Assembly (NCBI GenBank): GCA_039621445.1
Contig: CP154954.1
Coordinates: 47,347,847 to 47,411,846 of the forward strand
DNA from: Euglena gracilis
Taxonomy: Eukaryota
DNA length: 64,000 bases
Reading direction: 5' to 3'
This document shows, piece by piece, positions 1 through 64,000 of this stretch (positions are counted from its first letter, which is position 1; each line of letters opens with the position of its first letter). The position numbers and the translations under genes are program-made. The notes beneath the pieces are model-generated. The model had not been told where the DNA came from. It did not search any database and saw only the letters and a program-made list of their open reading frames with translations.

Positions 1-1393
1 CCAGTCATAAGCGTTGGAAACCCAGCATTGCAGCATGTGATGAGAAATTTGATTGCACCCAAATTTTCAGGGAAATCACAGGATTGGCAGCAATTTTCAG
101 AGGATTGGGAAGCATTTTTACGGAAACTGACTTCTGGAGGGGGGGAGGTCAGTGATGATTTGAAAGTTGCTCTGTTGGAGGATTGTCTTGACGAAACGAG
201 CAAAAAAATTCTGAAGCTCCATCTCAAGGAAGGGGGGATCAATTTTAATGCCGGGTGGGGTCACCTGGAAATGACATTTTCGCAGAATCAGGAATCTGGG
301 GCAAGGCAAAATTGGCAGCAGGTGAGCCTTTTTAATATGGGCAAAGTAGCCCTTGAGCACTGGCTTGAATTTCAGGCAAATTTCAAGATGGCCAAGTGCA
401 AGGTTAAGGATGCCGGGGAGGGGGAAGCAAAACGGCTTTTGTTGCAGAAACTTCCCTCATTCATCCTAAAATGGGTTTTAGATGAGGAGGAAAGGAGGCT
501 GAATAATCAGCCAACTTTACGCCTAAAGGTGCCAGGGAATAGGAATTCAGAAATGGTTTCGGAAAGCTTGGGGAGAATACTTGGGAAAAGACCCACAAAA
601 GTGTCGGAAATTCACGAGGAGGAATTTGAAATCATTTTCCCTGACATTTCTACCTATGAAAAAGTCAAAAGTTTTCATGGCAAAGAGTTTGACGATTCAA
701 ACGTTTTGTTTCAGGTTCAGGAAATTGAACCGATTTTGACCACCGAGGACATTTTCAACCTCGTGAAAACAAAATTGGCACTCAGAAACAAACATGACGC
801 CTTACAAAGTTCTGTTTCATCCCCAGGCTATCAAGGGGTTTAGGCGTTCAAGGTCGGTGGGTGCTGAAAATCGAGGGGGGAGGCAATCGGGGAGTCGGAA
901 GAGTTCACCTGGGTCAACCCCAGGTAGGGCAACGACACCTCCCCCAGCCAGAAGCAAATCACAAATCAGCGAAACAGCAAAACCTGATCAATATGTTGCG
1001 GTTTCATCTTCAAATGTGCAGCCATCAAGCAATTCTTTAAGGCTTTCAAGGGTGGCGAACCCACCCAATGTGCAAAGACCGGTGGTGTGGGGGGCACAAT
1101 GGAACCCACCCCCCTCACAACCAACAATGCCGTATGTTGCTAGACAAGCCCCGTGGAACAGAAACAATTTTCAGCCGTATGGCAAGGGCAGCCAATGGAA
1201 AGGTGGGAATAATTCCCAGGGACATGGGGCAAATAACTCCCAATGGTATGGGGGTAACCAACAGGGATACAAGGGGAAGGGTGGTAAGGGAAGGGGGAGA
1301 GGCAAAGGATTTGACCAGAATTTCGGTGCCAAAGGGGGGAAGGGCAATAACAATAACCCAACGCCAACGCTGGCCCACCCTATTCGTCATTAG
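1..1393 (+). CDS. gag: gag-like protein (frameshift near 840; Gly/Lys/Asn-rich basic C-terminus)
   Basis: 'PKFSGKSQDWQQFSEDWEAF' gag-like N-terminal motif and position upstream of pol. ORF 794-1393 gives a GKG/RG-rich nucleocapsid-like tail. Confidence 0.7.
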
Positions 1394-1812
1394 GGACGCC
1401 GGGGTCATGTTTTTGAGGGGTTTACATCCTCGGGCATCGAAAACCCCCAAAGTATTTTGCATAACCCAACCACATCTTCACATGGAGAATATTACCGTGG
1501 TGGAGAATGTGTATCTTTGTCTTCCAATCCCTTCACCTCAGGTTCAAAATCAGGCAATGAAGAGTGTGCAATATCGAAGACGAGCAATGGTGCCAATTCA
1601 ATGATTTCAATGAATTCATCCTCGACAACCAACTCGAGAAGACAAGTGGCCTTGAGCCTTGAGGCCTTGAGTGGCCAATGGCAGCCCGTGTCGAGGAAGG
1701 GCAAACCGTGGACCAGGTGTGCAAGCCAGGAGAGTGCACGGCCCAGGTTCAACAATTATTATGGTTGTTTGAGCAAAAGACCATCCATCAAAGGTGTGGG
1801 AAGTTGGAAAGT

Positions 1813-2420
1813 TCCCAAGGCGTTGGATTTGTTTTCGGGAAAAGGGTCTGTTGGGAGGTGTTTGGGGGAAAACGGGTACCAGGTGGTATCCTTGGATGTG
1901 AACCCAAAATTTCACCCAACCCACGTTACGGATATTCTGGAGTGGAATTATCGAAAATACCCCCGTGGATATTTTCAAGTCATAACGGCAAGTGTGCCTT
2001 GCACGGAGTATAGCCGTGCTAAGACGGTGGGAGAAAGAAATTTGGAATGGGCAGACCAACTTGTGACAAAAACTTTGGAAATTGTGGAGTATTTTCAGCC
2101 CAAATTGTGGTGGATTGAAAACCCCCGAACGGGACTTTTGCCAAAAAGGCATTGTGTTCAAAATTTGAATTTCATTGATGTGGATTATTGTCAATTTTCA
2201 GACTGGGGATATCAAAAACCCACTCGTATTTGGGGGAGTCAAAATTTGTTGAGTTTGAAGGACAAACTTTGTGATGGGAAAACCTGCCCCCATTTGATTG
2301 TGAGTGAGGGGGGTGGGTTGGTTCACAAAGAACAATTGGGAGGAAACGGAATGAGGGTGAGCACTCAACAAAAATGGAGAGTACCTGAGAAGTTGGTCGA
2401 GTACCTTCTTTCGGCCCTTG
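1813..2420 (+). CDS. C5-cytosine DNA methyltransferase domain (within ORF 1457-2764)
   Basis: Motif I 'ALDLFSGKG' (1820), motif IV 'ASVPCTEYS' with catalytic PC (1997-2002), motif VI 'WIENP' (2117), then 'DYCQF..YQKPTRIW' and C-terminal 'WRVPEKLV'. The reading frame is uninterrupted. Confidence 0.9.
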
Positions 2421-2449
2421 ATTTTAAGGAGGAGAAATTTTCCTTCAAA

Positions 2450-2820
2450 CGTGAGGACTATGCCGTTCGAAATTCATTTGTGCAAATGATTGAGGAGAAT
2501 TTTCAAAGGAGGGCCGAGGTGGATTGTTTTGCCTCTACCCAAAATTCTCAGTGCACGTCATATTTGACCGAGAAGGAAAATGCTTTGGCGGTACCATGGG
2601 GAGGGGGAGGCACGGTTTGGTTGAACCCTCCCTGGTCATTGTGGCCAAAGGTGGCACAAAAGGACCCTTTGCATTTTACCCGATTGGAACAGAGGTTGGG
2701 TGAGAGAACTTGTTCGGAAGGCAACAAAAAAGTTGTATTTTCCACCCGGAACCAAGCTTTTTGAGGTCGATGGGAAACCAATGGGGGGTGTGAGGTGGGG
2801 AGTTTGGGCCTTGTTGATAG
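2450..2820 (+). CDS. N6-adenine (Dam/DIRS-type) DNA methyltransferase domain, frameshift or deletion near 2662
   Basis: 'EVDCFAS..NSQC' SAM-binding motif (2516), 'ENALAVPW' and catalytic 'WLNPPW' (NPPW 2624-2635). It continues in another frame as 'LCILPDWNRGWVREL', matching the C-terminal motif of DIRS MTases. Confidence 0.82.
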
Positions 2821-2939
2821 AGGGTAATAAGCCCCCCGCCAACACTAGCAACCCCAAGAAACCAAAGGTGGTACATTTGAAATCACGGATAGTTAAAAAG
2901 AGATACCCACCCACAGGGATTGAGAAATTTTCTAAGGAC

Positions 2940-3340
2940 CGACAACTTTTGATTCGGACAAGGGTTGTTTTGGGGAACGGGGAGGAACGAAATATGGATA
3001 TTTTGTTGGACACCGGTGCCGAAGCTAACCTCATAAGGCAAGGTTTAGTGAGTGACCACCTAATGTATTCGGCCGAACACCCCTTAAGGTTTGAAACTGC
3101 TGATGGTCAAGCCTTGAGTGGTGGGGGAAGGTGCACTAATGTGGTTATGAAATTGCAAGGGGAGGTGAACGATAATACCCCACCCACAGATTTTGAGTAC
3201 GATGTGGAATTTTATGAAGCCAATATCAAAGTGGACACAATTTTGTCATACCCATGGCTTGTGCAAACAAAAATTGGAATTTTTCCACATCATCGTGCTT
3301 TGGTAGTGGAGGAACCCGAATTGACATTTTTGTTCGGTGT
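2940..3340 (+). CDS. retropepsin aspartic protease
   Basis: 'ILLDTGAEANLI' (DTG at 3009), 'ETADG' and 'DTILSYPWL'. Confidence 0.9.
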
Positions 3341-3399
3341 GAGAGATCACAGGAGAAAACGGCAAGGAAAGCCCTTGCACCCTTCCCCAAGGGGGGGAG

Positions 3400-6300
3400 G
3401 TGACAAATTTGGAAAAGTTTGGCTTTCACCTTCCGATGGAGGGTTTTGATCAAAGGGGACAAACCTTGGACGAGCACTCACTCAAAATTTTGGGCAAGAA
3501 TTTGGAAATGGCAAATGAAAACCCCCTACCTATTCGCAAAATGATCATTGCAAGGGAGGGGGAGGGGAATAATGAAACGGAATCCGAAGAGGAAGAGAGA
3601 ATAAGGAAGCTAAGAGAGGAAATTTTTGGAAGGTATGATGGAACCGTATTTCGGTCTAAGGTACAACCCGACCCACCCGTAAGAGGACCATATGGTTATG
3701 CATTCATACCTTTGCAAGAAGGAGCGCGGCCTACCCGACAAAAACCATTTTTCATGCACGGGGAACGAAAAGAAGCTTTGGAAAAAATCACTCAAGATTG
3801 GATCGATATGAAATTCATCGAACCAGCCACAACAAAAAATTCAGAATGGCTCTCACAAACTTTCCCCGTGCCCAAAAAGTCAGCCGATTTTCCTTGGAGG
3901 GGGGTTGTTGACATGAGGGGGCCCAACAGCCAATCCCGTAGATGCAACTACCCTCTTCCGAAAATCGAAGACATCCTGGTGAAGCATGGCGCAAACCAAA
4001 TGTTCTCCATTTTGGACTTAAAACAAGCCTTTCACCAACAGCCGCTTCACCCGGATAGTGGGCCTATAACTTGCTCCTTCACACCAAAGGGTCTTTACCA
4101 ATGGAGGGTGAATGTAATGGGGTTAACTAACGCCTCACAACAATTTCAACAAATGATGGATGACCGTTTAGCACCCGTAAGGGATATTGCTACCCCATAC
4201 ATTGATGACATTTTGGTAGGGACCACCGTCGGGGAGGGGGAGGATCTCCTCGAGGCACACAAAAGGGATTTGTGCAGGGTGTTGGATTTACTCGCCGAGG
4301 AAATTTTTGTAGTGGACCCAAAAAAAGCGGAATTATTCATCAAAGAAGTGGAATTTTGTGGCCAGATTTTGGGGCATGGCATGCGTCGGCCGGCCCCCGG
4401 CAAATTACGTGCCATTGAGAAATGGGAGGTTCCTACAACCATAACGGCCTTAAGGGCTTTCCTCGGTTTCACAAATTATTACAACACCTACATACACATG
4501 TATGCCCAAGTTGCGGCACCTTTGCAAGATAAGTTGAAGGTATCTCGGGAGGAAGGTAAGAAAGGGAGCAAAAAATGGGTTGAATTCGGGGAGGTTGAAC
4601 ACAAAGCATTTGAGGAGTTAAAGAAACGGTTGTGTTCCGGATTAATTCTTCAAAGGGTAGACCCCGATAAACCATTTGCTTTGAGAGTTGATGCGAGTGG
4701 GTATGCCGTAGGAGCAACTTTAGAACAGCTCAAAGAAGGAAACGGTACGCCCACACCCCAAGATATTTTGGACAAGAAAACGGTGCCCGTTGCTTTTATG
4801 TCCCGAAAACTCACCGAGGGGCAAAGAAAATGGACCCCCCGGGAATTGGAGACATATGCCATAATTTTGGCACTCCAAAAATGGGAAAGTTGGATTGGTC
4901 TCCAACCCATTTTGGTGTTGACCGATCACCAAAGTTTGGAGGCATGGGCAAAAGAAGTGCTCGACACCCCAAGTGGACCGGTGGGGAGGAGGGCACGATG
5001 GCACCAAATTTTCTCAAAATACGATTTGACAGTGGGGTACATTCCGGGAAAGGAAAACACCATTGCCGACATTTTAAGTCGGTGGGCGTACCCCGCTTCA
5101 CAAGCTCTAAGGGACATTAGTAAACATGGTTCGGCCGAGGATAAAAGGGAAATGGAAGAGCTAATAAGAGAGGAGAGGGAAGATGAGAAAAATTGTTTGT
5201 TGGTCAAAGTCAAAAATCAGCCTAACGCTCGTAACATGTGGATAAGGGGGGTGGTAACCCGCAGTGGAAAAGAGGTGGCACCCAATTTTGTGGATGATGC
5301 ATCAGGGAGGGGTACCGAGAGTGTAGAGAGTCCGGGAGGAAAAAACACCACCGAAGACGCTCACTCACAAGGGCCTAGGAATTCTAGTTCGAAAAAGGGT
5401 AAGAGGAGAGTTACCTTTTGGGATGGAATGGACCCTGCGGGAAATTTAGTGACTAGCCCAAAACTTCCGACTAATGAGTTACCAAGGGGGGGGACGGGAG
5501 AAGGTGTGGCCACACCAACTCCAAGTGCAACCCCCAAGCTAACAAAATCAGTTTGGGAGAGAGATTGGGTAGTTGCGTATACCGAATGCCCCATTTGGAA
5601 GGAAATTTGGCAAGCAACGCAAGAAAATGGTGAGTGGCCAAAGGGGGTGAAAGTCCGCAAAAACCAAATGTTTCGGGAAGAGAAGTTGTGTGTTCCACTG
5701 GGTTTTCAAGAAATGATCATCCTTGAAAACCACAAATTTCTTGGACATGTAGGTTCGGAAAAGGTGTGGAGACACGTCAATTTGAGGTATGCATGGGCTG
5801 ATGAAAAGAAGGCAAAAGTTTTCACCGACAGTTGTAGCAAAAATTGCACAACGTGTCAAGCTAGCTCGCGGGGGGAGACATTGAAAGGACCCATTGATTC
5901 AACACCCATACCACCCGCACCCATGATAAGTGTGGCAATTGATCTTTTCAAAATGCCAAAGGTGTTGTATGAAGGGGGGGAATACAACACAATGGCTGTT
6001 TGTGTGGACCGACATTCCGGTTGGATTGTAGCCATACCATGTTTTGATAAGGGATTAACGGGTGCAAAGTTGGCCAAGGAAATGCTTAAGTCCCAATGGA
6101 AACCTTTTGGAGTACCCTCAATAATTTCAAGTGACCAAGGGAGCCATTTTGTCAACACATGGTGGCAAACCATGTGTTCACTCATGGGGATTAGACAAGC
6201 ATTTTCCCAAGCTTACCACCACCAAGCGAATGGGAGGGTGGAAAGAGCCGGTCAACAAATTATGGAAGTCCTCCGAAAATTGTTTGTGGAGGGAAAAAAG

Positions 6301-7029
6301 AATTGGGTGGAAGCTCTTCCCCAAGTTTTGGATCGTATTCATGACACCAAGGGGGAGAGTGGTTTTAGTCCTTACGAAATTTTGTTCGGAAGGGATAGAC
6401 CCATTGGGGGGATACCTTATGAACCAACAAAGGAGTGTGAGGACGCTCAAAGTTTTTTTCGCCGAATGAGGGAGATGGATGAGAAAGTTGCAAAAGTTCT
6501 CAACCGCACGCATTGGGTTCAAGCGAGTTGGGTCAACCAAGGGAGGAGGGAGTTGGTGCCCTTAAAATTAGGAACCCAAGTGTGGTATAGGAGACCCGAA
6601 GGATCCGGGGAAAAATTGGATTCCAGATGGATTGGACCTGGGATTATCAAAGCCCGGGAGGGGGAGAGGAGTTACCTTATTGAAATTAAGCCCGGGATGG
6701 AAATTAAGACTCACCGTAGTTTCCTTAAGGAGTACAAAGAGCCTGAAGTTTTTGGTGAGGGGGTTCCTTTGTTCTTTTTCAAAAGAACCGAAAAAGAGGA
6801 AGAAGCAATGCCTGATGAGTGGGAGGTAGAAAAAATTCTGAATCATCGCAAGAGGGGGGGAACCTGGGAGTTCCTCACAAAATGGGTTGGATATAATGAT
6901 GGGGAGGAAACTTGGGAGCCAGTGGGGAATTTTATACACCGGTTTAGTGAGGAGTTGGTAAGGTATTGCTCGAAGAAAAATCTAGGGGTCTATTTGATGT
7001 CGGAATTGAAAAAATCTTTGAAACCCTAG
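3400..7029 (+). CDS. pol: pol: reverse transcriptase, RNase H, integrase, chromodomain
   Basis: RT 'LDLKQAFHQ' and 'YIDD' (4198-4209). RNase H 'DASGYAVGA', 'RELE', 'TDHQSL', 'ADILSR'. Integrase HHCC (H...GH...CTTC), 'IDLF', 'SDQG', 'NGRVER' and GPY/F-like 'RWIGPG'. Chromodomain 'EWEVEKILNHRKRGGTWEFLTKWVGY...TWEP'. Confidence 0.97.
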   Translation: MTNLEKFGFHLPMEGFDQRGQTLDEHSLKILGKNLEMANENPLPIRKMIIAREGEGNNETESEEEERIRKLREEIFGRYDGTVFRSKVQPDPPVRGPYGYAFIPLQEGARPTRQKPFFMHGERKEALEKITQDWIDMKFIEPATTKNSEWLSQTFPVPKKSADFPWRGVVDMRGPNSQSRRCNYPLPKIEDILVKHGANQMFSILDLKQAFHQQPLHPDSGPITCSFTPKGLYQWRVNVMGLTNASQQFQQMMDDRLAPVRDIATPYIDDILVGTTVGEGEDLLEAHKRDLCRVLDLLAEEIFVVDPKKAELFIKEVEFCGQILGHGMRRPAPGKLRAIEKWEVPTTITALRAFLGFTNYYNTYIHMYAQVAAPLQDKLKVSREEGKKGSKKWVEFGEVEHKAFEELKKRLCSGLILQRVDPDKPFALRVDASGYAVGATLEQLKEGNGTPTPQDILDKKTVPVAFMSRKLTEGQRKWTPRELETYAIILALQKWESWIGLQPILVLTDHQSLEAWAKEVLDTPSGPVGRRARWHQIFSKYDLTVGYIPGKENTIADILSRWAYPASQALRDISKHGSAEDKREMEELIREEREDEKNCLLVKVKNQPNARNMWIRGVVTRSGKEVAPNFVDDASGRGTESVESPGGKNTTEDAHSQGPRNSSSKKGKRRVTFWDGMDPAGNLVTSPKLPTNELPRGGTGEGVATPTPSATPKLTKSVWERDWVVAYTECPIWKEIWQATQENGEWPKGVKVRKNQMFREEKLCVPLGFQEMIILENHKFLGHVGSEKVWRHVNLRYAWADEKKAKVFTDSCSKNCTTCQASSRGETLKGPIDSTPIPPAPMISVAIDLFKMPKVLYEGGEYNTMAVCVDRHSGWIVAIPCFDKGLTGAKLAKEMLKSQWKPFGVPSIISSDQGSHFVNTWWQTMCSLMGIRQAFSQAYHHQANGRVERAGQQIMEVLRKLFVEGKKNWVEALPQVLDRIHDTKGESGFSPYEILFGRDRPIGGIPYEPTKECEDAQSFFRRMREMDEKVAKVLNRTHWVQASWVNQGRRELVPLKLGTQVWYRRPEGSGEKLDSRWIGPGIIKAREGERSYLIEIKPGMEIKTHRSFLKEYKEPEVFGEGVPLFFFKRTEKEEEAMPDEWEVEKILNHRKRGGTWEFLTKWVGYNDGEETWEPVGNFIHRFSEELVRYCSKKNLGVYLMSELKKSLKP

Positions 7030-7374
7030 TGATCCGAAAGTTGAAGGCTCGGTTCTTTTTCCTTTGTTTTTGGATGGGGGAGCCCAAATGTTTGAGGCTC
7101 TTGTTTTGAATCGGGCCAAGTGCTGTTTCGGCGAGTTATTTGTGTGCTACGTATGCATTGCTTGTGCATCACACGTTTTGTTTGTGAATACACGATTCTC
7201 ATATGTTTTGATTTCTCGAGCATATGATGAATTCTCTCTCTTTCTCTCTCTCTTTCCCTGCATATTTTGTGCTTGCTCTACTCTTTCGCTTTGCTCTCAC
7301 AGGTTTTGAGGACTTGGAGGCTCCAAGCACACCCAAGGGAGCCCCAAGGGAAAAGTGCGAGCACACCACCGCAA

Positions 7375-7462
7375 GGAGGCGACGCAAGCAAGGAGGCGAG
7401 GCAAGGAGCGAGGAGACGAAGCAAGGAGCGAGGAGACGAGGCAAGGAGCGAGGAGACGAGGA
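7375..7462 (+). repeat. 20-bp tandem repeat (GAGGCAAGGAGCGAGGAGAC-like, about 4 copies) in the region downstream of pol
   Basis: Directly visible tandem units. Confidence 0.8.
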
Positions 7463-7892
7463 GATTTTACCCAACCAACCGAATACACCACTACCCAATT
7501 TGTCCATAGCCCAGCCCCGTTGGGGCTTTCCTCTTTATAAACGGCCCCATCACACGCTACCCGAGCCCCGAGCCCCGCTGCCTATATTCCTCACCCCAAC
7601 CTCACCTCACCTTCCCATACCGTGAATGGAAAGGAGGACCGAAGGATTTGTATTTTTTTCAATGTTGAGCCATAGCCCCTGTAGGAGAGCGGCCCAAAGT
7701 GTATGGAGTTTTGATGATTTGTGTGGATTCCGAGTCATTGGTGAATGTTGCAAGGGGGAAGAAGCCTCACCTTCTCCGTGGGAGCGGGGGGGGGGGCTGA
7801 ATTTTCTCCGATTTTTGGGTGAGCTCCCTCCAAACGTGTTTCGGTCGAGGGGGGGGGGGGGACCCATTCCCATTCCCATGTCCAAAGGGTGG

Positions 7893-8440
7893 TGTTATGG
7901 AGACCGCCTGATTTTTCAGTTGATGTATGATCCACCGCGCGACGACCCTGTGAATTGTTATTTTTTTTGAATTTCACCGGATTTCATTCATGAAGGGTTG
8001 GTTGCATTTCGGATGTCCGCAAGGAGTGCGTCATGCAAGAGAACGCCTGACAATCCAAGAACCCGATTTTTTTGGTATGCCATGAGAAAGGGAGACACAA
8101 GCGCCCGGGGGGGGGGGGGTGCTGTCCGAACTCTCCCCAAAGCGGCCAAACCGAACGTTCGGGGGGGGACTTTCCCTCCAAAATTATCCCTCCGGGGTGC
8201 AAAAAGTCAGAACTCTCCCCACGATAGGTTTTCGATGGGGGGGGGGGGCGCTAGCCAAATTTTCGTTTAATTTTGAAGGAATTTCACAGAGTTTGTGGCA
8301 ATTTTTTCTCTTGGCACCTTTTTTATGCCCCCAGCCTGTGGGGGGGGGGGGCATGGATTTTTTTGGGGGGAGACGTTTTCGCACATTTCTGTGGAGCCGC
8401 TAAGTGGTGCCGTGTACCTTGTTTTTGTGGCAAGGTAACA
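7893..8440 (+). repeat. candidate 3' LTR
   Basis: Begins TGTTA after purine-rich AAAGGGTGG and ends TAACA (5-bp inverted termini). An alternative TAACA lies at 8731. It cannot be confirmed without the 5' LTR. Confidence 0.3.
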
Positions 8441-9179
8441 CAAGCGAGGGGCATAGGCGTTTCATCATTCCCTTTCTCAAAACATTAGTGAAGGATTCTC
8501 ATTTTCTTTCGGGTTTCATTCTGATTTTTGGATTTCTTCGCTTTTTTTTGTTCAATTTTTTCATTTTTTTTTGAGGGTCCGACTAATGTCGCAAGGGAGG
8601 GGGTGTCGACTGTCGGGGGCGTCCGACAGTCAAAAATGGTAAGGCGGAAGCTTTTGAAAACACGGAATTTTCATTCCGCGCAAGGACGCACATTCAATAG
8701 GAAAAGCCTAATTTGAGGTTCTAATTTAACACAATTTGCTTCCGCAGACCTTTGTGGGTTTTTTTCCCTTTGGCTGTCAATCAAATATTGAATTGGAGAA
8801 TTGAATTCAAGACAAGGTGCATTGTTTGGAAGAATTGTCAATTTCAGGTCCTTCTTCCCACTTTCACGGTGTGTGCGTGTTTCTGTTGCCTTTTACCACC
8901 ATCCATTGCACCAAAACACCCACCCTGACCATTTCCAGTGTTTTTGCATACTTAAGAAGGGTGGGTGAAATGGCTTCGTGGGGACTGAAATTTGGGATTA
9001 CATTTTTAAAGGAACGGAATTTTGACTTTGTGCAAGTTTTCAGGGAAAAAGCAAATTCGATCCTACGCACACCCCTCTGGTCGGGGGGTACACCAGTGGG
9101 CGAAACGGGGGGTGGCCTGAGCCCTCCACCACCCGGAAAAACACTGGCCCCGGGCCAGGGAACGGCAGCCCCAGGGGTG

Positions 9180-10893
9180 GGTGTCGGGGACGAGGCAGCC
9201 GGCTGGGGGGCTGGGGTCTCGGGTCCGACGCTCGCAGGGGGGGCGCCGGGTGTGAACAGGGGACACAGTGTGCCTAACAGTGGACAACAAGGTTTCCTAC
9301 TACTATCCCCTCAAGGGGGGGAGACTTCCCCACCTGAACAAACTCATCAGACCTTTTCTGATGTGGTGTATGGAAATGGACATCACCCTCCAAGTTCACT
9401 GGGCTCCCTCCCAAACCATGAAAAGCGATGCCATCAGCAGATGGCACTTCGACCCAGGGGACTACAATTTAAACCCTTTCATTTTCAAAAAAGTCATGCA
9501 CATTTTTCAGCAATTCATAAATCCCACTGTGGACATGTTTGCATGACCAGGGAATCACAAACTCCCTCAGTTTGTGAGTCGATGGCCCCATTTTCAGGCA
9601 GTGCCACAGACAGTTTGAACTGCCCTCTGCACAAGTTCTCGGAAGTTTATGCAAACCCTCCCTGGTCCGTGCTGAGACAGTGGCTCCTGAGCACAGACAT
9701 CTAAGATGCCTTCTGATTTGCCCCCTGTGGGTTTCAGCTGTGTGGTGGCCCCTGTTAATAAAGCTACACATTCCACACACACCAGCCCTGAGATTTCTGT
9801 CTTGCCACCACATGTTCGAGAATTGTCATGGGCAGCCCATGAAAAAGCCAAGGTGGCACCTGGCCTGAATTTTATTGTCGGGCAGTTGTTACAGAAGCAA
9901 CAGATCCCCCCCTCAGTGGTTGGCAATTTCTTAAGTCACAATCTTTCCTTGGCGAGATATGACTCTGGCTTCAGGCTCCTGTGGAGAGTTTTGACCATGT
10001 CCCAGCTGGACCTCAACACCATAAGCCCAGAATTAGTCGATTCCGGCATCATAAAGAATTTTCACCTTCAGTGTGGCCCAGGCCAGGAATGCTTATATTG
10101 CTGCGGTCCAGCTTCCTGGTTTTCGCATGTTAAGGTTTTTTACCCCTTTTGGCCCCCTACAAACGACAATGGAACGAACACATCCACCCCCAGGTGGCCT
10201 TCTTTTTGGAATCCTGCATCATTACTTCAGAGGTTGGCGGCAGCACCTCCCCAAGAGTGCCTCAGTGGCCTGAGGGATCAGTCATTTTAAGTTTCAGACT
10301 CATCTGTTTGCATCGCTCAGTGGACTTGAGCCGAACCTTCAGGACAGTGTCCAAGGTTGATGGCAAGATCTTTGTCCAGGTCAGAAGAAAGGGTTGGAGA
10401 CAGACTCAGTGGGAGGAAATTCCCCAAATTTCTTCATGTCCCAAAATTTTCCCCTGGTTCAACATGAAGAAATATGTCAGTTTGACGTCTCACTGTGCCC
10501 CCCCCCCGTGGGACATTTATTATTAATTTTAAAACCTCCATTTACCCCCTTGTCTGCAAAAACCATTGGGAGTTTGACAAAACGATTGTTGGACAAGCAC
10601 GGGGTACCCCCCCAATGGGCCCGCCCCCCACTCCACCAGGGGGGGCAGGAGAGTACATGTTTAAACTGGCAGGTTTGTCCTCTGAGGAAGTGTGCCAAAT
10701 TGGAAAATGGAAAAATGTGCAGGCTTTTTCTTCCCATTATTTGCGGTTGGAAGCGGGAAAAAATGTGGGGGTTGCTGTCCAAAGAATGGTGCACAAAGCC
10801 TCACTGGGGTCTTTTGCAGAGCTGGAGCTGTCTCGGACTCCGGTGAAGGATGATCCAGGGGAAAACTCCCATTGCCAGGCGGCGCAAGTTTAA
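9180..10893 (+). pseudogene. degenerate DIRS-type tyrosine-recombinase retrotransposon: RNase H, adenine methyltransferase, YR
   Basis: RNase H 'DEAAGWGA...TVDNKVSYYY...GG...HW...DAISR'. MTase 'PTVDMFA', 'YANPPW' (9654) and 'LLICPLWVSAVWWPLL'. YR 'CLHRSVDL', 'HSTRG' (10629) and 'IGKWKNVQAFSSHYLR'. Many frameshifts. Confidence 0.88.
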
Positions 10894-12477
10894 ATTTCCA
10901 CCGGAGACCATACAAGCAATAAGCCCCCCCAAAAAATAACGCCCATATTCACAAGGACCATAGAATTGCTAACCGACCCCCCGGGGGGGGGGGGTCACTC
11001 CACTTTTTTAAAAAACCAGTCAGTCACTCATTTTCAAAAAACCAGCCAGTCACTACCCCCCCCCCGCGGGGGTCGGCCACTCAGAAAAACGGCCACTTTC
11101 CAGTCACTTTAGGCCACTTTAGGCCCAAAAAAATTTTCCGGCGCCTTCGGCGCCGGGGTCACTCAAGCCACTTTTGCCCACTCCTGGCCGACCCCCCCCC
11201 CAGGGGGGGGGAGGGGGTTCGGGCCAAAACCAGTCAGTCACTCTGAAAAAACCAGTCACCCACCCCCCCAGGGGGGGGGGGTCGGTCAGTGCTTAAGCAA
11301 TTGCCTGACAAGGACACAGTAAGTGGATACCTTCATCTGGTGTAAATAACAAAAATATGCCGCACAGTGTCACCCTCATCAACCCCACCCTTGGGCAGCC
11401 AAAATACCTGAAATTTTGAGGGGGTAAGCTGTTTGGTGTTTTTTTTGGGTTGACTGCGGATTTTAGCCTTGAAGATGATTGCCTTTGAAATCTTTGAAAT
11501 CGTAAACATAAGAAGAGCATATGCATGCAAAGTGCAAAAAATCCGTTTCTCAAGTGAGGGAAGTAGAGAATGGATGACACCCATAACCATTTATGTTTCC
11601 TCTGCCATATTTGCTCAAAATTTGGCACTGAACTTGCAACTTTTTGGGGAAGAAAGATGGATTGACATCCACTTTTTGGGCTTGCACCCGTCATTCATGA
11701 CCTTTGGGCTCTTTGGGCTCCCGAGTTGGGGAGGGAAATTATTCCGCGGTTTCTGGACGGTGCCAGGGTTCCAAAAATTGGGTGGAAATGGGGGGGCATC
11801 ATTCGGGGAGGGGGGGAGATCGGGGTGACACTGTGCAATCACCATCCCATTTGAACGGGTTTCTTACACTTCAGACTCGTGCCACAGAATCCAAACACGT
11901 CATAATCCCAGCACTGAACGTCAACAAAAACTCCTTTTGTGGTAATGACAGCGTGATGTGAGGACGCCATAAGAGTGGAAAACGAAAGTGGGATTCTGGT
12001 TGTCAGAAGGAAAGTCGCAGTCTGCGAAATGTGCATGGGTGTGTTCACTTGAAATGCTTTGGCACACCCAAAGGAGACTTCGAAAACTGGAGGTGCAACA
12101 ACTGTCCTCGCAACGGATACATCTCAATTTGTGGTTCCAGACTCACTCCTTCAAAGTTAATGACAAAGGGGGGGAAGCAGTGCGGAAAGCATTTCTGAAA
12201 AAAAGCCAATGGAACTGCGTCGAAAGTGTCATAAAGAATAACTGGTTTACGACCCAGCCTTCTTTTTGCAAAGCCTCAAGAAAAATAGGAAACGCCAGCT
12301 TCGTTTTGGGGTAAGGGTCAAGCCCAGTCAAGCCCAGTGCGTCGCTTAAGACTGGAACCCACACCCCATTTTTGGGGTGTGTTCATTTCAGAGCCCCCCC
12401 CCCAGGCGATTTGTGAATCGTTTTTGCACAGAAAGGTGACACCAAGGGTCGCCCAAAGACTGAGGGCCAGCCTGGGC

Positions 12478-12578
12478 GACATCGCCTGAGAGGCCAACAC
12501 CTCCGAGTCGAACTGCACCAACGCAAAGCACTTCTGGCCGTTGTTGACCAGGCGCAGGTCCTTGAAGCCCAGGAACGG
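12478..12578 (-). CDS. RRM gene exon 7
   Basis: PFLGFKDLRLVNNGQKCFALVQFDSEVLASQAMS is beta2, RNP1 and helix 2 of RRM2. The following intron starts GCCCAG. Further tiny exons (candidates at about 12313-12319, 11837-11851 and below 11360) are unresolved. Confidence 0.85.
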
Positions 12579-12784
12579 GGGCGGGGGCTGCCGCGGGAGG
12601 GCGGGCCCCAGCGAGGGCGCGGAGGCTCGGACTCACTCACTCCCCAGCCGGGAGCAACGGGGGGGGGTTGGAACAAAGGTGCGAACATGGCCTCTGTTCA
12701 GGGGACCCCTTCCCGAGCAGGGGACGACGGTTTGAGTCAACAGGTACCCCCAAGCCCAATGAACACGAAAGTTACTCTCCAGTG

Positions 12785-12790
12785 TCTGCC

Positions 12791-12859
<69 letters not shown>

Positions 12860-12860
12860 G
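12785..12860. repeat. (CTGT)n microsatellite
   Basis: Direct observation. Confidence 0.95.
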
Positions 12861-13064
12861 CCGGACGGGGATGCATGGGTTGTGTGGGCAATAAAAGGCG
12901 ACAAACTAGATGGTCTGGGCACCTCCGATCCTTGGGCAAGAGGATTGATTAGACATGGGGGGGGGGGGCATTTCTGCACATGAAAGGGGAGAAAAGCTGA
13001 AAAGAACTCAAAAAAATCCGAGTCCAACGCTGAACTGGATGAGCAAAGCTGGGGGAAAAACTGA

Positions 13065-13078
13065 GGAAAAGATGTCCT
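13065..13078 (-). CDS. RRM gene micro-exon 6 (QDIFS)
   Basis: Follows an 86-nt GT-AG intron (GTACGT...TTTTTTTAG) and supplies the missing 'xIFx' before PFLGF. The 3' boundary is unresolved. Confidence 0.65.
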
Positions 13079-13164
13079 CTAAAAAAAAACCCACCTCAGA
13101 CCAGCTGAAAGAGAATAACGGTATGGAGGTGGTTGGCAACCACCGGTCGAGGAGGCGTACGTAC

Positions 13165-13251
13165 GAAGCTCCTCCTCTGTGACATTTGCAGGCAGGCCTG
13201 CCACATAAAGAGTGTCGCACGGTTGGGCCACAGCAGGGGAAGAGGTGGGCT
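13165..13251 (-). CDS. RRM gene exon 5
   Basis: PTSSPAVAQPCDTLYVAGLPANVTEEEL is RNP2 of RRM2, followed by a GTACGT donor. Confidence 0.88.
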
Positions 13252-14059
13252 ACTGTCGGCTGAGCTCAACAAGAAGTTGTTGCCACCTGGGACGACAACA
13301 TGCATGCGCCCGTGCATTCGCACGCACGCACACACACGCGCATGCACGCACGCACGCACGCACGTGCGCGCGCACACACAGACAAACGTGCACGTGTGCA
13401 CACATGCAGGCACGCATGCGCTGACACATGCAGCACGCACGCACACGCGCACGCACGCATACACGCATCAGCACGCACGCGCGAATGATTGCATGCAAAT
13501 GCGCACGTACATGCACACCTCTCGGGGGGGGGGGGGGTCCGGAAAACTCTTCCAGCCGGTCGAAAATAGCATGGCCCGAAATATTTTTTGCACAACTGCG
13601 CAAAAAGAATGTTCGAGGACAATCCTTGCTGAAGTGTTATGACCATAGGTTCACTGAGTGATCCCAGGGGGGGACTTTCCCCTGCCACCCACCCACGACC
13701 CCCTCCCAGAACTCCCAGAAGAGGGGAGGGGGGTCAACCACCGACCCTCCTCACCCACAACATCACTCCGCAAAGAAAAAATCCTTCAGTGCCGAAGGAG
13801 TTCAACAAAGAATCGGCACCCCCTGAAATGCGGGAAAGGCTGGTGGGAACGGAGGGTGGTCGGAGCCCCCAACCCACCACAGGATGGGGGTTGTCGACAC
13901 TCACCCCACTCACCACCCATAGGGTTTCGGAATCTGGTGGGAGGGTCGAAACCCCCCCACCAGACCTTCTCACACAGCCCTGGGGGCACCCCCCTGGGTG
14001 GGTCGAGGGACCCCACTTCCCAGTCGGTCTTTCAAAAATCCCTGACACTTACGCGCATG

Positions 14060-14190
<131 letters not shown>

Positions 14191-14636
14191 ATCATGTGGA
14201 CGTCAGGGATGCATTTAGTGTGTTCGCAAAAGCCGTAGTGAATACAAAATTTTATTCTGGGGAAAGCAGGAGAAAACCAAAAAAAATTGTGGAAATGGGT
14301 GAACACAATACAATTTTGGTGAACGCTGTTGAATGGGGGTAAATACAAAAATTTTCTTAAATTTTGAAGATACTAAAAAAAAAAAATGTTTTACACATTT
14401 GAACACAATGTTTCATTCGGTGAACACAGGTGAACAACAATTTTTAGGTGAACATGGGTGAACACACTCACATTTTTTTTCTTGGTGAACACACGAGAAC
14501 AAAAAATGGTGACTAAAGGAATGTATAATACACACACCGCACACCACCTGCACCACACCAACCTAAAATGCGGCAAAGCTGGACTTGGGGACAACGCCCA
14601 TGTACTGCATAAACGTCCTCCAGCGTTCAGCCGGGA

Positions 14637-14707
14637 GGCCCAAGCCGCCCTGCTGCTGGAAGTTCTGGAACGCCACCAGTGCCTGGTACAGGTCCTGCGG
14701 AGCGTAC
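14637..14707 (-). CDS. RRM gene exon 4 (linker)
   Basis: YAPQDLYQALVAFQNFQQQGGLG with GC3-rich codons. Both flanking intron stems give in-frame joins. Confidence 0.75.
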
Positions 14708-14861
14708 ACCCGCAGGCACGGTCACGATGCGTCGACAAGCTCAAAAAAAGCATCAAATTGTTGGCCACAAACCTCGGTCGTTCAAAAAAAATTAATCTTT
14801 GCTCAAACTGGACAATACGATGCAATTGCTGAAAGACTCTGCAATACTGGTGAGGTTGGTG

Positions 14862-15339
14862 CAGGGATGGATGGGAAGCCTTGAGGGGGGGGGTCGGACC
14901 CCCCCCTCCTACCTCGAAACTGAGGGGGATCCGAAAATTTTTCAATTTCATGGGCGGGCAAAGGGCCGGAAATCGGGTCGAAATCGGTCAAAAATCCCTG
15001 ATTTTTCTTTGAAAATCGATCCAAAAATGCTCATTTTTTGAAATTTTTTGAACATTTTTCGGCGCTGTGCGCTGGAGAATGAGCAAAAACACCCCTTTTG
15101 CTGACTTTTGGATATATTGCCCATTTTTTGATGTGTTGGTGTTTTCCCCCCAGAAGAATCCCATCCATCGGGGGTCCCATCCACCCCCCCCCTGGGGGTA
15201 AGGTGGGGGGGTTCAGACCCCCCCCCTAGATGTTGGGAGGAGGGGCCCGGACCCCCCATCCCCTTGACAGGTGCCAAAAATAGCAGAAAATTTTCCCTAC
15301 CATCTACCTCAATACCGAAGGGCTTCCCATCCATCCCTG
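14862..15339. mobile_element. hAT-type MITE
   Basis: 19-bp perfect TIR CAGGGATGGATGGGAAGCC and 8-bp TSD GGTTGGTG on both sides. Confidence 0.9.
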
Positions 15340-17379
15340 GGTTGGTGTGTGGTCAGATGTGGGCGTTGTGAATTTCACTAAGCTACCCGAGAGATAAGGG
15401 CCCCCTTCGGTTGCATGAAAGAAATTCCAACAGGAAATACCAAAAAAACTTTGGGGCTTCAAACCCCCCAATATTGTGTTTTCTGGAATTTCTTGAAAAA
15501 TAGGCAAAAATACGCGGGAAAAACATTGCTTTTTGGACAAAAGCTGAAAGGAAAAAGCTCCCTTTCCCGTTCCCCGCAGCCAAATTTCTCTATTTTGTTG
15601 TTTTAATTTTTCGTTGGTTGCCTCCTGGGGGGGTGCAAGGTAAACCCCCAAACACAAGACTCTGGTGTCTTAAATTGGGGATTCTGAAAACAGGCTTGGC
15701 ATTCGGTGCCGGTCAGAAAATTCGAAAGGGTGTCTTGTTGGGGGGGGGGGGCATTAAATGAGTGCCCTTTTGGACAAGGTCTGCTGGGATCATTTTTGGT
15801 ATTCAATCAACAAATTCTTTCCTCGTAAATCCCCAGTGACAGAGGCTGGAGCAGGTATTATTTTTTTAAGGAACCTTAAAAAACCTTTAAAAAAAAAACT
15901 TCAAAAAAGCTTAAAAATTTTTGGACCAACCTTAGAAAACCTGAAGAAAAACCTTAAAAAATTGGTGCTGGAAAATTTTTCAAATCTTTTGATCAAAAAA
16001 GGAGTTGCAAATCTCGGCAAAACAAGTTAAATCCAGGGGGGGGGGAATGAATTCTGGCATCACTGGAACATTGTGCGTCTACCTAAAACTCAAAAAAAAA
16101 TGGGTTTGATTTTCAACCTGGACCGACGTGGTTCGATGTCCAGATGGCTCTTTGACCACCCATGACAAGTAGACGCCTTAAAAATTCTTAAAAATTTGAA
16201 AATGCCTTAAAAAACCTTAAAAAAATAGGAAACGCCTTTAGAAACCATAAAAAAATTTTGAAATTTTTTGCTTTAAAATTTTCAAATTTTTTAATTTGAA
16301 GTAAATTCAAATTAAAAAAAATTAAAATTAAATGAATAATAATGCCTGGGCTGGAGCTTACTGGGTTGCAGGTGTGGTTTGTTGAAAGGCAAAATGGGCA
16401 TTCACATCTCAAGAATTTCCTGGTCTTTCAGCACCACCTCTTAAAAAAATGCTGGCTGCTTGGAAGCATGCAAAAAAAATGACCGTCTTCCACAGCAATC
16501 ACAACCGGAAGCAAAAAGTTTCTTGCTGCTGGTTATTGGGAAAGAAATCCTGATCCTGGCCATAGATTTTCACGGCAATTTCCCCCAACTGTAAATGCTC
16601 AAGGATTATTCAACCATTCCTGAAGCAATCTGCCTGAAAATATTTGGTGGACTCGGTTGCAAGGAGGACACAGTTTGGTGGCTGCAGTTAAACCCCATCA
16701 ATGCTTCCCCTGGGAGCAGGCAAGCAAGGTGCAAAAAAATACAGCTGTTTATTTCTGCCTGTCAGCCACCCGCATCGAAAATAACAAGAAAGCAAACGGT
16801 GGGAAAAGAAAACCAATACCTGCAGGCTGACCAAACCCCCTCATTTATAACAATGAGGGGGTCATTACAAATGGGGGTTGAGAGCATGAGGTCGTCATAC
16901 TCCTTCAGAAGACAAAAAAAAATCATTTTCTTGACCAAAACGGTCAACTACAGTCAAAACTGGTCAGTATGCCATCAAAAGGTCCCACATGACCGAAATG
17001 AACCAAAATGGCCCCCCAAAATGATCTTAATTGCCCCAGAATGACAAAAGATGCGAAAGACCATACACTTGCTCTTGCAGGTTCAAATTGGCCCAAAATT
17101 GCCCAAATCTGTAATAAAAAAAAATGGTGTCCCAAAAATGTATAAACTGAATGCAAGAGGACCTTCTTTTTTCAGTCTCTGCATTTTTGCCTTTTTTGGC
17201 AGGTGGTCAATATGTTCTCAAACTGGTGAAAGTTTCCTCAATGAACTATCAATGGGTGGTCATTATCCAAGGGGGCCGTTCCAACCAATGGACAATGTTA
17301 ACACAGTGCGAATATGACAGAGATGCAGGATTCCTTGCCACTCAACTGCATTCTCCCCCAAATGTGGCTGTGCCTGAGA

Positions 17380-17540
17380 GACGCGGGAGAGGTCCGGGCC
17401 GCCTTCGAAACCGGCAGCGAGGCCCCCAACACGTCCCCGAAGGGCCTCTTAGACACCGGGGGGCGGCTCGAGGGTTTGAGGTTCTTCTGAGCCATCATGC
17501 ATTTGATGACGGCCCCGGACGCTGGGGCCAAAGCACCTCC
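17380..17540 (-). CDS. RRM gene exon 3
   Basis: GGALAPASGAVIKCMMAQKNLK is beta4 and the end of RRM1, followed by a basic linker (SKRPF...SKAART). Its 161 nt keep frame with the neighbouring exons. Confidence 0.8.
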
Positions 17541-18469
17541 GGGTGATAATCTCGCCAGGAGGCCCCCAGGGTTGTTGCACGCGGTACGCACGGGTGGGCG
17601 GGCGGGTAGGTCAATGTGTGCATGCGTGGGTGTGAATGGATAGATGGGCGGGCGGGTATGGGGAGGTGGCGGGGAATGCGATTGTTTTTGTGATTTCCAG
17701 TATGCAACTCAGAAAAAAAATTTATAGAATCTCATTTAAGAGGCTGTGCAGGTGGGATCGGACCACCCTTTCCCAACGCCCAGGGGGGAAGTTGACACTT
17801 AAGAAAAATACTTCTAAGCGACTTGCAACCATAAATACAGGAAGTGCTCAGATGGGTCCACAATCCGGCCATTGGCAATGAAACCTCTTCCAGCCGCTGA
17901 TGACATATCAAACCCTGAACCTCCCTCTCCTTTAAAAACAACTACACCTGGCATCTGAAATGTTTGTCCATGGCCGGCAAAAACATTTGCCCCAACCTGT
18001 CAAGATTCTTGCCCAGCGCCCTCAAGAAAATTGCCCAGAGGTCTTAAAATTTTTGCACTTGTTCCAAAAAAAACTGCCCTCCATCATGTTATTTTGCACA
18101 ATAAAAAAGCCTCACACTGCGCAATGGAAAAAGAGACACTCCACTCCGGTTGAAGTTTCAAAGGGCGATAATGCGAAACTACCTATCCAAGTGCAAAAAT
18201 TTTCCGAACGGAGGCAAATATTCTTGGGAAAAGGTGCAAACAGTTTTGAGATAAAGTGCAAACATTTTTGAGATAAAGGGCAAAAAAAAATTTGGCCGGA
18301 AGTGCAAAACCACGTGGTGTGAAACGAGAAAAATCGGTCGCCGGGTGCAGTATTAAAACAAAGATAACTTACAATAGATGATGTAATGGGTGCAGGCAAA
18401 AAAAAAGTGTGGAACCTGTGTTCAACCAATACCATGAAAATCTATGTAAAACGAAATAAATGTGCCAAA

Positions 18470-19056
18470 CGAGTTTTGTGCGCGGACACTCAACCCCAAG
18501 CCCCAAAGCCTATGTTAGCCCATGGGCTGTGGTGATGGTGTGTGCACACTTGTACGGCCATGCCCCACGCAGCAGCATCCCAGCCAGCTCTGCCACACGG
18601 CTTTGGACACATCTGAGGCCACTTGTGTGAGAGCAAAATGTTTCCATTTGTGTCCTTCTTTGCTTTCCACTCAAGCCGCCGCCCAGTCAAGGAGGCGAGG
18701 TCGTCAATACTGAGGTGGGTGGGCTTTGGCTGACTTGAGCCATTTTTGACCATTTTAGCCCAATTTGGTCACCTTGACCAAGTCACTGCCTCCACAGCCA
18801 GCGTTGACAGGGGTTCAGCATGTGTTGTCCAAAGCTGGGACCAAACGCCACCCACCCCAGTATTGACCACCTCGCCCCCTTGCTCACAAATAGAAACATT
18901 TTGCTTTCACACAAGTGGCCTCAGTTTTGCCCAAAGCCCTGGCTGGGGTGCTGCTGCGTGGGGCAGGGCCGTGCTAGTGTGCACACACCATCACCACAGC
19001 CCATGGACTAACATAGGCTTTGGGGCTTGGGGTTGAGTTCCCACCCACAAAAATCG
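18470..19056. mobile_element. foldback element (long diverged inverted repeats, about 250-bp arms)
   Basis: ACTCAACCCCAAGCCCCAAAGCCTATGTTAG... is mirrored by ...CTAACATAGGCTTTGGGGCTTGGGGTTGAGT. Confidence 0.8.
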
Positions 19057-21922
19057 AGGGGTTGCAAAATTCTCCTCATTTATGTGGCACCGTCTTTTTC
19101 CAAGGCAGGTCGAACAGCGACCCTTTCTCATTTTCATTGAGTTGTCATTCACTCAGAGAGTTCTCCCAGAAACTTTCCTTGTGAACAAGAAACACTGGTA
19201 ATTAATTGTATTATTTTAATAAAAATTCGTGAAATTGAAGCCAAACACTTTCTATTTGAATGGAATCAGGTTCTTATCTCGACAAAAAAAAAGAAATCAG
19301 GGTAAAAGGTGACAACCCAGCACCATCATCATCGCCGTCCCCCATTGGTTTAAGTTCAGATTTGCATGGTTTTGGTCCAAAATGGAAGCAGTTTCTTCAG
19401 TTTTGTGTCCCAAAATGGGTTATTACTTTTTTCAGTGAAAGTGCCCTCAGGGGGTCCACAACGAAAATGAAATACATTTGGCTTCCTGGAGGAGCGCCAC
19501 AGAGAGGCTCCAGGTCACCAGGCTGGTAACCATGCTCTGGGAGGCCCGCACCCCCTTCCCCTCCCCACCTCCCCCAGTCCATGCCTTGGATCCAAGGCAG
19601 GCAAACAACGGTGTTTCCCAGTGTGTCCTTCAACATCAATGCATTCTCCCTGCGCACAGCCTGTGTCCATTCCAAAGCTGCTCACCTGCGCATTTTCTTG
19701 GGTTTCCAAAAAATGCGCAGGTACGCACTTTCTTCCAGGCTGGGTGAAAACACCTCAAAACTGAGCTGCTTTTGTTTCATGTGACCACAAGACCCATTCT
19801 CTCATTTTCTGGTTTAGCTGTGTGTCATGCCGTTTGTAGCTGATTTGTGACGACTGCGGTACAGTGCACGGCTGGAGAAACATTTGGAACGCTCTTCATG
19901 GCGGGTGACGGAGGCCAGTCTCGACCTGGTTTTATCACCGTGCGTTCACCGATGCATGCTGAGAGGCACAGAACTATTCGGAATGCGCAGATGCGCATTT
20001 TCAACAAAAAAAACTACATTCCCGGCCATCTGAGGACCACCCCCAATTATAAATTCCCTCCCCAACGTTGTGAATGCTCCTGAGGCGGGCCCCCCCCAGA
20101 AAATTTGGAATCCTGACTTTTGACCACCTGCGGACTCAGGTGACCATTTCCGCGCCGAGGCCACCACCCTCACCACACCGCACTGCTGACCGTATGGGCC
20201 TCTTTCATTTCTTTTCTCATAGCAATCTATGTTGTAATCATTGTCGAAAGATGACCCAATCTTTATTCTTTTTGACAGAAAGTTTTTCCAAATATTTTTG
20301 TTTTCTGGTTTCAAATTCAATTTTTTTTAAAGGCGCCTTGAGGGGTTTTTCAACTCTGTTGGTCTGTGAGCCGCAGTGTTGGTTTGTTTTTTTTGGACCC
20401 ATGCACAAAGAGCTTTCACCAGTGCACAACAGCATTTATCAGGCGTCTACCTGTGCACAACAGGGTTCACCTGTGTGCGTACCATTGAAAAACTGTGCCT
20501 TGCACTACAAAAGGACCTTGTTTGTTCTTGGAGAGCAGGGGAGGGGTGGGAGAATCACAATCAGAAGGGTAGGAGGGGGGGCAGGAGTGTCGCTCTGACA
20601 GGCCATGACACAACACCTGTAATGGTGTGGGAAACCCTGAGCTCAGCAACGGCAGGCATCTCACACACATTCATGTCCTTCAGTAATAGGAAACCACCCC
20701 CCTGCAGTTCAAGTCATCGGAATGCACATCTGCATACTCCAGGTCACCCACATGCTGCTCTCATGAACGTGTAGAGCACGTCACAACTCACATGCACCAT
20801 GTCCCCCACCCTGCGGAGGTGATTCCAGTTGCAACCAGCATTGTCCAACCCCAAGCCAAGAGCATACAATGCAGCACACAGCCAACCTGTCCCCTGAACA
20901 ACCTCATGTTGCGCTGCAGCGCACGGTGCCAGGAGCACTGTGCCCCACGACCAGGGCCAACGCTGGGGATCGTGTCTGATTCCACACACACGGTGTTCAC
21001 TGCGTTGGAACCGGAGTGCGAAACATACCTGTCAGCACTTTGGCACCACTCCCAAAAACCGTCCGAAAAAATAGAATTATTTCACAATCCAATCGGGTTC
21101 AAAGAAGCGAAAACATTGGTCAGTCCTTGCCCCAAAGTTTCTCCGGGCCCCTGAAACAGTGAGTCAGACACAGACACATCAGAAAAAATGTTACAACTAA
21201 ACCCAATAATTTTTCCATTCTGCTTTTTCTGCACATCCCACTGCGCCACACCTTGGGGAAACGGATGAGAAAGCGACTTCAGTGCCTGAGAAAATTCCTC
21301 AGTGATGGGCACCCCAAATCCCAACTGTGCCGGCAGTGCTTCATCGCATGAGGAAAACGTCGGCGAATGCGCACATGCGCAAAAAAAGCATCCGAGGCAT
21401 TTCTTAAATTGCTGCCACGACGCCGATTTTTTTGGCTCCCAATGGGCCTGCCTCTGCCGACGTCATCTCCCCCCCGCCCTTACCTCACTCTGAAACCACA
21501 CGGCTGGGGCGTACATCTCTCTGAGATGATCAGATGGCATTCGAGGACGGGCCTGAAGCGAAACACGGCAAAAGAGGACCACCGCCTGTGGCAGTTGGAA
21601 ACAAACCTTCTCAAGGGAAAACGGTGGGAAACAATGCAAATCAGAGCAGAGGTGGTGAGCGCAAAAAGTTGCCTGACATACAATGTTTTGTTGTCCAAAA
21701 AAAGGCATTGAAATGTGGTTCATTTGTTATACCTTACCTTAAAAATTTCCGCCACCCCTGGCCAGGAACCTTTCGCCACCCAACCCCACGACTTTAGCCA
21801 GCCTCCAAAGAATTTTTGCCGCAGTTCCATACATTTTTGCAACTTGACCTGGTTTACTTTGCCATTGATCCTCTTCATTTTCACCACACCTGACCTTGGC
21901 AGTTGAACGGGGCACACCTTAA

Positions 21923-22124
21923 ACCCCCCCCCCAAATAACACCACCCCCCCAAATCACACACCCCCCCTCGGGGGCCGATTTCGAGCGCCCAAATAACAC
22001 CCCCCCCCTGTTTTCCTTTGGTTTTCCATGTAAAAATAACACCCCCCCCCAAATAACACACCCCCCCTGGGCCCCAGTTCGGGTGCCCAAATAACACACC
22101 GGAGGGGGTGTTATTTGGGGGGGT
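21923..22124. mobile_element. MITE flanked by TTAA
   Basis: TIR ACCCCCCC..AAATAACACC / GGTGTTATTTGGGGGGGT, with internal CAAATAACAC repeats. Confidence 0.7.
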
Positions 22125-24030
22125 TTAATGCACTGCTGCTGCAAATGCATCAAACGTTCATGAAAAGGGCATGGAACAAGTGCAAAAATGCGCGAATGTG
22201 TGAAAAAAATATGCAAAAAAATCCGCTTACCCTCACCCCCCCCCCTCAAAAAGCCCCCCCCCCCCCGGCCAAAGTGGACAAAAAAATTATTGGCAAATTT
22301 TGGTTTATCCCCCCAAAGTGACGTTTTTCCTTCGGCACCAAAAGTGCTGAAGGCCAAAATTGACGCCCCCCAGCACCTAGCACCCCCCCCCCCCGTGGGG
22401 TAGGCACCAGACAAAAAAAAGCCTGCCCCCCACAAAATGTCCCCCCCAGTCCGGCCATTTTGGGGTCCAACGGCGCCTAGAGGGTGGCCACTTTGGGTGG
22501 GAGGGTATGATGCGCTGGGCCTGGGGGGATACACTTGTCGGCCACAAAGGCGCCGAAAATTTTTGAAGAGGTGCTATTTTTAGCATTTTCGCGATTTTTG
22601 GCCATTTTCGGGGAACGAGAGTGGGTCCCCCGGGACCCCCCCCCCCCAGGGGGTGGGTGGTTGGGGGGAACCCCCCCCTCCCAGTGCTGTGGACCTTCTT
22701 GGCCATCTGGGGCAACTTTTTTTTTTTACTTTTTTGGCAAGTTGAGGTCATTTCAAGCCATCTTTTGACATTTTTTGGGGCCGCTTTTTCCATTTTTTTT
22801 AGTCACTTTTTGGTCATTTTTGGCCCAAAATGGCCAAAGAAATGTCCCAAGGGTCCCAGGCACTTCCTGAAAGTTTTCTAAATCCTCAAAATAGTCTCAA
22901 GAAAAGTGGCAAAAAAGAATGGAACAGGGGCGGAAATGATTGCACGCGGGGCGGAAATATTTGGACAGACCGGCGAAAATTCTGAGGACGGGCGGCGAAA
23001 ACACTTGGGTTTGGGGCAAAATATACTCAAGGTCAGCTATAAAAAAACAGCATTTGACAACGGTTTGCTTCTGAAAAAGTGCTCCCTGGGTCCATTATTG
23101 GCATAAACCATTTTGCTGTCCATAAATCAGGTTTTGTTTGATTTTTATCCAACTGAGAAACGTTTTCTCAGGGTCCGGTGGGAGCAATAAAGACCCCTTT
23201 GGTGTCTTCATCTGCAAGCGTACCAGGGTTCCAAAAGGAAATCAACAAAAATTACACAGGCGGTGGGGGTCTTCGGAAAAATTGTGTGCAGGGGGGGGAG
23301 GGAGTGAATGGGTGGGTAGGGGGGGTGAGTGGGAGGGTGAGTGGGTGAATTCCCCCCACTTTTGCCTGAAAAAAAGGGAGAGCTGGACCAACATTTTTTC
23401 GTTGAAAAGTTGCTTTCCCGACCTGAAAAATTATAGAATGACTTTTTCACACATTTTCAAAATAAATGGCAAAAATTGGCCAGTGGCAAAAGCGCCGCCC
23501 TGGCCAGACCCCCCCCCCAAACGGCACACACTGTGGTGCACCCCCCTGCCAAGTCTCTATTGGGCCATGAAGAGCCTGGAACGGGAATGGTAGGGGGGGG
23601 GGCAACTTTCACTTGCTGCTTTGGGTTTGCCAACTTGTGATGGTCGTGGCTGTAAATACAATTTCCCCATGAATAAATGAGGAGTTGTGTTCTCTTTCCC
23701 AAAAACAGCATTTAGTGAAACCGTATTCTTGCCTTGAGGGGGTGGAGCGGGTCACCGTGGGGGGGTTACAGGGGGGGGGGGGATGGCCTCTTTCGGGAAC
23801 CGAAAAACGGGCAGTGGCTCAAAAACGGCTTTTCTAAGTCATTTTCTTTTGGAAATTGTTTCCTCAACCTGCTGAGGCCCAATTTGCGGGTCACAGTGGG
23901 GCACCACGGGGACTGCGCCCCCTGAAATTATCACACTTGAAACCTCCGCAAAAAAAAAAATGTAACCGAAGAAGAATCCAAAAGGAAATGGCAAAACAAA
24001 ATTGATGGTTGGATCACAAAGAGATTCCAC

Positions 24031-24131
24031 GCCCAAATATGCGGCACACTGCTCCGCTTGCTCAATGCTGTTAAACCGTGCAAACCCCATGAGATTTCCG
24101 CTGCTGGTGGTCATCATCAGGGATGTCTTAT
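24031..24131 (-). CDS. RRM gene exon 2
   Basis: TSLMMTTSSGNLMGFARFNSIEQAEQCAAYLG is RNP1 plus helix 2 of RRM1. Confidence 0.85.
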
Positions 24132-24298
24132 GCAGATCATTTTGGTGAACTCGTGACTTTCAAATAAAAGTGGTGACTTGGGGAAATCATCCTGGTGGTT
24201 TCAGAATAACCCGCGCTCTGGGTCAAACAAAAATCAATTGCCACTGATGGTCAGGGGCGCCGGGCAGGCGCCCCTGCCCCTGAGTGCGGTCGATTTGT

Positions 24299-24600
24299 CA
24301 AAAACCTATTTTGCAGGGCCCGCACGCGTGTCTTGAGCAACGTTCGACGATAAGGATTCCGTACGATGGATTTTTTGACGCTTTTTTGTGGTTTTCATAA
24401 AAAAAACGGCACCCCTCTGAAAACTGTTTTTCCCAACAGTACCTATCTTGAAAACCGTTCGAAACGAACGGGCCTGTCTTGAAAACCGTTTGACATGAAC
24501 GGGTGCCTGTCTTGAAAACCATCAAACATAAACGGCACCCTTGCCCGTTTATGTCAGTCGATTTTCAAGACAGGTGTCGGGCCCTGGAAATAGGTTTTAA
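24299..24600. mobile_element. short copy of the AAAACCTATTT-TIR element family (long copy at 46564-49390)
   Basis: TIR AAAACCTATTT...GGGCCCG...TGTCTTGA is shared with 46564-49390. Confidence 0.75.
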
Positions 24601-26158
24601 AAAAACATGTTTTTCAGCAAATTGAGGTGCTTTTTTACACCCAATTTTTCAAAAAAAAATCTTAACAAAAATGTCAAATTAAAATTGGGGGGTAAAAACT
24701 TGCTTTATTCATGAGAATTTTGGGTGTAAAACCACACCGACAATCTCGCATGTTTTCTTGCAAAATGTTTCCTGGGCATTCAAGGTATTTTGGGTGAGAT
24801 GCAAGGAGACGGTGACGCCGAGTTGAAAAGTTTATTTCAAAAAAGGTGTGTATTTTCAAAATAAGAAATACAAAATGCCAGCTCTAACTTAAAGGGGTGG
24901 GCCGGGTCACGGGGGCCATAGGGGGGTCACGGGGGAGATGTGGACCAAGCACAGTGCGGGGCACAAAAAAAAAGATGGTCACGCCTCAAATTTCTCCACA
25001 GACCGAGGAATGTGATCACTGGTCAGTGGTTTTCTGGGCAGGGTTCAAATTTTCCAAAATAACCCCCCCCCCAATTAGAAGCCCCCCGAGGCCACTATTC
25101 ACTCTGCGGAAACCCCGAGGGTGGGGGTTTCTAATTGGGTACCCTTTGTCTAAAGAAAAACCTTCGGCCGGCGGCCAATCCGGGGATGGAACAGGCTCAA
25201 ATTTCAAAGATGTGCAAGGTTCACTTTTTTTGAGTTTTGGGTGGATGGGCCGTGTTTCAAGGATACCAGCTATCAATTTTGTTCCTGATGTCGACCTGTT
25301 TTCGCAGAGATTTGTCCAGTTTTTCGCTATTTTTCGGATAATTTTTCGTCAATTTTGTCAGCCGGATTGGCCGGGGGGATTTGGGTTTTTGGCGGTAAAC
25401 CCAGGGGGGGGGGGGTTCTAATTGGGGGTTTATCTCAAGAAACACACATTATCTCCGGAAGTGTCTCTGACCAAATGTGCCCCTGCCTCTGACCAAATGT
25501 GGCCCTGGAGGCCCTGTATCGCCCCCCGTTCGCCGTTTTGGATGCCGACACACCTGGCCCGTGCTCCGGAACGATTTTGTGGCCCAAAACGGCCATTTTG
25601 GGGTGTTTTGGGGGCGCTTTTTTGGTGAAAAAAAAAATACATTTTTCAAAAAAAATGCCCAGAGAGCAAAAATGAAGCCCTTGGAATACCCTATCCAACC
25701 ATGATTTACTTTCCCCCAACTCTTTGTGTGGCCTGAGTTACAGCCATTTTTCGGGCAATTTTGGCCCAATTTTGGGCAGTTTTCGGGGTCAAAAAAATCG
25801 ATGTTTCCAAAATATTTCGGAGATGAAGCAAAATCAAAGGAAATGTCCAAAACTAAAGCCCTAAAAAATGCCATATTTTCTATATTGAAAACTGTGTCCA
25901 GGACGCCAGTTCGAGCGTGAAGCCAGTGCCAAGCACGCCGGTTCGGGCGTCCCGGGCACTGGCTTCACGCTCGAACCAGCGTCCTGGACACAGTTTCTTG
26001 AAACCATGTCTTGGGGGCTCCGGCTTCACGCCCAAACCGGCGTCCAAGAAATCACGGCCAATTTCGCCCCAAATACCCATGTTTGGAATACTTTTGGGTT
26101 ATTTTGGTCGTAATTGGTCGTGATCGAATTGGCAGATTTCACACTTCTGAAGCCATGT

Positions 26159-26817
26159 TAAACCCCCCCCATTTAAACCGACCCCCCTTCTAAACTGACC
26201 TACCCTTCCAAACCGACCCATTGCAGAATTTCAACCAACAAAAGAAATAAACCGACCCATGGCAAGTTGGATGACAAACATGCACAACATAATGGAAGCC
26301 GCCAACAGAAAGAGCGTCCATGCTCATTGAATAGTTAATATTGATGACCCAAAATTAGGATTTTACACCCAAAATTAGGCATTTTCTTCCAAGTTTTGGA
26401 GTTTGCGCCTCAAATTGGGCATTTTCCTCCGAAAATTTGGTGTTGGCGCCCAAAAATTACAACATTAGGCATTTGCAACCTAAAATATGAAGTTTGCACC
26501 CAAAACTATGCAGTTTGCCACCAAAAATTGGATATTACACCCAAAATTCAGCATTTGCCCCAAAAGTTAAAAATTTCCATCCCAAATTGGGCATTTGTCA
26601 CTCAAAGTTAGGAATTGGCTGACCAAAATTGGGCATTTGCATTCCAAATCGAAATTGCCTTGCTAACATCAACCCGCTTCCGTCACGCCGTCGGCCAGCC
26701 GTCGGCCTGCCGTGTGCCCTGAAACTGACCCCCCGTCTAAACCGACCCCCTCCAGGATTTCTGCCAACCCAAACGTCCTAAACTGACGGGTCGGTTTAAA
26801 TGGGGGAGGGGTTTACC
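26159..26817. mobile_element. non-autonomous TIR element
   Basis: TAAACCCC..CCATTTAAACCGACCC / GGGTCGGTTTAAATGGGGGAGGGGTTTA. Confidence 0.7.
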
Positions 26818-27826
26818 TATCAATTGAAAGCTCTTCTCAAGGGCTTTCGACAGATGGCCACGATTTCAGCCATAATGCATAGAGCTAATATTTTCAGCGA
26901 TCGTGCATTCCAAAATTGACATCTTAATTTGTCAAATCCCAAAGTTCAGGCACCATATAGCATATCAATTGAATGCTCTCCCCAAGAACTTTCGCCTGGT
27001 ACCCACAGAACTCAGCCACACTGCACAGCGCTCTGAAAATCGGCGATCGCATGTTCCGACCCTGTTTTCGAATTTGAAATTCCACTGTTTCACCTGCCAT
27101 GTTGCCCCTTGATCGAAAAGCTTCTCCAGGGCTTTCAGCAGATGTCCTTAAAAATTCCCCAAAAATTGGCCAAAAGGAAATCATCACCCCAACCCCCCCC
27201 CAATTTCACACCCGAACCGGCGTCCTAGGACGCTGGTTCGGGCATGAAGCCGGAGCCCCTGGACACGGTTGGCATAAAAATATCAATTTAAAACTGGGGG
27301 TAAAAAACTTGCCTTTTTTCAGGAGGAGCCCACACTGCGGTTATCACCGCGGTTACGTGGGCAAGACGCCTTGCAAGGTAGCGGAGGCAGAGTTCAAAAA
27401 TCGCTTTTGCACGATGACCTTGGTTTGATTCCACCTGTCAACCAACCACTACCCCCCTTATTTGACCCCCCTGATTGAGTGTTTGGGTGGTAAATGTATA
27501 TGTATGAGGTTTGGCATGTCCGATGAGGATCCTCGGCCACCCAGGAGGGTGGTTCCCATTTTGCCTTGCCGAGGGGGTCGGACCCCCCGGGGGGGTTGGC
27601 AAAATGGGTGACCTCCCCAAAATAAGACCCCCCAAAAACAAGACCCCCTCAAAATAAGACCCCCATGGGTCGCGGCCCATATCAAGCAAATCCAAAAACA
27701 AGCCCCCCCAATGACGGCACAAAGCAGCAGAGATGGAGAATTTTTTTCCCTAAAAAAATACCAAAATTTTTGAAATTTCATTTTTAAAACAAGTTTAATA
27801 AATGAAATTTCAAAATTTTTGGGATA

Positions 27827-28196
27827 CCATGCCCCCCCTTACTGTTCCCGTCCTGTGGCCCCCTTTTGGGTCCATGGGAACAGCAAGGGGGGGAGTAAGA
27901 GGGGGGGGGAGACGAGCACCCCCCCCCTTACTGTTCCCATGAGCCATGAACCAACAAACCAAGTTAGACCCAAAAGGCCACCTAAAAGCCAAAATGAAGC
28001 TTTTTTGGTTTGCATGCTTGAATTGCACCTCCACATCCATTTTGGCATTGGGTTGGATTTTGGTGGGACTGAGAGCACCTAAAACCAACCCAAAAATCCC
28101 ATTTTGCCTTGCGTTCCAAGAATCCTTTACAAAGAGTGCTGTGACACTGTACTGTTCCCGTCCCCCCAATGGGGGGGACAGTAAGGGGGGGCATGG
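27827..28196. mobile_element. MITE with CCATGCCCCCCC TIR and TA flanks (relative at 31573-31749)
   Basis: TA|CCATGCCCCCCCTTACTGT ... ACAGTAAGGGGGGGCATGG|TA. Confidence 0.75.
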
Positions 28197-31165
28197 TATT
28201 GAGTTCCAAATATAGGGCAAAAGATGAATTGAACCAATTTGCACAGGAGTGCCGAAAGAAAAATTTTAGTGCTTTTGAGAACCTGGAAAATGATTTTTTC
28301 AGGCCGGGTCGGTCAAAAGCAAAATCCAAAAATAAGACCCCCCCAAAATAAGACCCCCCCTACAGTTTTCAAACAAGGGACCCAAAAAAAACGGGTCTTA
28401 TTTGGGGGTGGTTCGGAACGCAGGGGGGGGGGGACGCGGGGGGAACCGTGGCCCAACTGCTTCACGCGTTTTCTTTGGCGTCACCCAAATTTGTGTGTAA
28501 TTATCCTTTGGTCGACCAAAAAAAACATGCCTGGCCAAAATCCGCAGGGGGGGACACGGGGGGACGCGGGGTGTTTGCGGGGGGAACACCCCTTTGGGGG
28601 GGGATATTGGTCTTGTTCTCACCGCGGTTACACCACGGTTACACCGCGGTTACACCGCGGTGACCTGGGCTCCTCCTCATGAGAATTTTGGGTGTGCCGG
28701 GCTGGGCCGGGGTTGGGCCGGGCCGGGCCGGGCCGGGCCGCCGACCATGCCATGCTTGGCTGGGCCGGGCCACCGGGCCGCCAGAGGTTCGGCACGTCTG
28801 ACGAGGACCCTCAGCCACCAGGGGGGGGGATCCCCATTTTGTCGTGCCGAGGGGGTCAGTCCCCCAGAGGGGGGGGTCCACCGTGGCGGACAGCCAGAAT
28901 TTCCCAAAGGAAAATTCATTGGTATGGTTCGGCATGCCGTGCCGAGGGGGTTGGCTGACCAGTGGGGTGGGTCCCCATTTTGCCGTGCCGAGGGGGTCGG
29001 GGGGGGGGGTGGCTGCCGAACCTCCGCCGACCGCCTCACACACCTGGAACATCTGATGCTGCATGGGAGGCTAGGTAGTCCACTTCGGGACCCCGGACCC
29101 CCCCCCTCCCCCCTCCCCCTTGTTCAGTTCATTTCGGAAGTGAATAGGGGGGTGGGGAAACCAGCTGACCTGGTCCCGGGGGCTGGTCGCACTTTTTGGC
29201 ACCCCCCGTTTCCTGGCATTGAGGCAATCTGGCCCGAAAATCACGCCGCCCCCCCCCCCGCCCCGATTTATGTCGAAAAATTGCCAGAATTTCGCTATTC
29301 GGGGGTGTTGACCAGCAGTGGCTCCGGTGATTATGGGGTTTTGGGGGGTGGGGAACCCAGCTGACCTGGTTCCGGGTCCCGAGACGCTCCCCCCCCCATG
29401 TACGTCTGGAAAAAACCAAAAACCAGAAGGATCAGCGCACACCAATCAAGGCACTTTTTCATGAAAAATTTCGGCACCTTCGGCGCCGGCCCCCCCCCCT
29501 CCCCCCCCCCTCCGGGAAGTCAACATGTCCAGTTCAGTTCGGAAGTGGACAGGGGGGTCCCGCCCCCCTCTCCCCCCGTGTACCTGGGCTCCATGGCACC
29601 ATCACATACATAAAGAGCTCAGAATTGCACAAAACCTGATTGCCCTCACCCCCCCCCCTCAAAGTGGCCACCCTCCAGGCACCGTGGGACCCCAAAATGA
29701 CCACTCTGGGGAGGAACACTTTGGGGGGTGTCAAATGCGCCTTTGGCGCCAAAAGAAATTGAGGGGGGGGGGAGGTAAAGCCAAAGCTTTTGGCCACTTT
29801 GGGGGGGACAATTTGAGGGGGGGTGTATTTTGGGGGGGGGTCGTCCCCATGACCCCTGACCCCCCTTCACCCTGTCAAAATGGCAGAGTCGAAACTGGGG
29901 GGGAGGGGTGGCGAATCCCACCCAACGGGCCTGGCGGGGAGTTTGGGGTCAAACGGAGGTGATTCGGAAACTCAGGAGCCAGTCGCTGGTGAGTGAAAAA
30001 AAAATCTGGGATCCGGGCCGGGGTCATGGTGATAATCCGTGGTTTTCATTGGAGATCAAGCGGTGACTTTTGGGATTTTGGACCCCCCTCCCCTCCCCAG
30101 GTGAAGTTCACCGTTTGAAAGTTCACCGGGGGTCCCGGACCAGGCCGTTTTTTACCAACCCCGGGGGGAGGGGGGGTCCGGAGTGCCTATGAGTGCCTGC
30201 CTAGGCAGGCACAACCCCCCCACTTGGGGGGTGGCGGATTTCGGCCTGTGCCCAGGCACATTCCTTTGAAAAAAGGCCATTTTTGGCTCCCCGGCGCCTT
30301 TGGCGCCGGGTCTGTGCTAGGGCACTTTTGGCCGTGTGCCCCCCCCCCCCGTGGGGTCAGATTTGGAGTGCCTTGGGGTGCCTGCCCAGGCAGGCACCCC
30401 CCCCCTCCGGGGTGGGGTCGGCACCCGACTAAAATACAGCCTCTGCCTAACCCAACGGTAAACTTCACCGGTGAAGTTCACCACAAGCGCACTTTTTTGG
30501 CCAAAAAATGGCCAAAAATGACATTTTGGGCAAGTTTTCTGAAATTTCGATGACATTCCACAATAAAATTCCATTTTGAAAGGAAAAGGAGCAAAATTTT
30601 ACCAAACAAATCACCCAACCATCAAAACGACCCCTGGCCATAACCTAGATCCCGAGCAAAATAAAAAAAAACCAAGAGAACAGGGCTATCTCTAAGCTCA
30701 CCCAAAGGGTGCGGGCTAAAGGGTCCAAAGGGTGCTGGCTAGAAGAAACGTGCTGGCCAGTCCCAGCACGGTACCCCAAAACATCAAAATAGAGCCGGGT
30801 TGGCATATTCTGCCAAAGTTTGGAGGCGAAACCCCAAAACCCCGCAAAAAAAATAGCCCGTTTGCCCCCCCCTTTTTAAAAAAGGTCAATTCCTTTTGGT
30901 CCAAACTTTATTTCAGCGGACCCCACGGGGGGGGGGGACGATTGGGAGTTGGTGGCTGGAAAAAAAAAAGGTGATAGTTGGCTGGACCCCTCCGGCTAAG
31001 AAAACCAAGTGCGGACCCCCAAAATCTTGGGAAGTCACAATCACTTGTGAACTCCAAGAAGAAGCGGGAGTTTTTCTTACCAATGTTGTGACAGCACAGC
31101 TTTCCAAGTTGATGCTTTGTTGCACATCCAGCTTTCAAATACACCCCTGTTTGAAAGAGATGTCT

Positions 31166-31268
31166 GTTCAAAACCATCTGCAAACTGGAAAAGATTGTAG
31201 AACTCCCGTTCTGTCATATCGCGTGGGAGTTCTGTGCAATAAATTGTGGTCACTGGCCCACCAGACAT
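31166..31268 (-). CDS. two-RRM RNA-binding protein (RBPMS/Whi3/plant NSR-like), exon 1
   Basis: MSGGPVTTIYCTELPRDMTEREFYNLFQFADGFE is RNP2 plus helix 1 of RRM1. The 3' boundary is uncertain by a few nt. Confidence 0.85.
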
Positions 31269-31287
31269 TGTGAAGGTGGGAGAAGAC

Positions 31288-31300
31288 CTGCGACAAAAAA
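31288..31300 (-). promoter_or_regulatory. 3' splice acceptor (probable spliced-leader trans-splice site) 19 nt upstream of the ATG
   Basis: Minus strand reads TTTTTTGTCGCAG|GTCTTCTCCCACCTTCACA-ATG. Confidence 0.5.
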
Positions 31301-33269
31301 GGGACTTTTCAACAACAAAGGGGTGTTCCCGTCCCCCCCCCCCCGCGCGTCCCCCCCCGTCCCCCCTCGCGTCCTGGATTGTGGCCGGGAATGTTTTTTG
31401 GTCGACCAAAGGAAAATAACATACAAATTTGGGTGACGCCAAAGAAAGTGTGTGGGGGTAGTTCGGCCATAGTTCCCTCCCTCGTGTCCCCCCCGTGTCA
31501 CCCCCCACGTCCCCCCCCCCCCGCGACCACCCCAAAAATTTGTTACACTGTCTTGCTGCCCTTCGGGCAGTTCCATGCCCCCCCCATATTGTACCCCCCC
31601 TGGGAGTCATTTTCTGGGGGGGAGGTACATTATGGGAGGGGTACAATATGGACAAACCCGTGAACCGTCAAAAAAAGACCTTTAATTTTCTTCATAAGGA
31701 AATTGGGGGGGTACATTATGGGGGGTACAATATGGGGGGGGGGGCATGGTAATGACTTTGAATTATAAAAAAAAACAAATTTGTATTGGTGAGCCCAAAT
31801 CCGACCCATTTTTTGCACCCCCGCAAGTAAAAAAAAAACCATCATCGTCCGGCCTCCCTTTGAGCGGTTGTGGAAAAAAGCCCTTGATGGGGGTTGGGCT
31901 CCGACCCCCCCTTGAGGGGGAGTCCCCCATAGGGGATCCCCCCATGGATCTCCCCAATGAGAGTGGTCAACCTTGCACTGGATGCTCGTCCTCCCAGGTA
32001 AAATTTTTTCCGACACCGATGCTCGTGACTACCTCCAAGGTGGTATACTTCCCCCGTGAACCCCCCCCGTGACCCCCCGTGACCTAATCGACGTTTTTGG
32101 GACGTTTTCAAAAAATGATTTTTGGCAGATGTGCTTAAAACTGGCTCCGAGCGGGAAATTGGCCATGGAACTTTTGGTGGTCGCTAGCGACCGGTCGCTA
32201 GCGACCGAATTCTGGCGACCAGTCGCTAGCGACCGTTGGTGGTCGACCCGACCGGTCGCTAGCGACCACCAAAAATGCGTTAACCCCCCCAGAAAATTTA
32301 TAAGCCCCCCCCCCCCGCGAGGAAAATTGAGAAAGCCATGAATTTTTATATCAAAAGTTCCTGATTCTGCTTTTAGGATCTTGCACGATGTCAGACAATG
32401 TTTACGTTACTATGAGCTGCATTGGGGACTTGAAAGCCGCTCATGCGCTTGGGTATTGCGCAAGGGCAGGCAGGGGATTTTTTTTATTGGAGGGCGGGGG
32501 GGGGGGGGGGGCGGGGGGGCGGCAGCCCCCCCCCAGCTGAGGTGTGTGTGTGTGTGCGCGCGTCTAGCACTAGTCGTCTAGTCTAGGGGGGGCTGCCCCC
32601 CCCCCGGCACCCCCCCCCCTCCAATAATCTCCGGGGGGTGCCGACCCAGGGCCAGGCGCGCATGAAATGCCACGCGCACCGTAAACAAACATTCCTAAGG
32701 CGCCTTCGGCGCCCTTGGTCGTCTAACGGGGCTGCCCAGATTGGCATTGCTGCAGTTTCTTTTGGCCGAAAGTATGGTAGCATTGTTTTGCAATACAACG
32801 GGGGTTTTGCATTACATCCCAATGGGGCGGGGGGCTGAAAATTTTTTTGGAGGGGGGGGTCGAAATTTTGGTGGTCGCCAGCGACCGGTCGGTCTGACCA
32901 CCAATGGTCGGTCGACCATGGCCAACGGTCGCTAGCGACCGGTTGCTAGCGACCACCAAAACTTCCACAGCCAATTATGAGGCCTTAAAATTGACCATTT
33001 TTTGCGAACACGCAAAAAAGTTGCCAAAACGACCCCTTTTGGGATGCCCGAGGGTCGGGGTTGGGAATAGCTGGGGGAACCAAGGTCCCCCCCCCCCCCG
33101 AGCTGTCCCCCCCCCCCGTACTGTTCCCATTGGGCCGTAAAGGGTCCCGGGGACGGGAATAGCTCGGGGGGGGGGGCAAAAATATTTAAAGATATTACAT
33201 TTTTGTGGAGTGTTTCGTAACAAGTTTTTTTCAACGAAATGTCACTTTTGTTTTTTTGCCTTTTTTTGC

Positions 33270-34215
33270 CGTTTAAACCGGCGTTTGAGACGCCGGGTTC
33301 AGGACAGAACCGGCGTCCCCCCCCACGGGTTTTACGGACGCCGGTTCTGTCCTAAAACCCGGCGTTAGGAACGCCGGTTTTGTCCAAAACCCGGCGCCCG
33401 ATTTTCATTCCTAAAAATGTCACCAAAAGTGCCCAAAAGTGGCCCTAAGTTGCTAGTATGACTGTTTCAACCATTTAGGACAATGAATTTTGCCATCTTG
33501 GGACCACTGGGGTGGATATCCAAATTTGGTGAAAATTAACCCAGATTTGGAAATAGAGTACCGTGCGGCGTGGAAAGATCTGATGAGCACCGCTGGTCGT
33601 CTGTTGAAAAGAGCTTTCGATCGAGGGGTAATTTGGGACCCTAACGTTGCACGCAGCCCGAGATCGTCGGATCGGCCAGAATCTGAGTCGAAATTTGTGG
33701 TAATTTTCAGTGATTTTTGGTTTACGATGCTGAATAAACCTTGCAGAAACGTTCTTTCTCTTCGAATCGACCACCTGAGGGGTCCTAGGGGGCACCAGAG
33801 TTGTGAAATTAGGATTTTACACTGACAGAAAATAAGAGCTCAAGGCGGCGTGGCTGAATTTGGTGGTGATCGCCAGTCGTCTGATGAAAAGAGCTTTCGA
33901 TTGAGGGGTGACTTTGTACCTGGACGATTGACACAGCCAGAAATACACTCGCGATCGCCGGAATTTGGTGAAATGCAAAGTGGCGTGACATTGCAGGTAA
34001 GTGGTCGGGGATTGGTCCTGGGAGTGTCCTTTGACCGAAGGGTGGGGACGCCGGTTCTGTCCTGAACCCGGCGTCTCTAAAACGCCGGTTTAAACAAGGG
34101 GTGGCGGACGCCGGTTCTGTCCAAACCCCGGCGTTCCGGACGCCGGTTTCGTCCTTCGGACGGAACCGGCGTCCAGAACGCCGGGTTTTGGACAGAACCG
34201 GCGTCCGCCACCCCT
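33270..34215. repeat. inverted clusters of GACGCCGGTTCTGTCC subterminal repeats (non-autonomous DNA transposon)
   Basis: The cluster at 33270-33400 is mirrored at 34045-34215. Confidence 0.6.
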
Positions 34216-34734
34216 TCTTTGTAGTAATTTCAGAAAAAAGGCATTTTTTTAAAAAAAACGCCAACTGTGAGAGTGGAGAGGGTCCGGGACCCCCGGTTGA
34301 CCAACGAAGTCCACCGAACCAGGGAGGGGAGTCCGGAAACCCAGTCAACGGGACCACCCTCCCTTCGAACCTGTTCATTGAGGGTATTTTCCCCAATCAC
34401 CCCCCCCCCCCCCCCCCACCTCCGTTCCGAACCCAAATTCAGCCCTCCCAAAAGTCGAAAATCCACATTATTTAAAATTTACCCCTCAATTTGGCATCCA
34501 AATGTAAAAAAAATCTTAATTGAAACTATTTTTGGACCCAGTGGCGTGCAAATTCCTCTTTGGGATCGAAACTTGGAGCAATGCATGACATCATGTAAGT
34601 CACATGCCCCCCTCAGACCCCAATGCCCCATTTTGGCTGAAAATCATTAAAAATTTCAGACAAAAAGTTGGTTTCTGAGATTAAAAAAACGTGTTCAGCC
34701 TGCCAAATGCCTCCCCTGAAATTCGTGGTCATGA

Positions 34735-34860
34735 ACACGTTTTCATTGGGGCATTTGTGGCAATGACACGTTTTCCATTAAGGCATCTGTGGCAATGACA
34801 CGTTTTCCATTAGGGCATCTGTGGCAATGACACGTTTTCCATTAGGCATCTGTGGCAATC
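34735..34860. repeat. tandem repeat of about 32 bp, 4 copies
   Basis: GACACGTTTTCCATTA(A/G)GCATCTGTGGCAAT units. Confidence 0.85.
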
Positions 34861-35023
34861 AAAAAATTGTTGTCATGAAAATTCGGCGACAGGTTGAGAG
34901 CTACCCTAGACTAGGTAGGTCTAGACTAGACTGGACTAGACTAGGTAGGTCTAGGGGGGTACTCTACAACAGAAGAAACGGCTAGAGGTTGCCTTTGAGC
35001 AATACGATAGGGAGTGTTAGACG

Positions 35024-35632
35024 TCACGGAAGACGACACGCTTTACACAAAAAAAAAGAGCCATACTTTGGTGGCCGCCGCAAATGATGGCAATGAAAAT
35101 GGTACGCCAAACTGCAGGCATCACACACCACTTTCCTCAGCTCCACAGGATTTGTATTTTTGGGAATGGCAACACCACAAAAAACACATTTGTCCTGTTT
35201 TATAGGCAGTCGGGACACAACACGAGGCAGAGGGGGTTGGTCGGGGGGGGGGGGGGATAGGCGCATTGCAAAAGGCAACACAACTCCCTTGGTCGTGGTT
35301 TTGCGGACTGCCCGAGCGACGGCATTCACATATGCATGAAAAGAGGTTGCCGAACAATTCCCTGAAACGAACACACTTCTCGACTGCTGCGCACGTTGAG
35401 CCACACATTGTTCAATGACGCTCGCCTCATCGAACAACAGGCTGGGTTCCAGCTCCCATCCCGTCCAGGCAACAAAGAAAGCATCCAGCTCGGGATAAGA
35501 TGCTTGCCGATGTTGACACAGTTTGGCGAACTCTAAACAGTTGGCAACAGCAGCAAGCTCAGCACCTACGGAGCTAGGCTTTTTCTTCGTGTTGCCCTGC
35601 AAGGTGCCATGAAGGGGGTCAGCCTTCGGCAT
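35024..35632 (-). pseudogene. PHD-finger ORF with an unknown upstream domain (transposon-associated)
   Basis: C-x2-C...C-x2-C...H-x2-C...C-x2-C: 'CVFC...VCDACSLAYHFHCHHLRRPPKYGSFFLCKAC'. Confidence 0.65.
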
Positions 35633-35673
35633 CTTGGCATCTTGCTGGTATCCGCGAGAGCAGCCAGGAACAG

Positions 35674-36399
35674 CAGGGGGGGGGGGGATGCGCTGGACGG
35701 CCCTCGGAAAAAATGCGCAAATATGCGCAAAAAAATGCGCAAAAAAATGCGCTGAGTTTGTGGCATTCCTAAGGGAAAAAGGACTCAGAAAAATTTACAA
35801 CACCCAAAATTAAACCAAAAATAAACCCAAAATTAAACCAAAATCACCAAAAAGAGCTGAAATGAAGGCATTTTGCCAAAAAAAAATGCACGACCAAGGC
35901 GTCACTCTCCGTTCACCATAAGCCATGGTTGCCCCTTACTTGTGACCAGGGGAGTGGGATTCCCGCCTTGGTTACGTGCCAATGTGGGGTCTGTGAAACC
36001 CCTGGTGTCCTCATCGTCATTGGATGAGTACCCACACCTCATCACCCAAGGGTTTAAGGCGGGTCTCTTGGGTGGGAAAAAAATGCGAAAATGGGTTCGT
36101 TGGTTACAGAAATGGGTCAGTTGAACGTGGGCGAAATTCGGTGAGCATGTGATTTGGGTGGAAAATTTGCAAAAATGGCAAAATGTGCAAAATTGGGCAA
36201 AAAATGCGCAAAAATGGAAAATGTGCAAAATTGGCAAAAAAAATGCGCAAAAAAATGTGCAAAAAATGGAAAATGTGCAAAAACGGAGGGTAAAATGTGC
36301 AAAAAAAAATGCGCAAAAAATGCGCAAAAATGCGCATTTTGAAAAATTGACAAAATGCGCAAAAATGCGGAAAAATGCGAAACACATCCCCCCCCCCTG
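35674..36399. mobile_element. hAT-like MITE with 6-bp TSD
   Basis: CAGGGGGG...CCCCCCTG termini, GAACAG duplicated on both sides, and AAAATGCGC subterminal repeats. A relative lies at about 49940-50198. Confidence 0.75.
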
Positions 36400-36811
36400 G
36401 AACAGTTCCGTCCTGGGGGAGGTGGCAAAAGACCATTCACAAAGTTTGCCGTGTGTTTAGCCATGGTTTGAATTGTACTGATTTCGATTGAATTTTTATG
36501 CGGTGACAAAATTTTCTCTTTGCCAAATCCACAAAAAGAAAAGCTGAAGTGATGAAGGCTCATTCATTGTATGAAAATTGAAAGTTCGATTCTCGGGTCA
36601 TGTGGGGGTCACCGGGGGGGTCACGGGGGTTGCCCCCTATGACAGTGAGCTATTCCCATCACCCAGCTCAGGGGGGGGGGGACAGCTCGAGGGGCATGGT
36701 ATTTTGGAATTATTTTGACCATTTTTGGGCAGTCTTTGAACTCAGAAGCACTCGAAGTGCTACTGAAGTTTTTCAACAAAATAAGAGTTCCTAAGAATGT
36801 TTCAAAATACC

Positions 36812-37045
36812 ACCCCCCCCTCTATTTGTCCCCCCCCCTAATGGCCAGAGCCCAGGTGGCCAATTGGGGGGGGGGTACTCATTTCAAGGGAAAATGTCTT
36901 TATTCGGGTGCTTTATGGGGATTCGCGACTGTAAAAGACGGGGTCCAGGTGGCCAATTAGGGGGGGGGGGGGTTAGGGGTAACCCCCCTAATTGTCCCCC
37001 CCCCCCTAATTGGCCAGAAGGGACGGCCAAATAGAGGGGGGGGGG
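36812..37045. repeat. dispersed MITE family copy (second copy 42362-42616)
   Basis: Near-identical CCCCTATTTGTCCCC...GGCCAGAGCCCAGGTGGCCAATT...GGCCAAATAGGGG in both places. Confidence 0.75.
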
Positions 37046-40000
37046 GTTGGTATGGGGTTGTTCAGGACGCGGGGGGGGGGGGGACTGTGGCCCAAATGCC
37101 CCCGCGTATTCTTTGGTCACAGCCGGCAGAGGTGGAGGTCGACATAAAAACCTCCACCTCTATCTGAACCACCTCTACCTCTACCTCTACCTCTATGTCA
37201 CCTCTATGTCCATAAAATGCCATAAAATGGCACCAAAAGGGCCATAAAGCAATCCATATGCCTCAAATTTGGCAAGTTTTGCACCAAAACATACCCAGTT
37301 ACCATTACCCCCCTAAACGACCCCCCCCTCTAACTGGCCCTCCGTGGTTTGGCCATGGTCCGACCGGAACATGAATAAAAATTTTGTAAACAAAAATGGC
37401 CATAAAACAACTGATTTTTCTTGAAAATATTCCGAAAGGTTTTAACCTGATGGAAAAAAATGGTGTAGATCACAACTTCACCCATTCTCCAGTGATTTGA
37501 TTTGACTCAACTCCAGTCATGACAACCACAATGTGCAAAGCGTCTTGGGCTTGACTTCCTGAACCTTGAAACGTGCAGTTGTGTGTTGTGTTGAACCGTA
37601 CTTGGGGCCTTCACTTGACAGCCATGTGAACCCGGAAAAAACACTCAGAAAGACAACCAGACCGGATTTATGAATAGGAATTTGGAACGGGGTGGGATTT
37701 CCCATTAGACGCACACCTTCAATGAAAATTTTGAAAATTTTGAAATTTTTGAAATTTTCAGGAAAAATAAAAAAGCGTGAAAATTGTCTAGCCTTGCCCT
37801 CCAAAACTGAACTCAATCGTTGACTTTGATGGGTTTCCACCAGTTTTGGGATGATTTGGACAATAATTTTCTTGAGGAGGGGGGGGCGTTGCCACAACAA
37901 CCAGAAGTGATGGATGCCCAGCTCGGGTTTGCCATTAGCTCGGGTTTGCTCGGGGGCCAGTAGTAACAGTGGATGGATTTGCCCGGGCGCAACAATATGT
38001 TGTTGCATCTTGACTCCAAAATGGGGTTATTTCTGTCAACAATGGGAGTTCGCAGTTGCTGTTCACAATCACCGGTTGCCATTTTCTACAGCATCTCCCC
38101 GTCCGGTCCGCTGGATATGCCTTTGACTCGCCGACGATCCAATCTGCGGACCGACCGTCCTTTGGCTCCCGGCCCACTCGTTCCCCACCGCCCTCAGGGG
38201 GCGGACGGACGGACGGACGGCTGCTGAAAAAAGCAAAGGTCCGGACGGACGGCTGACCTTGTGGGCTTGGTCCAGACGGCTGAAGAAAATGCACTTGGTC
38301 CAGCTAGCCGGCTGGCCGGCTGGCCGGCCGGGTCTTTGGAAGCGCAGGCGTCTCAGTGCACGCGACTCTGGGCGGATATATACCAATTTTGCCATGGCCG
38401 GTGTGGATGCGCTTTTTTGGTCCGGCCGGCTGGCAAGACAGACATTGGTCCGGCTTGACGGACGGCTGGCGAAAAAATGCTTTGTCCGGATGGACGGCTG
38501 GGCGTCTAGCATTGGTCCGGCTGAAGAGGTCCGGACGGCTCGGACGGCTAGCCGGCCAGCCGCCCCCTCAGTTCCTGTTGCAACCAGGGGGCTACTTCGT
38601 CCCCGTCGTCAACGCCGCGATCGACCAACCGATTCCAAAAACAACGCCGTGCTGTTCGGTCCACGGGCCATCAAGTGCAGACCCATCCCGCAGCAACAGC
38701 GTTGCATGCATGAGGATCGCAATTGTTGGACCTTTTTGACACGACATCATGATTCACCGGCTCCGTCAATTCCAGAACCGAGTTTGCACCGTCCATGAGG
38801 GGTACGCATCCCAGATGCGAAGCGACATGTTCAAACATTCAGAAACTATTTTGAGCCAAACGCGCAGGGGGGTTGGTACGTGGCGAGAGGGTCCGAATAG
38901 GAGGGGGAGGGCACGGCAACAAGGGCGCTCACAACGTCAGCCCGTTGTCCAACAAGGCCCAATGGATGCAGAACGATGCTGCAAATACAGTATATGTAAA
39001 CCGCTCTCCCAGACCAACACGGACCAACCGACCCACCAGATGCACGTTGCTAGAATAGGTCGTTTGAACCACATTTTGATTGAGAAAATATGAAAGTGAA
39101 TCAATTTTCGGCATTAAACACTATTTTCATTCTATAATATTTCAAAAAGTGAAAATCTAAATAAAAAAAATATAGGAATTTGATCCATATTTTGTTTGGG
39201 ATGATTGTTTGATGTTCTTGTCAATCCCAAGCAAATTCTGGTACAAATTGATTAATGGCACTTCAGTTCGAGTGGCAAATGATGCATGTCAAATGCTTAC
39301 CATCCCCCCTAAATGAATTAGGAGGGGGTGCATTTCGACACAAAGCAAGTGTTTGGTCGACATTTGCAAGCAGAAGAATGTCAACTTGAAGAGTTTTGCT
39401 GATGTTGTTGAATTCCTCCGCACTTGCACAGGAGCCAGGGTGTTCAAGACAAGTGTCAAGTAAAATATAACTATTTTTTTTTGCTAAGGGGGTGTCTGGG
39501 ACGCGGGGGGGACGCAGGGGGGGGGGACGCGGGGGGGGGACGCGGGGGAGACGCCATTTTGGGATGGTGAAATTAGGAATTTGTTGCGAGAAATTTTTGG
39601 CCAAATTAGGATTCTACCACAACAAATTAGGACAAACCCACCCCAAATTAGGAATCACCCACCACAAGTTAGGAATCACCCACACCAAATTAGGAATCAC
39701 CAACCTCAGATTTGCCTGAAATTAGGAATCAGCCTCCTAAATTTGGCTGTCTCGAGAACATAATTCTGGTTCCAAAGTGGGACGCGGGGGGGACGCGGGG
39801 GGGGACGCGGGGGGGACGCGGGGGAGACACCCCCTAAAGTCAAGTTGGATGGTTTGGGTGTCCACTTCCCAATTTTTTCCAAGTGGTGTGTGTGAGACGG
39901 ACAGACAGACAGACAGACAGATAGACAAACAGACAAAGAGACAGATAGACGGACAGACAGACAGACAGTGGTTTTTTGTTGTTGTTGTTTTGAAAAAAAG

Positions 40001-40344
40001 TGAATTCCCCGCCAAAAGCTATCCAGTCCGTTCTACCCTTGAGTATCCTTCTGTTTTGACTCTGTGGAGCACACAGCTGGCCGACGTCTGGCCAACGGCG
40101 TGACGGAAGCCGGGTCGTGTTGTTAAGCTTGCCATGCCCTTCCCCCATTATGTACCTCCCCCTGGGAGGTCTAACTTGGGAGGGAGGTACATAATGGGGG
40201 GAGGTACACAATGAGGGGGGGGTCCTGTAACGTGACCAGGTTTTGAATAGTGCTGAGCTCTTAATAAGCGCGCATGCACCCCTTCATTGACCCCTCCATA
40301 CATACCGGCCCACTCCATGGAGCTCTTTTGCCTGAAATCCATGG

Positions 40345-41793
40345 GTTTTGTGCCAGAAACAGGGCGCCGGTGGGTCGAAAAACGCTCATTTTCGGCTCGA
40401 AAACAGTTTTTCTGGGTCCGAGAGGCCCAAAAACATTGTTTTGGTCAAAAAAAATTCGATTTTTTCGCCTTTTTCGACCCGGTTTTGACCCAAAGTCAAT
40501 GGGTCGGCGGCCCAAAACGGGGCGCTGGCAGGTCGAAAAACGCTCGTTTTCGGCTCAAAACAGTTTTTCTGGGTCCGGGAGGCCAAAAAACATCGTTTCG
40601 GGCAAAAAAAAAATTTCGATTTTTTTCGACTTTTTCGACCCGGTTTTGACCCAAAGTTAATGGGTCGGCGGCCCAAAACGGGGCGCTGGCGGGTCGAAAA
40701 ACGCTCGTTTTCGGCTCAAAACAGTTTTTCTGGGTCTGGGAGGCCAAAAAACATCGTTTCGGGCAAAAAAAAAATTTCGATTTTTTTCGACTTTTTCGAC
40801 CCGGTTTTGACCCAAAGTTAATGGGTCGGCGGCCCAAAACGGGGCGCTGGCGGGTCGAAAAACGCTCGTTTTCGGCTCAAAACAGTTTTTCTGGGTCCGG
40901 GAGGCCAAAAAACATCGTTTCGGGCAAAAAAAATTTTTCGACTTTTTTCGACTTTTTTGACCCGGTTTTGACCCAAAGTCAATGGGTCGGCGGCCCAAAA
41001 CGGGGCGCTGGTGGGTCGAAAAACGCTCGTTTTCGGCTCAAAACAGTTTTTCTGGGTCCGGGAGGCCAAAAAACATCGTTTCGGGCAAAAAAAAAATTTC
41101 GATTTTTTTCGACTTTTTCGACCCGGTTTTGACCCAAAGTTAATGGGTCGGCGGCCCAAAACGGGGCGCTGGCGGGTCGAAAAACGCTCGTTTTCGGCTC
41201 AAAACAGTTTTTCTGGGTCCGGGAGGCCCAAAAAACATCGTTTCGGGCAAAAAAAAATTTTCGATTTTTTTCGACTTTTTTCGACCCGGTTTTGACCCGG
41301 TTTTGACCCAAAGTCAATGGGTCGGCGGCCCAAAACGGGGCGCTGGCGGGTCGAAAAACGCTCGTTTTCGGCTCAAAACAGTTTTTCTGGGTCCGGGAGG
41401 CCCAAAAAACATCGTTTCGGGCAAAAAAAAATTTTCGATTTTTTTCGACTTTTTTCGACCCGGTTTTGACCCGGTTTTGACCCAAAGTTAATGGGTCGGC
41501 GGCCCAAAACGGGGCGCAGGCGGGTCGAAAACGCTCGTTTTCGGCACAAAAACAGTTTTTCCGGGTTTGGGAGGCCAAAAAACATCGTTTCGGGCAAAAA
41601 AAATTTTTTTGATTTTTTTCGACTTTTTCGACCCGGTTTTGACCCAAAGTCAATGGGTCGGCGGTCCAAAACGGGGCGCTGGTGGGTCGAAAAACGCTCG
41701 TTTTCGGCTCAAAAACAGGTTTTCCGGGTCCGGGAGGCCAAAAAACATCGTTTCGGGCAAAAAAATTTTTTTTGATGTTTTTTCGACTTTTTT
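40345..41793. repeat. 161-bp tandem satellite, about 8-9 copies (some variants of about 172 bp)
   Basis: Repeating ORFs at exact 161-bp offsets (40676, 40837, 40998, 41159). Confidence 0.95.
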
Positions 41794-44700
41794 GGCCGAA
41801 AACGGCCAAGTCGAACAGTGGAAAAAGTGTACAAAATGGCCAAAAATGGCCCAAATTGGCCGAAAAACGCCCGTATCTCGGGCTACGCGGGGAGTTGTGG
41901 GGAAACCATAATCCCAGTACATAGAGCGTCCCAGGGGCTTCAATTTAGGTCTCTGGACATTTCCTTTGATTTTGCATCATTTTCGAGAAATTTTGAAAAC
42001 ATCGACTTTTTGACCCCCCACCCCCCGAAAACGGCTAAGTCGAACAGTGGGAAAAGTGTACAAAACGGCCATCTGGGCCAAAAACGGCCGTATCTCAGGC
42101 TAGGCGGGGAGTTGAGGGGAAATCAAAATACCAGTAGATGGGGCGTTCCAAGGGCTTCAAATTAGGTCTCCGGACATTTCCTTTGATTTGGCTTCATTTT
42201 GGAGATATTTTGAAAATTGACATTTTTTGGCCGAAATGGCAGGGTCCAAAGGGGGGGGGGCTTATCCAGGGGGGCGGGTAAATCCTACACAGGGGGGTCG
42301 AGGGGGGGGTTTCGCCGGTGGTAAGCTTCGCTCTTACCCATAAAGGGATAAGAGCTCAGCGACCCCCCCCCTATTTGTCCCCCCCCCCCTAATTGGCCAG
42401 AGCCCAGGTGGCCAATTAGGGGGGGGGTTACTCATTTCAAGGGAAAATGCCTTTGTTCAGGTGTTTTTCGGGGGTTCGCGACTATGAAGGACGGGGCCCA
42501 GGTGGCCAATTAGGGGGGGGGGGGTTAGGGTAACCCCCCCCTAATTGCCCCCCCCCCTAATTGGCCAGAAGGAGGGTCCGGGCCGCCCGGAGGGCGGCCA
42601 AATAGGGGGGGGGGGGTGTTGGTAACCTCTACAACCTCTGAACGCCCTTTTCCACCCTTCGCCGCTTGAAGACTTACCTTCGGCCCACAGGGTATTATTC
42701 TAAGGCATTTTGGATTCCAGAAAATCTTTTTTTGACAAATGACGTGACCCCCCCTATTTGTCACCCCCCCCTAATGGTCGCCCCCCCTTTGGGGGCGACA
42801 ATTAGGGGGGGGGGGTTACTCGTGGACCCATGGACATGTAGGGTAAATTGAGTAACCCCCCCCCTAATTGTCACCCCCCCCCTAATAGTCGCCAGGGGGT
42901 CAAAACGCTCCCAGGGGGGTGCCATAGAGGGGGGGGTCACGTTGTCTCCATCACATTCACAAAACAATTTCATATATACGTGGACTGAGGCCCAAAACAC
43001 ACACTGTGTTTTGTGGACCGAGTCCACGAAACACAGTGTGTGTCCAGTCCACGAAAACACACCCTGTGTTTCTGGGACTGGCAGTCCACTAAACACAGGG
43101 GGGGGGTCGGCACGCCGTGGCGAGCCGTCCGGCTCGCTTCTTTTTAAGACCCCCGGGGGGGAGGGGGGGGGGCACCCACCCAGGGGCGCGGGACCCCCCC
43201 AAAATCGGGCTCGTTAAAGGCAATTTTCAAAAACTTTCGGCGCTTCGCGCCGAAAAGGTATACCCAGCGCCTCCGGCGCGGGACCCCCCCCCCCCCCGGG
43301 CGTCCGGCCCGGACCCACCCACCCCCCCCCCCTCCCCCGGGGGGGGGGGTCAGGTGACTTAAAAAGAAGCCTGCTAGGGGGGGGGGTTTGGCGTGGCGAG
43401 GGGGCCCGGATGGGGGGGGAGGGGTGCGCGGGGGTTTTCCAAGAAAATTTCCTTTGGCGCGGCTGACATGGCGTGGCGAGGGGGTCTGAAAAGGGGGGGG
43501 AGGGGGGGTAAAATGGCGTGGCGAGGGGGTCGGTGAGGGGGGGGGGGGGGGGGGGGTGTGCCGACCCCCAGGGTGTGTTTTTTGTGGACTGGACACACAC
43601 ACACACACGGATGTGAACACCCGTGCGAGAGAGTTGAAATAGCCCCGGAAGGCAGGTTTGCCTCGAAACTGAACGTCGTGCCACACTGTGCCCGGCGCTG
43701 TTGCTCAGCTTGTCTGACAAGGGCAACCTCATCAAACAAATAAACGGGGTAATTGACCCAACCAGCCCACGCTGAAGAAACAACCATCCAGGTCCTCATA
43801 CTGAGCGTTTAGATGGGTACACACCTAATGGAAATCCAACAGGCGTGCAACAGCTGTACGCTCAGCCTTTGCGGTTCCTGTTGGTTTTGCTTCCAACGCG
43901 GTGGCCAACAGCGGGCATGTTGTTGTTTGGTGGGAAAATCACCGCACATGGCAGGGCGAGGGCATTCCTCCTGGGAGCTGCCCCAGGAGGAACATAATGA
44001 GGGGGGTACATAAGGGGGGGGGTTGGTACGCCGTGGCGAGGGGGTCCGAATAGGGGGGGGGTAAATGGCGTGGCGAGGGGCACTGGTGTAGAAGTAAATT
44101 TTTCTCGGGGGGGGGGGGGGCGAGATTCCAGGTTGACAACAAGCAACAATCGCGGGAGGTTGGCATTCCACAATCACTGGCCGAGTGCGAAAGTGGACGT
44201 GCGGTAAGTGTTTTTCAGAATGAACTCATTCAACAAAGCGTCAAGGTCAAGAGCAAATAGTTCCTCTTTATAGACATTACAGAGTGCAAGGTGATTGTGT
44301 TCAGCATGAAAAACCTTGTCGTCAATTTTCTTTTGCAGAATTTGAGACACCGGGGATGGGAGGGGTCAGGGGGTGAAGGCTCACGCGGCGTCACATATGC
44401 GTCCCGCCAATGATCAAGTGAAAATTGGTTAACAATCTGAACAACCAAAAATTTTGGGGGGTTCAAACATGCCATGACGGGGGTGGGGGGAACCATTGAA
44501 AAACCAAATAGTTGTGATTTCCCATGCTGAATGAGGCGTGCTTGGCCAATTTGGGAACGCAGGTAAGTTTTCAGGCGGCGCAGGGTTGAGAAGGAACGTT
44601 CAGCGGTGGCAGATGAAACTGGAATGGTTAGACACAACCGCACCAGTGCAACTATCAGTGGTAGTATGGCACGGATGGCCGGCATTAGGGTAATTTGTGT

Positions 44701-46461
44701 CATCACGAATCTCTCTCAAGGCACCTCTCTCTTAGATACTAAATGAAAGATCGAAAGCCCGGAAAAGTCCACGGACATACGGAAAATGGTATTTTTTTCC
44801 AAAACTCACCAACCCATAAAACCGGCATGAGGGAATCAAAACGGAGGATGTTGACAGCAATATAGCAATCCCTGCTCCCTGGAGCCTCTCGAAGGAAAGT
44901 AACCACATCCGCAAAAGTCAGCAGCTTCTGGTCTTTCTCCTTGCTGATGTGTTGCATGTGGACCGACGCTTCAAGTTGCCCCTCACTCGGCATGTTTACG
45001 TTTTACACATCAGGGAACATATTAATGGCAGGCAATTTAATGGTTATTAGTTTGTTTGTTTGTTTTTGCGATTTGCAGCCGGGGGGTGAAAAATTATCAA
45101 AACCAAATGGCCAACTTCGGGGGAAGGTTACGGAACTTGATTTTCAAAGTCAGAGTTGTTGCAATGCATGAAAGCAGAGGTCCAATTGCATCATCTGCTG
45201 CTCAAACTCCAAGGAGCTTGGCTGGTCCAAATCATCCCCATAAAAAGCCAACAACCTTTGGAACTTCTCTTTGTCCCCAGAAATCAAGAAACCTTCAATG
45301 TCCAACACGTGATTTGTCTGCAAGCCGTTTTTTCTTTGGAGTGGTATGAACCTAAAACTTTGGGCGGGGGAGGAAACGTTTGTTTTAGAAAAAAAACAGC
45401 TTGCGGGATTTACCGTCCAGTTTGAAATTCCCCTTGTCCCCTTGTCCAGTCCAGTTCAGCGTCCCAATCCCCCCCCCCCGTGCCTTCCTAACCAAAAATC
45501 CGGAATTCGGGAATTTTTTTTAAAAAAACAGCTTGATCACAACATCAGAGTCCAAGAAACGTTCGGACAAATTCTTCAAAATTGCCTCAATATATGAGAC
45601 GTACTTCCCAAAAAAATGTTCCTTCACAGAAACCACCGCACCTGAGTTTTCCTTGTGCGTGGGATGGCAGGGTCGTCAACACCACTTCTGCATGCCGCGG
45701 CTTCTGCAGCCTCCCAAAATGGTTCAAAACGGTTGATATCCTTTAGTGCTTGCAAAGACACCTTCACAGCCAAAATGATCTCCCTTGCAGCCAAAGCCGG
45801 CAGTCAAAAAAAAAACAAAAAAAACAAAAAAACGGTTTTTTTTGTTGTTTTTTTGTGTTTTTTTTTTAAAAAAACGCCAGCGGGGGTATGGTGGAAAAAA
45901 TTTTCATTTTTTTTTTTGGGCAGTTCCCAACATGATCTTGGAATTGTTGCATTTTTTTCTGTCACTTTTATAGCTATTTTCTCATGTCTGGTCAATACAA
46001 AACCGAGGAAAGGGGGGGTTGCATGTGTGTGGTGTTTTTTTTGAGTTTTTCCGTTGCCGGCGACTTTTTTTTTTGGCGCTTGATTTGGCCGGTTTTTTTT
46101 TAAAAAAAAACCGTTTTTTTTTGCCGTTTTTTTCTTCAAAAAAAACACGTTTTTTGTTTTTTTTAAAAAAACAAAAAAACGCTAGCTCTGCTTGCAGCTG
46201 AAAAATGCAGTTGCACCCCTTGCAATGCAGTGCTGGCACGGTCCACAGTTTGCAAGATCAGCCTGTAGCAGGATTTCTGTGATGTGAAACACCTGACCTC
46301 AACACCAAAATTCATCATCGGGAGGCAAAAAAAAATCCTGATTTCAACAGCTCAACAGAAAAGAAGGTGTCAAATTGCAAGAGGCGAGTGACAAAGCCTC
46401 GAGCAGTGAATACAACTTCCCCAGAATCACCCTCGTCAACTTCGTTGAAAAATTCTATATA

Positions 46462-46562
46462 TAAATCAACAGACACTAACGATTTCAGCAGGGGCGCCGG
46501 GCCGTGCGAGCGAAGCGAGCGGCCCGGCGCCCCTGCTGAAATCGTCAGTGTCTGTTGATTTA
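46462..46562. repeat. hairpin element of about 100 bp with a GCGAGCGAAGCGAGC loop
   Basis: Near-perfect inverted arms TAAATCAACAGACACT(A/G)ACGATTTCAGCAGGGGCGCCGGGCCG. Confidence 0.85.
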
Positions 46563-46971
46563 CTAAAACCTATTTCGTCTGGGCCCGCACGCCTGTCTTG
46601 AAAATTCATTCGACCGATGCACCTGCCTTGAGTTTTGGCCGGTTTTGTCATTTTTTTCAAGAAAATGTTCGCCGTCTTGGAAATCGTTTTACACTAACAC
46701 ATCCCTGTCTTGGAAATCGTTTTACACTAACGGATCCCTGCCTTGGAAATCGTTTTACACTAACGGATCCCTGTCTTGGAAATCGTTTTACACTAACGGT
46801 CGCCTGTCTTGGAAATCGTTTTACACTTACAAACGCCTGTCTTGGAAATCGTTTTACACTAACAAACGCCTGTCTTGGAAATCGTTTTACACTAACGGAT
46901 CCCTGTGTTGGAAATCGTTTGCTCTTTGATGATGGTGATATGTTCTTCTTGTCCTCAGTTTTTGCTCTTAA

Positions 46972-48331
46972 GGCTGTGTTTATAGCAACATGGCTTTGGT
47001 CAAAGTCTGTGTTTCTAAACACAGACTTTGGCGTGCCGAAGTCTGTGTTTAGAAACACAGACTTTGACCTAAGTCTGTGTTTCTAAACACGGACTCCGAC
47101 CAAGAAAATTGTGTTCACAATATTTGGACCCGAAGCATCCCGATGCAGAAATAAGGAGCACTTTGGGGGGGGGTCAATTTTTGGGCTTTGGCGCCTTCGG
47201 CGCCAAGAGAAAATAGCCACTTTGAGGGGGGGGGGGACAAATTTGCCAAAACGGCCATTGTGAGGGAGGGGACACTTTGGGGGGGGGGGGCAAACTTTGG
47301 GCTTTGGCGCCTTCGGCGCCCAGAAAAAATGGCCACTTTGAGGGGGGGGAACAAATTTGCCAAAACGGCCATTGTAGGGAGGGGACACTTTGGGTCAATT
47401 TTTGGGCTTCGGCGCCAAGGGGGGGGGGAACAAATTTGCCAAAGCGGCCATTTTGAGGGAGGGGACACTTTGGGGGGGGGTCAATTTTTGGGCTTTGGCA
47501 CCTTCGGCGCCCAGAAAAAAAATGGCCACTTTGAGGAGGGGGGGAACAAATTTGCCAAAACGGCCATTGTAGGGAGGGGACACGTTGGGGGGGGGGTCAA
47601 TTTTTGGGCTTTGGCGCCTTCGGCGCCAAGAGAAATTGGCCACTTTGAGGGGGGGGGGACAAATTTGCCAAAAAATTGGCCACTCTGGGGGCACTTTGAG
47701 GGGTGAGGGTTTTTTTTGTCCCAAGTGGCCCAGAGGGAAGTTCCCCAAAAATATCACCACACAAGGTTAGGTTAGGTGACATCTGGTGCTCATCAACTTA
47801 AGCCTACCAAAGAACTCTTGGATCGTTGGGTGCAGCGCCCACCGCATTCTTATCAACGTTGCAAAGTGAAACAGCAAAATGGGGTATTGAAAGAAAAAGG
47901 AGTCGATGCAAATCTTGTGCTTTTTTTTTTTTTTTTTTTTTGGCACGGCTCGGCACGGCTCGGCACGGCTCGGCACGGCTCGGCACGGCTCGGCACGGCT
48001 CGGCACGGCTCGGCACGGCTCGGCACGGCTCGGCACGGCTCGGCTTGTGTCACCTTGTGTCTTGTGTCACCTTTCACGTGTTCCCCATGTTTAACGGTAA
48101 TGTTACCACTGTTTCGAAAGGATTCTAGTTCGGAAGACCACAGGCGGCGGCAAAAAAACTGCCCGGCGGCCACATATTCTTATTCCGGGGTTTCCGGCCG
48201 TCCGGGATCTGTGCAGCGGATCCTAATTCAGCTTCGCTTTGTCCAAAAAATATGTCGTCAGTCTGCCGTCCTTCGTCGAGGTTCTGAAACACAGACTTTG
48301 ACCAAAGCCATGTTGCTTTATAAACACAGCC
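46972..48331. mobile_element. nested TIR element (GGCTGTGTTTATA termini, TTAA context; PIF/Harbinger- or piggyBac-like)
   Basis: Imperfect TIR of about 45 bp. Contains repeats of about 113 bp (47160-47700) and a (GGCACGGCTC)x10 array (47942-48044). Confidence 0.75.
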
Positions 48332-48337
48332 TTAAAT

Positions 48338-48421
48338 AACTGCGTCTTAAACGCAGACTCTGACCTGAGTCTGCGTTTCGAAACGCAGACTCAGGTCAGA
48401 GTCTGCGTTTAAGACGCAGTT
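48338..48421. repeat. 84-bp perfect palindrome with nested internal hairpins
   Basis: Symmetric about TTC|GAA. Each arm contains AAACGCAGACTC-n6-GAGTCTGCGTTT. Confidence 0.95.
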
Positions 48422-49597
48422 CTTGATATAAATGGCTAAACGGGCGAACCTTGTGGCGTTGGCCGGACTGAAACCTCCGCCCTCCCCCCCTGAGGAATTT
48501 GTTGCTGCGATCCGCAAAATTTCTGAGGGCGGTAAGCAGGAGCTAATGCTCCATTGCCTTGTGGCAACCGTCACACGCCCAGCCGAAACGGGGTGGGTGG
48601 CGCAAATTCACACACTTCCAATGCCACCACACACTGCACACCTCACAACGCACACCACGGAAATCAGTGGGAAATAGTGGGAAGTTCTGTGTGGCCCGCT
48701 GTTGTTTGCAACTTTCCACGTCAGCCTCATCGTCAAACAAATACACCGGAAAAATGGTGCGACGAGCCCAACCTCGCAAATATTCATCCAACGAGTCATA
48801 CTTTAACCCGTTATCCGCCCAAAAATCGACAAAAGTCAGAAAATGTAGGATGCCGGATCGTTAGACGCCTTGCGCTCCGGAAAGTCTCTTGGTTTCTTTC
48901 TTAGCAAACAAGGGGCCGTTCACCGGGTCATCCCATTCGTTGTTCCCACGTTTTCAGCTGCCTGTGCAGCTCGCACAATATGTGCAGCAGTTGGCCGCCT
49001 TGTGTCCCCGTTGCGGGGTCCCCCCTTTCGTTTCCACGTCCACCGCACCGCATCAACATCAACAGCACCACCGCCTCAGTTGTGTTTTGTTAACTCCTCA
49101 CATCTTGCTTTTTAGGACCTTTTTTGTCTGCCTTGGAAATCGTTTTACACTAACGATCGTCTGTCTTGGAAATCGTTTTGCACTAACAAACGCCTGTCTT
49201 GGAAATCGTTTTACACTAACAAACGCCTGTCTTGGAAATCGTTTTCCACTAACGGTCGCCTGTCTTGGAAATCGTTTTACACTAACAAACGCCTGTCTTG
49301 GAAATCGTTTTACACTAACGGATTCAGCCTGAAATTTGCTACTGTCTGTAGAAATTCAAGACAGGCGTCGGGCCCAGGAAATAGGTTTTAAGAAGTGCAC
49401 GATAATTTCCACAGATGCTGGCAACGGACGTGGCCCTCATACTCCAACGTGTTGCACACAATGAAGGAATGTTGGAAGTCCCCCCCCCTCTTCTTCATGT
49501 TCCGCAGCAATGTCTCGAAACCATTGCATACGCTTCGGAGAATCACGCAAAAAAGATACCATGTTGGTCACAAGTGCCAGACCAGGAACCTTTTTTT

Positions 49598-49884
49598 CCT
49601 CAGGGGTGGGTTGTGGGCAGACCCTAGGGTCTGCCCACGGTCGCCAAAGGTCGCCAAAGGTCGCTATGGGTATTTCCTACTCAGTCTTTTTTGCATTGTA
49701 GCGGCGTAGGCAACTGTTCCAGGGCCCTAAAAAAAAAAATCCCTTGTGTGTGCAACACCTTTTGTGTGTATGTTGCGCTAATTTGCCGTGGAGCGCATTT
49801 TTTGACATCGACCTGCCCACGACCTTTGGCGACCATGGCGACCTTTGGCGACCCTAGGGTCTGCCCACAACCCCCCCCCCCAGG
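49598..49884. mobile_element. MITE inserted in the hAT transposase
   Basis: GGGTTGTGGGCAGACCCTAGGGTC / GACCCTAGGGTCTGCCCACAACCC inverted ends. Confidence 0.75.
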
Positions 49885-51109
49885 CCAAATCTACCCCCCG
49901 GGCAAGGGGCTGCCAGTGACGGCATTCACCTCATAGAATACGCAAAAAAATTATGCAGAATAATGAGGAAAATGTACGTTTCAAAAAAAGTCAAAAATTG
50001 CAAAAAATTGCAAAAATGGTCAAAAAAATGCGAAAATTGGAAAATCACGAAAGAATGTGCCAAAAAGCAAAAAAATGTGCTGAAAAAAAGAAAAAATGCA
50101 CAAAAAATACGAAAAAATGCGCAAAAATGCACATTTTTGGAAAATTTGAAAAAATGCGCAAAAAATGTGCAAAAATGCGAAACGCATTCCCCCTCCCTGC
50201 TTGGTTGTGAAAGATGGGTTCATCAAGAAAAAGAATTTTTGGAATTCATGTGACTGATGCTCTCGGAACCTTTCAACAGCTCTCTTCCGTGTTTTGAAAC
50301 AATTGTCAACAAAAGCGGCCTTGGATGCTGAACCCTTGGATGATGGCAATAGCATTGAATTTCCAAAGGGTGCTCTCGTTACCCCACATTATCGTGTGCG
50401 TATATTTTTGGAATGCACATTTTCTGGGTTTTCCGTTGTTTTTTCCTTTTTTGGTGTGAAAAAATGGTATGGGTCAGAGGACCCCTCAAGACCACCTTGT
50501 GAACCATCCCCCACCTTGACCCGCCCACCCACCACAAGAGGATGAAATTCAATGTTAATTGTGGGAAGTGGCACCTTCAAACGGACAGCTTCCTCACAGG
50601 TAGTACGGGAAACACAATCCTTCCCAGAGTCATATCGTACCCAAGAAAATTCATCCTTCCAAACAGGAAGGAACTTCCGACCACTTGCGACTTTGCCTTC
50701 CTCTTTCGAGTCAGCTTCACCATGAAGTTCTTCACCATCCATGACATGAGGGACGGCATTCTTGGGAGCAAGAAATTTCTTGATGTAAAAAACTGCATGA
50801 GAGAAAGGCAAAAAAAAATTGGGGGGGGGCGAGCCTCGGGGGGGGGGGGCTAAATCCTCGGGGGGGGGGGCAAGAAAAGGGGGGGGGGGGGCGATCGGGG
50901 AGGGTGTACCATGGTCGCCAACAAAATTTTCCTTCAAAAAATCGCGAAAATCGCTGGTGGCGTGGCGAGGGGGTCCGGCTAGGGGGGGGTAAACGGCATG
51001 GCGAGGCCCTCGGAGAGGGGGGGGGGTGTACCAACCCCCCGGGGGTGCATGGTATTTGGGTGGCAAATTCCTAATTTGGTGTCTACAGCATTTTTCATTG
51101 CAATTCCCC

Positions 51110-51665
51110 CGCAGGGCCTTACATTGGAGGACATAAAATACGCCTTGCGACAACACTTTGGGGACTCAAAGCCAGAAGTTTCGATTTCCACAATTGCAAA
51201 AAGACTTGACAAATCAACGATACCCCCCCCCTTTATTTGAGCACACGGGCCAAAGGACCCCCCCCAAATGCTCAAATAAGGGGGGCCGTCAAATAAGGGG
51301 GGGGTCAAAAATTCCTTTAGAAATAGGGCAAAAAATTTTCGACCCAAATGCTCAATCAAGGGGGGGTCAAATAAAGGGGGGGTAACCTGGAAGGTGTGAA
51401 AGCCCATTTACCCCAACTGATGCCTCCCCCCCTCCAAAAGGTCGCAAGCTACGATCCCCACGCAAGGAACTCGACTTACACAAAAATAAAGAGGATGATT
51501 TACGCAATGAACCTCACGACGGAAATCTCTTTGGGGTACGAGCCCCTTTTCATGGACGAGACAGGGCACACTCTTTGGACAAGTCCACACTACGCCCGGG
51601 CACCTCGAGGGCAATGGGCACACGCCCCTGTCTATTCATCGCCCGGAAAAGGATCAATTGTCAAA
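51110..51665 (+). pseudogene. IS630/Tc1-like transposase fragment interrupted by a TA-flanked MITE (51223-51382)
   Basis: HTH 'LTLEDIKYAL...VSISTIAKRL'. Removing the MITE restores 'KSTITWK'. First catalytic Asp region 'PLFMDETG...HYARAPRG'. Confidence 0.75.
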
Positions 51666-52834
51666 TAATCAGGGTTCACTTTTCAGAAAATATTTGGCTT
51701 TTGAAAAATAGAACCCTGATGCAGACGGTCTCCCCAAACCTAGGCCTGGTTCATTTCTCAATCCTGGAGGCAGCGATGTCAGGCAGGATGAATATGTCCC
51801 TTCTACAGGGGGGGGGGGTTGAATGGTTCGACACGGGGGGGGGGGGGGGAAAAAAATGGTTGACGGGAGGGGGGGGGCAAGCAAAAACGGTTGACGGGAG
51901 GGGGGGGGGAAGCAAAAATGGTTGACAAGAAACTTCTCGGGGTGCTGGCTGGGGGGGGGGTGTTGTTTCGAGAGTTTTGAAAAAAGTTTCAGTGGAAATT
52001 GTTTGAAAAAAAATACAGTATTTTTTCAGCCTTCAAAGGATTTTTAATACTTTTATCATTTTCAAAAGTTAGAAAACGCATATTTTCCTGAGTTCGGGAA
52101 ACCTCTTAGTGGGGTACATTTCTGAACTGATGACCTTGCTGGACCACAAGTACCCTTTCAAAAGGTCTTGGCTGGTGATGGACAACTTGCGAGCACATCA
52201 ACGAGACACGTTGGACTTGTTTCTGGCACACCGTGGCCCAGCACACCGTAGGGCGGGGATGGCAGGGTAACGGACCTGAATATTCATGAAATTTCAAGCT
52301 TTTTGCGGAAGATTTCAGACCCTATTTTTCAGCATTTTTCAGTAAGGATTCAGAAACGGAGATTCCAACAGGATAAAACTGTTTGAATCTCCGTAGACGG
52401 AGACATCCGCCGGTGTGATGGCAAAGACCACATGACCTTCGCACCTTGGATAGCAGGCACTCCCCTCCAGAAGCCACTCCGGGAGCCGCGTTTTTTCGAG
52501 TGTGCAATGCGAAACTGGCCCGACACGCGAAAGTGGAAAAACATACTTTTTGGGGGGTGGACCGCACGCAATCTGAACAGTGGGGGTGCCCCAGTCCAAA
52601 GACTATTTTTTTTAGAAAAAAAAGGACCTCCCAACCTAACCCACCAACCCTCAATTCAACGATAGTCATTCGAGCTGGGGGGGGGTTGCAATCAGCGTGG
52701 GCCTCGCCTTTTATAGCATTTAAAAACACCCAAAACATTTTCGCAGACCTAGTTGTGCGATGTGTGCATGCGGATCTTGATCTATATTTTGATTTTTGCG
52801 AATGCGCGTTTTGTGAAAAACGAGAAATGCGTGA

Positions 52835-53070
52835 TGGTGTGGCACAAATCTGGCCACCAGCTGTGGCACAAAACTGGCCACCAGGTGTGGCCCAAAGCTG
52901 GCCACCAGCTGTGGCACAAAACTGGCTACCACGTGTGGCCCAAAACCAGTCACCGCCTGTGGCCCAAAACTGGCCAGCATCTGTGGCCAAAACTGGCCAC
53001 CACAAATGAACATATTTGGCCTGAAACCGGCCCAAATCTGACCACCGGCTGTGGCCCAAAATTGGCCACT
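52835..53070. repeat. tandem repeat of about 24 bp (GTGGCCCAAAACTGGCCACCAGCT-like)
   Basis: Direct observation. Confidence 0.85.
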
Positions 53071-53410
53071 GCCTGTAACACAAAAGTGTTCAGGACTGTT
53101 TTTTGGATTTTTTTTGGACAAGGACATTTGTTGAACATCAGAAAAAGAAGGCAACAAACAAACAAAAACAAGACTCACGCCAATTGAAGCGTGCTGACTG
53201 AATAAACATTCTCCAGGTAACATGACTTCAGGCGATAAATATACTGGTCGTAGAAGTCCTTCAGCAGCACACCACAGCAAACACCAACCTTGACTTCAAC
53301 TCAAAATTGTCCACTTAAAACCAGAAATCCAAACTTGTCCTTTCATGTGGGTTCTCGTCGTCCAGTCGGTGGCCGCCTGTCATTCCTGTCATATGGAGAG
53401 GGTGAAATTA

Positions 53411-55065
53411 CAGGGGGTAGCTTTAAATTGTTGGAAACTTAATTCGTTTGACATTTTACTCGGTCCGGATTAAATCGGATTTAATCCAGCGAGGTTCGGG
53501 TGTCAGACCGGATTTAATACAGCGAGTTAAACCGCTATGGAGGATATTCCTAATTGATAGGATGCACATATACACAAAAGGACAGTTTGGAGTTAGGTAC
53601 CATATTCCTCCGTTTATCACTGACATTCATTCTTTCTCCAGAGAGGACTCCAGAGAGGAGAAAGATTTCAAAGATTTCAAAGATTTCAAATATGCTAGAA
53701 AACAGGTTGACTTCCTCCCAAATTTCTCCCTGGTTGCCTTCTCACTCAGGAATTTCAAGAAACAGAAGGTGAAGAAGCAGTGGGCCTCCTGGCAGTTCTG
53801 CTGATCGCCTTGCAGTTGGAGGTATGATCCCTGTGTTGTTCCCCTGTGTTGTTCTGCAGTGTTTCCAAACATTCTAAAAGATTTTTATGTTGTCAAGATG
53901 TCTGAATGCATCTGCAACATCATTTAGCAACATTTGTCTCCAGATGTCATCACACTCGTTTTTTTCAAGAACAAACTTCCAGCAAATTCCATAAATATTT
54001 TCTTCTGCATTTTTTTATGTGACATCATTCAGTCAACATCTTGCACATTTCATGCATTACAATTCAACTCAGCAGCATTCAACTCAGCATTCCTTCCACC
54101 TTCCCCTTCTTCAGGAGAGTTGAGAAAGAAGGGGAAGAAGCTGAAGACAGCAACGAACAAAGATGAAGTCGTTTTTAACTGTTGCAGTTTTTGTAATAGA
54201 GCGCTGTTTGTTTCAGTTTCAGTGGGTTGTGTTTTTGCTCAAATTTGTGTTTTATTTTCCTGTGAACCTTCTTTTCATGGTGTTTGGCAAAATGTTGCTT
54301 CAGGCGGGCTTTGTTCAGGCTGGCCCGTTTTTTTTGTATAGGCCTTGGGCGCACCGTGGGTAAATCGTCAAATTCCGCAGAAAAATGACACACCCCGCCC
54401 TGCAAATTAATTTCTGCAGCTTTTTTGCACTTTTTTCATTTTTTTCTGGGGATTCCATTTTTTTTGACAAAACTGTTTTCCCCTTCCAGTCTGGACCAAA
54501 TACTGCCCGTTCGTTCGACTTTAAAGAGTTACAAAAAATGTCGGCTCCAGGACATTTATGAGCCTTCCTTGGCCCGGACCGAAATTAATCCGCCGAGGTT
54601 TGGTTCCAAAACCGAATTTAATCCGAGCGCCTTTAAGGTACTTGTCTGTTATCGTATGACGGACCCCCCCCCCTTTTGGTTATGGTACGACACCCTATTT
54701 TTGGGTTGTATAGGGTTATTTGAAGGAGTAGGGTCAGGTGCGCACATGCTACGTTGCGCTCCATGGCCATGTTGCGCTACATGGCCATGGAGCGCAACGT
54801 GGCCATGTAGCGCAACAGGGACATGCGCACCTAACCCTACTCCTTCAAATAACCCCATCATGCGCTACATGGTCATGTTGCGCTCCATGGCCATGTAGCG
54901 CAACATGCATGTGCACCTAACCCTATTCCTTTAAATAACCCTAAAGCAACCCAAAAAATGGGTGTCGTACCATAACCAAAAGGGGGGGTCCGTCGTACGA
55001 TAACAGACAAGTACCGCCTTTAATCTCTACGTATTAATTACCCGGCGCCTTTAAACTACCCCCTG
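53411..55065. mobile_element. Tc1/mariner-like TIR element, degenerate
   Basis: TA|CAGGGGGTAG(C)TTTAAA ... TTTAAACTACCCCCTG|TA. Confidence 0.75.
54637..55015. mobile_element. long-TIR MITE with 8-bp TSD, nested in the previous element
   Basis: GGTACTTGTCTGTTATCGTA... inverted arms over 100 bp and TSD GCCTTTAA. Confidence 0.88.
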
Positions 55066-56534
55066 TAGGATTAGCGTCGGTTAAGGACATGGGGCGAGTA
55101 CTACCATCACTTTTAGGTTTTGCGTACTAAGGGTGTATGGAAAATGAAAGGAAAGGTTTCAGATTTTATCTTTCTTTCAGAGCGTTTTCCACGAACTGCC
55201 CCACCCTAAAAGTGGGAAACCACTACATCTTTTTGCCCCCCTACTCGCCCATGCTGTACCCACTACTGCTTTTTTTTTCATTTGCCATTGCAGGAGAAGG
55301 AAGCGGTGGTGGGGCGAACCGAGTCCACCGACCAATGGCACTGCCTACTGGATTTTTCAGTCTGAGGATTTGTAGAGATGGGCTGGGCCCATGGTCCATG
55401 GTGGAGTAATAAAGGTAAGGTAGGCGGGAAGCCCGAGGTATTCTTTTCCTAACGAGATTTTTTAAGCCCCCCCCCCTTGTCTGTTTGGGGTGTTTGGCAG
55501 AGGGAAAAGGAGCAGTGAGAATTCAGAATTGTCTGTGTGATTTGCGTGTTATTTGGAGTTATTTGAATGCAATTTGAAGGTAATTTGAACGTAATCTGAC
55601 CAGGAGACGTCGGATGGTACAATTCCAAAACAGGTAAAATGTAATATGTATCGGTTCGGAATTGTGAGCTGATTACGGATCTGATACTGCGAAATGTTGA
55701 TACTACAGTTTCCGTGGGTGCGCATCATCGGAAAGGTCATTAGGAATCAGCAAAACAGCCCAGCGCGACGTACCAGCCACGTGGCAATCAATAATGTTTT
55801 TCTTTCAGACATATATACAATAATGCTGGGTATCAAACAGGAGGTGGAGGAATACCAATGGGATGGTGAGAGCATGGTGTGTGTGTTTTTTGTTCATCTG
55901 TTTCTGATTATCATTTTTGCCTGTAGGTGCAAGTTGCCCATCAAACAGCAGATTTGCCTGGTTTAGAGGTAGAGCCCCTTTACCAACCAAAGTCAGAGCC
56001 CCACAGAACAGAGTCTCGCAGCACGCCGAAGGGACCCGCGGCGGTGCGGTGGACGCCACCGACCCCTCCCCTCCAGCCCAAGAAACCCCGGCAGCCTCTG
56101 CCCCTGTTGCAGCCCAAGCCCCAGGCCCAGCCCCTGCTGCAGCCCAAGCCCCAGGCCCAGCCCCTGCTGCAGCCCAAGCCCCAGGCCCAGCCACTGCCAC
56201 AGCCCAAGCCCAAGCCCCAGCCACAGCCCAAGCCCCAGGACCAGCCCCTGTCACAGCCCAAGCCTCAGGCCCAGCCACAGCCCCAGGCCCAGCCACAACC
56301 ACAACCTCAGCCACAGCCACAACCTCAGCCACAGCCACAACCTCAGCCACAAGTACATCCTCAGCCACAACCTCAGCCACAGCCACAACCTCAGCCACAA
56401 GTACATCCTCAGCCACAACCTCAGCCATATCCTCAGCCACAACCTCAGCCACAACCTCCTCCTGTCCCACTTATCTCAGTTTTTAAACTTCGTGAGTAAT
56501 GCTTGTAAACTTGCAAAGTAAACTTTGTTTGAAT

Positions 56535-56828
56535 GTAATGCTCAGCATTACGGGGTGTAATGCTCAGCATTACGGGGTGTAATGCTCAGCATTACGGGGT
56601 GTAATGCTCAGCATTACGGGGTGTAATGCTCAGCATTACGGGGTGTAATGCTCAGCATTACGGGGTGTAATGCTCAGCATTACGGGGTGTAATGCTCAGC
56701 ATTACGGGGTGTAATGCTCAGCATTACGGGGTGTAATGCTCAGCATTACGGGGTGTAATGCTCAGAATTACGGGGTGTAATGCTCAGCATTACGGGGTGT
56801 AATGCTCAGCATTACGGGGTGTAATGCT
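56535..56828. repeat. 22-bp tandem array of a palindromic unit, 13 copies plus a partial copy
   Basis: Unit GTAATGCT-C-AGCATTAC-GGGGT, with one substitution in copy 11. Confidence 0.97.
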
Positions 56829-57279
56829 GATATCTGATTTCAAACCATAAACACTGAGATACCAGAGACCGCGAGCCAGGTGGGTGAGTGGGTGGCGGTT
56901 ACAATGTGGATGCTGTGGGAAGGTGTGTGTATTTTTTGATTAATTTTACTCTGTATTTTTTGTTACAGTTACCACACCCGCTGCTGTTGTCCCACCTCGT
57001 GTTCCTCCGCCTGTCCCAGCTGCCGCTGTCCCTTCTGGTGTGCATTTTTTTTTTGCAAAAATAAAAAAAATTTTTTCTGCAGGAAGTTCTGATGATGGCA
57101 CACGGGTATGCCCACGCCAACCCCGTCGTAGCCCCAGACTATTGGCCAAGAGACAACGACAATTGACAATTGACAATTGATCATCCAGATGACATTATCT
57201 ATCCCAGATGACATTATCTATCTTTTTCAATCATCCTTTTTTTGGTTTGTTTGCAAGATCAAGACAAAAAAAAATAAGT

Positions 57280-57602
57280 TGAAATTTTTTTTGACCAAAA
57301 GTGTTTTTTATGGCAAAACGGGACATTTTCTCGAAAAGAAATTTTTTTTGCCCCCCCCCCGAAAAAAAAATACAAGTCGAAAAAAATTTTTTGAAAAATT
57401 TTTTTGACCAAAAGTGTTTTTTATGGCAAAGCGGGACATTTTCTCGAAAAAAATTTTTTGCCCCCCCCCCCCGAAAAAAAATACAAGTCGAAAAAAAATT
57501 TTTTGAAAATTTTTTTTGACCAAAAGTGTTTTTTATGGCAAAGCGGGACATTTTCTCGAAAAAAAAATTTTTTGCCCCCCCCCCGAAAATTTTTTTTGAC
57601 AA
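57280..57602. repeat. tandem repeat of about 113 bp, about 3 copies, at the edge of the virus-like segment
   Basis: TTTTGACCAAAAGTGTTTTTTATGGCAAA recurs at about 57290, 57403 and 57515. Confidence 0.85.
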
Positions 57603-57964
57603 AGCACCTGGGTGCCAGGAGCCAAATAATTTTTTTTTTCAAAAAAAAAGTCGTTACTACCGAGGACGGGAGGGAATTTTTTTTTGAAAAACCCTCACTC
57701 GTGGGGAGCAGCCAAAGCGTGCTCCCCCCTCACCTCGCTCACTGCCACCACGGCACGCTCTCTCTGACCCTCGGTGCTCCCTCGTTCGCTGCCTTCCTTC
57801 TTTTTTTGGCGCCCTGACCCCTTTGCCCTTTACGGCTCGCTCAGGCCACGGAGACGTCGGCCCCCTTCCTCCTCCTCGGGAGGGAGGAGGTCTACGCCGA
57901 CCTGTGGGAGCGCCACCGCCCCCACAAAAACTCCTACGCCCGGAACGAGGCCGGGGAGCGGGTG

Positions 57965-58144
57965 ATGGCCTCCCGCACGTTCGTGCGCCGGGGCATGGCC
58001 GACGCCGAGGAGTGGTGTTTCTTCTGCCTCTCCCAGCACCTGACCTGCCGGGACCACGAGGTGGTCGTCCGGGGCGGCCGGACGGGCCTCCGGGCCTACG
58101 TCGCCCGGGCCTGCCGCAACGGCTGGGACCCGGATTACGATTGA
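57965..58144 (+). CDS. small hypothetical protein (59 aa)
   Basis: ATG start and GC3-rich codon usage like the neighbouring viral ORFs. Confidence 0.45.
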   Translation: MASRTFVRRGMADAEEWCFFCLSQHLTCRDHEVVVRGGRTGLRAYVARACRNGWDPDYD

Positions 58145-58703
58145 CCTTTGTTTCCTGACCCGCCTTCATTCCGACGCACCGCCGCCGCCCGGGGCGGAAC
58201 GGGGCGCCCACGGCACGCACTACCATTGCCCCCGCCCCCCGGCCGAGTGGTCCCCTGTGGCGCCGTCTACGCGAGCGACCCGGGTTCGAACCCCGGTCGG
58301 GGACGGGGGTACTCCCAGACCGTCCCATTCCGGGTCGAAAAAAATAAACATAGGCTGTGCTCTGGATCCACCGTGAGGGGTCGTGACAGCCCCGTCTCTT
58401 GGACGGATGGTCCACGAATAATAACACCACCGCTCCCCCACACACGGTGTGTAACGTGCGCCGCGCGCCCCCTGCAGTTGGACGCCGAGTTCGACGACGA
58501 CGAGGACTACGACGCCGCCGTACGCGCCCCACCCCGCGCGCCGCGCGCACACCGCAACACGAACGGAGAATGGGTGTGTGTTCCCAAACGGATCATCAGC
58601 CGTCCACCCCGCACAGGGGGCAGCCTATCGTGGAACGGTCTGGGGGTTTTTTGTTTTTAATTTTTTTTGCCCGCAGGCTTTTCGTTCCCGTTTTCCTCCC
58701 GCG

Positions 58704-60680
58704 ATGCTCAATTTCCACGGCCTTGAGATACCCGCGGCGCAGCCGGCGGGGGACGACTGGTTCTGGACCGCCGACGACACCCAGCCGGCGACCCTGCCAC
58801 CGCCGCGACCGGCACCGGGGGCCCCGGCGCCGCGGAGCCCCGCGACCTGCCGGGTGGTGCTGCGCGGGGTGAAGCGGCAGCGCTGCGGGCCGCCGGCGCG
58901 CATCCCCACGGAGGTGTGGGTACACCGGGTGCTGGCGTTCTGCGACCTGACCACCCTCCTCGTCCTGAACCGGACGTCCGGACCGCTCCGGCGGGCGCTG
59001 AACGACCCGCGGACGGTGGTGCAGTGGCAGTCCACCGCCTGGTTCCTCAAGCCCCGCGCCTGCGGTTGTGAGCGCCACCTGTTCTACGTGGACGCGTGCG
59101 TCTACTTGGAGTTCACGAACGACTGCGTGGGGCTGACGGGCCATCGACAGGCGGAGGACGCCCTGCGGTGCGTGCGCCGCGCCCGGCGGGACGCGGCGGG
59201 GATGGGCTTCCACACGCTTGTGCACAACCGCCCCGGATGCTTCGCGCCCGGTGTGCTGGACGCCTACGCGGAGAACTGGGTGGTCCCCGCGCCGCGCATG
59301 CTGGGCCTGCCCGTGGAGGACGCGGTGGTGGACCGCCTGCGGGCCGATCCGGCCCCGTTCTGGGGTTACTACCACGCGGTCCCGGAGGACGACGACGGGG
59401 ACGATGACATCTGGGTGGAGGACCCCGCCGACGAGTCGGAGGCGGCCCGGCGGGAGCGCTGGAACGCGGCGCAGGAGCGGCGCTGGCGCCGCCAACCCCC
59501 GCCGTCGGCGCTGTTCGTCGGCCCCACCACCGACCTGCACGCCGCCTACCTGCTGGACTGCGCCCGGCACGACCGCGACCCGCACAACCCCGGCGAGGAC
59601 GCCGACGACCTGCGGGGCTTCCACGCGGCGCGCTGGGCGCGGCGGCGCCTGCTGGAGACGGCGGTGGGGGTGCAGACCTACCCGCACTACGGCTGCCTCC
59701 GACAGAGCGAGCTGCCGGGCGACGTGCCGCACCGCCGGGGCACCGACTACATCGAGCGGCAGTACCTGCCGGTGCCGCGCCTCGCCACGCTGCCCGGTCT
59801 GTCGGAGTACGCCCTGATGGATTTCACCGGCGAGGTGTACTTCCACCCCGCGCGGTACGACAACGAGGCCGGGGACTTTGTCCCCTGGGCGCTGTCGACG
59901 CTGGCGGTGCTGCACGGCCTCTACGTGCACGCGTGGTTCGACGGGGTGCACTACCTGATGGAGGCGGTGATCGCCTTCGGTCAACACGTGGCCCGGGAGA
60001 CCGAGACGGCACTGCCCGGGCCGCGGATGGCCCAGCGGTGGGCGTACCTCCAGCGGGTGCTGTTCCTCGGGGAGGCGGTGCACCCGTACAGCGGCCTGGG
60101 ACCCGACGGGCAGATGTCCGCGGCAACGGGCGGCGACGCCGCCACCGGTGGACCGGGACAGCGCGACCGCGCCGCGCAGCAGGTGCGCCTGGCGATGCGG
60201 CTGCTGGCCGACCCGGACTTCGTCGCCGAGAACCGCTGGATGGCCACGCGGTCGGTGGCCACGGTGCCCACCGAGCAGTACCTGACGCCGCTGCTGCCGG
60301 ACACGGCGGGGCTGCTGCACCGCCCGTTCGCGCCCCGCCGCGACGAGACGGCGCTGCTGGAGGAGGTGGCCCACGCGCTGCGCGCGGTGGAGTACGTGGT
60401 GCGCTTCGCGGAGGCCTTCGGCCCCCTGGCGGACGCGGAGACGTCCGCGCGGTGGCACCGCAGTCTGTCGCTCTTCCTCGGCTGGGGCACCTCCCTGCGG
60501 ATCGCCGCGCCCAGCCTGCGGCGGACGGCGACCTGGCGCCCCTCTGCGGTGGGACACTTGGACGAGAATCTGGCGACCGTACCCGCGACCCAGCCCCCCC
60601 GGGTGTGCATCGCGAACAACCACCGCTACCGCCGCTACCTGAACTTCCTGACCCGGCGGTCGGCCTACGGGCGCCGGTGA
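58704..60680 (+). CDS. F-box-like protein (658 aa)
   Basis: 'RIPTEVWVHRVLAFCDLTTLLVLNRTSGPLRRALND' fits the F-box consensus. Strong GC3 bias in this frame; ATG at 58704. Confidence 0.7.
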   Translation: MLNFHGLEIPAAQPAGDDWFWTADDTQPATLPPPRPAPGAPAPRSPATCRVVLRGVKRQRCGPPARIPTEVWVHRVLAFCDLTTLLVLNRTSGPLRRALNDPRTVVQWQSTAWFLKPRACGCERHLFYVDACVYLEFTNDCVGLTGHRQAEDALRCVRRARRDAAGMGFHTLVHNRPGCFAPGVLDAYAENWVVPAPRMLGLPVEDAVVDRLRADPAPFWGYYHAVPEDDDGDDDIWVEDPADESEAARRERWNAAQERRWRRQPPPSALFVGPTTDLHAAYLLDCARHDRDPHNPGEDADDLRGFHAARWARRRLLETAVGVQTYPHYGCLRQSELPGDVPHRRGTDYIERQYLPVPRLATLPGLSEYALMDFTGEVYFHPARYDNEAGDFVPWALSTLAVLHGLYVHAWFDGVHYLMEAVIAFGQHVARETETALPGPRMAQRWAYLQRVLFLGEAVHPYSGLGPDGQMSAATGGDAATGGPGQRDRAAQQVRLAMRLLADPDFVAENRWMATRSVATVPTEQYLTPLLPDTAGLLHRPFAPRRDETALLEEVAHALRAVEYVVRFAEAFGPLADAETSARWHRSLSLFLGWGTSLRIAAPSLRRTATWRPSAVGHLDENLATVPATQPPRVCIANNHRYRRYLNFLTRRSAYGRR

Positions 60681-60815
60681 GGCGCACAGCGGGGCACGCA
60701 ACACAAAGCGAAGTCATTCATTGGAACGGGTTCGGTGACGGGCCGGGGCGGCCGACGGCTCTTCCCCGGCGAGGGTGCGGCAGTCAGTTCGTATGCACAG
60801 AGTCAGTCGGTTGGG

Positions 60816-62006
60816 TCAGTCCTCCGCGGGGGATGCGGGGGCGGCGGGCGGGGACGGCGGGGCGGCAGAGTCGGCGGAGGGTGGGGGGGCGGACGGCGCG
60901 GCGGGGGGGGACTGGTTAGGATCAGAAGCAGCGCTGCGTCGGGGACGTCCGGTGCTCCGTCGGGCCTTCTTCGGTGGGGGTGCGGCCGTGTCGGCTGGGT
61001 CCTCCGCTGCGGGCGGCGGCGCGTTGTCCTCCTCGGAGGAGGACACCACCACCACCGGGGCGGTGTGGGGCGCCACCGTCCCGTCCGTCTCCTCCGTCTT
61101 GATCGCCGCTGCATCGTCGTCATCCGCATTGTGGGTGAACACCCGCCGCCGGCGGCGCTGGCGCTGCGGGCGGGCCGACTCCGCCGGTTCTTCCGCCGGG
61201 ACGGCAACGCCTGACGCCGTGACTCCCCCGACGTCCGCGTCTCCGTCCGCCGGGCTCGCCTCCTCCACCGTTGTCCAATCGTGGTCCACCCCCTCCGGTG
61301 GTGTGGGTGTCGCGTTGCAGGGAATTTCTTCCGCGGGGATGCGGGCGGGGGAATTCATGAACGGGTTGGGAATCGGCTGCGGAGAGGGATCGGAGAAGGC
61401 GAAGAGGTTCGGGACGGTGTTGGAGGGGGGTCGCTCCCCCACCACGGCGCGGTGCAGTCGCTTGGCGGCCAGCACGCCCACCAGCTGCATCCAGGGAGGG
61501 GTGGTCCCGATCCACCGGGTGGACTGCGCCACCAGATGCTGCAGCGCGGGGCTGCGGACGACGTCCTCGGATGCCAGGCCGGCCAGCCGGCCGGCCAGGT
61601 GCAGCACCACCGCGGACACGTCCTCCCCGAACTCCCGCACGCACAGACCACCCCCGCCACTGACCCACGGTCCGCCACTGCCACCGTCACCGCCCGCCGC
61701 TGTGGTTGTGATCTGCTGCAACTTGCGCTTCAACAGGCCGGGGAGGACCCGCCAGGCGGAGTTGCCGGTGGGGGGGGGGGGTGGGGTGCCGGCGTTGGCC
61801 CGGCGGCGGTGGAGCCGCCAGGCGGTGACCCCCGCGGGGCTCAGACGGGGGGCGGGCGGGCCGGGCGGGGGAAGCAGAGGTGGTCCTGCTGGGGCAGCCG
61901 GAGGGTGGTTTGGTTGGGGGGTCGGCGGAACATCAGGGACGGGTGGCGGGAATGAATGCGCCGCGCGTCCCAGCGGACGCCGCGACTGGGATTTGAAAAG
62001 CTCCAT
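60816..62006 (-). CDS. hypothetical Pro-rich/acidic protein (396 aa) with a central helical domain and NLS-like PPKKARR
   Basis: ATG at 62006 (MELFKSQ...). The frame has coding-like composition and is convergent with the F-box gene. Confidence 0.55.
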   Translation of the reverse strand: MELFKSQSRRPLGRAAHSFPPPVPDVPPTPQPNHPPAAPAGPPLLPPPGPPAPRLSPAGVTAWRLHRRRANAGTPPPPPTGNSAWRVLPGLLKRKLQQITTTAAGGDGGSGGPWVSGGGGLCVREFGEDVSAVVLHLAGRLAGLASEDVVRSPALQHLVAQSTRWIGTTPPWMQLVGVLAAKRLHRAVVGERPPSNTVPNLFAFSDPSPQPIPNPFMNSPARIPAEEIPCNATPTPPEGVDHDWTTVEEASPADGDADVGGVTASGVAVPAEEPAESARPQRQRRRRRVFTHNADDDDAAAIKTEETDGTVAPHTAPVVVVSSSEEDNAPPPAAEDPADTAAPPPKKARRSTGRPRRSAASDPNQSPPAAPSAPPPSADSAAPPSPPAAPASPAED

Positions 62007-62079
62007 GGTAGTCGGGAAGAGTTCAGAGGGCTGGGGGATGCGGGCACGGGCCAGCGAGTGGTGGGGGGTGGGGGGTGCA

Positions 62080-62991
62080 TCATGGGGTGTGATCGGGGTC
62101 GGACCATGGTACGGCGGGGAAGGATCCAACACCGACGGTGCGCTGCCGTTGTTGCGGCGGATGAGTTGGGAGAGGAATCCCGGGGACGCAACGTGGGTCA
62201 TCGGAAGGATCCAACAGCGGTGGCGGTGGTCGGAATACGTGTTCTTGGATCCATTCGACGATGCACTCCGCCACCACCCCCGCGGACGTGTCGGAGTTGG
62301 TGTGGACCGCATTGGGTATGGGGTTCTGGACGGGCATGTGGGTGGGCGGGTGCTGCCGCGGCTGGCTGTGTCCCACGGCGGGGTGGGGGGTGTGGACGCT
62401 GGTGTGTGCGCTGCTGTGGTGGCACGCGGGCAGCGCGCCCTCCAGGATGGGTCGGAGTGTGGGCCAACAGCCCTTGGCGAACGCGTGACTGCGGTGGGCC
62501 AAACCGGCGAATACCACCCCGGATACGGAGCAGGTTTCCAAGGATTGGCCACCGGACCGACATTCCCGCATCCCCAGTTGCCGCAGGATCTTGGGAAAGG
62601 CGGGGTCGTCCCAGGGGATGTGCCGCCAGAGGGCGTCGGCTGCGGGCCGGCTCCGTTCGATGGCCGCCTCCACCCGGTCGATCCACCCGCACCACCGCTC
62701 GGCGGGGACGTCCGCGGGCCGGGCCGGGTAGCCCCGCCGGGCGCGGGCCAGTAGGCATTTCCAGTACCAAAATTCCGCGTCCGTCCACAGGCGCCCGCCC
62801 GATGGCCGGGGATGCCGCTGCCGATGCTCCGCCTCGAGCCGCTGGCGGTGTTCGGCCTGTTCGACCAGCGCGGCGCGCTTGCGCTTGGCGTACCACCGGG
62901 CGCTGGCGACCTTCTTGCGGAGTTTGCGGTGGCGGGTCCACTCCTCCGGGGTGACGGCGGCCCGGCGCACGCGCGGACATCGTTGGCGCAT
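62080..62991 (-). CDS. hypothetical protein (303 aa) with a bZIP-like basic region and coiled coil
   Basis: 'RHRKLRKKVASARWYAKRKRAALVEQAEHRQRLEAE'. The ATG directly abuts the ATPase stop (TAGATG). Confidence 0.6.
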   Translation of the reverse strand: MRQRCPRVRRAAVTPEEWTRHRKLRKKVASARWYAKRKRAALVEQAEHRQRLEAEHRQRHPRPSGGRLWTDAEFWYWKCLLARARRGYPARPADVPAERWCGWIDRVEAAIERSRPAADALWRHIPWDDPAFPKILRQLGMRECRSGGQSLETCSVSGVVFAGLAHRSHAFAKGCWPTLRPILEGALPACHHSSAHTSVHTPHPAVGHSQPRQHPPTHMPVQNPIPNAVHTNSDTSAGVVAECIVEWIQEHVFRPPPPLLDPSDDPRCVPGIPLPTHPPQQRQRTVGVGSFPAVPWSDPDHTP

Positions 62992-64000
62992 CTACTGCCC
63001 GAACAGGTGCTGCAGGGAGCGGGAGAGGGTGGATTCGGCCAGGGGTACCCGGTGGTACTTCACCAGATTTTGGGGGTGGGTGAGGGAACTCAGGGGGTGG
63101 TGCGCCGCCCGGGTGAGCTGGGACCAGGACTCCGGGGTGAGTTCCGTGCGGGTGGGTGTCTTCGGGTGCGTGAGCCCCACGGACGGATCCGCCCCCCGGA
63201 TGTTGGCCACCCGCTCCGGCTCCACCGCCTTCAGGTGCTGGTGATCCGCGGGGGCGGGCAGACGGCGCCGCTCCATCTCGCGCTTCATGCGGTCGAGGAA
63301 GACGCAGAGGACCTCCGTCTCCTCGGGGAACCATTCGGCCACGTTCCAGTCGAGGCACCCCAGGGAGTTGTTGATGCAGATGCCGTTGAAGTTCTTGTCG
63401 ACCTCCCCGGTGCGGGGGTTGACGACGGAGCAGGTGTGCTGGTTGTAGATCCCCTTGAATTCCCGGAAGCGCTCGTAGTGTCCGGTCATGGAGATGAGCT
63501 CCCGGTAGATGCTTTCCAGGAGTTTTTCGTTGGTCGTTGGTCACGCGGGGTGTGGGTGACGTTCTGCCGGAGGAACGGGGACAGGGTGTGCCCCGAGGTC
63601 AGCGAGTGGTAGCACAGGCAGACGCTGAGCCGCTTGTGGCGGGCGACGGACAGCAGCCCCACGAAGTGGCGGTCGGTCCGGAAGGCCTCGTTCATCCCCA
63701 CGTCGTCCAGCCAGAGGAAGGTCCGGGGGATGGCGTGGGGGGCGACGGTGGCGTCCGTCCGCTGCAGGAACGCCGCGGAGAGGTCGGGGTGTACTCCGAG
63801 GTGATGAACACCTTGTCCCGGAACGGCTGGAGCCACGCGTACGAGTTCGCGGCCTCGAACAGGTACGTGGGCAGGACCAGGAAGTACTGGTCGAACACGT
63901 TGTTGCGGAGCAGCCACATGAGCAGCGTCATGACCCGGAAGGACTTGCCGCCACCCTTCTGTCCCAGGCACAACAGGATGGGCGCCTGGTACGGGTCGCG
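62992..64000 (-). pseudogene. A32/FtsK-like viral DNA packaging ATPase, 5'-truncated by the window, two frame disruptions
   Basis: Walker A 'LLCLGQKGGGKS', Walker B 'FLWLDD', 'ARHKRLSVCLCYHS' and 'SPFLRQNVTH'. A 1-nt loss in a C run at about 63788, and a 7-bp duplication (GACCAAC x2) with a deletion at about 63530-63550. Confidence 0.82.

Follow-up and report, generated by a model that had tools for sequence, protein, structure and literature searches.

A probable endogenous virus, small, GC-rich and defective, in repeat-rich DNA of a probable euglenid

Introduction

What is the GC-rich block that fills the last 6.3 kb of an otherwise repeat-rich stretch of eukaryotic DNA, and does it represent a virus? 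The stretch analysed, here called the window, is 64,000 nucleotides long. An earlier note had read its right end as a recently integrated Polinton-like or virophage-type virus in a probable euglenid genome. According to a 2021 review, virus infection of euglenids had not been experimentally verified (PMC8061765). In the limited literature that we searched, the endogenous viruses described for Euglena are low-GC giant-virus remnants only (PMC12455990), and no euglenid Polinton-like elements were found; the string "Euglen" is absent from the main text of the survey by Bellas et al. 2023 (PMC10120064). We argue below that positions ~57,695–64,000 are probably the left part of an integrated, defective copy of a small dsDNA virus of the Bamfordvirae kind, which has a capsid and a packaging ATPase, and of Polinton-like size class, with a euglenid as the probable host.

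Results and Discussion

A GC-rich, intron-free block beside repeat-rich DNA

The composition of the window changes abruptly near its right end, where two features adjoin:

57695..64000, no strand assigned: GC-rich (71%) virus-derived element, running past the window end, recognised by GC step and CpG observed/expected ratio
57260..57589, no strand assigned: tandem repeat, AT-rich, with 2.9 copies of a 112-bp unit, bordering the element on its left, at a single site in the window

The GC content steps from ~49% to 71% near 57.69 kb. In 1-kb bins it is 0.40–0.62 over positions 1–57000, 0.46 over 57001–58000 and 0.66–0.74 in the six bins of 58001–64000; 100-nt windows place the step at about 57650–57700, where GC rises from 0.39 through 0.57 to 0.67. 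Overall, positions 57830–64000 have a GC content of 0.708, compared with 0.493 for 1–57600. This bears out the contrast described in the earlier note and is clearly unlike the host's composition, as is looked for in a Polinton-like or virophage element. CpG is undepleted in the element (observed/expected 1.03) and stands at 0.67 in host DNA. GC3 is 0.80–0.99 across the ORFs of the element, for which one frame per stretch was picked by a plot of GC by codon position, compared with 0.47 for the Pol of the host retrotransposon. As the note had also stated, the ORFs are uninterrupted, intron-free and abutting, with the ATPase stop adjoining the next ATG. Only two AT-rich islands, of 24–29 nt each, occur between 57.8 and 64 kb, so that the element is free of MITE-like insertions, again in agreement with the note. 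When the rest of the window was compared with the element, no similar sequence or other fragment of it was found, and its left edge is not repeated there. The 112-bp tandem repeat may be host DNA, an insertion or a terminal part of the element; its word depth in public sequencing runs is high in run X1, decreases in X6 and is only about 2 in X18.

The flank contains a Ty3/gypsy chromovirus, a hAT fragment and satellites; an LTR pair was sought in positions 1–16000 and none was found. GT-AG introns are seen by eye in the flank beside the element. The closest named relative of the Ty3/gypsy Pol is eukprot:EG_transcript_113 of Euglena gracilis, a label that appears in papers on this species. By this one label, at 72% identity, the repeat-rich eukaryotic host is probably a euglenid, which gives moderate support to the host proposed earlier.

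A broken packaging ATPase with viral relatives

The ATPase gene lies at the very end of the window:

62992..64000, minus strand: A32-like DNA-packaging ATPase, broken into three frames, its N-terminal ~78 residues beyond the window

Frame breaks near 63785–63790 and near 63535–63548 split this gene, which the earlier note had missed when it reported an A32-type ATPase here. The three pieces align to residues 79–148, 149–228 and 234–382 of the protein P0008, and the protein read through the breaks with X is 70–76% identical to its family. Contigs of public runs from three studies show a one-letter length difference at both breaks. The P-loop motifs are present: Walker A is GQKGGGKS (63941–63964), Walker B is FLWLDD (63702–63719), and sensor motifs were located in the downstream region RH...Q/H...R-x-N. 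The pieces have a GC3 of 0.91–0.99.

Searched among 1.84 billion proteins, the middle piece found 16, of which the best two are 84–86% identical and are full-length proteins (395 and 431 aa). Neither the window fragments nor any of 27 family members matched Pfam Pox_A32 (PF04665; gathering threshold 22.8 bits) at E≤1; the A32 label is therefore transitive, reached via relatives. Eight of the 16 proteins found with the middle piece, the wider relatives, have weak Pox_A32 matches, two of these eight above the gathering score, and profile A2, built from the ATPase family, matched a profile of seven such relatives with a probability of 100% (E 5.7e-70). In the protein Atlas, P0008 matched only Pox_A32 virus clusters (score 0.97), and most of the closest Atlas clusters of the ATPase are labelled Nucleocytoviricota. 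The family resembles Pox_A32 in having Walker A, Walker B and the downstream sensor region in the expected order; it differs in falling below the Pfam threshold and in a C-terminal extension, conserved and about 150 residues long. The Walker A piece gave no usable family match, only an AAA_22 trace (E 0.017); P0008 gave a PADLOC trace (mad8, E 4.8e-4), and neither the pieces nor A2 had a meaningful match among PDB sequences.

The relatives of P0008 are 93 unnamed metagenome protein clusters with 54–100% identity. Their longest contigs measure 23.3–28.2 kb in 23 of the 93 and never exceed 28.2 kb, in a database that has contigs of 400–780 kb for other proteins. The phylogeny that the earlier note had proposed (101 rows) places the window ATPase within this 93-row family, inside a starred 24-row clade, as sister to P0086 (SH-aLRT 99). 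Sequence comparison thus supports a grouping with viral A32-like ATPases and not with cellular enzymes, and this much of the earlier A32 claim stands. These relatives appear to form an unnamed group of viruses of roughly 28 kb, for which metagenomes are the sole source. A pattern scan of IMG/VR with the ATPase piece, A2, A3 and A1 (the alignment of the ORF2 family, see below) found no relatives, which leaves the ATPase family without an annotated viral genome as anchor. A2 found none in prokaryote genome contigs, and a phage collection gave none either; a search of JGI metagenomes with A1 gave one contig, L001 (1,091 bp).

Four further open reading frames

Four ORFs precede the ATPase gene in the window:

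57818..58144, plus strand: ORF1', the C-terminal 108 codons of a gene, GC3 0.92, in-frame stop at 57815–57817
58704..60680, plus strand: ORF2, intact, 658 aa, GC3 0.94, conserved in relatives
60816..62006, minus strand: ORF3, putative gene of about 396 codons, GC3 0.81, frame signal 60960–61700
62080..62991, minus strand: ORF4, putative gene of 303 codons, GC3 0.80, its ATG right after the ATPase stop

None of the four has a significant match in Pfam, PHROGs, NCBIfam or PADLOC, in keeping with the earlier count of three or four ORFs of no recognisable family. ORF2 is conserved in relatives, with five full-length homologues of 647–683 aa (33–41% identity, E 7e-130 to 2.5e-78), one of them carried by a 28,098-bp contig; it had no Pfam, PDB or Atlas match. 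Of the 16 differences listed between ORF2 and its commonest copies, 13 are synonymous where 27% are expected (binomial 8e-6), and by this synonymous excess ORF2 shows purifying selection. The listed differences that change a residue are 4/6 in the ATPase tail, 3/3 in ORF4, 1/2 in ORF3 and 1/1 in ORF1', all of these counts being based on 40 of 111 difference rows. ORF1' is probably truncated, since it has no usable start in the window's copy: its sole ATG (57965) differs in every public-run contig compared. Its only match is a weak one to phrog_32854 (E 0.0048, PHROGs). ORF3, whose start was taken at the ATG at 62006, is proline-rich, acidic and of low complexity. On frame composition, ORF3 and ORF4 are putative genes; neither has known relatives in the four family collections, and ORF4 has no PDB match. 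The PDB sequence search gave no meaningful match for ORF1' or profile A1 either.

The element is probably present in many copies

At least half of the sampled words were present in 18 runs, which come from 16 studies and carry two organism labels. Two runs in which the share of words was 0.05, one of them from leaf litter, were left out of the evidence. The mean word depth of the element bins was roughly 4000 in X1, 690 in X6 and 156 in X18, and that of the flank bin 56801–57067 about 833, 21.5 and 37, respectively; a flank contig without differences had a depth of 104 in X1. Such summed depths should not be read as a copy number, and the window itself may derive from the sample behind X1; taken at face value, they would make the 6.1 kb seen about 0.2–1.7% of the letters in the three runs. 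X1 alone yielded 1105 aligned pieces. There were many short variant contigs and alternative joints; joints with sides of <30 letters were excluded from interpretation. Compared with the commonest copies, there were 69–87 substitution places over the 8 kb compared. In the RNA run X21, 3 reads matched among 12.9 million records. Word depth, the many variant contigs and the presence in runs of 16 studies argue for a multi-copy element, and it is essentially untranscribed in this one RNA run. The earlier proposal of a recent integration therefore holds in part: youth is plausible given the CpG ratio and the number of substitution places, but the locus is not a single fresh integration, because it is a defective copy of a multi-copy family with its ATPase broken twice and its leftmost gene startless.

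Alternative origins of the block

The GC-rich part might not be integrated at all, and might instead come from a virus that is free or an episome, or from some other member of the culture, and have been misassembled onto host DNA at low-complexity repeats. The junction does lie in AT-rich tandem repeats and homopolymer runs, and no contig bridging 57.2–57.8 kb is among those listed; the leftmost ORF is cut, and flank and element differ in depth by a ratio that varies between runs. On the other side, the stretch occurs in the runs of 16 studies, which carry two organism labels, and it is essentially untranscribed in the RNA run examined. The private frame breaks and substitution places of the window's copy are as expected of a decaying chromosomal copy, and the variety of short contigs and of joints indicates that the genome has many copies. 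We therefore regard misassembly as unlikely. That the block is a piece of a giant endogenous viral element (GEVE) of the Nucleocytoviricota, of the type published for Euglena gracilis, is quite improbable too. A32 is a giant-virus hallmark, the nearest Atlas clusters carry mostly Nucleocytoviricota labels, and eight such elements have been published for this species (PMC12455990). Against this, the published elements are Asfuvirales of 25–37% GC in a host of about 51% (PMC12455990), compared with 71% here; none of the 93 related ATPase clusters is on a contig >28.2 kb, with 23 at 23–28 kb; and no giant-virus marker other than the ATPase was found in the 6.3 kb (Pfam, PHROGs).

We give very little credence to a non-viral origin, as a cellular GC-rich gene island or as domesticated host genes with a P-loop ATPase. 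Four of five ORFs have no recognisable family and ORF2 shows purifying selection; but the ATPase has relatives on metagenome contigs of ≤28 kb and wider kin that match Pox_A32, it is broken in the window's copy, the ORFs are intron-free beside a flank in which introns can be seen, and no expression was evident in the RNA run examined. An integrated small virus is thus the reading that we prefer. The virus-derived part of the earlier identification stands. As for its kind, relatives' contigs of at most 28.2 kb match Polinton-like viruses or virophages in size and do not match giant viruses; the Polinton-like/virophage label is plausible but unproven, because the element, as far as it lies in the window, has neither a far end nor a gene for a capsid, integrase or polymerase, and the junction is unbridged. 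Pfam and PHROGs found no capsid, protease, polymerase, primase-helicase or integrase gene in the 57.8–64 kb part. Nor is a terminal inverted repeat or a target-site duplication visible at the one end that the window contains; these and the missing genes would lie past position 64000.

Comparison with known viruses and a possible life history

Endogenous Polinton-like and virophage-like elements of protists (Bellas et al. 2023, PMC10120064; PMC12220804) are similar in their intron-free block with an A32-like ATPase, in their many diverged copies per genome with Ty3/gypsy elements nearby, and in their 15–40 kb size class, within which the relatives of the window's element fall. The deviation from host GC is 22 points here and 14–28 points in cryptophyte Polinton-like viruses (PMC12220804). 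Unlike the protist elements described in these two papers, the window's element is GC-richer than its host, not poorer, and neither capsid, integrase and replication genes nor a terminal inverted repeat are seen in the part that the window covers. PLV-sized relatives of giant viruses have been described as the Zoravirus (VC102), VC134, VC218, Zephyrvirus and Alpenseevirus groups (Bellas and Sommaruga 2026 preprint, 10.64898/2026.06.19.733378), several of them having no known host. By description, their genomes are of 20–30 kb, come from freshwater metagenomes and have A32-like ATPases most like giant-virus ones; most of the groups are said to occur in IMG/VR, where the window's ATPase family was not found. 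The GEVEs of E. gracilis (Jivaji et al. 2025, PMC12455990) are likewise endogenous and eroded, lie in heavily methylated DNA, include some with an A32 ATPase, and probably share the same or a related host; they differ in measuring 86–311 kb.

In the free virus, an A32-like ATPase of FtsK/HerA type would pump a genome of roughly 25–28 kb into a preformed capsid, a packaging role that we infer from its family, and the conserved 658-aa protein, like the two unrecognised ORFs, would have an accessory or structural role. On many occasions the lineage would have inserted itself into the host genome. The window's copy would be dead, with its broken ATPase, startless leftmost gene and lack of transcription, and still young enough to retain a foreign 71% GC, a GC3 near 0.95 and undepleted CpG. 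The capsid, integration enzyme, total length, copy number and host species of the virus are likewise what we infer. More tentatively, the ATPase family may represent a group of small DNA viruses that is still undescribed and counts euglenids among its natural hosts. A single, very GC-rich lineage of this group would have colonised the host genome at a scale nearing that of Mavericks in Trichomonas, and the excess of synonymous differences in ORF2 suggests that a replicating virus integrated repeatedly. By analogy with mavirus and other Polinton-like viruses, element copies might act against the asfarvirus-like giant viruses that left remains in the same host.

The locus would offer a likely host for a widespread metagenomic virus group, one that goes unrecognised in present viral catalogues and in Pfam. 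If this is true, the natural hosts of the group would include euglenids, a lineage from which no virus is known to have been isolated, and a second, unrelated, small, GC-rich and many-copy virus lineage would extend the virus-host range known for Discoba. The heavily methylated host genome would, moreover, be a system where integrated small viruses coexist with remnants of giant ones.

Minor features of the element

Three candidate features were set aside. A tRNA-like stretch at 58276–58299 was empty in ARAGORN and Rfam, and its palindrome folds no better than shuffles (z -0.88). An F-box reading of the ORF2 N-terminus came from a weak match in one of six family members (E 0.079), a lead only, and the F-box-like stretch had no meaningful match in the PDB sequence search. 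A domain common to ORF1' and ORF4 was not significant (E 0.061). One of the AT-rich islands lies close to the intact gene:

58644..58672, plus strand: AT-rich island that lies 32 nt before the start of ORF2, its motif unique in the window

By this position it is a candidate promoter of ORF2.

A broken A32-like ATPase at the end of a GC-rich gene block

The end of the window derives from a virus: it is one defective copy of an element that occurs in multiple copies. GC content in 1-kb bins is 0.40-0.62 across the first 57 kb, 0.46 at 57001-58000 and 0.66-0.74 in all six of the last bins; in 100-nt windows the step falls at ~57,650-57,700, and overall the GC is 0.708 (57830-64000) versus 0.493 (1-57600). 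DNA so GC-rich keeps every one of the six frames open by chance, and the coding frames were therefore chosen by GC per codon position. This gave the following genes:

57818-58144, + strand: ORF1', a partial gene
58704-60680, + strand: ORF2
~62006-60816, - strand: ORF3
62991-62080, - strand: ORF4, with its ATG immediately after the ATPase stop
beyond 64000 down to 62992, - strand: ATPase

GC at third codon positions (GC3) is 0.94 in ORF2, 0.91-0.99 in the ATPase pieces and 0.80-0.81 in ORF3 and ORF4, compared with 0.47 in Pol, the polyprotein of the flanking host retrotransposon. Within the 6.2 kb of the element, AT-rich islands are limited to two, of 24-29 nt; the flank, unlike the element, is crowded with satellites and low-complexity repeats. 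The GC step, the GC3 values and the scarcity of AT-rich islands thus bear out the earlier description of a GC-rich block of ORFs contrasting with its flank.

The earlier note had also recognised an A32-type packaging ATPase. The viral, A32-like affinity held through the relatives of the protein; the gene is spread across three frames, a point previously overlooked. Aligned to P0008, a full-length relative, the pieces map to residues 79-148, 149-228 and 234-382, the N-terminal ~78 residues falling past the window end. Walker A is found at 63941-63964 and Walker B at 63702-63719, and the conserved motifs downstream of them are in place as well. The first break (~63785-63790) lies inside a G/C run, and homopolymer runs commonly show long-read errors; at the second (~63535-63548) five family residues have no counterpart. 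In the three public DNA runs compared (X1, X6 and X18), every contig covering the first break differs from the window by one letter in length, and at the second the same is true of all covering contigs in X1 and X6, X18 having no coverage there. Because all covering contigs differ in this way, the breaks are private to the window copy or to its assembly.

Pfam gave no match for the ATPase fragments of the window, and none at E<=1 for 27 members of the family. The middle piece matched 16 proteins in a search among 1.84 billion, eight of which have weak Pox_A32 matches, two exceeding the gathering score. A profile of the ATPase family matched a profile of seven Pox_A32-matching relatives with a probability of 100% (E 5.7e-70), and the protein Atlas placed P0008 solely among Pox_A32 virus clusters (score 0.97). 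The link to A32, made through relatives, is indirect and yet strong. With X put in at the breaks, the window ATPase shares 70-76% identity with members of its family. The phylogeny proposed in the earlier note was built as a quick IQ-TREE (LG+G4) of 101 family and distant-relative rows, with eight distant relatives as the outgroup and five rows (four fragments <200 aa and the broken relative P0010) left out. In it, the window copy is sister to P0086, a metagenome protein (SH-aLRT 99), and the pair is nested in a starred 24-row clade of the P0008 family. Nested in a viral-type family, the predicted protein does not group with cellular enzymes in this tree.

Other genes of the element

ORF2 is intact, with 658 aa. 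Five full-length homologues share 33-41% identity with it (best E 7e-130), and one of these is encoded on a contig of 28,098 bp; Pfam, PDB and Atlas gave no match. An F-box-like match at the N-terminus in one of six family members (E 0.079) is only a lead as to what this putative domain may be. The share of Gly/Ala/Arg/Pro-type residues in ORF2 is 0.40 versus 0.27-0.32 in its relatives, and the single related DNA locus has 55% GC; within its family, the lineage of the element occupies the GC-rich end. ORF1' lacks a start in the window copy: an in-frame stop lies at 57815, and its sole ATG differs in every contig compared. ORF3, with a proline-rich, acidic product, and ORF4 are putative genes defined by frame composition.

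Between ORF1' and ORF2, the window is one letter longer than other copies at 58474-58476, and a weakly coding-like frame (58148-58660), which has no GC3 excess, may be a further small broken gene. A 22-nt palindrome around TTCGAA (58276-58299) resembles a tRNA T-arm; neither ARAGORN nor Rfam found an RNA gene there, and it folds no better than shuffles.

Copies of the element in public sequencing runs

In each of 18 runs, 50% or more of the words sampled from 56000-64000 are present; the runs come from 16 studies and carry two coded organism labels. X1, X6, X18 and one RNA run were compared in detail. By our own arithmetic on the depth table, mean word depth over the element bins is ~4000 (X1), 690 (X6) and 156 (X18); since summed word depth is not copy number, and since the best-matching run may be the source sample of the window itself, we state only that the element is multi-copy. 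The flank bin 56801-57067 has depths of ~833 (X1), 21.5 (X6) and 37 (X18), and a flank contig identical to the window has a depth of 104 in X1. The element is represented by numerous short variant contigs (1105 pieces in X1). Per run, 69-87 substitution places separate the window from the commonest sequence across 8 kb; in X1, 49 of them are transitions and 33 transversions. In the RNA run, three reads were placed among 12.9 million records read.

Beside the element, a 112-bp repeat (57068-57601) has a depth of 2731 in X1, comparable to that of the element, and a lower one of 206 in X6. It is almost absent from X18 (depth ~2.7), a run of the second organism label in which element depth is 100-460. 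Because X18 contains the element, the repeat is not a fixed part of it. About 870 bp to the left of the element, a 22-bp tandem repeat (56534-56828; 13.4 copies, 99% match) has a word depth several-fold above that of its neighbours.

The element has an observed/expected CpG of 1.03, against 0.67 for host DNA and 0.56 for the retrotransposon. Heavy cytosine methylation is reported for E. gracilis DNA (PMC12455990); if the host methylates similarly, the element has been resident too briefly for CpG decay. The differences between ORF2 and other copies are synonymous in 13 of 16 cases among those listed, where 27% is expected (binomial 8e-6). This excess fits a gene that was still functional as the copies diverged, a replicating lineage having integrated several times; a single insertion that was then duplicated and decayed neutrally fits less well. 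Counting against repeated integration are the residue-changing differences elsewhere (4/6 in the ATPase tail, 3/3 in ORF4, 1/2 in ORF3 and 1/1 in ORF1' among those listed), all these counts resting on 40 of 111 difference rows.

Nature of the element

We regard derivation from a small virus as probable. The 93 relatives of P0008 (54-100% identity) carry no informative name, and the family was not found in IMG/VR, prokaryote genome contigs or phages. One relative is catalogued under a Planctomycetes MAG, an entry presumably misbinned. A cellular island is most improbable. The longest contigs of 23 of the 93 relatives cluster at 23.3-28.2 kb, none being longer; for other proteins the same database has contigs of 400-780 kb. 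A fragment of a giant virus is distinctly unlikely. The published Euglena giant-virus elements (PMC12455990) are Asfuvirales of 25-37% GC and 86-311 kb, and the present element is clearly not one of them. That the sequence is misjoined or non-integrated we consider unlikely.

With endogenous Polinton-like viruses (PLVs), as described in PMC10120064 and PMC12220804, the element, known from its left portion, shares an ATPase, GC contrast, a multi-copy state and, going by the contigs of its relatives, probably size class. It may also belong to or near the PLV-sized giant-virus relatives described in 10.64898/2026.06.19.733378. The main value of the locus is that it ties an unrecognised family of metagenomic viruses to a probable host and would give euglenids a second virus lineage, unrelated to the published one.

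Host and flanking DNA

The window starts within a Ty3/gypsy chromovirus with RT, RNase H, integrase and chromodomain:

1-7029: Ty3/gypsy chromovirus, with an upstream ORF (1457-2764) and Pol (3400-7029)

The best named relative of Pol is eukprot:EG_transcript_113 (72% identity over 99% of its length), a label that we take to be E. gracilis transcriptome naming; labels of this style occur in Euglena gracilis papers. GC of the host DNA is 49%, consistent with the ~51% reported for E. gracilis in PMC12455990. Pol identity and GC lend moderate support to a euglenid host, as the earlier note had proposed, and do not fix the species.

The upstream ORF, separate from Pol, matches a C5 cytosine methylase domain (PF00145, E 3e-6) as well as one of the Dam-like N6-adenine type (PF05869, E 3e-11). 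Among 120 Pol relatives listed, ~23 have PF05869 and ~15 PF00145, several fused into Pol. Published cases include cytosine methylases in Gypsy elements of Klebsormidium and Dam-like methylases in DIRS elements (PMC5890265); the two together in one Gypsy family, probably of a euglenid, may not have been described before.

Elsewhere in the flank, a hAT-family dimerisation domain fragment (44233-44706, - strand, E 7e-8) is probably a decayed hAT transposase. A 99-nt 'tRNA-Pyl' with anticodon cta (52554-52652, - strand, ARAGORN) is probably spurious, Rfam finding nothing there at gathering scores. The satellite at 40357-41793 (161/174-bp units, ~8.8 copies, 93% match) shares G-run and A/T-run motifs with many of the window's other repeats. 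By eye, 55900-57170 (+ strand) holds a putative host gene with a Pro/Ala/Thr-rich product and GT-AG introns (...acag|TTACC..., ...ctgcag|GAAG...), which stops near 57165, directly before the repeats bordering the element.
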